The position numbers were made by a program, and so were the translations under genes. DNA of 62,336 nucleotides, counting the filler, from Basidiobolus ranarum (taxonomy: Eukaryota), in assembly GCA_040143965.1 (NCBI GenBank). It is 10 parts of 10 records of this genome, joined end to end, with 100 filler letters (N's around TTAATTAATTAA, not from the genome) between each part and the next. Parts side by side here need not be neighbours in the genome. Positions count along the whole stretch, not along the records: positions 18,765 to 24,912 come from JASJQH010008272.1; 9 more parts are not named here. One strand, 5' to 3'. Positions 1-62,336 of this stretch are shown piece by piece (position 1 is the stretch's first letter; every line of letters starts with the position of its first letter). The notes beneath the pieces were generated by a model. It was not told where the DNA came from. It searched no databases and worked only from the letters and a program-made list of their open reading frames with translations.

Positions 1-1173
1 CTACTTCAGTAAGACCTTCCAGATGATGAACTCCAGCATTTAACTCCAAAGGAATCGTATCTTCATTATTACATTAGTAGCTTTTTATCTTGAGGTACTC
101 GACAAATTTTTCAGTCACCGCTGTTGTAGCAGGTGTTTTACTAAGATTATTTTCAAGCTCTTGTATATAGGCAGGTTTTAGGATTTGTCGAAGCTTCCGA
201 AAGTGTCTTGCTTTCGTTTCAATTGCTCGCTGGTTTCTTATCGAAAAACAGACTTATTTCGAGGAGTACTCGTTTCATGCATACAGTATAAGAGATCACC
301 ACGACCAGGATCGATAAGCACACACTTATCTGTAGTCTTAAGGAATTCATCTTTTGACAACTTTTCAATATAAGGAACACCATCATCAACAGCCTTCATT
401 TTCCAGCAACCGCTTAAAGCGCCTCTTCTGGCTGTGCTAAAGTTTTTTTGAGTATAGACATACCGACTCCGTTTGTTTCAATGGCCACTTCGAACTTCAT
501 TGTCTTGGCATTTTGACTTTTAAGAGCTTGAAAGTTTGGATTAACGACACTACCCCAAATATCGACCTTGTTTCCAGTGAAATTCTTGTTTTTCAATATA
601 TGATAGTTCAAGATATTAGTATCTATTGTCATATAAGAAGGGATAAAGCCTTTTCGAAGTGGGAAGCAGTTAAACGATTTCATATTATTATCTTCATATA
701 TTTTTGGGAGCATATAAAATGCATAGGAAGCAAGTTGACAATATTCTTCTTTATAAGTATTTATTTTCTCTCTCGCCTGACGCACTTTGGCTGAAAGCCG
801 GGATTTGTCGGTCGATCTCTGACCCATTTGTCAACAAGAGACAAAAAGACTTCATGAAAAAATCTTTTGTTACATATTCTTTCAAGCCGAAATCATCGTC
901 TTTAGCAAACTCTTTCATAAAAATGAATTTTAAAAAGGCAAATGTGTGGGTGACAAGGTCGTTCACATTATGAGCCAACTCTTTTAGTACGGGCCTGTAT
1001 TGTTCCTTCCATTTAATGGTAGACACCGACATCTTGACAGTCCTTATTCTCTTAACGCTTGACAAAGAAAAACTCTTTTCAGCTTCCTGTAAAAGGAAAA
1101 GATATACAAGAACAAAAGGTGTGACTGTTCATGTATGTTATTTATTTACCTCTAATGTTTCTTCTCCTAACAT
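1..1173 (-). pseudogene. Fanzor1 (TnpB-like RuvC nuclease) pseudogene, 5' part, with a 63-nt intron
   Basis: Exon 1 is 1173-1150 (MLGEETLE), followed by a GT-AG intron at 1149-1087 and in-frame EAEKSFSLSSVKRIRTVK... Frameshifted blocks follow: CFPLRKGFIPSYMTIDT, FEVAIETNGVGMSILKK, KCVLIDPGRGDLLYCMHE (RuvC-I Asp at 310-312) and RNQRAIETKARHFRKLRQ. It has stops, frameshifts and probably an internal deletion. It is homologous to the copy at 19407-20660. Confidence 0.85.
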
Positions 1174-4100
1174 CGGGTAGTATAAAATTATATATGTAAG
1201 ATAAAGTGGAAAAAAATAAAAAGAGAAAGAGAAGGAAGCATGTAGGTTATTTTAAAGACAAATTAGTTTATTGATGACATGTATTTTAGAATTTAGCAGA
1301 GTGATTTGTATAAAGATCGATCAATTTATTAAGTGCATACAGTATATATATACAATTATTGATTGACTCGTGTAGCTTGAGGGTTTTCCGTAAAGCTAAT
1401 ATGCTTGCATCTCCCGGAGTTGCAAAGAAAATCAAGAAAGTAGTTCAATCGAAAGGTTTGTTTAGTTTTTCTTTCCTCATCAACTTTGCCCAAGCCATGG
1501 GGATTTGGTGTATGCTGGAAATGAGCCTGTTTGGTTAGCCGAGGCCGAGGTTTCTATCAACAGAGACAACTGGATATCCAGCTTAACTTGTAAGTGATTT
1601 CTTTGCATTCATTTTAATATCCAATCTAACCTTGATGATATATATGTAGTTCTTCAGTCCTTGTAGCCGATTGGTTAATTTATTATATAGCTCAATGTTC
1701 CATTATCTGTATCATAGTACCATTCAATTTGAGGGGTGAGGGAATACGTCATAATTCCAACTACAGCTTATATAAAGAAACAGCGCCTGCCAAAGTTGTC
1801 TTTTTAAGTAGGTATGAAGACCAACCAATATTATCGATTTCGATTTAGGGTTGAAATTGTGTTGTGTGGACTGAGTTGATAGTATAGCCGAAAACCAGAC
1901 CGAACTCCTGTGGCGTCTTGGAATACGATCTTCAATGATTTATGAAGATACTTTCTGCAAGTAAATGAATGTTAAGTTGAATTTTATAAGAGGATTGCTT
2001 TTCGGGGTTGTGTAATGACCTTCATAAACTACGTAACATTCTCTACAAATCTGAAGCTGATGCTGTTGTGAAAGGTAACACTGTTGCTTGCCGTGTTATC
2101 TATATATATTGGATTTCAATTTTATTATATGTTGCATGTCCAAAACTTGAGCGCTACCACATTTTATTTCATCCTAGGTTGATCTTTTTTAGCCCATAAT
2201 ATTTATCTCCACGGAATGAGTCGTAGTTGCTTGGATTGGAAACCAGTCTAGAGTTGTACTTGCTTGATTCACATCCCATCCCTATCCAATGATTGCATCG
2301 TTGTAGCCTTACAACCCGGGAGCAGGTCTCTTTGCTCTGGCAAGCCGTACATAGCAGTGCTCGCCAATATTTGGTATGGCGAGGTCTGTTTGACTCAGTT
2401 CTTCTCTGGGTAGCAAGTGCTGTACCGAACATATGTGAAAGGTTATAGTCTTAAGTGTCGCCTTAGCCTCTACTTCAATTTGATCCACAAGTCTGTATTC
2501 GGAGAAAAGAATGCTAAGCTGAGTATAGAATTCATTGAATGAGCTCACTACTGTTGGGATCTTCAAGTGCAATCTCTATTGCAAAATGAACAACCGGCTC
2601 AGATCAGTGCAGATCTGCAAGATAAATGAACACCGTGCTAATTGGAAGTAGATAACTAGATCACCTATCACTTCATATAATTGGTATCACTAGTATGGTC
2701 GGTTCATCAATAAATCAAGAAAGGAAATCGGGGTAAGGGACATATCCTTCTTATATACGAGATGTCTTGGCGCCACCTAAGCTCTCCCTAAATCTGGTTC
2801 TCCTCATTAAATACCCGACTTGTTGATCCATGTGGTCTGGTTCAATTTGCTTGTTGAGTCTATAATGTATACTTCCTCTGTATAATACTTGCCAACTCTG
2901 ATATATTCGTACGATCCACGGGGCCTAGCATCTGTCAGTATTGCTCCGACACTCTTATCAGAACACATTGCCTTGAATTGGATAACGGAATGGGTCAGGA
3001 GATAGCAATAAAATCCTCCATACAATTGAACGTACCAATTACTCGGATACCTTGAACTCCCTTAATTTATCTCATATTTGTACACAAGCTCTGTTTAAGC
3101 GCCATAAAGCTATATCCAATTAAGACTGCAAATTTGCGTACTCTCGTTTATCGGGTATGCCCAATACTCAATGGCGAGGCACTGCTACTGCTCCTTGACT
3201 GCATTTCAGTTTTGCTCATATTTAGGTGAATATCGTTTGTACATCAAATAAAGGATTGTTAGCGTGTCACTTATTTTGAAATCACTCAGCTAGAGAGATT
3301 AAGCGAATGAAATTCCCTGTCAATAGTGAACCCAAGTTCGCACAGTTCCATCACTTTAAGATAGAAATCAGGTAGGATGGTGCTTGGTATTGGGGATTAT
3401 TGTGATGGTCTTTATAAAATGGCAACAGAACGTCTTAACAGTTCAACTGCCTAATCAAAGTGCTTATGCAAAACCGAGTTTCGCCACAATACACTGAAAC
3501 GAATTAAAAGCCTATCCCTTGCTTATTATTATATTAGAGTAGCTCCAATTTATAGTTTACCTCAATCATACTTTTCGGTTTTGGCTCGTCCAAGTGAGCC
3601 ATTTCTTTTCACTTACTAGATTTCCTCTCGCGAAATTCTACAGTGGGTAGCTGTTTACACGGTGAAGTTGTATGAGTATGCTAGGGCTAAATGGCTGAGA
3701 GTAAATTTCATTCAATTAATGAGGCGTGTACAACCTAATGTCCTAGTAGTCTAATCTGTCTCAATCATAAAGACAGCTGTTGTGTACGAAGACTGGTCAA
3801 GTAATGGCTATCACCACCAATTTCTATAGGGATTGCTCGGACAAGTCAGTTGGCTTACTTATTGTCACTACCACCGACATATCTACAGAAGTGTGGGACA
3901 AATCGATGCTTGCAACAAAGGTATCCACATGATCACGGCTTTGTGTATGGAGTGAGTCAATTCTTCTCCCAAAGAATAATCCTCCAACCTCACACAAGAA
4001 TCGTGTACTCTTTCGGTAGATCTGCGATTTGTAAACCTACTATTAAATCAAACGATACAATCTCCGGGATGAACCGGTTACGATCATGAGACTTGGCTTT

Positions 4101-5160
4101 CATACAGGTGGAACAAAACCAAAAGTACCGAAGATCACGACGTCCTATATTCTGATCAGAGAGCTTTTTGTGTGAAGATTGATGGCGTTGAGTCCAGGGT
4201 TTCAGCTGGTATTTGTGATCATAATTGAGGACAATAATCTCAGAAGAACGTCTACAAACTGGTCTCATCTAACATCGCATTGGAGCTGGAAATAACAAGG
4301 AAACTCAGGAGACCTTGTGCTAATCCTGTCCCAGTTAGTGAAGAATGCACTTTTTTGGATAATGGAATGTCCTAGGCCAAGTATGCTTCATCTGAGAACT
4401 ACAAATCAGGCAAATCTTCAGCAACATTATAAATCAACTAAGAAGTCCTTAAGGAGAGAGCCTGCATCATCATAGCACAACCAGCTTCATTCCATTATTG
4501 GAATCCAGGTTGAGTAAGTGCTAAGTGATCTATAGAGCAGATACAGCTGATACTCTGGAATTTGGTTGAGTTCCGAACCTTAGTTGGCAAGACTTAATCC
4601 AATATGGCTCCAAGAGTGATTCAATCGTTCTTATGCAAAACCATGTTTCTTTCACGTATATTATTAGTTGTTTACCATGTCTAGAACTCAAAGACATGGG
4701 TGGATGATTTGAAATCCATTGAAACTGATAAGGATTACCCTCGTACAGTCTAGATGGATTATATAGATTTGTTTAAACAATTACATATAATGTGCCTGGC
4801 AAAAGGCTTGGTAGAGTATAAACAGGCTTGAACATTATTCAATGCTCTAAAAATATTATTGCTGGTCTTTCATCACTAATAGTACCTTTGCTGTTAAAGT
4901 TTGGTATAGGGTTGGGGTATAGATATTCTGGTAAGAAGGGCTCTGGGAAATGCTGTTCTCCTGGTGGAAAATGAAATCAGGGGGTATTGGTAGCAGTATC
5001 TTGGAAATCTGTTGCAAGTGGTTTGGAAAACTAGAGAAATTGGAGGTTTTCACTTAATGCATAAATGAGTGGAAAGTTAATATTTATAGCTTTATCAAGA
5101 GGAAAACAAATCACCAGGTAGAATGGGCTAAAGAAAGACCCAGGAATAAGTGTGCAAAGC

Positions 5161-5730
5161 TTGGGGCTTCTAGCACCAGTTTGAAATATATATATCAAGA
5201 ACTACTAAATGATAAAATATTCCAAGTAAACTCCATTCAAAAATAATGGACAATATCTTATTGGCATATAAAATAACCAAATGCTAAACTATATATGACT
5301 ACATAGTTGGTTAGACAATGCTTGTCTCAACACTCTGTCTCAACCAAATAGGCATATAAACCAATCTTATGAAAGTTCTAAATGTCTGCATTTCAACCCT
5401 GCTCATGGTCCATTTAATATACAAGCAACCATATTTTCAGTACAATAATAAGGCTACCCAATATACTTATTTGCTATAGTTGCACTAATAGAAAGAGGAC
5501 TAATATGTACATGGTTGCTTCTGGTGTAAAACATGCAATTTCAAGCTAGATTATGTTGAAATTAGCATTGCCTAAACACCTATATAGTCACATATAGCTT
5601 AGTACTTAGTTATCTTATAATTCACTAAGATATTATCAATTATTTTCAATTGGAATGTACTTAGAATATTTTTACCAACTTAGAAGTTCTCAGATATATA
5701 GATTTTTCAAACTTGTGCTAGAAGCCCCTG
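5161..5730. mobile_element. Non-autonomous DNA transposon (MITE-like) with long imperfect terminal inverted repeats, hAT-like termini
   Basis: 5161-5322 (ttggggcttctagcac...ttagacaatgct) is the imperfect reverse complement of 5564-5730 (agcattgcctaaac...gtgctagaagcccctg). No ORF; no clear TSD. Confidence 0.75.
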
Positions 5731-6059
5731 TTAGAGTTTATTGTCTTTATCATATTTGTTATCTCTATCTTTATACACCTAACTATTTCATATATCACAT
5801 TTAAGTTAGTTAACATTTCTCAGTCAAATATCAGGTAGCTAAAAATTGGAACATATATTATATATATGTGAATAATGTGAGTATTAGCAATTCCATATTG
5901 GAAATTTCAAGCTTGTCCAAATTGCCCCAAAGTTAGCTCATTTTACTCCCACAGATGTTCTGAACACAATCCTAGTGTTAGTTTTCTGTATTTCCACAAA
6001 AAAGTATAACTGCTTAATTTCTGGACAATAAACTGTTGAAATTATTTAGGGAGAAATAT

Positions 6060-6132
6060 TGGTCTGGCCAGGATTTGAACCTGGGACCTCCTTCACTCTA
6101 GCAAGATGCTCTAACCACTGAGCTACCAGTCC
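6060..6132 (-). other. tRNA-like sequence (tRNA pseudogene or tRNA-derived SINE head)
   Basis: GGACTGG TA GCTC AGTGGTTA GAGC A TCTTG CTAGAGT GAAGG AGGTC CCAGG TTCAAAT CCTGG CCAGACC A. D and T arms and A/B boxes are good. Acceptor and anticodon stems have mismatches, and the AGA anticodon lacks the long variable arm expected of tRNA-Ser. Confidence 0.7.
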
Positions 6133-6157
6133 TTATATGCTATGCCTATATTGCTAG

Positions 6158-6257
6158 NNNNNNNNNNNNNNNNNNNNNNNNNNNNNNNNNNNNNNNNNNN
6201 NTTAATTAATTAANNNNNNNNNNNNNNNNNNNNNNNNNNNNNNNNNNNNNNNNNNNN
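6158..6257. other. Artificial contig linker
   Basis: 100-nt N run with a central TTAATTAATTAA (stops in all six frames). Confidence 0.99.
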
Positions 6258-7683
6258 CAACAAGCAGCATGCCACTCAATGCACTTCATCGGATTCCTAA
6301 AAATAGAATACACTTCTCCCAGGGAGCAGGCGAATCCCTGTGCGAAGAAAAGGTAGGGCGTCGTAGTGGTTTCTCTAACCATTACACAACCATGCTACTG
6401 GACAAACAATGCGCTCACCTCTTTCCCAAATGTTGTAACTCAAGGCGACTCAGCGTATGGCTGTTAATGCAAAACTTTGTTTTGAGTTCCCAGTATGGTA
6501 GCACTTTTATCCATAAGGATTCAATTCACCTCACATCGTATACATATCATATTAATCCGATTCCATTGCAAGCATCCAAATGCCTCTTACATTACCAGTT
6601 ATTACATATATATACATATAATAGCCGCTGCGGCTATAAAATATGTCATTAAAGTATAGCACTCAAACAATAATATACAAGAATTGGAGTAAATCTGAAC
6701 AATCCTGGATGTGTTGTGATCATATTTCGAATTCAATGGTGTCACTAATGTCCTTAAATGAGCAGTGGCCAACGCTAATGCAGGGGTTCAATTAGATAGC
6801 CTCTACTTAAATCAGTTTGCAACGCTATACAAAGAATACCTCAGGAATTGCAATTGTTGGATATACTCGTTTTCATCGATAATTTAGACTAGTTCTAAGG
6901 TTGAATTTATTGCTGGGAACTGCCATTTAGCGCATGTTTTGAGGGATGTAATCAAGACTAAAACAACTTGGCCTTCTGTTGAGTAAAATTCAATCTAGCC
7001 CGCACTCCTCCCCTGTATGAATTCCATGCAGTGCCATTCTTCTGCATTTTCTCTTGTTTTACCGTGAAACCGGTTTCTCTGAAGACAAACCCCATGAAAG
7101 TACGGGAAATGATTCCTAGCGTGGAAATAAGGCCAAGTGGGTAATTTAAAAGATATATCCCAAGGTCCTCCCCCAACATTTGTAACAGTAGCCACGTTTA
7201 GACAGATGTGGATGATATTGACTTTCGGAATACAACACTCGTTAAATGCTATTTGAAAATGAATTAAACAAGTCAGTTAATCAAGGTAACCTGACCATTG
7301 ACTGCAAGTTTCATCTGTTATATTGAATATGGCGAAATTTTGGACTGGCTACTTGCTGTTTTCAGCCTTCTCATGCTTCGAAAATGGTTACAGGATTTCT
7401 TCAAAATTCTTATCATAACCGGAAAGTAGCAAGATTCTGCTTACATTCATCGGAGACACCATTCCATTCCAATTTCCATACGATACGTGGTTGGTTTATC
7501 TTTGTGTGGCTATAAAAATACCTGCCCGACACCTCATTACCTCTACATTAAATTGGAACGTTCTTGACTCAATTCTCTTGATATTATTTTTCGACTGATC
7601 GAGCCTGTCTCAGCTCAACTATCTCTACGGAATCTTTTCCTTTGCGTTTCTCTTTACATCAAACTTTATTCAGGCCTCAAAAT

Positions 7684-8667
7684 ATGAACGATATAACTAA
7701 GTTCCCCATGGAAAATGTAATTCGGTTGGTCGCTAGGTACCTCAAAGCCGAGTTGAAAAACAATGATATGTATAGCGACCCCAGCGTGACGCTATTTCAC
7801 TCGAGTATCATTCCCGACATCTCCATCAAGTCTTACATACGTCGTATTCAGAAATTCATAACTTTTGGCAATGATAGCCTTGTGGCTATATTGATATATC
7901 TCGACCGTGCCATGAAGTCTGCAAGCGACTTCTATGTGAACTCATATACAATCCATCGTTTACTGATTACTTCCATCACAGTGGCTAACAAGTTCCTCAG
8001 TGATGTCTGCTATCCAAATTCTCGTTATGCAAAGGTAAAGCCACACTTATTTTACTGCCCTCATTCCACATTTTATTGATGTTGTACTTTTTTGCTTTAG
8101 GTTGGTGGCCTCTCTTTGCACGAGATGAACAGTCTTGAACTAGAGTTTCTCTTTATGATAAACTTCGACTTGAACATTCACCCGAAAGAGTTTCTTGAAT
8201 ACACTCATCGTCTATTGAGTTACGGTACCCATGATGTTTCAAATGGGACCTCATCTACCCGGGCTCGCCAGAGACTCACTTCTATGGTAACAGTCCCTAG
8301 CCACAGAGCCACCGATACATCATCATTCTATTCCATCAAGAGAAGTCACTCGGTTCATAATGTATCTCGTTTGGATGGAACCTCAGAGCTGGACAAGCTT
8401 GTTTCTCAAGTAAAGGAGACAATATTAGCGAGACAGCCACCATCTGTGACTATGAAAGAACCAGAAATTCTTAAATCGGCCAAAGATAAGTTGAGGGCGC
8501 TGTTGTCGAATCGCAAGGCTCCTTACAACAATAACAGCCGGACTTCCATTTGTTCCGATAAATCGGAGAATCTTAGCTGCCGTTCGAAGCCAACCCAGTC
8601 AAGACCTCCCTCTTATCATTCGTCAATTATGGATAATCCCATCAGTATGGTTAGTGTGCCCATCTAG
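7684..8667 (+). CDS. Pho80/Pcl-family cyclin, 2 exons (7684-8034, 8101-8667)
   Basis: TLFHSSIIPDISIKSYIRRI, ILIYLDR, IHRLLITSITVANKFLSDVCYPNSRYAK|VGGLSLHEMNSLELEFL. GTAAAG...TTTAG intron joins in frame. Confidence 0.9.
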
Positions 8668-9650
8668 ATCACTCCCCCTAACCCGTGGGGGCCTGTAGTT
8701 GATCCACGTCAACTACCACTACTGCCAAATATAATTACAATAGAAGACAGAGTTTTGAAACGTTTCTCTGTCAGTACTGTACAGAACTAACACCCATTTG
8801 TATCATGATGTCCAAATGTTTTCTTCCTATTCTACCCTATAATCCTCATTAATGCACATATGTACACTTACTATCATGCGCACATTCATACCTCTACATA
8901 TTGCTAAATCCTCAGTGTTGATTATTCTTTTTGATACCGAGCGCTAGATACTGCCCCGTGCCTCTTTGACTCTTGAATGTATGATATCTTTCAATGGCAA
9001 CACAAAATACACTTCGTAAATGAATAATAAACCAAGATAATAACCTACTCGGAGCATGGTAAATCCATATCCCGTCGTCAACATTGATTTCACCGATTAG
9101 TCATTGATGAAAGAGAAGCTCATCAACCTCTGCTCTGATGGATATTGCTTAAGGCCGAATTACCTAGCAATCTACTGTCTCATGACGAATTGACAGGTCA
9201 CGGAAGTACGAATTTCCCGGTCACATTGACCTAATCCAAGTCACTAAATTGGCAAATAGTGAGGCAATGGTTGAGGGGAAATCTTGGTAACAAGTAATAT
9301 CGTTTTGGAACAATTCACCTTTGTAGGTTTCATAATGGATGCTCGTTTCGAATACCTACAACTTCTCCTTGATCCCTCATTCGTCATATTATTAGTCTAT
9401 TATGGGGAATTTTATCTTATCTCACTGATTTCTGAATTTTCGGAAACTACACGATTGTAATTATCACTTCGTTTGTGCCCGACCACATCTTCCTATAAGT
9501 TCGACCCAGTAGACTCTTTTTCTCGGTAGAAAACGACAACTCTTCGGTGGGTTAATCTTGCTTCAAAATTTCATTCAATACTCTTATTTCAGAGCAAAAA
9601 CTATTTCAGTTCAGTCCATTTCCTTTCCTTTCCACTTTTCAGGAAACGTT

Positions 9651-12346
9651 ATGCTGACCACTTCAGGTAAGATATTTCGTTCTTGAGGGAACTATCCCAA
9701 GAAAAAAAGAGGACTAATGAAGGCTGTTTTATTGCCTTTACTTTTAGAAAATATCGAAGATATTTCAGAAAAAGTGGATCTAGTCACCACACAAATTGAT
9801 CCCTCCTCGAATATCTTCATTCCAACCACAAATGGTCTTCACTTGACTGAAACGGAGTTAGACTTGATAAAAAAAGATTTACTTCACCGACAGATTCACG
9901 AAGAAATGTTATCGTTAAGAAAATCCATGTCTATCGTACCGTTATTCTTGGACACAAGTCTATTTCAACCACCACCTAAACCAGTGGACACCAATTTCTT
10001 TCGTATTACTTCTTTATTTCGTTCCAATCCACCCACACCTGCCCTTACTCCTGAGCCTTCCACCACCGCGAACTCTTCTAAATCGAGTTTTCTCTCTATC
10101 TCGGATACAAGCATACAAACACCATTGTTGCAATACGCATTCAATAATTTCGTCTGGAATTTCCCATTCTTGGAAAGGGCTGATCAGAGTATTTGGTATA
10201 AAATTCAAGAGTTTCTAAACGCCTTTGGTCGATTAAGATTTGGCACTTATGCTATTAGTGAAGAAGAACTAAGTAAACGTGAAAGGATATCCATGAGAAT
10301 TGAGAGTCTTTTGACTATCCTATTCAATACCGGTATCAGTACCCATAAGAAAATCAAAGATCAACCAGTACATCACAAAGATATCAAAATCCTCCCACGA
10401 AAACCCAGTAGAATTCAAAAGCCTCAATCGACTCTTGTCCAGGTGGAGATAGTAACAGTGAGGAGGGTGGTTGAGCATGGGTATCTTCGAGAGAAGGAGC
10501 ATTCGGTAATGTAAAGCGCATTTGTCGTTTCATCGCCCATATTCTTAACTTGATATATATCAATAGGAGTTCATATTGAAATCACACTATATGGTATCCG
10601 ATGAATCTCTCTATGTCAGTAGAAGATACTCCCGAGTTAAGAAATTCTATGAGAAGGTAGATCGTCAAGATATTTCTATTCGTATTTTCTCAAGTCAGTC
10701 ATATTTACCGGAAAATTGCCGCAGATTAGTAAAGAGTTCCCAGGATTGGACTTGCCTGGTCCACCACATCGGTTTAAAGCCCAGTCGGATGCTGCCCTAT
10801 ATTGTGAGAAAGATCGATTGGCTTTGCAAGCGTATTTGAGGAGATTACTACGTAACCAAGTCGTCGCTTCGAGTCCAACCACAAGGATGTTTCTTACTGA
10901 TTCACCTACTGATCTAACTCCTGAAGATATTCAAGATACTGAGGTGCGAAGGAGATCTGTACAAGCTAGAGCTGAGGAGCATGCGAAATTTTTGAAATTA
11001 GCAGAGCAACAGGCAGAAGAACTTAGGGAAATAACCGACTCATTCGTCCAGGAAATTTCGGAGCCAGGTAGGTGAAATTGTGATGGTTTACATATAATGT
11101 ATACTAGTATCATTGCACTAAGCACTAAATAATCGCGTAGGTGGTCTTAACAAGTTAGCCCAAGCTTTAGAGGCGATATCTGAGGTCGATAAACTGCCGA
11201 TCTCGTATCGAAAAATGATTGAGTTGGCTAGAATTAAGTAAGTGATTTTATCTTCTCTTGGAATATATCTAGTCTTGGTGGTTAATGTGCATATTACACC
11301 GATCTCTATAGTCTTGCCTCTACTCTGTATCGGATATTCTGTGCGGAAGAAACTGCGGTTATTCATTTCCAACAATTGCGACAAGCCCATGGAATGATTC
11401 CTTATCGTGCCCTAAAGGGGATTTTGATGATATCCAATCCTACGACCATGATGAAAGCAGTATTGGATCTGTTCTTAGCACAACCATTCGGTCAGCCTAG
11501 TATCCTTCAGCGGTAAGATTGTGAAGAATATGTTTGATTGATATGCTATTAAGACTATATATTCGCTTAGTGTGGTTAGCTCTAATCTGAGCGATTCGTT
11601 GAAAAAGAAAAAGAAAGCCATCGAAGAGTTGAGAGTGATGATTAAAGATGAACATTTGTGTGACCGCGTACATAACTATGTATACTCTTCAGAAGAGCAG
11701 TGTTACGACGATGATGTAGGTATGTAGCATTTGAATTTACTTGACTTATAACGAACAAGGTTTAATCAAACGTCCTTAGGAACGTCCAATTTGGACAAGC
11801 TCCTACGTGTCATCCGGGATGGTAACGACAATTCAACGGAAGTTAGCTCGATAACGTTAATGAAATTGTGGAGTGCTAAAAAGCACTTGGATGTTACTAA
11901 CCGCTCCAAAGAACTCCTGGAAGCTACCGATTCTCTGGAAGGGTTTAACGAGTCCGAAATTATGCTGAAGAACTTGCATAAGTTTATGTTCCTAAGTACA
12001 CAAGTTAGAAATACCGAACTTACTATGGATCTAATATTTGAAGTCAGTAATTGGGAATATCTACACCCTCACTCACTCTCTCTCTTTCTTTGTCTTTCTC
12101 TCTAACCTCAATCCCTTGTATTTAGGGTATTACTGGAGAACTCTTAAAAGATATTCTCTCTGTCTTCTATCAACCATTAGCACAAATCTACAAGGTAAGT
12201 AAGTCATCTTGTCGCTTACACTCGATGAAAGTGATATTAAATCGAAGAAATACCTAGGACGCAAATATCAGTGATTTTGTTATAGATGGACGCAACTTTA
12301 TCGATAAACTAATCAAAGTAGTTGAGGCTAATGATATCGAACGAGG
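9651..12346 (+). CDS. PX-domain protein with PX-associated domains (YPR097W/Lec1-like), multi-exon, 3' truncated by contig end
   Basis: Exon 1 ATGCTGACCACTTCAG|GTAAGA; PLLQYAFNNFVWNFPFL; PX motifs VSRRYSRVKKF, EFPGLDLPGPP and EKDRLALQAYLRRLL; several GT-AG introns. Confidence 0.8.
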
Positions 12347-12412
12347 TGAATTGAATTTCCTAGACAAGTTAGTAAGAAACTTAAAGATAACGAGGAATTG
12401 GCGTATATCGTA

Positions 12413-12512
12413 NNNNNNNNNNNNNNNNNNNNNNNNNNNNNNNNNNNNNNNNNNNNTTAATTAATTAANNNNNNNNNNNNNNNNNNNNNNNNNNNNNNNN
12501 NNNNNNNNNNNN
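12413..12512. other. Artificial contig linker
   Basis: N run with central TTAATTAATTAA. Confidence 0.99.
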
Positions 12513-13046
12513 CGTGGGCGTATACTAATTTCAATCGTAGAAAGCTATTCGAAAATGGGAACTAAAATAAAGAAGGGTTACTATTCCTCATTGGTGATTT
12601 TTTTCGCCTAAATCGTAGATACACTGATGTCTCAGTGAATATGATCGGTTGCTAGTTAAAAAGCTGTCACATTTGTCCAAGTAACGTTTGAAGTAGAACT
12701 AAGGGGTTTGTGTTTACACTTGTATGTTACAGGAATGGTTGCAGGGATGGTTGCATTGTATATATATCACCAATTAAAAAAGGAAAGAGGTAGATCCGAT
12801 CCAGACCAATTGGGGTAGTTTGCAAGCTTTGATAGATCCCCAGCCTTCTATTTTGCGGGGGAAGGGCTATTGTATTTCGTTACTTAGGAATTCAACGCTT
12901 GAGTCCCACACATACGGAATAGCGGCCAACTACATTTCTTTCGTGCCCTCCATTTAGGTTAAACGCTTCGATCGACCTTGGAATGTATCCTTTTGTGGAA
13001 AAGTAAGCGGTATTTGTAATGCTCCCTTCACTTCAAGATGTATTTA

Positions 13047-13650
13047 GACTGTTTGCGGCTATAAACACGCTTCCACGAGAAGCTTTAGATTTGTGTAAAC
13101 AAAGCCAGTTAATTATAAATACTGGCTGATGTTGTAGGAAAACGAAGCCAACGTGCACTCGTTGGGAAAGTGAATATGGATCAACATTCTCCCGATTATT
13201 ACATTGAGAATACTGCTCAAAGTCTGGAAGATACTGAAATGTTCACAAACTATGTATTAGATAAGAGTAACTCTCTAGTCACACCTGTTATTACTCCTCG
13301 TTTTGCTCCATCTTGCATCACTGAGTTGATGAAAGGACTCGATGATCTCGCGGCTAAATATAATCTGCCGGTTCAGTCTCACATGGATGAGAATATGGAT
13401 GAAATTACTCGTATCAAGAAGATCCACCCGAGTCACGCTGATTACACCTCTGTATAATGTCTATGGTTTATTGACAAATCGCCCCATTACGGCACATGTT
13501 GTATATCCTACAGAATATGAGCGCCAGCTAATCAAAAGACGAGGAGCGGGCATATCTCACTGTCCAGACTCCAATTTCAATCTTCACAATGGCGTTGCAA
13601 AGGTACGTCAAATGCTAAATGAAGGGCTGAAACTTAGCCTTGGTACAGAT
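13047..13650 (+). pseudogene. Guanine deaminase fragment (frameshifted, truncated at both ends)
   Basis: RALVGKVNMD, PVITPRFAPSC, VQSHMDEN, AHVVY, ISHCPDSNF, LSLGTD amidohydrolase motifs. Frameshift near 13450; ends abruptly at TTAGGG (13651). Confidence 0.85.
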
Positions 13651-13822
13651 TTAGGGTTAGGAGGGAGACAGTCACCAACAGGTGAAATCTTTATTTCAAG
13701 GGGGAGGGGAACCACTAGTTGATGTAATCTTTATTATCTCTGTTCTTCAACTAAGACACCCATAAAGAAGGCAGTATGTTACTTACTCTGTCTGCATAAT
13801 TCAGTAGTAGATGTGGGTTAAC
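13651..13822 (-). mobile_element. 5'-truncated retroelement-like 3' end (AATAAA, hairpin, TAACCC-type tail), copy 1
   Basis: 13663-13699 matches 18473-18509 at 36 of 37 nt. Minus strand reads AATAAAGATT-TCACC-TGTT-GGTGA-CTGTCTCCCTCCTAACCCTAA. Far boundary is approximate. Confidence 0.55.
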
Positions 13823-13825
13823 AAA

Positions 13826-14330
13826 TATGTTTCGGGAAATATGAAGAGGTTATTAGTCGCGCTGTTGAAACTTTAGGAGTGATACCGGTTTATCCTGTTC
13901 GAAACTTATCCAGATTCTCCAACGGACAGTAAGTTTATATTGTCGAAGCAATTTCTTGTCCACTACTAACTAATTGCTATTTGTTCTCTTTATTAGGCCA
14001 GGTAAGCAAGGTGGTGTATTCAGAGATTGTATATTGGTGCGTCCAGGTACTACCGTACGTGAGTTTGCCAAGAAAGTCCATCCAGAAATTGACAAACATT
14101 ATTTATATGCTGAAACTGTCGGATATATTAGAGTAAGCATCGGTTTTTGCGTTTTTATTTCCTCTGGATACATCAATACTTATCCATTATGCTTGCTCTT
14201 CTAGCTGGGAGAAAATGATATCATCTCGGAAAAAATCAACATTATCTCCTTTAAAACTTCAGCTATGTCGACCTCCACCAGTGGTACTAACTCATCCACT
14301 ACTAATACCACTAACGAAAAGAAAAAGTAG
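13826..14330 (+). pseudogene. 3' fragment of an Obg-family GTPase (YGR210C-like) with two introns; 5' part missing
   Basis: EEVISRAVETLGVIPVYPVRN|PGKQGGVFRDCILVRPGTTVREFAKKVHPEIDKHYLYAETVGYIR|LGENDIISEKINIISFKT...*. Introns at 13929-13996 and 14133-14204. Confidence 0.7.
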
Positions 14331-14641
14331 CCATTCATCTTCCAATTACTGTATCCCTCCCTTAACCAGATGAGTAGTGGTTTTGCCCCTTGTAAGGATC
14401 TTGTAGGTTAGATCAATATTAAATATTGGTAATATTCAAGTTAAACACCATCTCGGATATTATATGTATTTGTATGTTTTTGCCGAATTAGTTGCTGATT
14501 TTTCCGGCTCATGGGGATTAATATACGACAAACATCCAAAATTGGGTTATTTTTCCGAGTCAAAAAGATATAAATATCGTTTGATCGAATACTGAATTTT
14601 ATTAAATACGTTTTCAATTCTCAACAAAATCAATTGGAGTT

Positions 14642-15511
14642 ATGAGCGTTCAAAGATATATCACCAGCACAGTCGAAGCTATAACCAAGCCGGAAGGGAA
14701 TGGCGCTAGAGTCAGAAGGAGTATTGGCACTAGTGCGCTCAAAAACTTTGATCCTTTCCTAATGCTGGATGAGTTTATGGTGGACCCACCTGCTGGATTC
14801 CCCGATCACCCACATCGCGGTTTTGAGACGGTTACTTACATGCTCGATGGAATAGTTGCTCATGAAGATTTTGCAGGTCACCAAGGCACGATTGGTCCGG
14901 GTGATCTTCAGTGGATGACTGCTGGCCGTGGTATTGTGCATGCGGAGATGCCGCAAACTAAGTGCCGGGGTCTTCAATTATGGGTAAACTTGAGTGCCGT
15001 TGATAAAATGTGTGAACCGCGTTATCAAGAGCTTCTAGATAAGGAGATTCCAAGAGTATCGCCTCCTGGAGTAGATGCTGTGATCAAGGTTATTGCTGGT
15101 AATTCGTTTGGAGTGAATAGTCCTGTAGTTACCAAAACACCTACCATGTACCTAGACTTTAAGGTTGGAAAGAACTCCAAACTTGAACAGCTGATTCCGG
15201 AGAGTTATCAAGGGTTCCTGTACATATTGGAAGGGGAGGGATATTTCGGCTCACAAGATACTCTCGGGAAAGCACATCACACATTGACACTTAGCGAAGA
15301 GGGGGGCGTGCTCAGTATCGAGACCAAGGACAGTACTGTGCATTTTGTACTTGTAGCTGGTGAGCCCATCAAGGAGCCAATAGTGCAGCATGGACCATTT
15401 GTCATGAACCATGTCGACGATATAAAGCGCACATTCACTGATTATCGTATGGGTATTAATGGTTTCGAGAGAGCTCGCACATGGCACTCAAAGATTGCGA
15501 ACCGTTATTAA
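14642..15511 (+). CDS. Pirin (bicupin, quercetinase-like), intronless, 289 aa
   Basis: DPFLMLDEF, GFPDHPHRGFETVTY, QWMTAGRGIVHAEMP, GEPIKEPIVQHGPFVMN. Confidence 0.95.
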   Translation: MSVQRYITSTVEAITKPEGNGARVRRSIGTSALKNFDPFLMLDEFMVDPPAGFPDHPHRGFETVTYMLDGIVAHEDFAGHQGTIGPGDLQWMTAGRGIVHAEMPQTKCRGLQLWVNLSAVDKMCEPRYQELLDKEIPRVSPPGVDAVIKVIAGNSFGVNSPVVTKTPTMYLDFKVGKNSKLEQLIPESYQGFLYILEGEGYFGSQDTLGKAHHTLTLSEEGGVLSIETKDSTVHFVLVAGEPIKEPIVQHGPFVMNHVDDIKRTFTDYRMGINGFERARTWHSKIANRY

Positions 15512-16094
15512 GTATCCAATGTTTCCATTGTGAATTTGGATTTTTTGTATTAAAATAAATAAATATATATTGAGCCTACCGTTGACACCTATCAGAAAGG
15601 CTAGATGCTCTCCTTGTAGTTAACCTTTTTTGTGTATAAAAGAGCTCAAATTCCCTACAGTTCAAGTTCCGCATCCCAGAGTGTTAACTCAGTTTGAAGT
15701 ACAATAAAAGGTCAGATTGTAGTAAAATTACTGTTGTAGTGTTGCAAACTATCATATGTATTGAGATAGATCAATAATATAACAATGAGTAATAACCTTT
15801 TTTGACCAGAAATCTGAATGAAGAGCCGTAAGGAATAATATAACTATTGAGCATATTAGCAGAGTGAATCATGATTAGTATCAATATTGGGAATAATGTT
15901 CCGTGTTGAGGCTGGGAGACTTCGACAGGAAGTTTTGTGCTCTGGCATTGTTAGATTATTAAGCAGAAGTAATTTGGGGTTAGGATTTATAACTTTAAGA
16001 AGTTTGCACTGAGCGATTTAGTAAGTTAAAAGATCTTTTATTGAAAATCTTCATCAGCGCCTAGTTACTAGTAGCAGTATTGCAAAAGGTTTCT

Positions 16095-16307
16095 CTAACA
16101 ATCAGAGAGCTCACCAAATCCTTGACAACATTTATCAAATCTACTAGCAGACTTGACGGTGCACTTCGATCTGGAATAACTGCCACCAGAAGGTCCACAG
16201 CAGTTCTTAGTGTAATCTGCGACATCGTTGTAGCATCTACAAGTAGCAGCTTGAGTGACGGCAATTAGGCTAAGGGCAATTAAAATGCTGGTAACGGAAA
16301 ATTTCAT
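16095..16307 (-). CDS. Small secreted cysteine-rich protein, 70 aa
   Basis: Signal peptide MKFSVTSILIALSLIAVTQA; 8 Cys spaced C-x-C-x10-CC-x11-C-x10-CC-x8-C; probable 5'-UTR intron ending immediately before the ATG. Confidence 0.85.
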   Translation of the reverse strand: MKFSVTSILIALSLIAVTQAATCRCYNDVADYTKNCCGPSGGSYSRSKCTVKSASRFDKCCQGFGELSDC

Positions 16308-17510
16308 CTATAACAATAACGATCAGTCAACAACATTTCTTTGAAATTCGTATGCAATGCTTACCTTGGATACTACTGTGTACTAGTGGTGTTAACTCTC
16401 TGAAGAATTTTAGGCTCCTTTAATAGACATTTTGCCATGTTTCACAAAAGGAAATTATAGCTAGGTTCTCCGTTTTTGCTTAGTTTTTTTTGCTTGCTTC
16501 GCCAACTTTCGGATCTTCCTTGTAGCTAATTATGGCTGACGTTTCGGAATGATTACGCGGTTAAATTCGGTTGTAGCACTTCAATTAACAAATACATGAA
16601 GACCAAGGGTGGTAATGCATTTTAATGTTGAATCATTACCCATCTTCAAGGTTCTCAGGCTCTTCTTCTGGATAGTTGCATTTCTATGCTCCATTTTAGT
16701 AAATATTAATGCTAAAACGTACACAAAGTAAGGCACACAAATACTCGTGAGGAAATTAACACTACCGAGAGTATAAACATAACTGAGAACGACCCCTGTT
16801 GTTCTACTCGTTACTATAGCTGATGAGATAAGCTATTCTATGGCAGATATGTCAATAGCTGATTATTTTGACACCTACTGAGTCAATATAGAAACTGAGT
16901 CAATATAGAAATTGGGAAACCAACTTACAAAGTTCCTGACCAAATCCAGCCTGGTTGCTATGATTATTGCTGGATCCACTATTACTGTTATTCCCACCAC
17001 CACAATTCTCACACTTGGGGCACAGTTACTAGCTCAGAATAACCGCATACTCCATTGTCGTTGCTGCGGAAGGTTTCAACATTAATAATTTTAAGTTACT
17101 GAGGAAGCAAAGCAAAGGGGGGGGGGTACCATGATTAAGTACTTAGCCAAGATAGTGGAATTTGTTAGTTACATCATGTTTAGAATTTTACAAGTGGCTG
17201 ATCTCAAGTTTAGTGCGACGCATAAAAGCGAATAAAAGATAAAGACTCAAAACTTCAATGCATAAATTAGCCGAAGTGCCGCCATGATTTCAGTGATCTT
17301 CATAGTGTTTATGGTTTCCAATAGGCCGGATAAACTCGACCTTAACATAATCTTATAAATAAGATTTGTACAAAAATCCCATCTAATGGTATGCATCAGG
17401 CGGTATGCATCAATAAGAGCGTTAAAATATAGTTATTAACCGAAGTGTTACCACTACTATCTAAAATTAGCTACCCTTATCATACGAAACTAAATTTGGA
17501 CAGTGTGGTG

Positions 17511-17558
17511 GCGGATGTGGAATATAGCGGATGTCGAATATAGCGGATGTCGAATATA
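17511..17558 (+). repeat. 16-bp tandem repeat x3
   Basis: gcggatgt(g/c)gaatata three times. Confidence 0.9.
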
Positions 17559-18462
17559 GTAGTAGTAAGTCGACACATTAAACGCATAATCGAAGTGGTA
17601 AAGTGATTGATTTTTTTGTTACGTATTCCTGGACATGCTAGTAAAGCCTGACATAGTCGGAAGAGGCGCCTTAATTTCTGATGGAATTTAACCCTAGTAG
17701 CACTAAGGCAAGCATTAGGTTTTCCCACAGCCAACTGCATATCGGGATAAATGATTTTTATTAATCCAAGTGTATTCCTTCAAAATGCGTGTATTATTTA
17801 ATATGTACAATACTCAATATAATACCATCTTTGACTACTAGACTTACATCAGATACGGTGAGCACTTAGGGTTAGTGACACATTAAGTTCAGATTCAACG
17901 TCAACCGTATGCCATTGAAGTAAGACCGCTAACAAAACTTTGCCATGTTGCGACGTAGTAAATTTCACCTTTGGGACACTGGCGATGTCTTGGATCTCTA
18001 GTTGTCATTATCAAGTTTATTCTAGACATTGTATCTAGTGACAGACTTGCTAGTACTTTGCCATTGAGTTGCCACTTCACTATCTTTGTTTAAAGTACCT
18101 ACCTGTGAGAAACTGGAATAGGATCAGAACAAACCAACACTCCTTTATCATAGTTGAAAAAAAAGGATATTTATGTTTGTATAAATCCTTGTCATAAATA
18201 TAACTAACAAATTTGTAGTTTCATCACCCAACGAAATTTTCTTAATTGAAATAAGCCTTGATGGTACCAATCTGAATCGGTGCATTTTCCCCACAGTTAA
18301 AAGTATACTACAATAGGATTTCCTTATTCATACGCTTACATTCACTTCCAAAGAAAATCTGGGAGTAACTATGAGGTCAATATCCTCTTATTTTGTGATA
18401 TTGGGCTCTATACCTATCCTAACATCAATCATCTGAGCATCAAGCATTCTATCAACAAGTGG

Positions 18463-18664
18463 TTGGGTTAGGGGGAGACAGTCACCAAAAGGTGAAATCT
18501 TTATTTCAAACAAAACAAAGAAGCCATAACTACTTTTGTAGTTTCTTAACTATTGTATGGAGATCTGGAGTATTTGTATGAATGTTGCAAAGCAGAAAAG
18601 TTAAGTCAGTAGAATCTAAGACACTGTTAAGTGGAGTGGGAGGGAGTAACAATGGTAAAAATGG
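18463..18664 (-). mobile_element. Retroelement-like 3' end with TAACCC-type tail, copy 2 (runs to contig end)
   Basis: Minus strand reads AATAAAGATT-TCACC-TTTT-GGTGA-CTGTCTCCCCCTAACCCAACC; shares the 37-nt core with 13663-13699. Confidence 0.55.
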
Positions 18665-18764
18665 NNNNNNNNNNNNNNNNNNNNNNNNNNNNNNNNNNNN
18701 NNNNNNNNTTAATTAATTAANNNNNNNNNNNNNNNNNNNNNNNNNNNNNNNNNNNNNNNNNNNN
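18665..18764. other. Artificial contig linker
   Basis: N run with central TTAATTAATTAA. Confidence 0.99.
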
Positions 18765-19067
18765 AACGATGATCCTTTTCTCTAGTTGATTGTATCCAAT
18801 ATAACCAGCCATTTCCGTTTCTTGACTTTCAAAATAGCTAGTAACATTGAGGTCCCCTACGCATCGATCCCCACAGGACCAATCCTTAATTTTGTCTTCA
18901 AGGCAGTATGCAGCTGAAGCATATTTGGCTGAGGTCTTTAACATGGCCAAGACGGAGCTCTCAATCGGGTAATACGGATCAGCAGGCTTTGAGGATTTAT
19001 CCCAATCCCCCCAGGGGAAAGAGGTTGCGACACCAAAAAATACAAGATAAATGCAGTGGAATAGCAT
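18765..19067 (-). CDS. Secreted class-3 lipase, N-terminal part (truncated by contig end)
   Basis: Signal peptide, then AKYASAAYC...WSCGDRC...GYIGYNQLEKRIIV, typical of fungal class-3 lipases. TATA-like element near 19101-19108. Confidence 0.8.
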
Positions 19068-19406
19068 GATCAGGTAGAGATTTAGCAACAACTGCGGAGG
19101 TTTATATACAGTTACTTCAAGTAGAAGCTCTAAAGATTCAGCGGGGAATATACATTTACCGAGAACATTTATAATCTAGACACTTTTTGGGCAGCAAGCC
19201 TTTTTTGAATATCATCAACCTATGATCGTTAGTTACGTTATATACTGATTTACTCTATCCAAGATTTCAAAAGTAGCTAGATGCATCAAAGCTCAAACAA
19301 TGTATTTCATATCGGCTCGAAAGTGAAAGTCAAATTCGAAGTAAAATGTAATTCTTTAAAAATTCAAGCTTACGAAGTGTTCTAAGACTTACTCTGTATC
19401 TAATAT

Positions 19407-20660
19407 TTAGTGTAGCGATAACCACACAGGATTATTTGCTTTTTGAGTAGGTCGACTGCTGCTAGCTGACAAGATACCCTTTCTTTTATACTCGGTGGAG
19501 AGCGGTTCCTTCAATCAGCAAAAACGTTCTGGTCTTTCCCCAGTTGTGCGCAAGTTAAAAAGGATATGTCTAAAGCTCAAAGTAGCAGCCAGGTCACAAT
19601 TCCAAAGATGAAGGGGAGAGTCTTCGGTAGTATTGGACACAACCTTTAAACACTGTTGGTTTTTGTACCTGAACAGAAATTAGGTTGGAATTTTTCACTT
19701 GCATATAAAAAGCGTTTACCTTAAAAGGCCGTGACGATTTACAATAAGATACTTTTCTCTTTTGTATGGTCTAGGATTTTGTACTTTTTGAAACTTTTCC
19801 AGTTCACCGTTCTGGCAAGTAGGGCACAGACTTGAAGTTTTAAACTCGTCAAGGAGGTATAGCTGGAAACTTTCTTTGACTAACATTTTTCTCATTCCAA
19901 CGCCTCTATTGGGCTCATGTTACTTTTCATTTCCAGCTGATCAGTCACCAAGTATTAATATAGTATCATTCCCAAACTTCTCTCGAAGATTCTTGGCAAG
20001 CCGTTTGTCTGATTGTAGTTGGCTAATGAAACTTTAGAACTTCATTTTTCTAAAAGGTAACAAACCGCTGGTACGCCGGTCTTTTCCTGTAGGGTAATAA
20101 TCTTCATTTGAGTAATATGCTCTCATGACCGGAGTGACTTTGGATTTTGTTGAAGATACTTGGCAAAATTGTCTTTGTTGGCAGTTGAAGATTTAAAATG
20201 GGATATGACTTGGTCTGTCTTTAAGTTCTTTCTGAGCTTCCTGAATTTTCTGTACTTTGTTTCAATTGCTTTTGGGTTGCTTGAATATTGGTAAACCATT
20301 TTGTTTTCAGCGGTACTTTCTTCGTGCATATAGTACAGCAAATCGCGCCGTGCAGGATCAATTAGCACACATTTGCCAACACCAGCCTTCAGCTCTTCTC
20401 TTCCCAACTTCTTCACATACGGAAACTCCTCTTTTTGAAGCAAGATACTTTAATTTTGCGCCATTACCACCCTTCTTCTTTGTATTATGGTTTTGCTTTA
20501 ACACCGACACACCTACACCATCTGTGTATATCATACCTCTAAACTTCATTGACTTGCTTTTTCCTTGCCGTTTCATTGCTTTTGATGTGAGGTCAATAAC
20601 GGTTTCCCATTCTGCTTCTATATCCGAGTGGCTGGTGTTGGAATTCTTTAAGATAAAAAA
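19407..20660 (-). pseudogene. Fanzor1 pseudogene, 3' part, with all RuvC motifs, zinc finger and a 51-nt intron
   Basis: FRGMIYTDGVGVSVLKQ; KCVLIDPARRDLLYYMHE (RuvC-I D at 20357-20359); ILGD*; YLLDEFKTSSLCPTC (E at 19845-19847 plus CxxC); RHGLLR|YKNQQC across intron 19719-19669 (GTAAAC...CTAAT...CAG); LWNCDLAATLSFRHIL (RuvC-III D at 19593-19595); GERPERFC. Several stops and frameshifts. Confidence 0.9.
19412..19515 (-). ncRNA. Putative Fanzor omegaRNA scaffold / element right end
   Basis: Lies directly 3' of RuvC-III. Possible stems GAGTA/TACTC, GTC/GAC and a terminal ATAATC-CTGTGT-GGTTAT hairpin. Terminus GGTTATCGCTAC resembles 62302-62336. RNA identity is inferred from position. Confidence 0.45.
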
Positions 20661-20879
20661 CTATGGGTCCTATCCAAATCATTTGAGCTGAGAAATTCTT
20701 TAGGTATGTCTTCAATATTTCTTGACGAAATAGCCTGCTTGACCTTATTTATTTGCTCTGTTATTGTCTTTATGACTGCCCTAATCTCTTTCTCACTTCC
20801 TCCATTCTTCTTCATCTTGCTGTCCAGTTCCTTGCTTATTTCCTGAATGTTGCCAATCCTAAATCATTTGCACTTGATC

Positions 20880-21250
20880 TTGACATGCACAATTCCCCAA
20901 AAGAGGTTGTGTATCAGGATATTGCTCATGTTTATAATGATTATAAATTAGTATCTTGGACCACAGGTGAGCATTTCTTGCCCTCTCTTCTCACAAACCC
21001 AGTTTACCGACATCTTTGATTCTTCTACAGAAATGTGACTCAGTCCTGACCACACAATGGTCGTCATTTTCTGATATGACACATGCTATGGCAGGAATAG
21101 CACCAGTAACGGTAGTACACCTACTACCATCACTCAAGTTGGACCAAAAGAGTCTATCTCCTGCAACGGGATATTTTCAACTACCCTCTTCAGAGTCCTT
21201 GTACTTTAAGCATAGACATCTCCGACTTTTCAATTGCTTTGATCAAAAAG
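20880..21250 (+). pseudogene. Decayed glycosyltransferase C-terminal fragment (fucosyltransferase-like)
   Basis: DIF/ILLQKCDSVLTTQWSSFSDMTHAMAGIAP and PSSESLYF resemble the D-x-x-LLS-x-C-D...S-T-F...G-x-x-P motif of GT37/GT23-type fucosyltransferases. Frameshifted and CpG-poor. Confidence 0.4.
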
Positions 21251-22197
21251 GTGATGATAGCACTGGAACGATCTGGCTCTATTGCAGGGTTTTGTGGGAA
21301 ATTTTGCCTACACCATGATAGTGTCTTCCATTCATATCTTTCACTTGTCGTGTGGGACACATCGTAGACTATATACTGGACAATTGTGCATGCCATGATG
21401 ATATCGGGAGTGGCAGTAGTAAGTATGATGTCTTAGAAATCCATGTCAACACTATATGATACGTATTAAGCAATATGCCCTTGGTTCCAGTGTTCCATTT
21501 CATTTGAGCAAATAGCACGTATTATGGCTCAAAACAACAAACAGACTTCCAATTGTACTACTGACAAAATGTGGCTTACTTAATCTTCCCTACAGGTATT
21601 AACTATTAATTTGCTTTTACTTTTCGATCAAGTGGATAGCTACGTCATCTGTTTTAAGTTGGAAATCGCAAAGGTTAGCTTGTTGCAGTTTCGTGGTTTT
21701 ACAGTTACAAATGTTTCAGTATTCATTCATGAATTCTATTTATATTCATCAAGTTCTATACATAGAGTGCTTGAAAGCCAATAGCTTGATTTGATAGAAC
21801 CCCAGTCACATGACCTAAGCTAAGACAAGTCGCAACTTTATTGCAGCAGGATGCTTCGCACGCCGATTCAATTATCGTGAGTCTTGTATTGCTCTTGACT
21901 GCTTGTTTTCCAATCTGAGCCAATAGCCAAAAATTTACCTTTATGTGTCATTAAATCCGCCAGCAACGCCAAATGTTTCAGTGTAGAGTCTTAGCCAATC
22001 TAATCACTTGTTTGATTATCGTAGTTTAGAATATAAACAGCTTTGGATAAGTAACAACACATCCATCGTCACAAGTAATCAACACCTCTATCATCGCAAG
22101 TAATCAACACTTCTATCACTGTAAGAGACCAGTCTGATGATCAACCAAGTATATGCATTTTCTTTTTTTCTTACTAGACCTTTCTTTAATTTAGATA

Positions 22198-22464
22198 ATG
22201 ATGATTCCAAACCTACGTGTTCTATGTCTCTCTGTATTCCTTCTATTCGCCCAGGTCAGCGGAGATGATGTTAATTCAGTTTGTACAGTCGCAGGGTTCA
22301 AGGTGGACTATTCAAAAATAACCAAATGCTGCTTAAAAAATGTTGGAGGTTCAAACTTCAAAAATAACCGGGTGATATGCACACTTCCAGTTGGGAAAGA
22401 AGGTTATTTTAGAAGATGTGTAAAGCGGTTGGGATATGCTACTTCAGTAGAGTGCGATTATTAG
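22198..22464 (+). CDS. Small secreted cysteine-rich protein, 88 aa
   Basis: Signal peptide ending AQVSG; mature part has 6 Cys (C-x14-CC-x15-C-x12-C-x11-C); probable 5'-UTR intron 22121-22177; AATAAA downstream. Confidence 0.85.
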   Translation: MMIPNLRVLCLSVFLLFAQVSGDDVNSVCTVAGFKVDYSKITKCCLKNVGGSNFKNNRVICTLPVGKEGYFRRCVKRLGYATSVECDY

Positions 22465-23791
22465 GATTTCCAGTTTTGGTTCATATTCTCGTAAGAAAGA
22501 GTAGAGTAGTTTTGTGTAGCAATTCGATATTTTTCTACAATAAAAAAAGGTTAGTTTAAAGAACTTGACAAGTTATGGTGTGATATCTTACCAACAAAAG
22601 GCCCTTACGCATCATAGCTGGTTACGAGTTGTGAAAATAGTAGTCATCACTAAATTAACTACCTTAATTGAAAGTAGTATTAAACTTCTCTTCAAGTTCT
22701 GGTATTAAGTAAAATGTTTGCAAAACTAATCATGCAGTACATTTGTGAGTGAATAGCTGCGAAAAGCTTATTGAAAAATCTAAAAAATCATACATCTGGT
22801 TTAGCACATTTTCTATGCTGAAAGGGAGCATTTGATATGGAAGCAGTAATTATATAGCAAGCAAAGTACGCTAATAGTTTATCACGTATACCAGATAGGA
22901 GCATCATATCAGGATCAGCTTGTAAGGATTGGCAACTCGGTGCCTACAGTTCATGCTAGGGTTGAATGAGTCTTAGGTTCAATTCCTCACATAACCAACA
23001 ACTCTTCATATTTACTTTGAATAAACTGCCAGTTTTTTGGATATTAGAGTTCAAGCCAAATTATCTATTATCAATAGTCCACATTTTGGAACTTTACTAA
23101 CACTCTACATACCTTACTATGTTTATTTGCAACACAAAAAATAACATACGTATCATCTATATTATGACAAGAACATATATTCTTATTGTTATTTATCAGT
23201 ATATTACTAGCAATATATTGCATTGTAGATAAGATACATGTCCATACCAATAAATATCTGGAGTACTATTACTATATGCAGTGGCAAAAAACACCCAGTT
23301 GCTGTTTGCACAGTTAGTTATGTGAGCAGAAAAAGCTGTTTGTAACATATATACTCCGCAGCTAGCTTTATGTTTTACAATTCTGCGACAAAAATCTCTA
23401 AAATCTCATAATACAGAGTATGCAACTTCTCCTTGCTAAAGCAGGGTCACTGGAAACAGTACTTAAGCCACACTATCATAACTCTCTGATACTTGCTTTC
23501 ACTGTTAGTTTATTTTATCAGTATGGTGAGATAGACAAGGATTGAATCCATATAACAGTACATATATGCTCAAAAAAACTGGAAAGCTATTGTACGGTTT
23601 CATTAAGTAGGCCATTACTCTGTATAGATAGTCCCTTAATTATTGTTTAATGCTCAAGACTGATTAAACACTATCAGGAGTTGTACTTCAGATGCGGTCT
23701 CGTGTATATCTCATCAACTAGAGCTAACTATAAGGACACAACAGTATTGATTGACAGAATCGTGAACAACGGCTCATATGATCGTAAGTAC

Positions 23792-23818
23792 ACTACTACT
23801 ACTACTACTACTACTACT
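23792..23818 (+). repeat. (ACT)9 microsatellite
   Basis: Nine perfect ACT units. Confidence 0.95.
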
Positions 23819-24912
23819 GGGATCAGGTTGGATTTGACCAACTTACCTCAGATTAAGTTGGTAAATAATCTTAGGTTTAAATTTTCGAGTAAATATTTAG
23901 TATTCACCATCGAATTCATTCAAATTAGATAACATTAAAAATTTTATCAATCAAGGTAATATATATGATAAGCAAGTACGACAATGGCGACAATCGTAAC
24001 TCACGTAATATACAGTTGAAAGGTAAATTGCACATCAAGATAATACTCAGAATTTGGAAATAGAAATAGCAAATCATAACATATCTATATTCTCTATCAT
24101 ATACTAGGTTATATAGCATATCTGTACATCATATACTACGTGGCAATCAACCCCAAAAAGAAATAGATAAGAAACGATAGGATTAAAAACGTGTACGTGT
24201 GTGTGTGTGTTAGGGTTAAAAGCGTGTACGTGGTAAAGATTCAGAAATTCCCAAAAGAGTGTATCATCCTTCAACATGACTATAGTTACGAGGAAGCAAC
24301 AATAAACCAAATGCGTGAGTAGCAACACTTGAGTAGCAACAACACCAATTCGATTGAGTTTCTTAACAAAAGGGGATCATATACTTCTACTCCTGTCTCT
24401 GAACCGCTTTACTTCTACTCCTATCTCTGAAACTCTTTCCTTGCTAATAGAATTCCATTTTTAGTTAGTTTACCCCCTCAATGGCAATAAGAGCAGCTGA
24501 TACGTGGAAAATATCTATCACTTGGCCTGAATAACCGATGATTATTGGATGTCTCTGCTCCGATTAGTTCTGGAATTGGATTGTATGTTTATAACATTTG
24601 ATGAGGGAATTTAGGCCATTGACACGTTGGAATTAGGAAAACTTGAGATGAATAAAATTAGGTTATTCAGCATTTCTATTAAACTGGGCTGTAGATGTTG
24701 TATGAAAATTATTAATCTCTATCGGATTTTATTAGCAAAATTTCGTTTTTATGTATCGGGATGCACATTCCACAATATACGACTAGCGTATCAGGATGTG
24801 GGTTTTAGTTTGGGTCGTTAAACGCAACCGCTTCCAAATACAATATCCCAGTATTTGAGATGAGCTGCCACACTCATAGTGTACTGTCCAGCATTACAAT
24901 TGGGATCTTCAA

Positions 24913-25012
24913 NNNNNNNNNNNNNNNNNNNNNNNNNNNNNNNNNNNNNNNNNNNNTTAATTAATTAANNNNNNNNNNNNNNNNNNNNNNNNNNNNNNNN
25001 NNNNNNNNNNNN
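24913..25012. other. Artificial contig linker
   Basis: N run with central TTAATTAATTAA. Confidence 0.99.
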
Positions 25013-28000
25013 ATGGTGAAATTAAGCTTTTCTGCCAGTATATCAGACTCTGGAAATGCAGATCTTTGCAAAAGTGTGAAGAATTTGGTAAGTGGGACAG
25101 TTGAGCCTTGATTGGCTCCAATCAAGGTGATTTTAGGCCAGATTCCACACAGTTTCCAAAATGTCAAACTACTCACCATCAGAGCAAGTAACAGCAGCTC
25201 AGACATTCAGGGTCTTTTGGCTTGCTGGTTTTTGTTTGAGATTTCTATTTTCATGTGCCCAAGCAGTTTTGGGTGATTGTGTAGGCTAAATGGTCCAACA
25301 CACATTCCACTCTGCCAGATTGTCATGGCTACTTTGATATACATGGTGTGGGATTGATTGATCTCCCCTATGAGAATAGAGAGGGGGTAGAGCATGTTTC
25401 TCTAGCTTAGGTACAGCATTCTGAAGGTCTTGTATCATTGTTGAGTAACTTTGTGACTATTGACTAGTTGCTTCAGAATGCTGCTTTAATTCCATTACTG
25501 TGGCTTTAATGCTTTTCATGGCCTGCATTGTACATTTGTAGTTTTTACTTAGGATTGAATGCAAATCATTAAAGTGCTCTGCCTGCACACCCCTTGTTGT
25601 ACAACTATTGATTTAGTGTGTAATGGGGGGATTCTAATCTCTTCACTGGCACTATTGCTAGAAAGAAGCACATCCAGTAAATTCATCAATGCTCCATCAA
25701 TACTTGAGCTAGTTTCCAACATGTTGATGCCTACAAAAGTGGATAGTGCATTGCTAGACTGCACATCAATGAAGTCCTCTGTCCTTGCTGGTTTCTTTTC
25801 CTTTCTTGCCAGAAGGCTTTTGCTGGGAAGCCAACTTTGATTTTGACTTTGAATGCTTTTTGAATGGCATTGAACTTTCAGATTGCAAACTTGGTGTAGT
25901 GAAATTGCTTGAAAACAGCCTATAATAAACCTAAATGGCCATCCATTACCAGAATTATCTTGTAAATCCCTGATGACTCATCTGTGACAACATCTCCAAA
26001 GCAGAAGATGATATTGATGGGCTATACCTGAAATACCATCCTTACCTAGGTGGTGCTCTTTTTTCTACAATAATCTTCTCATGCTGCAAGAAAAATGTTT
26101 AAAGAAGCCTTGCTATACATACCACAAATATTTGTGCTATGAAAGCCAGAGGCCTCATAGAAAAAATAATCACAAGCATGGTCACTGGACTTGTTCTCTG
26201 TGATAGTGCCAGATTGTGCTGTATATATCATATTGGATGAAGTATTCTAAAATTCATGCTGCACAATTTGGCACTATCCAGCACCCTCTGGCATGAACAA
26301 TTTCAAACACACATACTGTAATATGTTGCTCCAAGGTCTGACAAATCCTGGCACAATGGAACAAGTCCCCTATACAAAGTCAGGTGAATATCAACAGTAA
26401 CAAGTGCACAAAATCAACTTCAGTTTTTCCCACTGAGTCCACTGGCTGTGCCTTGACTCAAAGTTTTGGTAACACTGCCAAAGGTCAAGTTATCATGGAG
26501 TTACCACAGTTATATTAGCAGAATGATGTAGGTAGAAATGCAACTTTGGTTGCACCAGTAAGTCCAGACTACCTTGAGGACATGCTGCTAGCTGTTGACT
26601 TTGGTTATTCCAGTGCTGATGGTAGTATATCAGAAGATGAAGAAGAAGACAATGGTTTTCCTACAGACTCTTTGTTATTGGCAACCATTAGGCTACTCAT
26701 AACACTTACAATAAAGTAAACAGCTTTGATTAGTGAGGAGTGTAGAGTTCAAACAGACCTGGTACAAGTGGAAAACACTTGTTAATTGTATGACTTATAG
26801 TCCTTCAGTAATTAACCTACCTTCATGTCCAAATGGTTGTTTGGCTTTCACTGTTGATCTGAAAAACATGAAGTCATGTACTGTTTGCAAAAAATTGGCA
26901 ATCACTGATTCAGGTAAATATTGTTCATATTTGGCTTACACAATGATGATTCCCCATCTTAAAGTTTTGATGAAAACACACAATTATAGATCATTGATAC
27001 AATACCAAAGTAATCACCATAAAGCTGATGGTATTGCCACTATACTTGTTGGATATCACTACCAGACTCTGAAGAGTCAAGGTTTCTTTGAACATACATA
27101 TGATCATGCATTTGCATTGGCTCTGGATGGTTTCTCACTAAACAAATATTCCATTGGAAGGACTTGCTGGCCATTAATTTTGATTAACTTTAATCTTCTC
27201 CTTCCAAATGGTATAAGAGTCAGAATATTTGCATACTATCCATCATATCTGGACCTAAATCACTATTGCTTATAGATAACTTCTTGCAGCCTTGGATTGA
27301 GGAACTTAAATGGTTATCTCAGGGGGTTCAGATGGGTGAATATTTTATTAGAGCTAATATCATTATATGTATAGGTGAGACTCTTGCCAGCAGCATACTT
27401 GGAGATTTTTGCAGGCACAATGCACTATCTTGCTGTAGATTTTGTCAAATCAATAGAGTCTACTCTATCAGACATCCATATTACTATGATCCATATACAA
27501 AACTAAGCTTGATGATTTTACTGTCAAGAGCCTGGTCAGATTTCAACAAGATCACTGATATCTATTCACCAAATAGTCAGTGTAACATCAAACTTGGTAT
27601 TAGCAGTATGCCTAATACTATATTGCTAAAGGGTGTCAGCTGGAGCCTGAACTTCCCATTAGGCACTTTGCACTTGCAATTCAACAACATTCCAATACAG
27701 CTATAGAGTAGAAAATTCAATATGAAAGGGCCATTTGAGATGGAATCAAAGTTTGAATTGATTGGGAAAATGCTTGAAACATCATGATACCATCTTATTC
27801 TACCTGGATTTGTGTCTATATCCACTTGTCTAGGCATTTATTTAAGTGCAAAGACTGGAAGTATTGCATTTGTATATATTCAAGTGGAATCTTTAACAGA
27901 TTTCTGCCTGATCAGTATTGGCAACATTGGGAGTTGTTTGTGGATATTGTTAATATATTCTTACAGCATCAACTCCCCTTGGCTGATCTCAGGCAGATAC

Positions 28001-29139
28001 AGGAACTGTTCAATGATTTTGTAATTGGATATGAAAAACTTTATCACAGTTTAAAAGAAGATAGACCAATTCTATGCTGGTATTCAATACACTCCCTGCT
28101 GCATTTTTAACAATGCTTAGAGATTATAGGCCCTTGCTATACGTTCTGGGAGTTTCCAATGGAGCTCACTTGTGGTTAAATGATGCTCTGCATGAAGTTG
28201 TCAGTATTATCATATGCTAATCTGTTTAATAATGTAGCAGCAAAATCAATGATGGATGTAATGTAATGGGTTATGGAGACTATAGAGTATATCAACCTTC
28301 CAACAAAGGGCTCTTTTCAATGTGCTAATAGGGTTTAGCATTGTTTAATCACAGTAACCACAACTAAACCCAATCCATGGATACAGAGTAAGTATCTTTA
28401 AAATTTGGACCAATTTGCTTGTGTGATAGTCTAACAAAAAAACAGAAGCTGCAAGACAGACTTTCTGGTGAGATATATCAACATATGCAGTTTTATTGTC
28501 TTAGCCATGAGGTAATCTATTCAAACAATAACACATCTACTTGTGGCAGGACATTTGTTGACTGCAAGTCAGGGATATTTTGGCTGAATTCTTGACAGAA
28601 ATTTGCCTAAATCCAAAAACTTATTCTCATTGTAGATGGTAACAAGAGTCAGCTATTTGCCAAGTGTCAGTGCTATTCAAAATTTCAGATGTTTAGCAAT
28701 TTCCACCATCAGTTTGCTGGTAAAGCATATTGATGTTGTTGAGTTATGTTGATCAGTCAAATATAGACATATGTAGAGACTAAACACAACAAGATTCTTG
28801 TATTTTTTGGCTCCTATTATGGCTGGAATACAAAGCATAAAATGTCTAAATAAAGGTATTCTTATTAATTTGAATTCCTACAGCAGTAAACCCAGTAATA
28901 TGCCATTCAAAAATTAGATTTTTGCAAAAATTGCTAAAAATTAATTAATACATGCCCAATATGTGGTTCAGTACTTTAACATTTATGAATACCATCAAAA
29001 CACCATCAAGAAACCACTATCACACCATCTAAATCCCTGGTAGAATGAAAGCCACCAATATTGTGACTTCACTCTGATGGTATTGCAATCCAGCAGGGAG
29101 GATCCAATCCAGATCAAACCAATTTTATTTTTGTAAGGG
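25013..29139 (+). mobile_element. Decayed CACTA/EnSpm-like DNA transposon: transposase remnants at about 26700-28850 and right terminus
   Basis: CPNGCLAF...CTVC; ALALDGF...CWPLILINFNL; IDNFLQPWIEELKWL; CRFC; YWQHWELFV...FVIGYEKLY...IHSLLH; GPCYTFWEFPME. Terminus ...ATTTTATTTTTGTAAGGG at 29139. Left extent is uncertain. Confidence 0.75.
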
Positions 29140-29239
29140 ATTTTGGAAGTTGATGGTCATGATGGTATGTTGGTTGAATATTGCTCAACTATCGATTTAC
29201 TATATAATTGAAGGATTATGATCTCTTGTATCAATATAT

Positions 29240-30979
29240 TGCAGTTATGTCAAATATCAGTGTATCAGCAATCATGTCTTTTGTGAAACAATAAGTCAAG
29301 TCAATAAATTTATTCTCTATAGTCTCTCTAATAAAGTCATGCTTAATATCTAAGTCTTTGCTTCTATAATTAAATGTCTAATTTTTAGCTAATTTGATAC
29401 AACTTTAATTATCTTGAAATATTGTGGTTGGCCAATTTACAGAATAACCCAAATCTGTTAAGAGTTTTCGTAACCATATTGCTTCTTTTGTTGCCTCACA
29501 GGCAGCCATGTATTCATCTTCTATTGTTGAAAGTTCTATGGTAGGTTGTTTCTTTGAATTCCAAGAAATAGCTCCATACAGCAAAGAAATAAGTAACCTG
29601 TTGTAGAGTTCTGGTCTGCAATATCTCCTCCCCAATATGCATCTGAATATCCCATCAGATCAAAGTTTGTTTCACAACATGTGTATTTTAAGCACAGATT
29701 CACAGTATCTGTCAAATATCTGGAAATCTGCTTAACTGCTATGATTTAATGAAATTAATAATTTTGAAGATATTGGCACATAACTAGCACTAAATATGCA
29801 GTATCTGGCCATATTACAACCAAGATATCCATCAAACTGCCAACCATGGATTGATAAGGAAACATCTGGCTTTCATTTGAACCCAAAAATGTCTTATCTG
29901 ACCCATTTTCAATGAAGTCACACTTTGTCTCCATTGGCATAGATACTGGATTGCATTCTTCCATTTTAAACTTCTTGAGTATATCTAGGATAAACTTATA
30001 CTGGTTCAAAGCTATTGTTTTGGTAGGTCTATCTGCCTTAATTTGATTTCCAAGATAGCATATCAGTGCACCAAAATCAGTCATTTTGAATTTGCAGATG
30101 AGCAGATTTTGGTTTTCTCCAATGTCTTCAAGTCATTAGTTGCTATAATAAGATCATCTACAGATAATGCTAATAAATCTGGGTTTGTCTTATCTGGCCT
30201 GAAGTAGATACCATAGCCAGTATTACTCTCTTGGAATTTGATTGTTTCCAAAAAAGTATTTATCTTGCTATTCCAACTTCTTGGAGAATATTTTTAGCAA
30301 TAGAGTGTTTTGCAGAGTTTGGAAGCTTTTTTTAGGGTTTCCTGGGACCACAAATTTGTCTGGCTGGCCTATAAAGATCTCTACTACAAGCTCACCATTC
30401 AAAAAAAAAGTCTTAACATCCATATGATGTATAATAAACTGATATTTAGCTGATTTTGATAAAGCAATCTAATTGAATTAAGCTTTATTACAGGAGCAAA
30501 TGTTTCTGTACAACCTATTCCTGGTACTTGGGAATGGCCTCTGGCCACTACTATAGCCTTGCACTTTTCTATATTGCCATCAGAGTTGTATTTAGCTTCA
30601 AACTCCAATTGGCAGCTAACTGATTGTCCATCATCAGATAAGTTGGTTAAAATACAAGTTTGATTATCAAACAAAGCATTGTACTGATTGGCCATTACAG
30701 ATTTCCAAAATTTTGTGTGAGGCCCATTCAAGGCTTCTTTTAGAGTCTGGGGTTTATGTAGTTGGGCTGCACAGGCATAGGCCTGATATTAGGACTCATT
30801 AATATAGTAGTCAGGGCAATTTCTGATCCAAGTTGAACTCCTGGTTTGGGACAAAGATACTACTTCTTCTGGCATTGTATTGGGCACTTCATGAGGAAAA
30901 ATTTTGGTTGAAGGGTCCACAAGAACACTATTTTCTTGATTATTTTGGTCTGAATCAATGTAAATGATTGGATCAGGAG
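29240..30979 (-). mobile_element. Ty1/Copia RT-RNase H remnant
   Basis: KYNSDGNIEKCKAIVVARGHSQVPGI..ETFAPV; MTDFGA..YLG; PYQSMVGSLM; ISWNSKKQPTIELST..EYMAACEATKEAIWLR. Confidence 0.9.
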
Positions 30980-31157
30980 CCTTGCAAAAATAAAATCACA
31001 TTGATATGGATCAGATCCACCATTCTGGACTGCAAAATCATCAGAGAACTGTTGCAGTAATGGTAGCTTGCATTCTGCCAGGATATTAGATGGTGAGACT
31101 GTGGCTTCTTGATGGTATTTTGATGGTATTCATAAATGTTAAAATATTGATCCTCAC
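30980..31157. mobile_element. Second terminus of the same CACTA-like family, inverted relative to 28960-29139
   Basis: CCTTGCAAAAATAAAAT...GATGGTATTCATAAATGTTAAAATATTGA is a diverged reverse complement of 28960-29139. Confidence 0.8.
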
Positions 31158-31257
31158 NNNNNNNNNNNNNNNNNNNNNNNNNNNNNNNNNNNNNNNNNNN
31201 NTTAATTAATTAANNNNNNNNNNNNNNNNNNNNNNNNNNNNNNNNNNNNNNNNNNNN
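31158..31257. other. Artificial contig linker
   Basis: N run with central TTAATTAATTAA. Confidence 0.99.
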
Positions 31258-31780
31258 ACGATTGGAAGCTCAGAACCAACGAGTAGCTTTTGTCGGGCTA
31301 GTAAACATTCCGCCTCACATCAAGCCAAGAATGCTTGAACTAAATTGGACTGAAGGATTCTTGAATTTGTTCTACTCCCTAGACCTTATCACTAAAGAAG
31401 AGGCCAATCTTCACACCTTGACTCGCGCAGAACAGATCAATTATGTCTGTTCAAAAGCCTCCCCTGAGAGAATTAAGGAGTTGGAGATTGATCAGGTTCA
31501 ACTAGAAAAATGGTTTGACATCGCGGAGTCTTTGCTCAAATGTGGTCTTCATTATGAACCTAGTGGCAATATAGAGCAAGTATCAGTATTTTACGCCATA
31601 CCTCTAGCTGAAAAGAAGGAAGATTGGCTAAATGGAATGTTAAAAGGGTGGGATGGGTTCTCTAGAAAGGAAAACAATTATATTGATGTACTTGGAGCCC
31701 ATTACACGCTCATGAACCATCACCATGTTCCCTCGTTCCAGAAGTACCTCAAAGCGGAACTAAGCCGATCAGGAATTTGA
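31258..31780 (+). CDS. C-terminal thioesterase of an A-T-TE NRPS-like quinone/atromentin-synthetase-type enzyme (5' truncated)
   Basis: VNIPPHIKPRMLELNWTEG, WFDIAESLLKCGLHYEPSG, VFYAIPL...DWLN..LKGWDGFSR...YIDVLGAHYTLMNHHHVPSFQK resemble the C-termini of AtrA/InvA/RalA-type enzymes. Confidence 0.8.
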
Positions 31781-32044
31781 CCTTATTTTCTCCTTATGTA
31801 TATCGCACAAACCTTAGAATAAAGCATAAACCATCAAACTAAACATAGCTCAGGAGACTGCAAAGGCGGATATAATTTTTGTTTAAACTGAGGTAGAGAC
31901 TGGCAAAGAGTAGGTGGATCTCAGGGCATAGTATCAGCCGAACCTGTATTCGTATTTCTTGTGCATCGTTACTCTCATTATTGAATTTGACCCTATTATT
32001 TCCAAATAAAAGCTATATCTCTTGTTTGGAGAGTCATGTCAGGC

Positions 32045-32620
32045 GATGGTTGCAATCAAAACCCTGAGAATTGCTGACTTAAAGGCTAGTTACCTCAAGG
32101 CTAACCCAAAGAGGGAGTGATTTTTTTGTATTAGTTATATCTGATTTTTCTTCTTTTTCCGAAGCTCACTTAGTTATTAAGGCGAGTTGTAACATTAATA
32201 AATTTTATGGTCATTCTCACGCCCTCCACTACTGCTCAAACCATTTTGAGACAAATCACTATTACCGGTTTTATTTGGTCTCATAACACCTAAAGTCTAG
32301 AACCCAGATTGTGACGAGAAGTGCGTGTGGTGAGCTGGAAAATCTCTGTCCGAGGTAATCTCAGAATCGTTCCTGGGTTTGGTTAATAGGCAGACTTGAG
32401 TTAGCATGAATCATTCTTGAGTTAACTGGCTAGGTATCCTGCTCAATCCTAGCTATAATATAACTTGGTTAAGTCATCTATATTTTGCTCTCTGCCTGTT
32501 TCGAATGTCACTTAGTCGAATATCATTTAGCACAGTAGGATAGTGTTACCTATATATCTTTATAACAAGTTTAGCTTACTAATTTGGATTAATCTCCGAG
32601 CAAGGAATCATAGATCAACA
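32045..32620 (+). repeat. Diverged direct repeat, copy 1 (of 33473-34143)
   Basis: Shared collinear blocks gatggttgc.atcaaaaccctga, tgtattagttatatctga, tctagaacccagattgtgacg and ctaatttggattaatctccgagc. Confidence 0.85.
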
Positions 32621-33472
32621 CCACTGCTAAAAGTTCAGAAATCAAATCAAATTAGCAATGCAGGCAAGATTGCGCAGAACCTCATTGGTCATTATCTTCA
32701 CGACTTCTAGGCTGATGAATGGTTTCTTTTGCTATCTCCTGTTGAGTGTGTGACCCCTCTTCATGATGGTTTTTGAGAGTGAGAATTAGCAAGCAAGTTG
32801 ATTCACAATGTCACGAGGGATAATGCGAGGATTTGTTGAGTTATCGGGAAAGCATCATAAATAAGTAGAATAGGGCCAGGGTTGGTAAAAATATGAAGAA
32901 AATAATGAAATGCAACACTTATGCTGCTTGCTGCTAGAGTCTTCTCCTTTAACCTTTCTTAGTTGTCACTACAAATACTCTCAGAATCCTGTGGTATTTC
33001 GTACACTCTGGGCATAATATGTCTAATTCTTGTTCTCTATCAATTATATACTGAGTAAGTTCACTTTAAGGCGGGCAATTTTAGCCCATTAAAGTTGAAT
33101 GAACAACAAGAGTTTGGTAATTACAGGCCAAATGTGAAGTACAAACCAAATATGACCCGATTGTTTCCAAATCTTGGTTCTCTTCTTCCCACCAACCTCA
33201 GTTGAGAAAATCAGAAATTACACTAGTAATTGCAAGTTGTAATCTCAGCTTAGGGTTAGGGGCAGGCTATTCACTAAACTTGTTCAATTAGAATTAGATT
33301 TGGATGTAGAGTCGGATATAGATGAAATCAAATACAGGCCGTGTAAGCTCTGTGATATGAGCTTTTTGAATAAGTGTTGACAAGCATGTTGAAGGGAGAA
33401 GTTTGCACTATGTATTGTTGATATTGACGAGGATTGGACAAGTGGTGGCGGTTCAAGTGGTGTAGTTAAAGT

Positions 33473-34143
33473 GATGGTTGCGATCAAAACCCTGAAGATT
33501 GCCAACTGTAGGGTGCAAGCTAGTTACCTTAACGCTAACCCAAACAGGTTGTGCTCTTTTCTGTATTAGTTATATCTGACTTTTCTTCTTTTTCCATTGG
33601 TGTTATTAAGGCAAATTGGAATATCAATAAATTTCGTACCCATTCGAGCGCCCTCCACTCCTACTCAAACCATTTCCAAACAAGTGTACCATCGTTGTTA
33701 CCGGTTTTCATTTAGTCTCGCAACATCTGAGGTCTAGAACCCAGATTGTGACGCGACGTGCGTGTAGCAAACTAGAATATCTCTCTCTGAGGTTGTATTA
33801 GAAGGCTGGCCGAATCGTTCCTGAGTTGGGTTGATAGGTAGGCTGAATCATTCTTGAGTGAACCGGCTGGAAATGTACGATTACCATGTATCCTGCTTAA
33901 TCTTAGATGTAATACAAGGTATTATCTCGGTTAAACGATCTATATGCCACTCTCTATATGCCACTCTCTACCTGTTTCGAGTGTCGCTTAGGGCGGGTAG
34001 AATAGTATAATCTATGTCTCTTAGCACGGTGTTATTCGTGTGTGTAATTTTTATGCATCCGTTTTCGCCGTGAAAACAAGGTATATTCTCCTAATTTGGA
34101 TTAATCTCCGAGCTATCTCATGATAAAGAATCTTAGATCAACA
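33473..34143 (+). repeat. Diverged direct repeat, copy 2 (3' flank of the 34148-34648 gene)
   Basis: Collinear with 32045-32620, with indels. Confidence 0.85.
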
Positions 34144-34147
34144 TTGG

Positions 34148-34648
34148 TTAATATGCAGTAGCAAACAAAAATCTGACCGAAGCAACCCATTTGTGGCCAC
34201 CAAGTTGCAAGTTGCTATGCCCATTCTCAGCAAGCCTAATATCAACCACCTTGTCCCCATTCTGTTTTGTCTGGTACAACCCGTAACAATTGGTTCTTTC
34301 ATCTCTGGTACCACTGATAAATAGAGGCTCCCCTCTGCCATCAAAGTGTAGGATTTCCTGGTTGCCCTTGTCTTTTTTGACTTTCAACGGTGTCCAAACT
34401 CCGTCCATGGCAGCAAAAGGCTGAATCCATTTGTCGCTATATAGTGATACCATGATGGGGAATTTCCCACTGGAGTAATAAACCTCTTTCTGGTCATTGA
34501 CATTCCAGTATCTGACGTCACCGGAGTCACACTCTTCGATGTAGTAACGGCTACCGTGGAGTAAATCTTTACCTTTGCTGTCTACAAATCCTGCATTGAC
34601 AAGAGCGGCGACGGAAAGCAAAGTGCACAGGAGAGATTTGAGAAGCAT
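34148..34648 (-). CDS. Secreted protein of 166 aa, possibly beta-trefoil (Kunitz/STI-like)
   Basis: Signal peptide MLLKSLLCTLLSVAALVNA; mature start GFVDSKGKDLLHGSRYYI; intronless and beta-rich. Fold is inferred. Confidence 0.7.
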   Translation of the reverse strand: MLLKSLLCTLLSVAALVNAGFVDSKGKDLLHGSRYYIEECDSGDVRYWNVNDQKEVYYSSGKFPIMVSLYSDKWIQPFAAMDGVWTPLKVKKDKGNQEILHFDGRGEPLFISGTRDERTNCYGLYQTKQNGDKVVDIRLAENGHSNLQLGGHKWVASVRFLFATAY

Positions 34649-37399
34649 GATAAACAGATTGACACAACCTCTAAGGATCCATACTGTTGAAGTAGTAAAG
34701 AAATTTGTGCCCATGGTACTGTTATTTCTGTATGATAGTAACATAGCATTACTCGGACCAAATATCACAGAACATCAATAACCAGTAAGAGGAAACTTGA
34801 ATCAGAAAATATCTCGGCTAACCCCGCCAGAATCCCATTTTTAGGCAACACTACTTACAACACCAATTAATCCCGAGGTGTCTACTACCTAATAAAATTT
34901 CACAAAGACCAGGCTCACTAATGGTTGTGCTTCCCTTATGTGCTTCTTCTATGGTTAATTTTTGGATATTCAATCTCTTAGAATATTCTGATGTGGAGTC
35001 GTAGGTACGCGGAACAGCCAATATTCTAGAATTAGTTTTTCTAGAATATCTGACTCAGCAATCTTAATCTTTGTATGGGTAAGCTCTAGTAATGGGGTCT
35101 AGTAATGGGGTCTAGTAATGCGTTCTGATGTATTTGAGTAATGCATTTGGATGTTTTATAACTGGCTAAATAGAAAGGGTTAAATTTAGTGAAGGGGAAG
35201 TAATATATCTATCTGATTCTAACATAGGTTTGTCTATTTAGATAAGATAATTTGTAATGCGTGACTTATTATAGGTATGGCTTAATATTTTCATTGACAC
35301 TTTTAGGCATTGCTGGAGTCAAGACCTAACAGTTGTGTATATCCATCATAGATCAGGTCAAGTCATCTATCTTAGAATAAATCTAGTATATATTTAGTAT
35401 CCACTTACGCTTCTCTTAATTTTTATATCTAATGGATCCAGCATTTAATTTCGGTTGATGATCGGACTAAAATTGGATTAGGATTTTAATCAATTAAACT
35501 TAAACAGAGATTTTGCTTATACTTAATCAAGTATGAACAAAATAGGTGATATCATAATCAAGATTCAAGGCTCTGATCCCGATATTCATTTTTCTGTTGA
35601 TTATGCAAACGCATTAAGCATAGATTCAACTATATATTTAATATATACTGAATACCGCACTTCACAGTATTAAATACGCAAAACATAGTCCCTATTGACA
35701 TACAAACCTGAAATCTCTGAAGTTAGCGCTGGTTATTCCAAGAAGAAAAGTATGAAAATAGTTGGTAGTCGAACTTTATCATGGCAGCTACTGATGACCA
35801 TTCACTCAGATTTGCAAACCTCTGACTGCTCCAGTGCGCTTGGTTTTCGTTGCTCTGTTGCCAGTCTCACGCGTTCCCCAAGTCTTTAATAACCTTAACA
35901 CCATGTATCAATGTCAACACTAGGCTTCAGAGGACAACATCATCGACATGAATCGAATCCATCAAGCCTCCACCCAACTAGTCCCTCAGAAACTTGGGTT
36001 ACAGGTAGATGCCACTCTACCCGACTATATGATTCCTTGATAAGTGCTGTATAAAGGTAGCAATTTTCAAATATGATAAACTTGTGATTTATCAAGTTTT
36101 AATTTAGAACCTGTGCTATTAGTTATATACACCAAATCCATAACGAACATGATCTCATGTAATCAAACTAACAACTGCTTATGCATACAAAACTTAATGC
36201 ATTTCAACACAAAATTAGCGTAGTTTGCACATTCTGACAGCTTGTAATTCTCTTAATATGAAAAAAGTTCCAAATCAATTGAGGTATAGATTACAATATT
36301 TTATTAAAATATGGCACAACTTAGTTTAAAATTGCTGCTTAACTGTGAACGATTATTCTCTAACTGGACCTGGATTATACAACTTCACCTTGTTGAGGTG
36401 CAACTCTCCACCATAACCCCACCAAAAAGATCAGGCTGGGTTGATACTTAGCATCAAAATTTCTTTGCTTGTTGAAACTCACATCATTCATATTTTCATG
36501 GTTTCTGGTATCAGAAACAAAAATTGGCTATTGCTCATTGTTTTGATTGGAGAATGGATGCTTTAGCAAGTAAAATATAAGGCAGAAGACTAATTTAAAG
36601 TTAATACTAAAATGACTCGTGCTACGTTTATTCAAGTATATTACTTGAATTATGCACACAGGAATGGCACAACTTCACGTAGAGACTATCTTCATTGTCA
36701 TTTTGAAGCACGTTAATAGATATATATGTACGGTGGATTTAATTGATGTTTGATATTATGGGATTGCATCGTACAAATACGCTTATGTGAGAGATCTGAC
36801 AGTAGATCAAGCTTTGTAGTTGTAAATAAAAGAAATATTTGATTATAATTATTCATTGAAGCTTTATTGAATGCTCGGTTACATTATCTGATTGGTGTCC
36901 TGTGTTATCGCACTTGGATTAGACAAGTGTCATTTTAGTACATATATGAGACAAATAGGAGAAGACTAGCACTTATCTTGTAAGACTATTATTTTTAAAA
37001 ATACAACTGCTTTTTCTGTCTAATCGTTGTTTAGATGAAGTTAACACTGTTGTTAACCATTATATGGTTTATTATTTTAATGAGTGATATTAATGAATAT
37101 ATACTAACTACATATTTTATTGCTAATTGTATCTTTAGTTGCATCTGCCACACCTTGAGCCGGATGATTTGGGCTCTTCTGGCAAAGAAGGCTGTTCTTG
37201 TTCAATAGGATGCAAAGGCTAATATAATGTTTGATCTGTTGTCTGTGCTTGATCAAACTGATTTGAATCGGACAGAGCATGGCCTGCTTGTGCTGATTTC
37301 CCTTGGACCTGATCAGGTAACGCTTGTTGAGGTAAAGACTGAGCAAGAGTATTCACTAGCGGTGAAGGTAGATTGAAGGGTAAAGCATTCGATGAACCT

Positions 37400-37499
37400 N
37401 NNNNNNNNNNNNNNNNNNNNNNNNNNNNNNNNNNNNNNNNNNNTTAATTAATTAANNNNNNNNNNNNNNNNNNNNNNNNNNNNNNNNNNNNNNNNNNNN
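37400..37499. other. Artificial contig linker
   Basis: N run with central TTAATTAATTAA. Confidence 0.99.
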
Positions 37500-37612
37500 T
37501 ATTGAAGGGCAAGCCTGCGCTTGCACTCCTCCGGCGGCGAAGCACAGCACAGGCCGAAGGGCCCACCTTCGGAAGCCTCTATGCCCCCCTGACCGAACCC
37601 TGATCACCCCTA
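37500..37612. mobile_element. GC-rich transposon terminus with hAT-like end (TAGGGGTGATCA on minus strand)
   Basis: CpG-rich block at the contig start ending ...TGATCACCCCTA; hairpins CCGAAGG-GCCCA-CCTTCGG and GCAAGC-CTGC-GCTTGC; abrupt switch to CpG-poor DNA afterwards. Confidence 0.45.
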
Positions 37613-39018
37613 GAAATCAGTGGGTAAACAAGTGCCAAGTGGTAGTTTCTGTTCAAGAGGAATAATTTCTCCTCAAATTACATCTTTTGATCCAGATTAT
37701 AGAAGCAAAATAACTCAGAAATTGTCTGTAGAACACATAACTGTATGCAAGCACTCTTGAGCCTATAGGCTAGCCCTAATTATATCAGAGAATGGTTGAG
37801 ATCCTGGCAGATCATCCAGAAGGAGAAATCAGCTGGGGATCTGGTGGAATGCTTCCAATTACCATTATTGTACATTTGCAGGATCTGTGATTAGTTGCAC
37901 ACTTTAAATCAAGCAGACCAGTAACTTCAATCAATCTTTAGAAAAAGTGATGTTAGATAAGTTGGCTTCACCCAGGTCCACAAAATGCTTATTTTGAGTC
38001 TTCAACCTGCAGGAAGAGAGTCAATAGGTTGCCTATTTCTCCACATTGTGAGAAAAATAGTCTATTGTGATATAGATAGACACAAAGCAAGATCAGCTGC
38101 TAAATGTTATTCCAGAGACTAGGAGTCAACTTTCATGAAATTTTTGTTTCATTTGAGTATTCTTAGTACCCTCCGCCAACCATGTCCTTGATTTTAATTG
38201 TATGGTTGAAGAAGCAGCCATCATGAGTGAGAATTCCAAAGAAGACATCTACGTGGAGCCACCCCATGGATGTGTTGATGAAAAGTTCTGGTATGGTCTG
38301 TAAGCTCTGAATATTACTCTGTGGACTTAGTCAAGATGTAAATAATACTCACCTTCTGATTATTAATCTAAATTCTTTGAGAGGATCTAGCTTCATCATA
38401 AAGGGGCAGCGCAGTAATGAGTGAAGACATTGCAGGGTGGAACATTAATCAGCTGATATATGTTGTGATGGCTTAATCTATATTAACATGGGACATAATG
38501 GAAGGGTAGAGATATGATTATATGACCTTACATGGACTGTGATAATAAGATTATCATGTGACCTACTGTGACTAACTGCTACAGTATTATAGGACTGCTT
38601 ATTAATACTGATTGGCTTACTCATGATACTGATATTACTGATCTAGAGATATTACTAACATACTGATAATATTGAATGAAATCAATAGACTAAAGACTTC
38701 TTCCATTGGACCAGGTCAAATTGAACTGCTTGACCCAGCCTGCTTTCACATCATCTGGTGCAATCTGTCAAGTACCATGGCTAGGTCCTGTAATATTTGA
38801 TTGGACCCAATGAGGAACAGTATGGCACTATCCCATCAAAATGGGACATAATGATTTTTTTGGAGATATTGTGCCAGCCCATACCAAGTTACCCCACTTA
38901 GTATTGCCAAATTAATATTTTGGGTAATGGACAAAGCAAGTTCATGCACTTGTTTGTAACTTACCAAGTACTGAATATATAACAATTAACAATTTATACT
39001 GTAACTTACCCTATTAAA

Positions 39019-42000
39019 TGTTTAACTTAGACATTCACATGTTTATAGGCCAATCATATGTCTCTCACTCACAGAATATCCTGATCTTCAATTGGTCCTA
39101 ATGGGTTATTGGACATATTTAGATGATAACAAACATGCCTGTACAGATTGGGTGAAGAATTGAGGTGATTTGGTGAAGTTATGAGAAAATAGAGTAAATT
39201 AGTAAAAGTGATCTAATCAGTATTGCTATAAATTAGGGCAATAAACACACATTTTTGAATGTCAGAAGTGAGTGCTAATTGATCAGAATATGAATAAGCT
39301 AACTACTTTGCAATACATTGTTATTTATCTAATATCAACATTCCCACACAACTAATTATTCTGTATTTCTCTTAGACCTAACTTGTATCCAATAACTCAA
39401 ATTCTGTTTTCCAAAGGATTGGTTAAATCATTTGTTTTGAAGTGTAGTTAACAAGTTTAATCATGCCATTCTCAATTGCTTCTCTTAAAAATGATGCCTA
39501 ATATCTCTGTGTTTTGTTCTGGCATGAGATGTAGTGCTTTTAGCCAATGAAATGCAACTTACACTATCTTCAAATATAGTACAAGCATGTTTTTGCATAT
39601 ATCCTAAGTGTGTATGTAACCTAGTGGACCACAAAGCTTCTTGTGTGGTAGCAGCTGTAGCCATATACTCTGCTTCTCTAGGGGACAGTTTTATCTTAGG
39701 TTACTTCTTAGTTTTCTGAGTTATAGTTCCAATACCATGGGCAAAAGTTTACCCAGTAGGTGATCCTCCATCCTCAAGGTTTCTTCTCCAGTCTGCATCA
39801 CTGCAGTCTTCAAAAGTTTATGCATCAGGAGTGCCAGAGTATTCCAGAACTAGAGCAACAGTTCCTCTCACATACCTGAATATTCATTGTACTGCAGTTT
39901 TGTGCTCAGATGAAGGATTGTTGAGATATTGGCTAACAGTTCCCACTACTATAATAATGTCTGGCCATGTTCCAGCCATTGTATACATTACACAACCTAA
40001 CATGGATTGATAGGGAAACCCCTGGCTTTCAATTGATTCATTTTGGGCTAAAGCAGCTGAAATATTGATCATTTTCACACTTGGTTCCATTGATCCTCAT
40101 ACAGGCTTGCTATTCTCCATGTTTAGGCATTTCAAGTTGTCTAGTGTATATCCAGACTGATTCAGCATGATTTTCCAATTGGGTTTATCTCTCCTGATTC
40201 AATTTTTGACAAAATAACTTAATTCACCTGTATTAGTAATCCAAAATTGGTTTGATAAGCTTTATGCATCCAATTAAGTGCTTCTTGATCATTTGTGGCT
40301 ATAATCAAATCATCCACATATAGTTACAAGATCAGGATCATAATGCCAGTTATGTTGATGTAAATAATGTCAGCTGCTATGTATATTGGGAAATCCAGTG
40401 ATTTGTTGAAACTAAGTAAAAGTAACTTATTGTGTGGGAGCTAGTTTATTCATATTCTCATCATTTAGCACTCAATTCTGACATTCATAAACATATGTTT
40501 GTTGCTCTAATTGGTAGAAATATCACTTAGAACACTTCACCAATTTTCACTATATTCTGATAACTACTTGAGGGCACCACACATTCTCAACTATGCTTAA
40601 CAGGGATGCTTGTTATGATCTAAGCATGTCCAATAATTCTATTCCACAGTAACCTGTAATTAGGAATTATTCATTTCAATAAAACCTAAGTGTCTAATGG
40701 ACAAATCCAAATCTTGGCCAAAACACTTCCAAGTCTCCTAAACACTTTTATCAAGGTTCCAAATTGGTAGCTGTCTTGTTGTGACATGCCCTGGGTGCTT
40801 GTTTCAGTCTGTACAGCAATTTTTGCAGCTTACACACCATATTAGGGTGTTTTGTCAACAAATCCATCTGGTAGCTCCATATAGATCTCTTCTTCTAGAT
40901 TCCCATTCTGAAAGGCTGCTTTGACATCCATTTGATGTAAATCAAGGTTATGGTCAGTTGAGAGTGCCAGGATTTATTCAATGGAGCTGAATGTAACTAT
41001 TAGAGTAAAAGTGTCATTAAAATCAACTTCTTGAGTTTGGGAAGAACCTTTTGCAACTGACTTTGTTTGCATCTCTCAATGATTCCATCAGCTTGGTTTT
41101 AACTTAGTAGATGCATATGCAACCTATAGGCTTTCTCCCTGATGATAGAGGACTTAAAACCCACCCTCCAAAGTAAACTTATCAAACATTGGTTTTTCTC
41201 ATGTCCTTAATTCTGGACACTCCAGTGCTTTATCTAGATTCTATGGCTCATCTCAGAATGCTGCATAAGCATATACATCATTAATGAATTGCTCTACTAG
41301 TTCCTTGGCTTATTTCTCCTTTTGAATGATCTGCTAGGTCCATAATCATTCTCTGACATAATTGGGGCTGAAATCTTGTTTCAATTGGGCTCCATTATGG
41401 CTGGACTTCCATCAGACACTTCCTGAAGCCTGCAGCAGAGACAGTTTCAGCCCAAAATTGGTAACTTAACTTTTGATCAGGTAACATTGATCTTGCCATC
41501 CCAATTATGGTTCTATTAGCATGTGCTACAACTCCATTTTGCTGTGGAGTGTATGGTAGAGTAGTTTGTTGCTTAATTCCATGTTACAAACAGAAACAAG
41601 CAAAGTCTTTGGAGCAGTAGTTTCCACCAGTGTTAGCCATTTGCATTCCTTACTAACCTTGTGCTGCTTTTTTTCTCTACCATTGTTTAGTAGCTCTTGA
41701 CTGTATCTAGAGCTTGAGAATTATATTTGAGAAAGAATACACAAATGCCTCTTGATTAGTCAACAATAAATGTCTCTAAGTACCTTTTGCCACCCAGTGA
41801 GATGTTTTTCACAGGGCCACATGAGTCAGAACAAATCAGGACAAAATTTGGAGTTGATTGGACTGCTCCAGAGCTTAATAGAGGCTGTCTGTAATGCTTT
41901 CGATATATGCAACCTCGACTAAGATCTAATTTAGCACTATTCTCAATTTCTGAACCAGAAACAAGCTGATTTAGGATCATTTGGGTCAGTTTTTGTTCCT

Positions 42001-42430
42001 GAATGTTGCCTAAATTTCTATGCCTGGTTTAATTGCTTGTTTCACTGGTTTGGTCAAATTTGCATGCTCAGCACTCAATTTAGTAAGATCTGGCCGGTAT
42101 AAGTTTGACTTTTGATTCCAGTAGCTAATTTGGTATTATTCTGGCCTGAGATAGTGCATCCAGCCAGGCCAAACAAAAAATTTATTCCTTGAGATATTGC
42201 TTCATGTGGTGTGAGTACATTCTTGGCTATGCTTGGTAAATAGGGTGTGTCATACAGTTTGGCAGATGGTGCAGCTGAATTTTGGTCTTTGAGCATATTT
42301 GCTTCACAAACTGATTCAAACATGAAGTCATCACCTAAGTAGACTTTCCTTGATTGGATGGGTTTTCAGCTGGAAAACCAATCTTTCTTATTTGACATGT
42401 GTTATGAAGCTCCTGCAACAATGTAGCATG
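39019..42430 (-). mobile_element. Decayed Ty1/Copia element: 3' LTR 39019-39340, RNase H, RT, integrase, GAG-pre-integrase, protease remnants
   Basis: PPT GTGTGGGAA followed by TGTTGA LTR start; PYQSMLGCVMY; LICSDSCGPVKNISLGGKRY; YLPSIAKNVL. Confidence 0.85.
40432..40700 (+). mobile_element. Opposite-orientation Copia LTR-like copy inserted within the RT region
   Basis: tgtgtgggag PPT, then ttattcatattctcatcatttagcactc, the reverse complement of conserved LTR blocks at 39270-39300 and 42725-42755. Confidence 0.65.
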
Positions 42431-42497
42431 TTTTTGAGTGTTTGCTATGATAAAAGTGCTTAGTCAAATAGGAAGTGTTGTGGACAAGTTTTTGATT

Positions 42498-43638
42498 TGT
42501 AAGTTAGACACTGAAGTTTCGTTGAATGGAATAGGTCCTGTTTGTAGTTTACTATGAAATAGGACTATTGGATGTGCTTACATTATGACAAACATGCCAG
42601 TGAAGCATGGATGAGAAATTGAGATAATTTAGAGAAGATTTGCAAAATTAGTGAAAATTGATAAAATGCACTAATTGATAGAAATATCAATTAGAGCAAT
42701 GAACACACATTTTTCAATGACAAAATTGTGTGCTAAATGATCAGAATATGAATCAACCAAGTACTAACTAATGAGTTGCTCTCTACCTGGTTTCAACATT
42801 CCCACTCAACAAATTATTTTGTATTTCTCTTAAACCCAACTAATATCTTAATATTTTAAGTTGTGCCTTTGCAAAAGGTTTGGTTAAGATGTCTGCAATC
42901 ATTCCTTTAATTGGGCAAAAGACATGTTCAACTATATCATTCTCTATTGCTTCTTTGAGAAAATGATGCCTAATATATATATGTTCTGTTCAAGCATGAA
43001 ATATAGAGTTTTTAGCTGATGAAATACAACTTTGATTATCTTCAAATACAGTAATAGGCTATTTTTGCATATATACTAGGTCTGTAAATAACTTCCTTCA
43101 CCACATAGCTTCTTGTGTAGCAGCAGAGGCAGCTATAAACTCTTGTTCTGTAGTAAAATTGCTATCAAAGGTTGCTTCTTACTTTTCCAAGCTAGGGTTC
43201 CATTGTCAGAGAAAAAAGTGTACCCAGTTGTTGTTCTTCAATCATCAAGCTCTCTTGGCCAGCCTGCATTGAAGTGAGCTTCAAAACTTTATGCATCTGG
43301 AGTGGCAGAGTATTCCAGAACTAGATCTTCAGTTCCTCTCAAATCCCTGAATATTTGTGTTACTGTGGTTTTGTGCTCAGATCCAGGATTTTGGAGATAT
43401 TGCCTTCCAGTTCCCATTGCCACAGTAATCTCAGGATGGGTTCCAAGCATTATATACATTAAACTCTCCACCATGAATTGATAAGGGAACTCCTGGCTTT
43501 GATTGAGTCATTTTGGGCCAAATTGGATGAAATGATGATTACATTCAAATTGGGATCCATTTGTGTTGATGCAGGCTTGCTACTCTCCATGTTAAATCAT
43601 TTAAGAATATCTTGGATGTATATAGACATATTCATCAT
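42498..43638 (-). mobile_element. Second related Copia element (3' LTR 42498-42798 plus RNase H/RT), nested
   Basis: PPT GAGTGGGAA followed by TGTTGAAA; LTR similar to 39019-39340; MVESLMYIMLGTHPEI; RNase H ADILTKP. Confidence 0.85.
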
Positions 43639-43738
43639 NNNNNNNNNNNNNNNNNNNNNNNNNNNNNNNNNNNNNNNNNNNNTTAATTAATTAANNNNNN
43701 NNNNNNNNNNNNNNNNNNNNNNNNNNNNNNNNNNNNNN
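43639..43738. other. Artificial contig linker
   Basis: N run with central TTAATTAATTAA. Confidence 0.99.
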
Positions 43739-46006
43739 TCCTAAAGCTTCCAAATCGGAAATCTTGTTTTGCCGGATGTCTAATTCTTTCAGATTCACCA
43801 ATGACCTGACAGCCTGTGGAAGCGAGCCGGATATAGTATTCGAGGCGAGGCAAAGATGTTCCAAGTGTACTAACTTTCCGATTCCATCAGGGATAGAAGG
43901 GATCTTGTTGATTGACAGATCTAGAAACGATAAACTTATTAGACTGCAGATAGCTAACGGAAACTCAGTAAACTTGTTGTTCGACAAATTGAGACAAGCT
44001 AGTGTGGTAAGGTCAACGAATTCCCGGGGAATCGTATTGATACGGTTGTTACAGAAATTTAAATCCGTCAATTCTCTGGCGTAATGCAACTGAGCAGACT
44101 CAATCTCTTTAAGACGATTATTTGACAAGTCAAGGCGAAGCAATTTTGGTGTATGTCGAACACTACTTGGAACGTATTTATAACCGTTTCCACTCAAGTT
44201 GATTTCCCGCAAGTTGGAACAAAGTTGAACAAAATCTAAGGGTAAGTCCAACATGAGGTTTTTGGAAATATCTAGCGTTTGGATTGTGGTAGTGTGTCGA
44301 TATAGTAAAATTGGGATGGTTTGAAGGTTTCTTGCTTGCAGGTCAACATGTCGAAAGCTCCCGAGTTCACTCTCCTTTTCCTACAATCAGAAGGCGATTT
44401 TATGAATTGATGTCAAATGATTTTGAAAGATATTTGCATGTCCATACCAAGTTGATGGATTGAATACCAGCCAAACCAAAGGTGAATCGGCAAAGATATG
44501 TATTATCTTCACGCCCTTGGTCCTTCAATTGGTCTTCAGATGTGTATCCAATTTGCTCAAGCAAACGCTTAAAGTGATAAATAGGTCGCTCCTGCGGACC
44601 AAGAATTCTAACTAGAGAATTGACAGCAATTACTACCAAGCCAAGATGAGATTATTAACGACAGGCGACAGAATATTACCTAATCCATTCCTCTTCATAT
44701 ATAGGTTGTACTTGGAGGCATCTGACAAAAAGAATTTCCTGGCAAGTATACTACAAAGCTCGGCAGTGGTTATTTGTACCGGAACTGTTACCGTTCCAAA
44801 AGTGCTATCTTCTCGAAACACACGTATACAAAGCTACAATTCAGTTAACAAGAATGAAGCTTGGTTACTTTAAAATCCAAGAATAAGAAGTTACCTGTTC
44901 AGTCGACGGTGAGGGTTTCTCTTTTTGAACTACTTTCTCATGAGGATAACCACAATCCTCATCATCTGACGGCTCTGCTTGATCTGATGCTAGGGGTACT
45001 ACTGACCACGATTGTGGTGCTGTCCAGAGTACTCCTTGCTTTGAAAATTCTTGAGCAAGGGCTGCTTCTAAGTTATCTGACTCTGGAGGTTCGATAAAGG
45101 AGGCTGTATGGGATCCATTCTGCGATTGAGCTAAAGCTTCTGGGCTAATAATACCATTCATATCAACTGATAAAAGATTAGATATTGACCAGGTGAAAAG
45201 TTACATTACTGAGTTGACGAAACCAGTATTAGGTAAATACTTACGTTCAAAACCTCCACGAATCCCATCAAACTGTAATAGTGTACGTATAAATATTCAA
45301 GATATTCAGTAAAAGCAAAGCAGACAGCAAAAAAGGGGTATATACCGATGTCAAGTCATGTTGTGGGGTTCTCAAAAAATCTCTGGACCAACTTTTTTGA
45401 GTCGAGTATTCGGAAGAAGGGTCTCCTTGATGGAAGGATTTGTGAGAACTTTCGTCTCTCTTGCCAACAGCTAAAAAATAGAAAGAAAAACTAGGTTAAA
45501 GGGAATCTATCATGTTTTACTCTAAAAAGTAGAAAATCACCTTCAGTGTGCTCAGCAGCTTCTTTACTCTTCTTTCCTACAAAGGGAAAGAATTTCTTTT
45601 TTATCTTGCTCCTCTTGGAGGAAGAGGGGGAATCAGAAAAGTGGGATAGACTTGAGAGTGTGATACTTGAATTACGGAATTTGGATCTTTTTGAAGAACC
45701 TTCCAGAGGTGAAGAATAGATACTCGAACCTGGAGTACTAGGATTAGAGTGGTCATTTTGAATATCAGAGGGTTTAGGAAAGTCGGAGTTTCTCGTATCT
45801 GGTGAGTTACTATCGAGGGAGGAAGACCGGTGTGAACCAAAAAAGAAAGAAAACAAAGATTCATCTTTACTCTTTTTTACGCGTTTCTCGGATAGAGATA
45901 ATACAGAAGAAGTTGGCGAGGGAGGTCGATCATATGGATCTGTTCTGTGATAAGAGGGAGATGTTTCGTGATTCGACTTTGAACGGTTTATTGTCGAATT
46001 TGACAT
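43739..46006 (-). CDS. CYR1: Fungal adenylate cyclase, N-terminal half (G-alpha-binding region, Ras-association domain, LRRs), multi-exon, truncated
   Basis: WTAPQSWSV; IRVFREDSTFGTV...LARKFFL; RILGPQERP...LEQIGY...GREDNTYLCRFTF; HVDLQARNLQTIPILLY; LDLPLDFVQLC followed by LRRs. Confidence 0.9.
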
Positions 46007-47132
46007 GGTTTTCCCTTTGACACACTAGCTCAAGCTAAAGTGGGTTAGCTAATTATTGAAGTGAGTACTAGAACTCAAGATTGAAGAGGTAAAAATTCTG
46101 GGTTCCGAACGGATAATAAATAGTTAAATAAAAGAGCTGTCACCAATTATACGAAATCGCTATTCCATATTGAAAATGGAGAATACTAATTACTAGACAA
46201 AACCTAGCTGATCAACTGAAGCCAGTGCAGATCACTCATGCATGAACATCTCCAGAGCTGAATACCATCTCTAAACATTTCCGATTTAAGCTAATCTTTG
46301 GCTATAAGCGAAAAATTATCCACTTTTGCATAATAATGGAGCTATAAAGGTCACCTAGACTAGCTGGGCTTTGCCAGCGAAAAGCAGCGCGTAAGTGTTA
46401 CTCGCTTCTTTACCCCATTGATCAGTATTCGTTTTCAGGAAGAGCACTTATACTGAAAACGGATTAAGGCGCATATGTACCGGAAAGTGACTAATATAGG
46501 GAGACTATCGAAATAAGAAAAGCGACCATCCTGCTAGTAGGGAGCATCTAGTAGGAGAGACTCTGGGAGATTTTTTCAAAGTTGCGTCATCGATGCTCTC
46601 GGTGCCACAGGAGATAATCCCATTTTAGCTTCTCATCCAGTGATACAAGTTTATTCCTTTTATGGATAAATTTACTACCATTTATCAACCTTAGCGTTGA
46701 CTCCTGATTGGTGTAGGGAAGATAAGTATCATTTAGCAGATACTTCGCATCTGGCACATATCTAGCCCACATACTTTTTTGTGTTTGTTAGCAACAAACA
46801 AGCAGGCCATTTGATGTTTTAGCAAACTAGTCAAGTTATCGCTATAGTTAGGACATGTGCATATTCTCCAGCGATCCAGATGGAGTCGAGCTAACCTAAA
46901 CTGGATTATCGTTGGTTTATTGGTAGCCCAAACTTGATCACGATCTGGTTACATTGCAATCCCATGAATATTAGATGAGCCTTTATTATTTTACAAAGAA
47001 GGAAAATACATTATCAGGAGACAAGCGAGTATCGAGATGAGTATCGATAATTCCAACAAATACATATTGCAGTGCACATTGAAGAATGTATGGTATTTAG
47101 TGAGGTTTAATATGCGTGCAAAAGTAGATAGT

Positions 47133-49875
47133 CTACTTGCGAATTAAGTTACCACTTTCATCTTGATCTGACTCGGAAGAAGATTCTTCGCTGGCTTCCT
47201 CACTAGCCTCCTCACTTTCATCATCGTCGTCTTCAGATTCTTCGCTGTCCTCCTCGCTCTCATCGTCGTCTTCCTCCTCCTCTTCCTCTTCCTCAGTATC
47301 TCCTAAAAAAATGGTATAAATTACTCATCCATGTAGCATATTTCAATATCAGCAGGCATCTCACCATCTCCTGATTCCTCTTCGGAGTCATAAAAGGCAT
47401 CCAGACCATAATCCTCACTACGGTTTGCTGGAGTGTTGCGAGAGGGGTTAACGAAGTTCGTGGCCTTAGCTGAGATATCATCCTATACAATAATCAACTG
47501 TCAATAGACTTGAATTTAAGATATCCCAACATCTAATGGTACCTGTGTATCACGAAGAGAAGGATCAGGCTGAACAGATGGCCAGTCTGGTAACGATTCG
47601 TATCCAAATACAGATGAATTCAGGACCATGGACATGGAGCCAATGGCATACTTATCACGACCTAAAGAATACAGTTAAAATCGAGGATCGACATAGTGTT
47701 AAGTTCATAAATATCAAACATACCGGCTAAAGGATTTTCTGTCACAGGAGCAGGCTTTTCACACAACAAAATCTCTTCAGCATGCTTTCTCAATGAGTCG
47801 TCCTGCTCGGTATTTTCCCCACCAGCATTGCTCATTAAAGCCTTGAGGAAACGAGCACGATCACGGACATCGTAGTTCATATCGTAACGAGCAAGTGTAA
47901 ACACATACTTATATAACAAATTCATCTTCGGGGTAGTAGGTAGAGCACACATAAGCTTGGCTGCAAGAGTAATAATTTGCAACTTAACAAATTCACTCTG
48001 AAATTCGGAGAGAAACACATAAATTAACGGGATCAATATTAGTCAGGAACATAATGGGATAAATACCTCTTCAACAAATGTTTTCGCTCCTTTTCTCAAC
48101 GTATCTGGGGCAACCTTCTCCAAATTATGACAATACTGACCAACCAGCCAAAAGATACTAGCACGGGCCTCAGGTACTTTGATATTATCCAATGATTTAA
48201 CCAGTCGAATAATCATACTAGCATTATCATTCGGACGACTTTGCAACAAGCGACGAGTAACAACAACTGACTCGGCAACCACAGCATCACTTCGATACGA
48301 AATCAAATTCATCAATCCACGGATACAGTTGTCCGCAATCTCTGGTATGGTTGTAGCACATCGACCGATGGCTTGAATGGCCGCTTTCACAAACTCTTTA
48401 TTTGATGACTTGACGTAATCTTGTAGCTCTCTCAGTAAAGTGGAAACGTTACTTTCATTTGCTAACGAGGTTAAAATTCGCAACTTCAAATTACGAACAA
48501 ACGCAGGATCGGTAGAGCGTACAAAAAACTGCTGTAGATAAGGCTCGAAGATTTCCTATATGAACCGAGATTGAAAGTCCATTTAGATGGTTGTTGTTAT
48601 ATTTGATAGTAAGGGGTTTGATACATACAGGTTTCTCGTGAGCCATCGTCGCGATGTTGGTTAAGACGACATATTGAATTTCGGGATGTGTTCTCAGAAG
48701 ACGAACAAGCGGTTTGCCAACTTTGAAGACCTCCATAGCTGGTGCTGCATGATAATAAAGAGAGCAAACAGCCATAACTACCTGCAATCGTATTTGGTAA
48801 GTTGAGTGACTCGCTTGATACAATGCCATTTGTACTTACTCCACTGTTACGGCTTTGCATTAAAGGAGCAGAAGACTTTAAAAGGAACTCAAGATCATAG
48901 TCTACTACATCCTCATGATCCTCTGAATCGGCAGAATCATCGTCTTCGGAGTAAAATGAGGAGTCTTTCTTGGTCTTTGGCTTGCTTACTTTAATCTAAT
49001 GAAAATAAAATAAATATCATTTTGTTTAGGAGCTGTTCAGAAGCGAATGGTGCATATTCTTAAATGTAAACGTACGTAGCGGTTGGGATCCAGGAAATGA
49101 GCTCTATAACATACAGCGTGTTAATGAATATGTATATGCTGAAGGCGGATTCTATATGACTTTGTTTACCTAGCATAACGAAGAAGAAGGCGAAGGATGG
49201 CAATTTGGCCCCATTCATCGGTATCAATCAACATGTAACATAACTTTCTGTAATTCTTATGAATGAGATCGAATCTATCGGGGCATAGCTCATTAAAAGC
49301 CATGATGACACTGCCGATGGTGAAAGCCGATTTGTCTTTTAATAACACCTCTAGAATTTCAATCAAGTTTTCTTTTTGAGAAGGATCCAAACTATATGTA
49401 CAAACAATGAACATTAGACAGTGAAACAAAGCAATTCAGAAAAAACAAAGTACCTATAACACTTGGGGATAGCGTGAGCAGCAGTTTTTCTAACATAAGC
49501 TGAAAGGTCAGTAACACACTTCTTGATAGCCAACATGACAATTGGACTGATGACTGGTACACGAATACCAGACATAACACGAAGCGCCATTGCTCGAATG
49601 ACTTGGTTCTGATCACTGAGATCTTTTTGGAAAGTGTTTACAGAAAGTAAGGCTAGGTCAGGTTCTTGTTCGGCATATCTAAGAAGATAAATATAAACCA
49701 GTTTTCGGATTTCTAGGTTACTAGAGGCGACATTTTTCACGACATCTGGAAAAAACTCCGAAACGTCACGGCCTTTTGAAATCATCTTAAAAATTAACGA
49801 AACATCAGAGAGATTCTTGAAGCATTGAAGGATAGTAACTAAGTCAGATAAATATATACCGCAATAAGTCTTTTC
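47133..49875 (-). CDS. APL6: AP-3 complex beta subunit, multi-exon, 5' truncated
   Basis: [62 protein letters not shown], acidic C-terminal tract. Confidence 0.92.
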
Positions 49876-49975
49876 NNNNNNNNNNNNNNNNNNNNNNNNN
49901 NNNNNNNNNNNNNNNNNNNTTAATTAATTAANNNNNNNNNNNNNNNNNNNNNNNNNNNNNNNNNNNNNNNNNNNN
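49876..49975. other. Artificial contig linker
   Basis: N run with central TTAATTAATTAA. Confidence 0.99.
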
Positions 49976-50472
49976 TATTATGTACTACTCCACCTCCATA
50001 TTTACTTCTAGCTATGGTAACAAAACTGCTCTGTATCTTACCGTTTGAGTTGGGGCTATCAATTTACTTGCTACCGTTGTCATCATTCTCTTAATTGATC
50101 GGGTGAGAAGAAAGTTCCTTGTACTCCTTAACCTTGCTGGAATGGCTTAGTTTGTTGGTATTGAATGTAATGATTCTGGTCTTGCAATTCTCGGTTTATT
50201 CGCATTTGTTGTCTTGTTTACCTTGGGTATGGAACAATTCCTTTTTTGATTATCTCCGAACTTATTCTTACTAGAGCTGTCTCAACTGGCTAGGTAATTT
50301 TGTTGTGGGATTTTTCTTTCCTTCGTTGAAGAATACAATGCATGGCTATGTATTTTTAATTGTGTGTTGTTGTATCGTCGGGTTCTTTGAGGTTCTCTTC
50401 TTTTTACCAGAGACAAAGGGTCGTAGTATTGAGGAAATTACTGGTCATCATGACGATATGAATGAACATTAA
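49976..50472 (+). pseudogene. MFS sugar-porter C-terminal remnant
   Basis: LIDRVRRKFL, IPFLIISEL, FFLPETKGRSIEEI; internal stops and frameshifts. Confidence 0.75.
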
Positions 50473-52128
50473 TATTACATATCTATAGCGACAAATAAGG
50501 TTCGTTTTGTAATATATCATATATAATTTTCATTCTTATCTAATAGAAAAAGCGAAACCCTGATAAACGCCAATATATACTACATGGTTTCAGGGTTAGC
50601 CTACATAACTTGGGCCAAAGTTAATAGCAAAGTGATTGAGCAGTATCTGGGAAAAATTGATTAATCGTATCGCAAATGGATACCCGGTACATAAATCCTA
50701 ATTCAGTAGCAAACAGTAGACCTATTTTTGCATACATGCAGGAAGTGGGCGAATCGATGAGTAATTTAAACATTACAGTGAATATTGCCTCATAGTGACA
50801 TAATGTCTGTGCCTCAGCAGGATACTTTCAATGTCACAAGATATTACATGCAACTATGGAACTTGTGGTTGTAGTGTGACTGTACAGTATGAGGCAGCCG
50901 AGATTCACAAGGGAGTATGATATGCAAATATATTTGCCAAGGTAACAAGTTACCATAACATGAAAATTCTGTCGTTCAGACCATTGTATATGTTCGAAAT
51001 CTGTCACTACGCTCTAGGCTTAAAAGCTCACTCCATACTTATACCCAATTTTCTGGTATCTTGGCGACCTACACTTTGGTAAATTGATCAACTTGACCAA
51101 AGAAGGTAGCCACCCGGTCATTCGTTGTTTCTCTTAGAAGGAACAAAGCTATAAAGTACACCTAATACAATGGAGGAAATCAGTTGAAAATAAATTCCAT
51201 ATTTAGCTATCTGGAATAGATCGATGAGTCTATTTTAAAGTTTGCGAGAAGAAGCACGTGAAAGTGTAGTAGAAAGACTGACTAATACAGAATACAGGGA
51301 GCTAGCTACACCAGTCCATACTATGTGACATGTATGTAGACGGATTACAAATGATTACCTCTATTCTACAGTTGCAGCTGCCATGGAGATTTGATCTTCT
51401 GGCAGGATAATCCTTAGTACAGTGGATAGACTATTGATCAGATGAAATCTAATACACTATAAAGATATCATGGAGAGATAGTTAAAGTATTGATCAAAGG
51501 CAGTTGAAACTTTGTCTTGAGTAATAAAGATACCCGCTCGCACTCTTCCACACGTAATTTATAAATGCACACTCAAACTCACACATCATCTTTGCCTTAC
51601 TTGTTAGTTTCTTGCACAGAAAATAGGCACACAATGTGCGATTTTTAGAGAGTATACTCAGACAGATATTTCCAACCAATGTGCAACTGTGCATTGGAAT
51701 TGACATACACTAAGGCCTCGCTTACCTGAGCCGCATATTCTAAAGTACGGATGCAATGGTGTATCTTACCGTATTAGAGATCAAGCTCGGGCGGCGTTGC
51801 ATGGAAGCATTTTCACACTGAGTGTATGAAGACTTTATGCAATAGAAACTAGTTTCATGCCTAAAAACCACAGAATTATCTATAAGCAGTTTCAACTCGG
51901 AAGTGGTAGTGAGGCTACAGGTCGTTTGAGGATGTACGGATCCTAATGAAAGCCATTTCTGTAGGTTGCATGAGCAAGTTCACAAGAGGGATCGACTATG
52001 ACTCCGCTACCTATCATCTGAAACGCTTTCGCTCAGATAACCAGATGATCCGGGGCACTGTGTGGTAGGCCTTTCTGCTTAATATCTTTCCTTTCTCTTC
52101 GTGGCCCTGAAAACAAGTCAGCTACAAT

Positions 52129-55100
52129 ATGAGAAGTCAAACATGTGCTCTGATTTCTACTAAATATACTGTTCAAACTGCCATTCTATGTTTACTATTG
52201 TATTCCTGTGTTTTCAATCTTGTCTCTGAACCACTACTTTCCCACAATGATATTACTATCGTTTACAATGATAATCAATTTACACCCGTTGATCAACTTG
52301 AAGGCTGCCACAAAAGTGAATATATTCGACATTTATACTTGAAACCGATCTTAATTTCCTCCTCCAAGTATTCTCTTCCAGATGCTGTGGTCCCTTCTAT
52401 TGCTGAACTGAATGAATATCTCTCGAAATTTTTGACTGTTACCGATGCTACTGGATCTTATTCTTATGAAAATAGGCTATGCCTCAAGCTTACTCGTTCG
52501 ACATGTGTTTTCTCCAAAATCGATATACTGTATTCGAGCCCTCCTACCTTTGTTCTCTCTTACTTTTTTGAGAGCACAAATGAAAAAGAAGAGAATCTTA
52601 TTGCACTATGGGAGCATAGAGCTACGATTACTCATTTTCCGAGTATCGTTTCGCAAGGGCCTGCCTCCTACTGTACAACCACCGGTAGGTTGCTACATCA
52701 CGGCGTTTCAAACATTGAAAAGCTGATAGATCGAGTAAAGAGTCTCAAGGTCTCACTTACTTTAATGGCACATGTATTAGTACAAGGAACAGTCGTTCTT
52801 CTTTTAACTACCAAGCGTGATCCCAAACCAAGATTTTCAATCTTTGTAGTCACCATGATATCCTTTGTATCCACTTTCACACTTGCCCTTGCTGTTGTTA
52901 GTGCCTTAAACCTTCCTATCAACCTTATTATACTGTGTAAGGCAACTCCAATCTTAATTTTTACCCTTGGATTCGAGAAATTTTATATCGTAATGAATAC
53001 ATTCGTATTTGCTAGATCATTTGGAAGCTTTGAAGTAGCTACCAACTGTGACACTAGAGGTTTCACTTCTTTCTCTGTTCAAGGCATCGTGCAGTCGGTC
53101 TATCATGGTGTACGGAGCAACATTCTTAACAGCTGCATGTTAGAGATTATGCTGTTGGTTTGTGGTGCGCTTTCCTACATACACGGTCGGAGGGATTTAT
53201 GTGCCTTAATTGCCTTCATCATTGTTTTCGACTGTAGTTTTCTCATCAATTTCTACTCTATCACCGCTATCCCTAATATCGTCTTGCTCCATAGCAATGG
53301 AGAAGGTGGTGAAAAAGTGTCTAACGGTGTTTGGCCTTCGAAACATGAAACTTGGGGGAGATATGTACATGTAAATTCCCCTATAGGTTGGATTAAGATA
53401 TTGGTGGTCTTTGGGCTTTTGGCAACTCATGTTTACAGTCTCAGCAATCCTCTGATTGATTCCTGTAATCAAAGCCCTAGTAGCACGTCGCTAGACCTTA
53501 ATGATCCATCAATCAAGTCTGGCCTCGAATTTCTTATTTCTAACTATAGGTCGCTTCAACTGAATTTCCCTTTTACTGTCAACATTTCAAAGCCGTTGGT
53601 ATTCCGTCATGTTGACTCTGAGTTCAGTATTAGAAAATTGATGGATCATTTTTACGTTATTATTGACATTTGTAAGAGTACCATCGGCTATATTTTGATA
53701 TGCGCCTGTCTGGTGGTCTCATTGATCTTCAACATTAACCTTTATAATCTCTCTAAAACTAAGCCTTGCGAGCCTGAAATATACACTGATGTTTCTAATT
53801 CCACAAAGATCGCTCTTCTAGAAGCCCTTCAATTATCGCCATCTACAATAGCCGCCTCCTACAAACAGTCTGAAGCTCTGGCCAAGTCCTGCGAACAATC
53901 TCAAGTTCTGACCAGAGAAAAGGGGTCTGTAGATGATGCTGTCCGTCCAGTTGATCAGTGTATTGGTATACTTCACTCAGAAATGGGGCCAAATGAATTG
54001 ACCGATGCTGAAATATTGAATCTTATAAGTGGTGGGAAAATTGCGCCATACACACTGGAAAGAGTTTTACAAGATCACGTTCGCGCTGTAAAAATTCGCC
54101 GTGCTTTTATTTCCCGTTCGTCGACTAATAAGACACTTGAGAGCAGTATGCTGCCCGTGGACCACTATGATTACGCTCAAGTTATGGGGAAATGCTGTGA
54201 GAATGTCATCGGGTATACCCAGATTCCTGTAGGGATTGCTGGGCCATTGTCCATTGACGGAGACCTCTATCATATTCCTATGGCCACCACTGAGGGCTGC
54301 CTTGTTGCTTCTACTACTCGTGGATGCAAAGCAATCAATGCTAGTGGAGGCGCCATAACAATTTTAACTCATGATGGTATGGCCAGAGGGCCTGTTCTCA
54401 AATTTTCAAATATCTCCAGCGCTAACACTTGTAAGATATGGATCGAAGGGGAAGGGTTCACTTTTATAGCAAAAGCATTCAACTCCACCAGCCAGTATGC
54501 AAGATTAACGAAGCTTCGAGCTACATTGGCCGGCCGTTTAATGTTCTTAAGGTTCGTAACCACTAGCGGAGACGCAATGGGCATGAACATGATATCTAAA
54601 GGAGTGGAAAAAGCGCTCATTATTATGAAAGAACAGTTTCCTGAAATGCGACTAATATCGTTGAGTGGGAATTTTTGCACGGATAAAAAATCCGCTGCAA
54701 TTAACTGGATTGAAGGTAGAGGAAAATCAGTTGTAGCTGAGACAGTGATTTCTGGAAAAGTCGTTGAGAAGGTACTCAAAACATCGGTCAGCGACATAGT
54801 GAAACTGAGTATCTCCAAGAATCTGGTCGGTTCAGCAATGGCTGGCTCCATCGGGGGTTTCAATGCGCATGCTGCTAATATCCTTACGGCCATCTTCATT
54901 GCTACCGGGCAAGATCCCGCACAGAATGTGGAAAGTTCTAATTGTATTACACTGATGGAGGCGGTTCATGATGGTCGAGATCTGCTTGTAACCTGTACGA
55001 TGCCATCTGTCGAGGTAGGTACGATTGGAGGGGGGACTCAATTGGCACCGCAATCTGCTTGTCTTGATATTCTCGGGGTATCTGGACCACATTTATCTAG

Positions 55101-55254
55101 CCCTGGAGCTAATGCTCAACGTTTAGCCCGCATAATATGTGCTGCTGTCATGGCTGGTGAACTTTCATTATGTGCAGCTTTAGCCTCCGGAGACTTGGTG
55201 AAATCCCATATGAGTCATAACAGAGCTCAGTCATCACCAACCACGCCAGAGTAG
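52129..55254 (+). CDS. HMG1: Class I HMG-CoA reductase with N-terminal membrane/sterol-sensing region, intronless, 1041 aa
   Basis: [61 protein letters not shown]. Confidence 0.95.
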
Positions 55255-55765
55255 TGTACGTGGTGTGGTGACAATCTGAGTAAGAATATCTTTAACTTAC
55301 ACTTCCTCAAGGGCTGAAAAAGCCCCACTAAGATGTAACCTTTGTTTATACACAAATAAAGTGGTCAAGAATCATTAAGAATAAGAAATATTTCGAACTC
55401 ATGATGATATTCATCTGCTCAAAGCTAGGTATTTAGCCCTGAAAGTATTCAGGGGGAAAGGTGAAAAGCACCGGAAGGTGTACTATTTGGTTAATAAGTA
55501 AAATAGCAAACAGAAAGCAAACAACTCAATTGCAAATAAAAAAACCTATAGCATAAGTCAAAACCTACACAAAGTATAGTAGGGCCTTCTGCATACGTGT
55601 ACACATAGGGTTATAACCACTGTTGAAAATTGTGTTTGGTGATTTGAACGTTTCCGACAATTTTACTCTGACAAGGTTGAAACATATCTGAAACATATAG
55701 GACTTGATGCTCAAGTACCATTTGCTATAACATAACATGCTAGTTTTGGAGACTTAGGGTATAGA

Positions 55766-56107
55766 TGTTCTGGTAAGGGTAAGGGAGGGTAAGGATGAAA
55801 AGAGGGGGTCAGTGTCACAATAAGGAACTGGACAAGGACTGGGAACAATGACAAGAGGCTAGAAGGCAGGAGAGTACTTGGGTGTAGACCACAAGACAAG
55901 ACAAGACAAGACTGGACAAGGAAGATACTTTGGCAAGAATCTTTATTGATAACTGGCGTTGATCAGACTGAGGTCTGATCAAGAAATACATGGTGCTTAT
56001 ATAGATATTGCAAGGTGAAACATAATAAACTGAATAGGGAATATACTGTGGCAAGTTCGAGAGTTGGGGTGTTAGGGACTACAAGGACCAATACAAAGAG
56101 GGATGAT
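55766..56107 (-). mobile_element. LTR-like sequence at contig end
   Basis: Minus strand has a TATATAA box near 56000, AATAAA near 55945 and (CTTGT)n tracts, and ends ...AGAACA at 55766; CpG-poor. Confidence 0.45.
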
Positions 56108-56207
56108 NNNNNNNNNNNNNNNNNNNNNNNNNNNNNNNNNNNNNNNNNNNNTTAATTAATTAANNNNNNNNNNNNNNNNNNNNNNNNNNNNNNNNNNNNN
56201 NNNNNNN
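56108..56207. other. Artificial contig linker
   Basis: N run with central TTAATTAATTAA. Confidence 0.99.
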
Positions 56208-57051
56208 GAATGTCAAACAAGCTATTGCCCTAAAATGCGCGGCAAGTGGCATATCTGTTTACTCTCCTCACTCCGCTTTGGATTGTTGTGAAGACGGAGG
56301 TAATACTTGTCAATAGACTTTTCTGGACGAAACCTTTGTTAACTAAATGAATTTCGCAGTTAATGATTGGATGAGTCGTGCTCTCGGAGAAGGATCCTGC
56401 AAACCTATCACTCCACTCAAAGACATTCCAGAGGGTATGCCACTAATTTAATGTTAGCTATCAACCGTGTTCTAATTAGTTCTGTTAATTTTAGATCAAC
56501 CCGAAGCTGGTATCGGTCGTCTCTTCACCTTAGACCAACCTACATCCTTGAACACCCTTGTAGAGCGTATCAAAAAGCACCTTAATATTGAACACGTTCG
56601 TGTGGCTACCTCAATGAAGCATGGAAAACAAGAGGGCCAATATCCCAAGAATATTAAGACCATTGGTATCTGTGCAGGCTCCGGTATGTATTCACATAAG
56701 TAGATTTTAATGCGAGTTGTCATTTAATCAAATTTTTATATCAGGTTCTTCCGTTCTACTCCCAGCTAAAGCAGATTTGTATTTTACTGGTGAAATGTCA
56801 CATCATGAAGTTTTAGCTTGTGTTGAAGACAACACCAGTGTGGTTCTATGTAAGTGCTAAACGATTGCTAATATAAGATATCGATCCAGTTGTAACCCAG
56901 CTAATTCTACTTAGGTGAACACACTAACACTGAGCGTGGCTATCTAAGCAATGTGCTTAAACCCAGATTAGAAAAGCTCTTTTCTGAAGAAGAGAATCAA
57001 ATAGAAATTGTAGTTAGTCAGGTTGATCGGGATCCTTTACAGGTCATGTGA
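56208..57051 (+). CDS. NIF3: NIF3-like protein, multi-exon, 5' truncated
   Basis: ISVYSPHSALD, GIGRL, IGICAGSG, YFTGEMSHHEVL, EHTNTERGYL, SQVDRDPL. Confidence 0.92.
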
Positions 57052-58011
57052 ACTTCTCTATGTATTGGTTAACTGTAAAGCCATCATGCATAAATACTGC
57101 ATCTGCTATGCCAAACTTCTGTCTTTCTGAATTATTTTGCCCTGAATTAAATATCGAGTTGGTAACTATCAGCAATTGAGATTCACCCTAAAGTCCCGTT
57201 TGATCAAAATCATGGCGAACATTAGATATTTATTTGCTATGAATTATACTCTACAAGGCGAGGTTTATTGACTTCTGATAAAATGATGGAAAAGAAGGAC
57301 AGGTGGTTGGATATCCTTTATCTCCCTAGCCTTCAATCATACGACGAGAGAGCCATTATAGCAAGTGTTGATATATGGTCTTTGTAGCAAAATCTTAAAT
57401 TTGGAGTTACAAAGATCATTAACGCCCATCCACTCTAAGCTTAATCGGTGTTGATTCGCGGTTTAGCAATCACTGTTATTTCATCAGGCGGTCGAGGCCG
57501 AGAAATGCTCAAGTCCACACACGGTGAAGCCAATACAGCATTCATATATCCGTAATTAGATGCTCTTTTGATATCACTTTTGTTATAGTAGTGCTGTGCA
57601 CTGCATCAGCTGGATCTCACTCACTTTTCGTGAAGAGGTAGTCCCATGTTAGGCATAATTAAATAGGAAATGTGCGTTCAGCTCTGGAGCATCATCAACT
57701 TGTAGCATAGCAAGATTAGTGACTTCAAATGGAAGAATATAATTCAATTACTCCCGATAAGTTTCATGCCACTTAGATGGTCTGAGTTGACGGAAAACCA
57801 GCAGATTTCCCTATTCGTCACTAGTTCCGATATACAATATTCTCCAATCACACCTTGAATCTTCCTTGTTAAATATTGAAATTTAACCAAGTTGATAATT
57901 CAATTATGAGAGCTTGATCTCTCGAATTTGTTCTACTAAACACATAAATTTCAACAATACTGCGTTTCCCTTGGATATCTTCATTCTAAACGTGAACACC
58001 TCGTTGAAAGA

Positions 58012-60007
58012 ATGGATCGTTACGATTTTCTATTCCTGGTGCTCGTACTACTTCATTTGTATTTAGCTCCATTCACTAAAGTCGAAGAGAGTTTTAATCT
58101 GCAAGCGACTCACGACTTATTATCGCATGGTATCTTTGCTTTGGAGAAAGTACGTGTATTTGGAATGTCTTATAACTATAGTTAACTCAGCTAAACATTT
58201 CAATAGTTTGATCATTTTGAATTTCCAGGAGTCGTACCGAGGTCTTTTTTGGGTCCGATATTCCTTGCAACTTTAACTTACCCATTCAAATTGATCCTCC
58301 AACTTTGCCATGGCGATGAACAGATACCAAAGATATGGCTGCAGTATATAGGTTAGCTCGTGGCGATATTGTCTCTTCGTTTCTATATATAATATTGATA
58401 CCGAGGATTTACCTTGAGCTTAGTCCGAGCTTGTCTAGGAACACTGAACGTAATAGCTTTATCCAAATTACGTCATTCTGTGAAAAGAAGATTTGGTAGA
58501 GAAGTTAGCATTGCATTATTCCTATTTAATATTGTGCAATTCCATGGAGTATTTTGGATTTCTCGTACTTTACCGAACATGTTCGCATATTATTTTGGTA
58601 AAGGCATCACTAATAGTTGATATTCAGTATGTAACTAATCTATGATTACTACTAGTTCTTATTGCCTACTCCTACTGGTTAAGAGATGACCACTCAAGTC
58701 AAATGAAGATGATCAAATGGTTCACTACTGGATTGGTGATTTTTAGATTCGAATTGGTTTTGTTACTAGGGCCAATCTTGCTTTTAGAGCTGTATAGAGG
58801 TAGAATCGGCTTCTGGGAAACTTTACGACAGGGAGTCATTAGCGGCTTGGTGGGATTAGGCAAGTGTAGATTTTGTGTACTTTACTGATAATGACACGTT
58901 GACTAATCAAATATTGTGAATAGTCGCTTCTTTAATAGTTGATAGTTATTTTTGGAATCAAATAGGAATGTATCCTGAAGGCTACGTATTCTGGTTTAAT
59001 GCTATCTTAGGAAAAAGTACTGATTGGGGGGTATGTACCTATTGTTATTGACTGGCTTCTCTGTTTACTAAATATCTTTTAAGGTGTCGCCATTTCACAC
59101 TTATTTCACCAATTTTTTGCCGAAATTATTACTGTCAGCTGCCCCTCTAGCTTTGTATGGAAGCCTGGTTGATAGACGTACACTACATTATCTACTTCCA
59201 ATTGTTACGTTTATCTTTGGCTTCTCATTCCTTGGGCACAAAGAATGGCGATTCATAGTCTATTCTGTACCTATATTCAACTTTGCTGCAGCAGTTGGTT
59301 TAGTAAGACTGTAAGGATGTCATATGAAAGCACAACTCATTCAATTTTGCTAAACTGCATCATACGTAATTTAGTTATCGAGCTGCTACGAAGTCTAAAA
59401 TCTCTAAACTTCTCTTCAGCATTGTGGCGCTTTCACTGTTAATGAGCTTCTTGATTTCCACATCAATGCTTCTGGTGTCTAGCCAAAATTATCCCGGAGG
59501 AGTGGGACTGCTTAGAGTCCACGAAATTGAATCCTCCCAAAACAATGGTAAGTACAAAGCTATTGGTTGGACTGAGTCCAAATCATTCAATTAACTCTTT
59601 TGTTAGTTTATTTACATATCGACACTTATTCCGCAACTACTGGCGCGTCACGCTTTGGCGAGTTAAATGAAAATTGGAGGTGAGTGATGGATACTTTGTG
59701 GTGACTGATGTTCGTTTTTCCCTAATTTTCCAATATTTCAAGATATTCGAAAAATGAATCCCACCATCTTCCACAGGATTACGCGAGATATACTCATCTT
59801 CTTACGGAAGCCCCAGCGTTTCATGCAATGGAGTTTGAAATACTCGAGCCAGTGAACGCTTTCGATAAGATAGAAATTACCCCTTTGAAGAAGGCTATCA
59901 AGAAATTCCAAACAATTACCAATCTTTCTGGAATTCAAGAAATCATCCCATTTCAAGTGAAATTTGCACCTAAAGTGTGGATCATGAAAAAAAAAGTCCA
60001 AACATAA
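58012..60007 (+). CDS. ALG12: Dol-P-Man alpha-1,6-mannosyltransferase, multi-exon
   Basis: [56 protein letters not shown]. Confidence 0.93.
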
Positions 60008-60095
60008 TTTTGATAAAATTCGACTCTTGCTTAACAGCAACTAGTGTTCAAGAAAATGCACGCTCTTTATTATACTCAATATTGTATCATTGCAA

Positions 60096-61617
60096 TTATA
60101 GCTTCTTTTCGTATTCCTCGAAAGCAAACTCAACCGCTTCGAGTAAATTCTCGGAAATGGTGTTTGGTACGATGCCATTTAAGCTATCTGACTCTGATTG
60201 ATATATTCCAGTTTTAACTAGAATGGAGTGCCATCCAGCACGATTAGCTCCATCAATATCTAAATTAGTAGTATTTCAGTTAGTGAATTGGTTTATAGAA
60301 TGGGTGTTTGGATTCATTATGTGTCTCACCAGAAGCGGGATTATCACCAACACCGTAGACCTTGTTGACAATCGAGTGTTCGCCACCAATACGAGCTGAA
60401 TGCTTTTCGAGCATTTCTTTGCAATAATCATAGGTAGGCACTTCAGGTTTACCATAGTTGTAAACCTTAAAATGGCTTTCAAGTATGTTCTCTCCAGCCT
60501 TGGGTGAAGGCAACTCTACACCGGCAGCTTTGGCGGCATGATATCCATGGTCGTTCCACCAACGTCTATATAATGATTCTAAACATACGCCCAGGGCGCC
60601 ACCAGCAAATCTTGGAGAGGGATAAATACTGCTGTATGTAAAGTCTCCATTTGTAAAGAAAAGCGAGAGATCTTTGGCCGGGCGTAAGGAAATATCGGAG
60701 GAGCTGTGAGGAGGAGCCTTTTGACCAATACGAGAGTACGTATGAGTAGTCAAGAGATCAAACATGATTTGCAAATCCATACCCCTAGGTGTTGAGAAGT
60801 ATGAAATTTTTCTATTAGAGAATGCCGAAAATAGCAATACTAATCGTGAAGTGAATTACCAGTCCCAACTGTCGTGGAATGCCATAATAGCACTAATTCG
60901 ATCGTCATGCCCAACGGCCTTGATTTTTGTCTGCAAGTGAATATGTTGAGTTGATATTTTACCAATAAATGTCGAATAAAAGATGGTGAAACAATTACTT
61001 GATCAATATCCCTAGGGTAGTGGAAGGGCTTGACATGTCGGTTCAATGCGTATACCTCTTCGGTAAGGAGAACCTTCTTAAAGCCGTAGCTATAAACATG
61101 CGAAAACGATATTAGGATTTGACAAAAGTAGAGCATTTGTCTATTAACCTACGAATGAGCAACGTTCTTGCAAGCCTCTCTTCCGACCACCAATACCGGC
61201 TCATCTTCATATTTCTTAGACCAGGCTTGAAGGGGGCTATGCGAGAGGATGATTTGCTCTTTAGTCACCTCGTAACCTATTTTAGATGCTAAGTCGGCTG
61301 CTTTGGCCTCCTCTGTTAGGCCACCACCATTGGTTAAGAACACGTAAGGGATCTTTCTATAAGATTATCAATTAGCGTTATTAAATCACAGTAAACTGAA
61401 AACAGGCAAATTGAGCATACTTTTTCCACTTGTTCTCGCCATTTAACTTTCTCAAAGCCTCAACAGCCTCAGGAATGACACTATCACCTTTAACGATTAC
61501 ACCATCTACGTCCAAAGCAAACCCAAAATCCGGAGACTGACTAGTGGATAAGCTACGAGCATAAGTGGAACTAATACGGTTTAATACAGAAAAACGTCTG
61601 GCTATGAATATGCTCAT
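60096..61617 (-). CDS. HAD-superfamily IIA hydrolase (HDHD5/CECR5, YKR070W-like), multi-exon
   Basis: FALDVDGV, FLTNGGG, QIILSHSP, YGKPEVPTY, VGDNPAS|DIDGANRAGWHSILVKTG; mitochondrial-type N-terminus. Confidence 0.9.
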
Positions 61618-62301
61618 ATCGAGTCTTGGGTGATAGATTAATGCTAGTTATTAAGCTTTAGTCAACCCCTTAAAATTAGGCGAAGATTAAATACTGAAGT
61701 CGTTGGGAAGCCTGACCTCCGAAATTTTCTTTCATCAAATCAATCACTTCCATTTGCAGGTTAAATTCTCTCAATAATACCATAATTGCCACCAGATGGA
61801 CCTCCCTTCCAGGGTTTGACCAACATCAAAGATGCTTGATTGGAGGCCGCTCTTTTGGGATATTTGTAGAGTTCATTTTGATCTGGACTTTATGTAACAA
61901 TCTTTCGAAATGAAACTGCCTGCCTGCATATATCCGTATGCTTTTAGAAATCATTTGGTTTGACAACTTCACCCGAAAGGATTTTTCGAACTTCCAAAAT
62001 AGTGCCTTTGTCATTCAAATTAGTTATTACCAATTCATGCACCAAACACTATCAGATTCTATTCGCTTGACAAGTTTATGCCACAAACATCCAACGTGTA
62101 TTCACCTCATCTTCTCAGTTACTGGGCCTTCCTTGATTAGCTAGCTTGACCCAAAATCCTCATGAAAGAGTAGGAATACCAGCCTGGACTTGACGATGAT
62201 GTTAAGCAAACCTCTATAGTTATAGGCGGAATATTTATTCAACCAGAAGAGCCGTTTTCGTTTTCTACGGGCTCGACTGGATTCTTTCAAATCCTTCGAA
62301 A

Positions 62302-62336
62302 GTAGCGAAAACCACGGGATTGTTTAAGTTTATTGA
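62302..62336 (-). mobile_element. Probable right end of a further Fanzor-family element (cut by contig end)
   Basis: gtagcgaaaaccac-gggattgtttaagtttattga aligns with gtagcgataaccacacaggattatttgctttttga at 19412-19446. Confidence 0.5.

Follow-up and report, generated by a model that had tools for sequence, protein, structure and literature searches.

The locus considered here lies on the minus strand of a 62,336-nucleotide stretch of Basidiobolus ranarum DNA (the window, meaning the whole stretch that was analysed) and raises the question of whether it carries a Fanzor1 (Fz1) gene, whether such a gene could still function and whether an active form could be rebuilt from it. A preliminary description had placed a Fanzor1 locus at 19407-20660. 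These bounds proved too narrow, the remnant extending from 19378 to about 20863, and the stretch 19378-20863 (minus strand) is very probably a non-functional Fz1 gene fossil of the zygomycete-fungus Fz1 clade that includes Parasitella parasitica Fz1.

The Fanzor1 identity proposed in the preliminary description is borne out by the solved structures. The read-through translation of the remnant (P0001) matches P. parasitica Fz1 (PpFz1, PDB 9cf0) with an E-value of 3.8e-37, over residues 44-225 of the translation, and Spizellomyces punctatus Fz1 (SpuFz1, PDB 8gkh) with an E-value of 2.8e-16, these being the only two PDB chains matched at E<=0.01. A phmmer search of 1.84 billion representatives with the 262-aa read-through retrieved 1281 proteins at E<=1e-3, including 36 at E<=1e-30, and the similarity to Fz1, as judged by such sequence comparisons, is far above chance. 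The named nearest protein relatives are from Basidiobolus ranarum, Rhizopus delemar, Phycomyces, Helicostylum and Coemansia, and one full-length relative (P0028) matches PpFz1 with an E-value of 9.7e-101. Because of the strong match to the solved Fz1 structures, a RuvC-type fold is expected for the family of the remnant. The Pfam model PF07282 (Cas12f1-like TNB) scores below threshold on the window piece, at the first Cys pair of the zinc finger (E 0.12; 13 bits, the cut-off being 26.3), and only sub-threshold Pfam matches were obtained for the seven ORF pieces of the remnant; the same model is also sub-threshold (E 1.7e-4 to 0.053) in seven of the ten full-length or nearly full-length relatives scanned, including the metagenome contig L001 described below.

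Fz1 in zygomycete fungi is an already catalogued and biochemically characterised family (Bao & Jurka 2013, PMC3627910; Saito 2023, PMC10432273; Xu 2024, PMC11423790). The best solved match, PpFz1 (PDB 9cf0-9cf3; PMC11423790), is a fungal Fz1 for which omegaRNA-guided, TAM-dependent DNA cleavage is reported (Xu et al., Cell 2024, PMC11423790). The motif order LGNWS / LIDEFxTSSxCPxC / HGLLRCxNxxC / WNRD is common to PpFz1 and the remnant, whereas PpFz1 is intact and the remnant is a truncated pseudogene, and the FRI insertion of about 100 aa in the RuvC of PpFz1 is absent from the remnant, L001 and most relatives. SPu-1 / SpuFz1 belongs to the same Fz1 family and is more distant in sequence than PpFz1. 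SPu-1 is described as an element whose inverted repeats enclose no coding gene other than that for the Fz protein and whose 3' repeat gives rise to the omegaRNA (PMC3627910, PMC10432273), and its gene as a single ORF (PMC3627910), in contrast to the TNB-region intron in the clade of the remnant.

Fanzors are described as derived from TnpB and as present also in giant viruses (PMC10432273, PMC10530073), and bacterial and archaeal TnpB (IS200/IS605, IS607) and Cas12f resemble Fz1, according to the literature, in being RNA-guided and in combining RuvC with a TNB zinc finger. Contamination by a bacterial TnpB, or a Fanzor of an integrated giant virus, might on these grounds be proposed for the locus. 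The remnant, however, differs from TnpB and Cas12f in its relocated Glu, its spliceosomal intron and its eukaryotic host. The solved matches are fungal Fz1 only, the named nearest relatives are all fungal and none of the 30 pattern matches from a scan of IMG/VR was confirmed as a relative. Pfam TnpB-type models gave sub-threshold scores only, with no above-threshold TnpB/Cas12f match for the window piece, and the context is eukaryotic; the chance of either origin is considered negligible.

The extent of the fossil Fz1 gene was defined largely with L001, its closest DNA relative, which carries a near-intact Fz1 gene with the full N-terminus and one frameshift only, and to which the remnant is about 78-80% identical in DNA across 1.46 kb. 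The metagenome relatives were found by a scan with a 6-row alignment; L001 and L004 represent the same locus, and the element ends are thus defined by one independent DNA relative. The limits of the remnant are as follows.

19378-20863, minus strand: whole Fz1 pseudogene remnant (blastn against L001 and HMM profile matches)
20651-20863, minus strand: N-terminal (REC-like) fragment and 5' homology limit (hmm 156-219, E 3.6e-5; P0154 residues 147-215)
19407-19409, minus strand: terminal stop TAA, at the end of the reading frame of the relatives
19378-19409, minus strand: 3' tail homologous to L001, about 29 nt past the terminal stop and then ending abruptly (alignment to L001)

In blastn, 19378-20654 aligns with L001 4404-3088 at 78% identity and 20655-20842 with L001 2882-2695 at 77% identity. 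An HMM profile based on 11 full-length relatives matches the remnant at positions 156-219, 288-350, 365-471, 459-508, 510-539, 548-614 and 612-665, about 445 of its 694 positions being covered. No counterpart of profile positions 1-155 was found upstream of the remnant, where 20864-22100 was searched, and the N-terminal third of the Fz1 protein is absent.

The catalytic and zinc-finger motifs were compared codon by codon with L001.

20357-20359, minus strand: RuvC-I catalytic Asp, GAT, intact, in CVLIDPARRDLL (alignment to L001 and relatives)
19845-19847, minus strand: relocated catalytic Glu, GAG, intact, in LLDEFKTS (LLDEFKTSSLCPTC) (alignment to L001 and relatives)
19815-19826, minus strand: first TNB zinc-finger Cys pair (CPTC), intact, in LLDEFKTSSLCPTC (codon comparison with L001)
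19665-19667, minus strand: third zinc-ligand Cys changed to Tyr, TAC against TGC in L001 (alignment to L001 and relatives)
19650-19652, minus strand: last zinc-finger Cys, present (codon comparison with L001)
19596-19598, minus strand: Arg of WNRD changed to Cys, TGT against CGT in L001 (alignment to L001)
19593-19595, minus strand: RuvC-III Asp, GAC, intact, in LWNCDLAA (alignment to L001 and relatives)

The D-E-D triad, previously said to be retained, is thus present as three intact codons, which align with conserved columns of the relatives, and the comparison agrees with the earlier reading of CPTC after LLDEFKTS, of the Cys to Tyr change in the zinc finger and of the Arg to Cys change in WNRD. 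The catalytic roles of the three residues are those described in PMC10530073 and PMC11423790, and in intact Fz1 the relocated Glu would lie in the loop preceding the TNB zinc finger. Three of the four Cys residues of the finger are left in the remnant and the full set is found in relatives, the ligands being assigned by conservation. The strand at ILGD(W), which reads LGNWS or LGDWS in relatives, would correspond to the canonical RuvC-II position of TnpB, and its sequence would then fit the replacement of the canonical Glu by Gly/Pro that PMC10530073 describes.

The coding region of the zinc finger is interrupted by an intron.

19669-19719, minus strand: spliceosomal intron, 51 nt, phase 2, GTAAAC...CTAAT...TTCAG (sequence and L001/L004 alignment)

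The intron follows HGLLR, with AG before its first bases GTAAAC, TTCTGTTCAG at its end and G after it; its ends are GT and AG, CTAAT forms a branch-like motif inside it and the TAC (Tyr) codon comes next. The intron reported earlier inside the zinc finger is a 51-nt GT..AG intron alignable with that of L001, which is 59 nt long and lies, in L001 and L004, at the same codon. The 17 codons spanning the intron in the remnant are lacking in PpFz1 and in the spliced relatives. Thirteen of the best 150 protein matches end at or just past HGLLR and several of the same 150 continue into intron-like sequence; the intron, conserved in one subclade, explains why many database gene models of this family end at HGLLR. 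The TNB-region intron is absent from the more distant L002 and L003, and for this reason the phase-2 intron after HGLLR may be proposed as a synapomorphy that marks one subclade of zygomycete Fz1, a proposal which, taken jointly with the ghost-guide reading discussed below, has a very small probability.

Decay of the remnant is evident from the following lesions.

20654/20655, minus strand: junction of a 205-bp deletion (DNA alignment; removed sequence corresponds to L001 2883-3087)
20441-20444, minus strand: 4-bp insertion, frameshift (L001 alignment; ORF pieces 20358-20660 to 20123-20449)
20144-20146, minus strand: 1-bp deletion, return to the first frame (L001 alignment; ORF pieces 20123-20449 to 20034-20192)
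20034-20036, minus strand: premature stop TAA, TCA (Ser) in L001
19941-19943, minus strand: premature stop TGA after ILGD, TGG (Trp) in L001
19920-19922, minus strand: premature stop TAA, TAT (Tyr, KYHEP motif) in L001
19515-19517, minus strand: premature stop TGA, Arg in L001, P0004 and P0010 (the frame of the relatives runs on to 19407)

With the 205-bp deletion the frame changes and about 68 codons are lost, among them those of the conserved CFPLR...IP.Y..ID block; in the profile comparison the gap corresponds to positions 220-287. A full-length REC-WED-RuvC-TNB ORF is absent, with three frameshifting indels, four premature stops and the loss of profile positions 1-155 and 220-287. The inactivation noted earlier, including the Trp to stop change at ILGD, is thus confirmed by the four stops, the three frameshifting indels and the 5' truncation. 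The dN/dS ratio against L001 is 0.295 (dS 0.54) over 446 codons, which indicates that most of the divergence arose under selection and that decay came afterwards.

One alternative is that the gene is functional and that what look like lesions stem from faulty assembly or from introns that were not recognised. The three catalytic codons are intact, the assembly is fragmented, with contigs of about 6.1 kb, and the frameshift of L001 itself, apparently in a run of T, could be an error; some of the small indels in the remnant could likewise be assembly errors. L001, however, reads uninterrupted across every lesion site, and the lesions are therefore not conserved introns, while four substitution stops, a 205-bp deletion, the N-terminal loss and two changes of invariant residues exceed, in number and in variety, what errors would produce. 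A gene that still functions is accordingly very improbable, and the remnant belongs to a known family as a dead relic and an ordinary genomic fossil.

It had been suggested that several of the lesions are simple transitions from which an active consensus could be rebuilt. The first part holds for three of the six point lesions against L001 (TGG>TGA, TGC>TAC and CGT>TGT); the other three are transversions. With three frameshifting indels and the 5' truncation besides, the remnant is far more decayed than that description implied, and within 19407-20660 itself it has two further TAA stops (20034-20036 and 19920-19922) and the premature TGA at 19515-19517. The second part is not upheld, since the window offers only the remnant and one divergent, truncated relic, too few for a consensus, and since near-intact relatives (L001 and full-length database proteins) make reconstruction needless.

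The second relic lies on another contig.

77-1128, minus strand: second Fz1 relic, more divergent, frameshifted and cut by the contig end (profile and protein comparison)

It shares 40-52% protein identity with the first and lacks profile positions 85-245; the remnant at 19378-20863 and this truncated relic are the only Fz1 copies in the window. Short contigs of about 6.1 kb make up the window. Genes on its other contigs have their nearest relatives in Basidiobolus, an HMG-CoA reductase being most similar to the enzymes of Basidiobolus meristosporus (78%) and B. ranarum (77%), and a host gene in the window has an apparent 66-nt GT..AG intron by reading of the raw sequence. Upstream of the remnant, 20864-21432 gave no Pfam family and no Fz1 profile match, nor a homologue among longer proteins, the last being weak evidence. 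On the other side, an ORF at 18765-19067 (minus strand, start 19067) with a signal-peptide-like start begins 311 bp beyond the end of the remnant. A lipase assignment considered for this ORF was dropped, Pfam and the homologue search having found nothing.

Element ends could be recognised in L001, where inverted repeats of 135 nt, 89% complementary, flank the Fz1 gene at 1721-1855 and 4446-4580. The 9-bp flanks of these repeats mismatch and a TA target-site duplication is possible, though ambiguous; a sub-threshold tyrosine-recombinase-like ORF lies 0.8 kb outside the left repeat. The full N-terminus, the inverted repeats and the recombinase-like ORF distinguish L001 from the remnant, whose 3' homology stops 42 nt short of the 135-nt right repeat. 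No L001-like inverted repeats were found around the remnant, blastn-short with the L001 repeat giving only chance-level matches of 10-16 nt, and the best inverted-repeat pair near it is 23 nt long at 83% (20877-20899 / 21377-21399). The earlier statement that no transposase is adjacent holds within the 6.1-kb contig, on which no transposase-size ORF (613 bp of one flank and about 4 kb of the opposite flank being available) and no match to the recombinase-like ORF of L001 were found.

In intact relatives, according to the literature, the protein would bind an omegaRNA that is produced from the inverted repeat at the element's 3' end, and the complex would cut TAM-flanked double-stranded DNA through the RuvC Asp-Glu-Asp. 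The remnant has kept the catalytic codons and the intron of its clade but cannot make the protein; compared with L001, it also lacks the inverted repeats on either side, the expected site of the guide RNA. The omegaRNA module has probably been lost as well. Rfam, which has no model for this RNA, matched nothing in either L001 or the contig that carries the remnant, and neither the 3' tail in the window nor the right repeat and tail of L001 folded better than shuffled sequence (z -1.36 to +0.55).

Exaptation of the relic is a further alternative, in which its 3' end would supply a 'ghost' guide RNA in trans or would regulate the downstream ORF that starts at 19067 and whose signal-peptide-like start lies close to the remnant. 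S. punctatus is reported to have ghost omegaRNA loci that lack an Fz ORF (PMC10432273). About 45 nt past the stop of L001 are conserved to about the same degree as coding sequence, and a hairpin of 6-7 bp over the stop codon is kept in both the window and L001, its pairing surviving two one-sided changes; such conservation suggests that part of an RNA element could survive. Against this, the Fz1 omegaRNA is described as obtained from the ORF and a predicted 3' inverted repeat (PMC11423790), a repeat that the window lacks; the folds did not surpass shuffled sequence (z-scores of -0.60 and 0.16); the two-sequence consensus fold of the window and L001 has 10 pairs with 0 compensatory changes; and no intact Fz1 is known in this genome, the window copies being two relics. 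Exaptation in either form is thus judged highly unlikely, and the same slight probability is given to the specific proposal that the 3' tail and the stop-codon hairpin act as a ghost guide scaffold for intact Fz1 copies elsewhere. Were this true, the guide would aim cleavage or binding just downstream, ahead of the neighbouring ORF.

As a decayed Fz1 gene, the remnant can be set beside the zygomycete copies described in the literature, many of which are degenerate. Some of those copies lie in elements that have MuDR-like inverted repeats but no transposase, and one family adjoins a partial Crypton recombinase. These published elements are likened to it by description, and its nearest protein matches include Rhizopus delemar and Phycomyces. 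No paper pairing Basidiobolus with Fanzor was found in the literature searched. The remnant and the second relic add further decayed Fz1 copies, which are of small significance alone, while L001, a natural near-intact relative between 135-nt inverted repeats, is of practical use, as is the intron after HGLLR for understanding the shortened database gene models. The decayed copies fit the published picture, in which early-diverging fungi commonly carry Fz1 and often in degenerate form.

A dead relic of a Fanzor1 (Fz1) gene is very probably what the minus strand of the window carries on the piece 18765-24912. The peptides quoted for this locus in the preliminary description, which had placed an inactivated Fz1 gene at 19407-20660, are all present there, in minus-strand ORF pieces running from stop to stop and in read-through translations.

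Stop-to-stop ORF pieces of the relic
20660-20358, minus strand, frame A
20449-20123, minus strand, frame B, holding IDPARRDLL
20192-19407, minus strand, frame A again, containing ILGD followed by TGA, LLDEFKTSSLCPTC, and HGLLR

YKNQQC and LWNCDLAA come after a 51-nt intron segment. Pfam searches of the ORF pieces gave sub-threshold matches only, among them PF07282 (Cas12f1-like TNB) with an E-value of 0.12 for the LLDEF...CPTC piece. The 262-residue read-through translation of the relic, P0001, had 1281 protein matches at E<=1e-3 in a phmmer search of 1.84 billion representatives; 422 of them reached E<=1e-10 and 36 reached E<=1e-30. When P0001 was compared with all PDB chains, it matched Fanzor 1 of Parasitella parasitica (PpFz1, 9cf0; E 3.8e-37) and of Spizellomyces punctatus (8gkh; E 2.8e-16), with no third match at E<=0.01, which bears out the proposed Fz1 identity. 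The alignment with PpFz1 omits exactly the 17 intron codons, and P0028, a full-length relative from Coemansia, matches PpFz1 across its whole length (E 9.7e-101). Ten of the best 150 phmmer matches were looked up and seven had organism names, the named relatives being Basidiobolus ranarum (77% identity, partial), Rhizopus delemar, Phycomyces blakesleeanus, Helicostylum pulchrum and Coemansia spp. The PDB matches and the named fungal relatives together indicate that the locus derives from a zygomycete-clade Fz1 gene. A bacterial or viral origin is extremely unlikely, and scanning IMG/VR with a pattern turned up no relative among viruses.

The nearest named relative among the matches listed, P0004 (Basidiobolus ranarum KAK9764880, 181 aa, 77% identity), is a gene model that likewise covers a decayed copy: Gln replaces the catalytic Glu, Phe replaces one zinc-finger Cys, and there is no RuvC-III segment. 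An NNPVW extension is common to P0004 and the relic; L001, the metagenome contig described below, has a stop codon there.

The window comprises ten pieces, each of ~6.15 kb, linked by N44-TTAATTAATTAA-N44 (linkers at 6158-6257, 12413-12512, 18665-18764, 24913-25012, 31158-31257, 37400-37499, 43639-43738, 49876-49975 and 56108-56207), and is not one chromosome stretch. The recorded source of its HMG-CoA reductase protein is a 6,132-base contig, which shows that the pieces are separate short contigs; features lying on different pieces are thus not genomic neighbours.

Ordinary host genes on contigs other than that of the relic
52111-55254, plus strand, HMG-CoA reductase, single 1047-codon ORF
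14606-15511, plus strand, pirin
7582-8667, plus strand, PHO80-like cyclin with a short intron
9687-10514, plus strand, PX-associated domain protein
43691-44380, minus strand, LRR protein

For the catalytic part of the HMG-CoA reductase, the nearest sequences are those of Basidiobolus meristosporus (78%) and B. ranarum (77%), with Glomeromycotina and Umbelopsis next (~70%); the cyclin intron reads as 66 nt with GT..AG ends in the raw sequence.

The extent of the surviving gene was examined with an Fz1 profile of 694 positions, built from 11 full-length relatives and searched against six-frame pieces of the window. Profile positions 156-219 lie at 20863-20651 (minus strand), and the relic further covers positions 288-350, 365-471, 459-508, 510-539, 548-614 and 612-665; this search found no counterpart of positions 1-155 and 220-287 at the locus. 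Among JGI metagenome contigs 250 stretches match the pattern, nine of which encode relatives and represent nine loci. The closest is L001 (4,815 bp); L004 is not independent of it, being the same locus with identical flanks. In blastn, window 20654-19378 aligns with L001 3088-4404 (78% identity) and window 20655-20842 with L001 2882-2695 (77%), two blocks that imply a 205-bp deletion in the window. The homology reaches no further than ~20842-20863 at its 5' end and 19378 at its 3' end.

A global DNA alignment with L001 (1188 matches, 286 mismatches; 80.6% identity), followed by a codon walk in the frame of L001, was used to call the lesions.

Lesions of the relic relative to L001
20654/20655, minus strand, 205-bp deletion, frameshifting
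20441-20444, minus strand, 4-bp insertion, frameshifting
near 20145, minus strand, 1-bp deletion, frameshifting
20034-20036, minus strand, premature stop TAA (TCA in L001)
19941-19943, minus strand, premature stop TGA (TGG in L001)
19920-19922, minus strand, premature stop TAA (TAT in L001)
19665-19667, minus strand, TAC Tyr for the third zinc-finger Cys (TGC in L001)
19596-19598, minus strand, TGT Cys for the Arg of WNRD (CGT in L001)
19515-19517, minus strand, premature stop TGA (AGA in L001; Arg also in P0004 and in P0010, another relative)

There are, in addition, in-frame indels of 3, 18, 3, a net 12 and 6 bp. The four premature stops, the three frameshifting indels and the missing profile positions confirm inactivation; that assembly errors mask a functional gene is very unlikely. 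The D-E-D codons reported as retained are indeed intact (GAT 20357-20359, GAG 19845-19847, GAC 19593-19595). The view that several lesions are simple transitions holds for three of the six point lesions, the other three being transversions relative to L001, and the frameshifting indels come in addition. Counted over the full alignment, transitions number 178 and transversions 108.

Of the 446 codons that could be compared, 230 are the same in both copies; the differences are synonymous at 77 and non-synonymous at 139 (dN/dS 0.295, dS 0.54). This indicates that most of the divergence between the two lineages built up under purifying selection and that the window copy decayed afterwards. The CpG observed/expected ratio is lower in the relic (0.58 at 19378-20870) than in near-intact L001 (0.80). 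Two point lesions relative to the relatives involve C>T at CpG: CGT>TGT and possibly CGA>TGA. The low CpG and the C>T lesions would fit methylation-linked decay.

The intron placed inside the zinc finger is likewise borne out.

Intron of the relic
19719-19669, minus strand, 51 nt, AG/GTAAAC...CCTAATTTCTGTTCAG/G, GT..AG, phase 2, with a CTAAT branch-like motif

In L001 and L004 the same codon is interrupted by a GT..AG intron of 59 nt, alignable with that of the window, and the following exon reads TGC AAA AAC CAA in L001 versus TAC AAA AAC CAA in the window. No intron occurs at that codon in L002 and L003, metagenome loci with ~40% protein identity, and a motif scan of the other five metagenome loci did not find the HGLLR/intron region. 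The best 150 of the 1281 protein matches were sorted by the residues after HGLLx: 70 pass directly to the Cys motif (spliced or without an intron), 13 stop at HGLLx or no more than 12 residues past it, several with a Tyr codon fitting a G/GTA splice site, 15 read on differently, some with an in-frame insert ahead of the Cys motif, and 52 are without HGLLx under the regular expression used. This sorting, together with the sharing by L001 and L004, marks the intron as conserved within one Fz1 subclade, and many gene models are truncated because of the intron after HGLLR. Intron gain by Fanzor genes in general has been published (PMC10530073).

The Fz1 gene of L001 is near-intact, with a single intron and one frameshift, which frame translations suggest falls in a T run. 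It lies between 135-nt inverted repeats (1721-1855 and 4446-4580, 89% complementary) that bound a 2.86-kb unit with no transposase inside and a possible TA target-site duplication. Outside the repeats, a 301-codon ORF (1-906) has a sub-threshold match to the phage-integrase (tyrosine recombinase) family PF00589 (E 6.4e-4, 20 bits, cut-off 27.1). Zygomycete Fz1 elements with MuDR-like inverted repeats and no transposase are described by Bao & Jurka (2013, PMC3627910), as is one Mucor family adjoining a partial Crypton recombinase. In the window, no counterpart of the inverted repeats and no match to the recombinase-like ORF were found, homology stopping 42 nt short of the right repeat of L001. 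The reported lack of an adjacent transposase agrees with the rest of the relic's contig, where no ORF of at least 70 codons has a family assignment.

On the same contig, an ORF whose start is hydrophobic and signal-peptide-like (18765-19067, minus strand), truncated by the contig end, begins 311 bp downstream of the end of the relic; Pfam family and homologue searches found none for it. Directly upstream of the relic, 20864-21432 has no Fz1 profile match, Pfam family or protein homologue. This segment contains a weak inverted pair of 23 nt (20877-20899 and 21377-21399, 83%) enclosing 477 nt, which might be a small inserted element or chance.

The omegaRNA of PpFz1 has 75 nt, with a first stem of 7 bp and a second of 4 bp (PMC11423790). 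No Rfam match was obtained in L001 or the relic's contig, and folds of the window 3' tail and of the L001 right repeat/tail were not better than shuffles. Over the stop codon, a hairpin of 6-7 bp remains paired in both the window and L001 despite two one-sided changes, with no compensatory change. The window copy has, we infer, lost the guide-RNA-encoding module of the element. An exapted remnant, acting as a ghost guide or in regulation, is highly improbable.

Published experiments have shown that intact Fz1 cuts double-stranded DNA as an omegaRNA-guided, TAM-dependent endonuclease, with a RuvC triad of Asp, Glu in a loop ahead of the TNB domain, and Asp (PMC10432273, PMC10530073, PMC11423790). 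The window copy, a dead relic in the favoured reading, cannot work: a third of the protein, a conserved block, one zinc ligand and the reading frame are gone, as presumably is the guide-RNA module. The first contig carries another Fz1 relic (77-1128, minus strand), which is more divergent and belongs to a different lineage; its protein identity to the first relic is 40-52%, and it is frameshifted, runs off the contig end, and keeps N-terminal profile positions 6-84 and positions 246-470, without 85-245.

In the literature searched, Fanzor is paired with Rhizopus but in no paper with Basidiobolus, a lineage that published supplementary Fanzor locus tables may include. Zygomycete Fz1 has been catalogued since 2013, with 4 families in Rhizopus, 3 in Phycomyces and 10 in Mucor (PMC3627910). 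The relic is an additional decayed Fz1 copy of a family that is itself already known.
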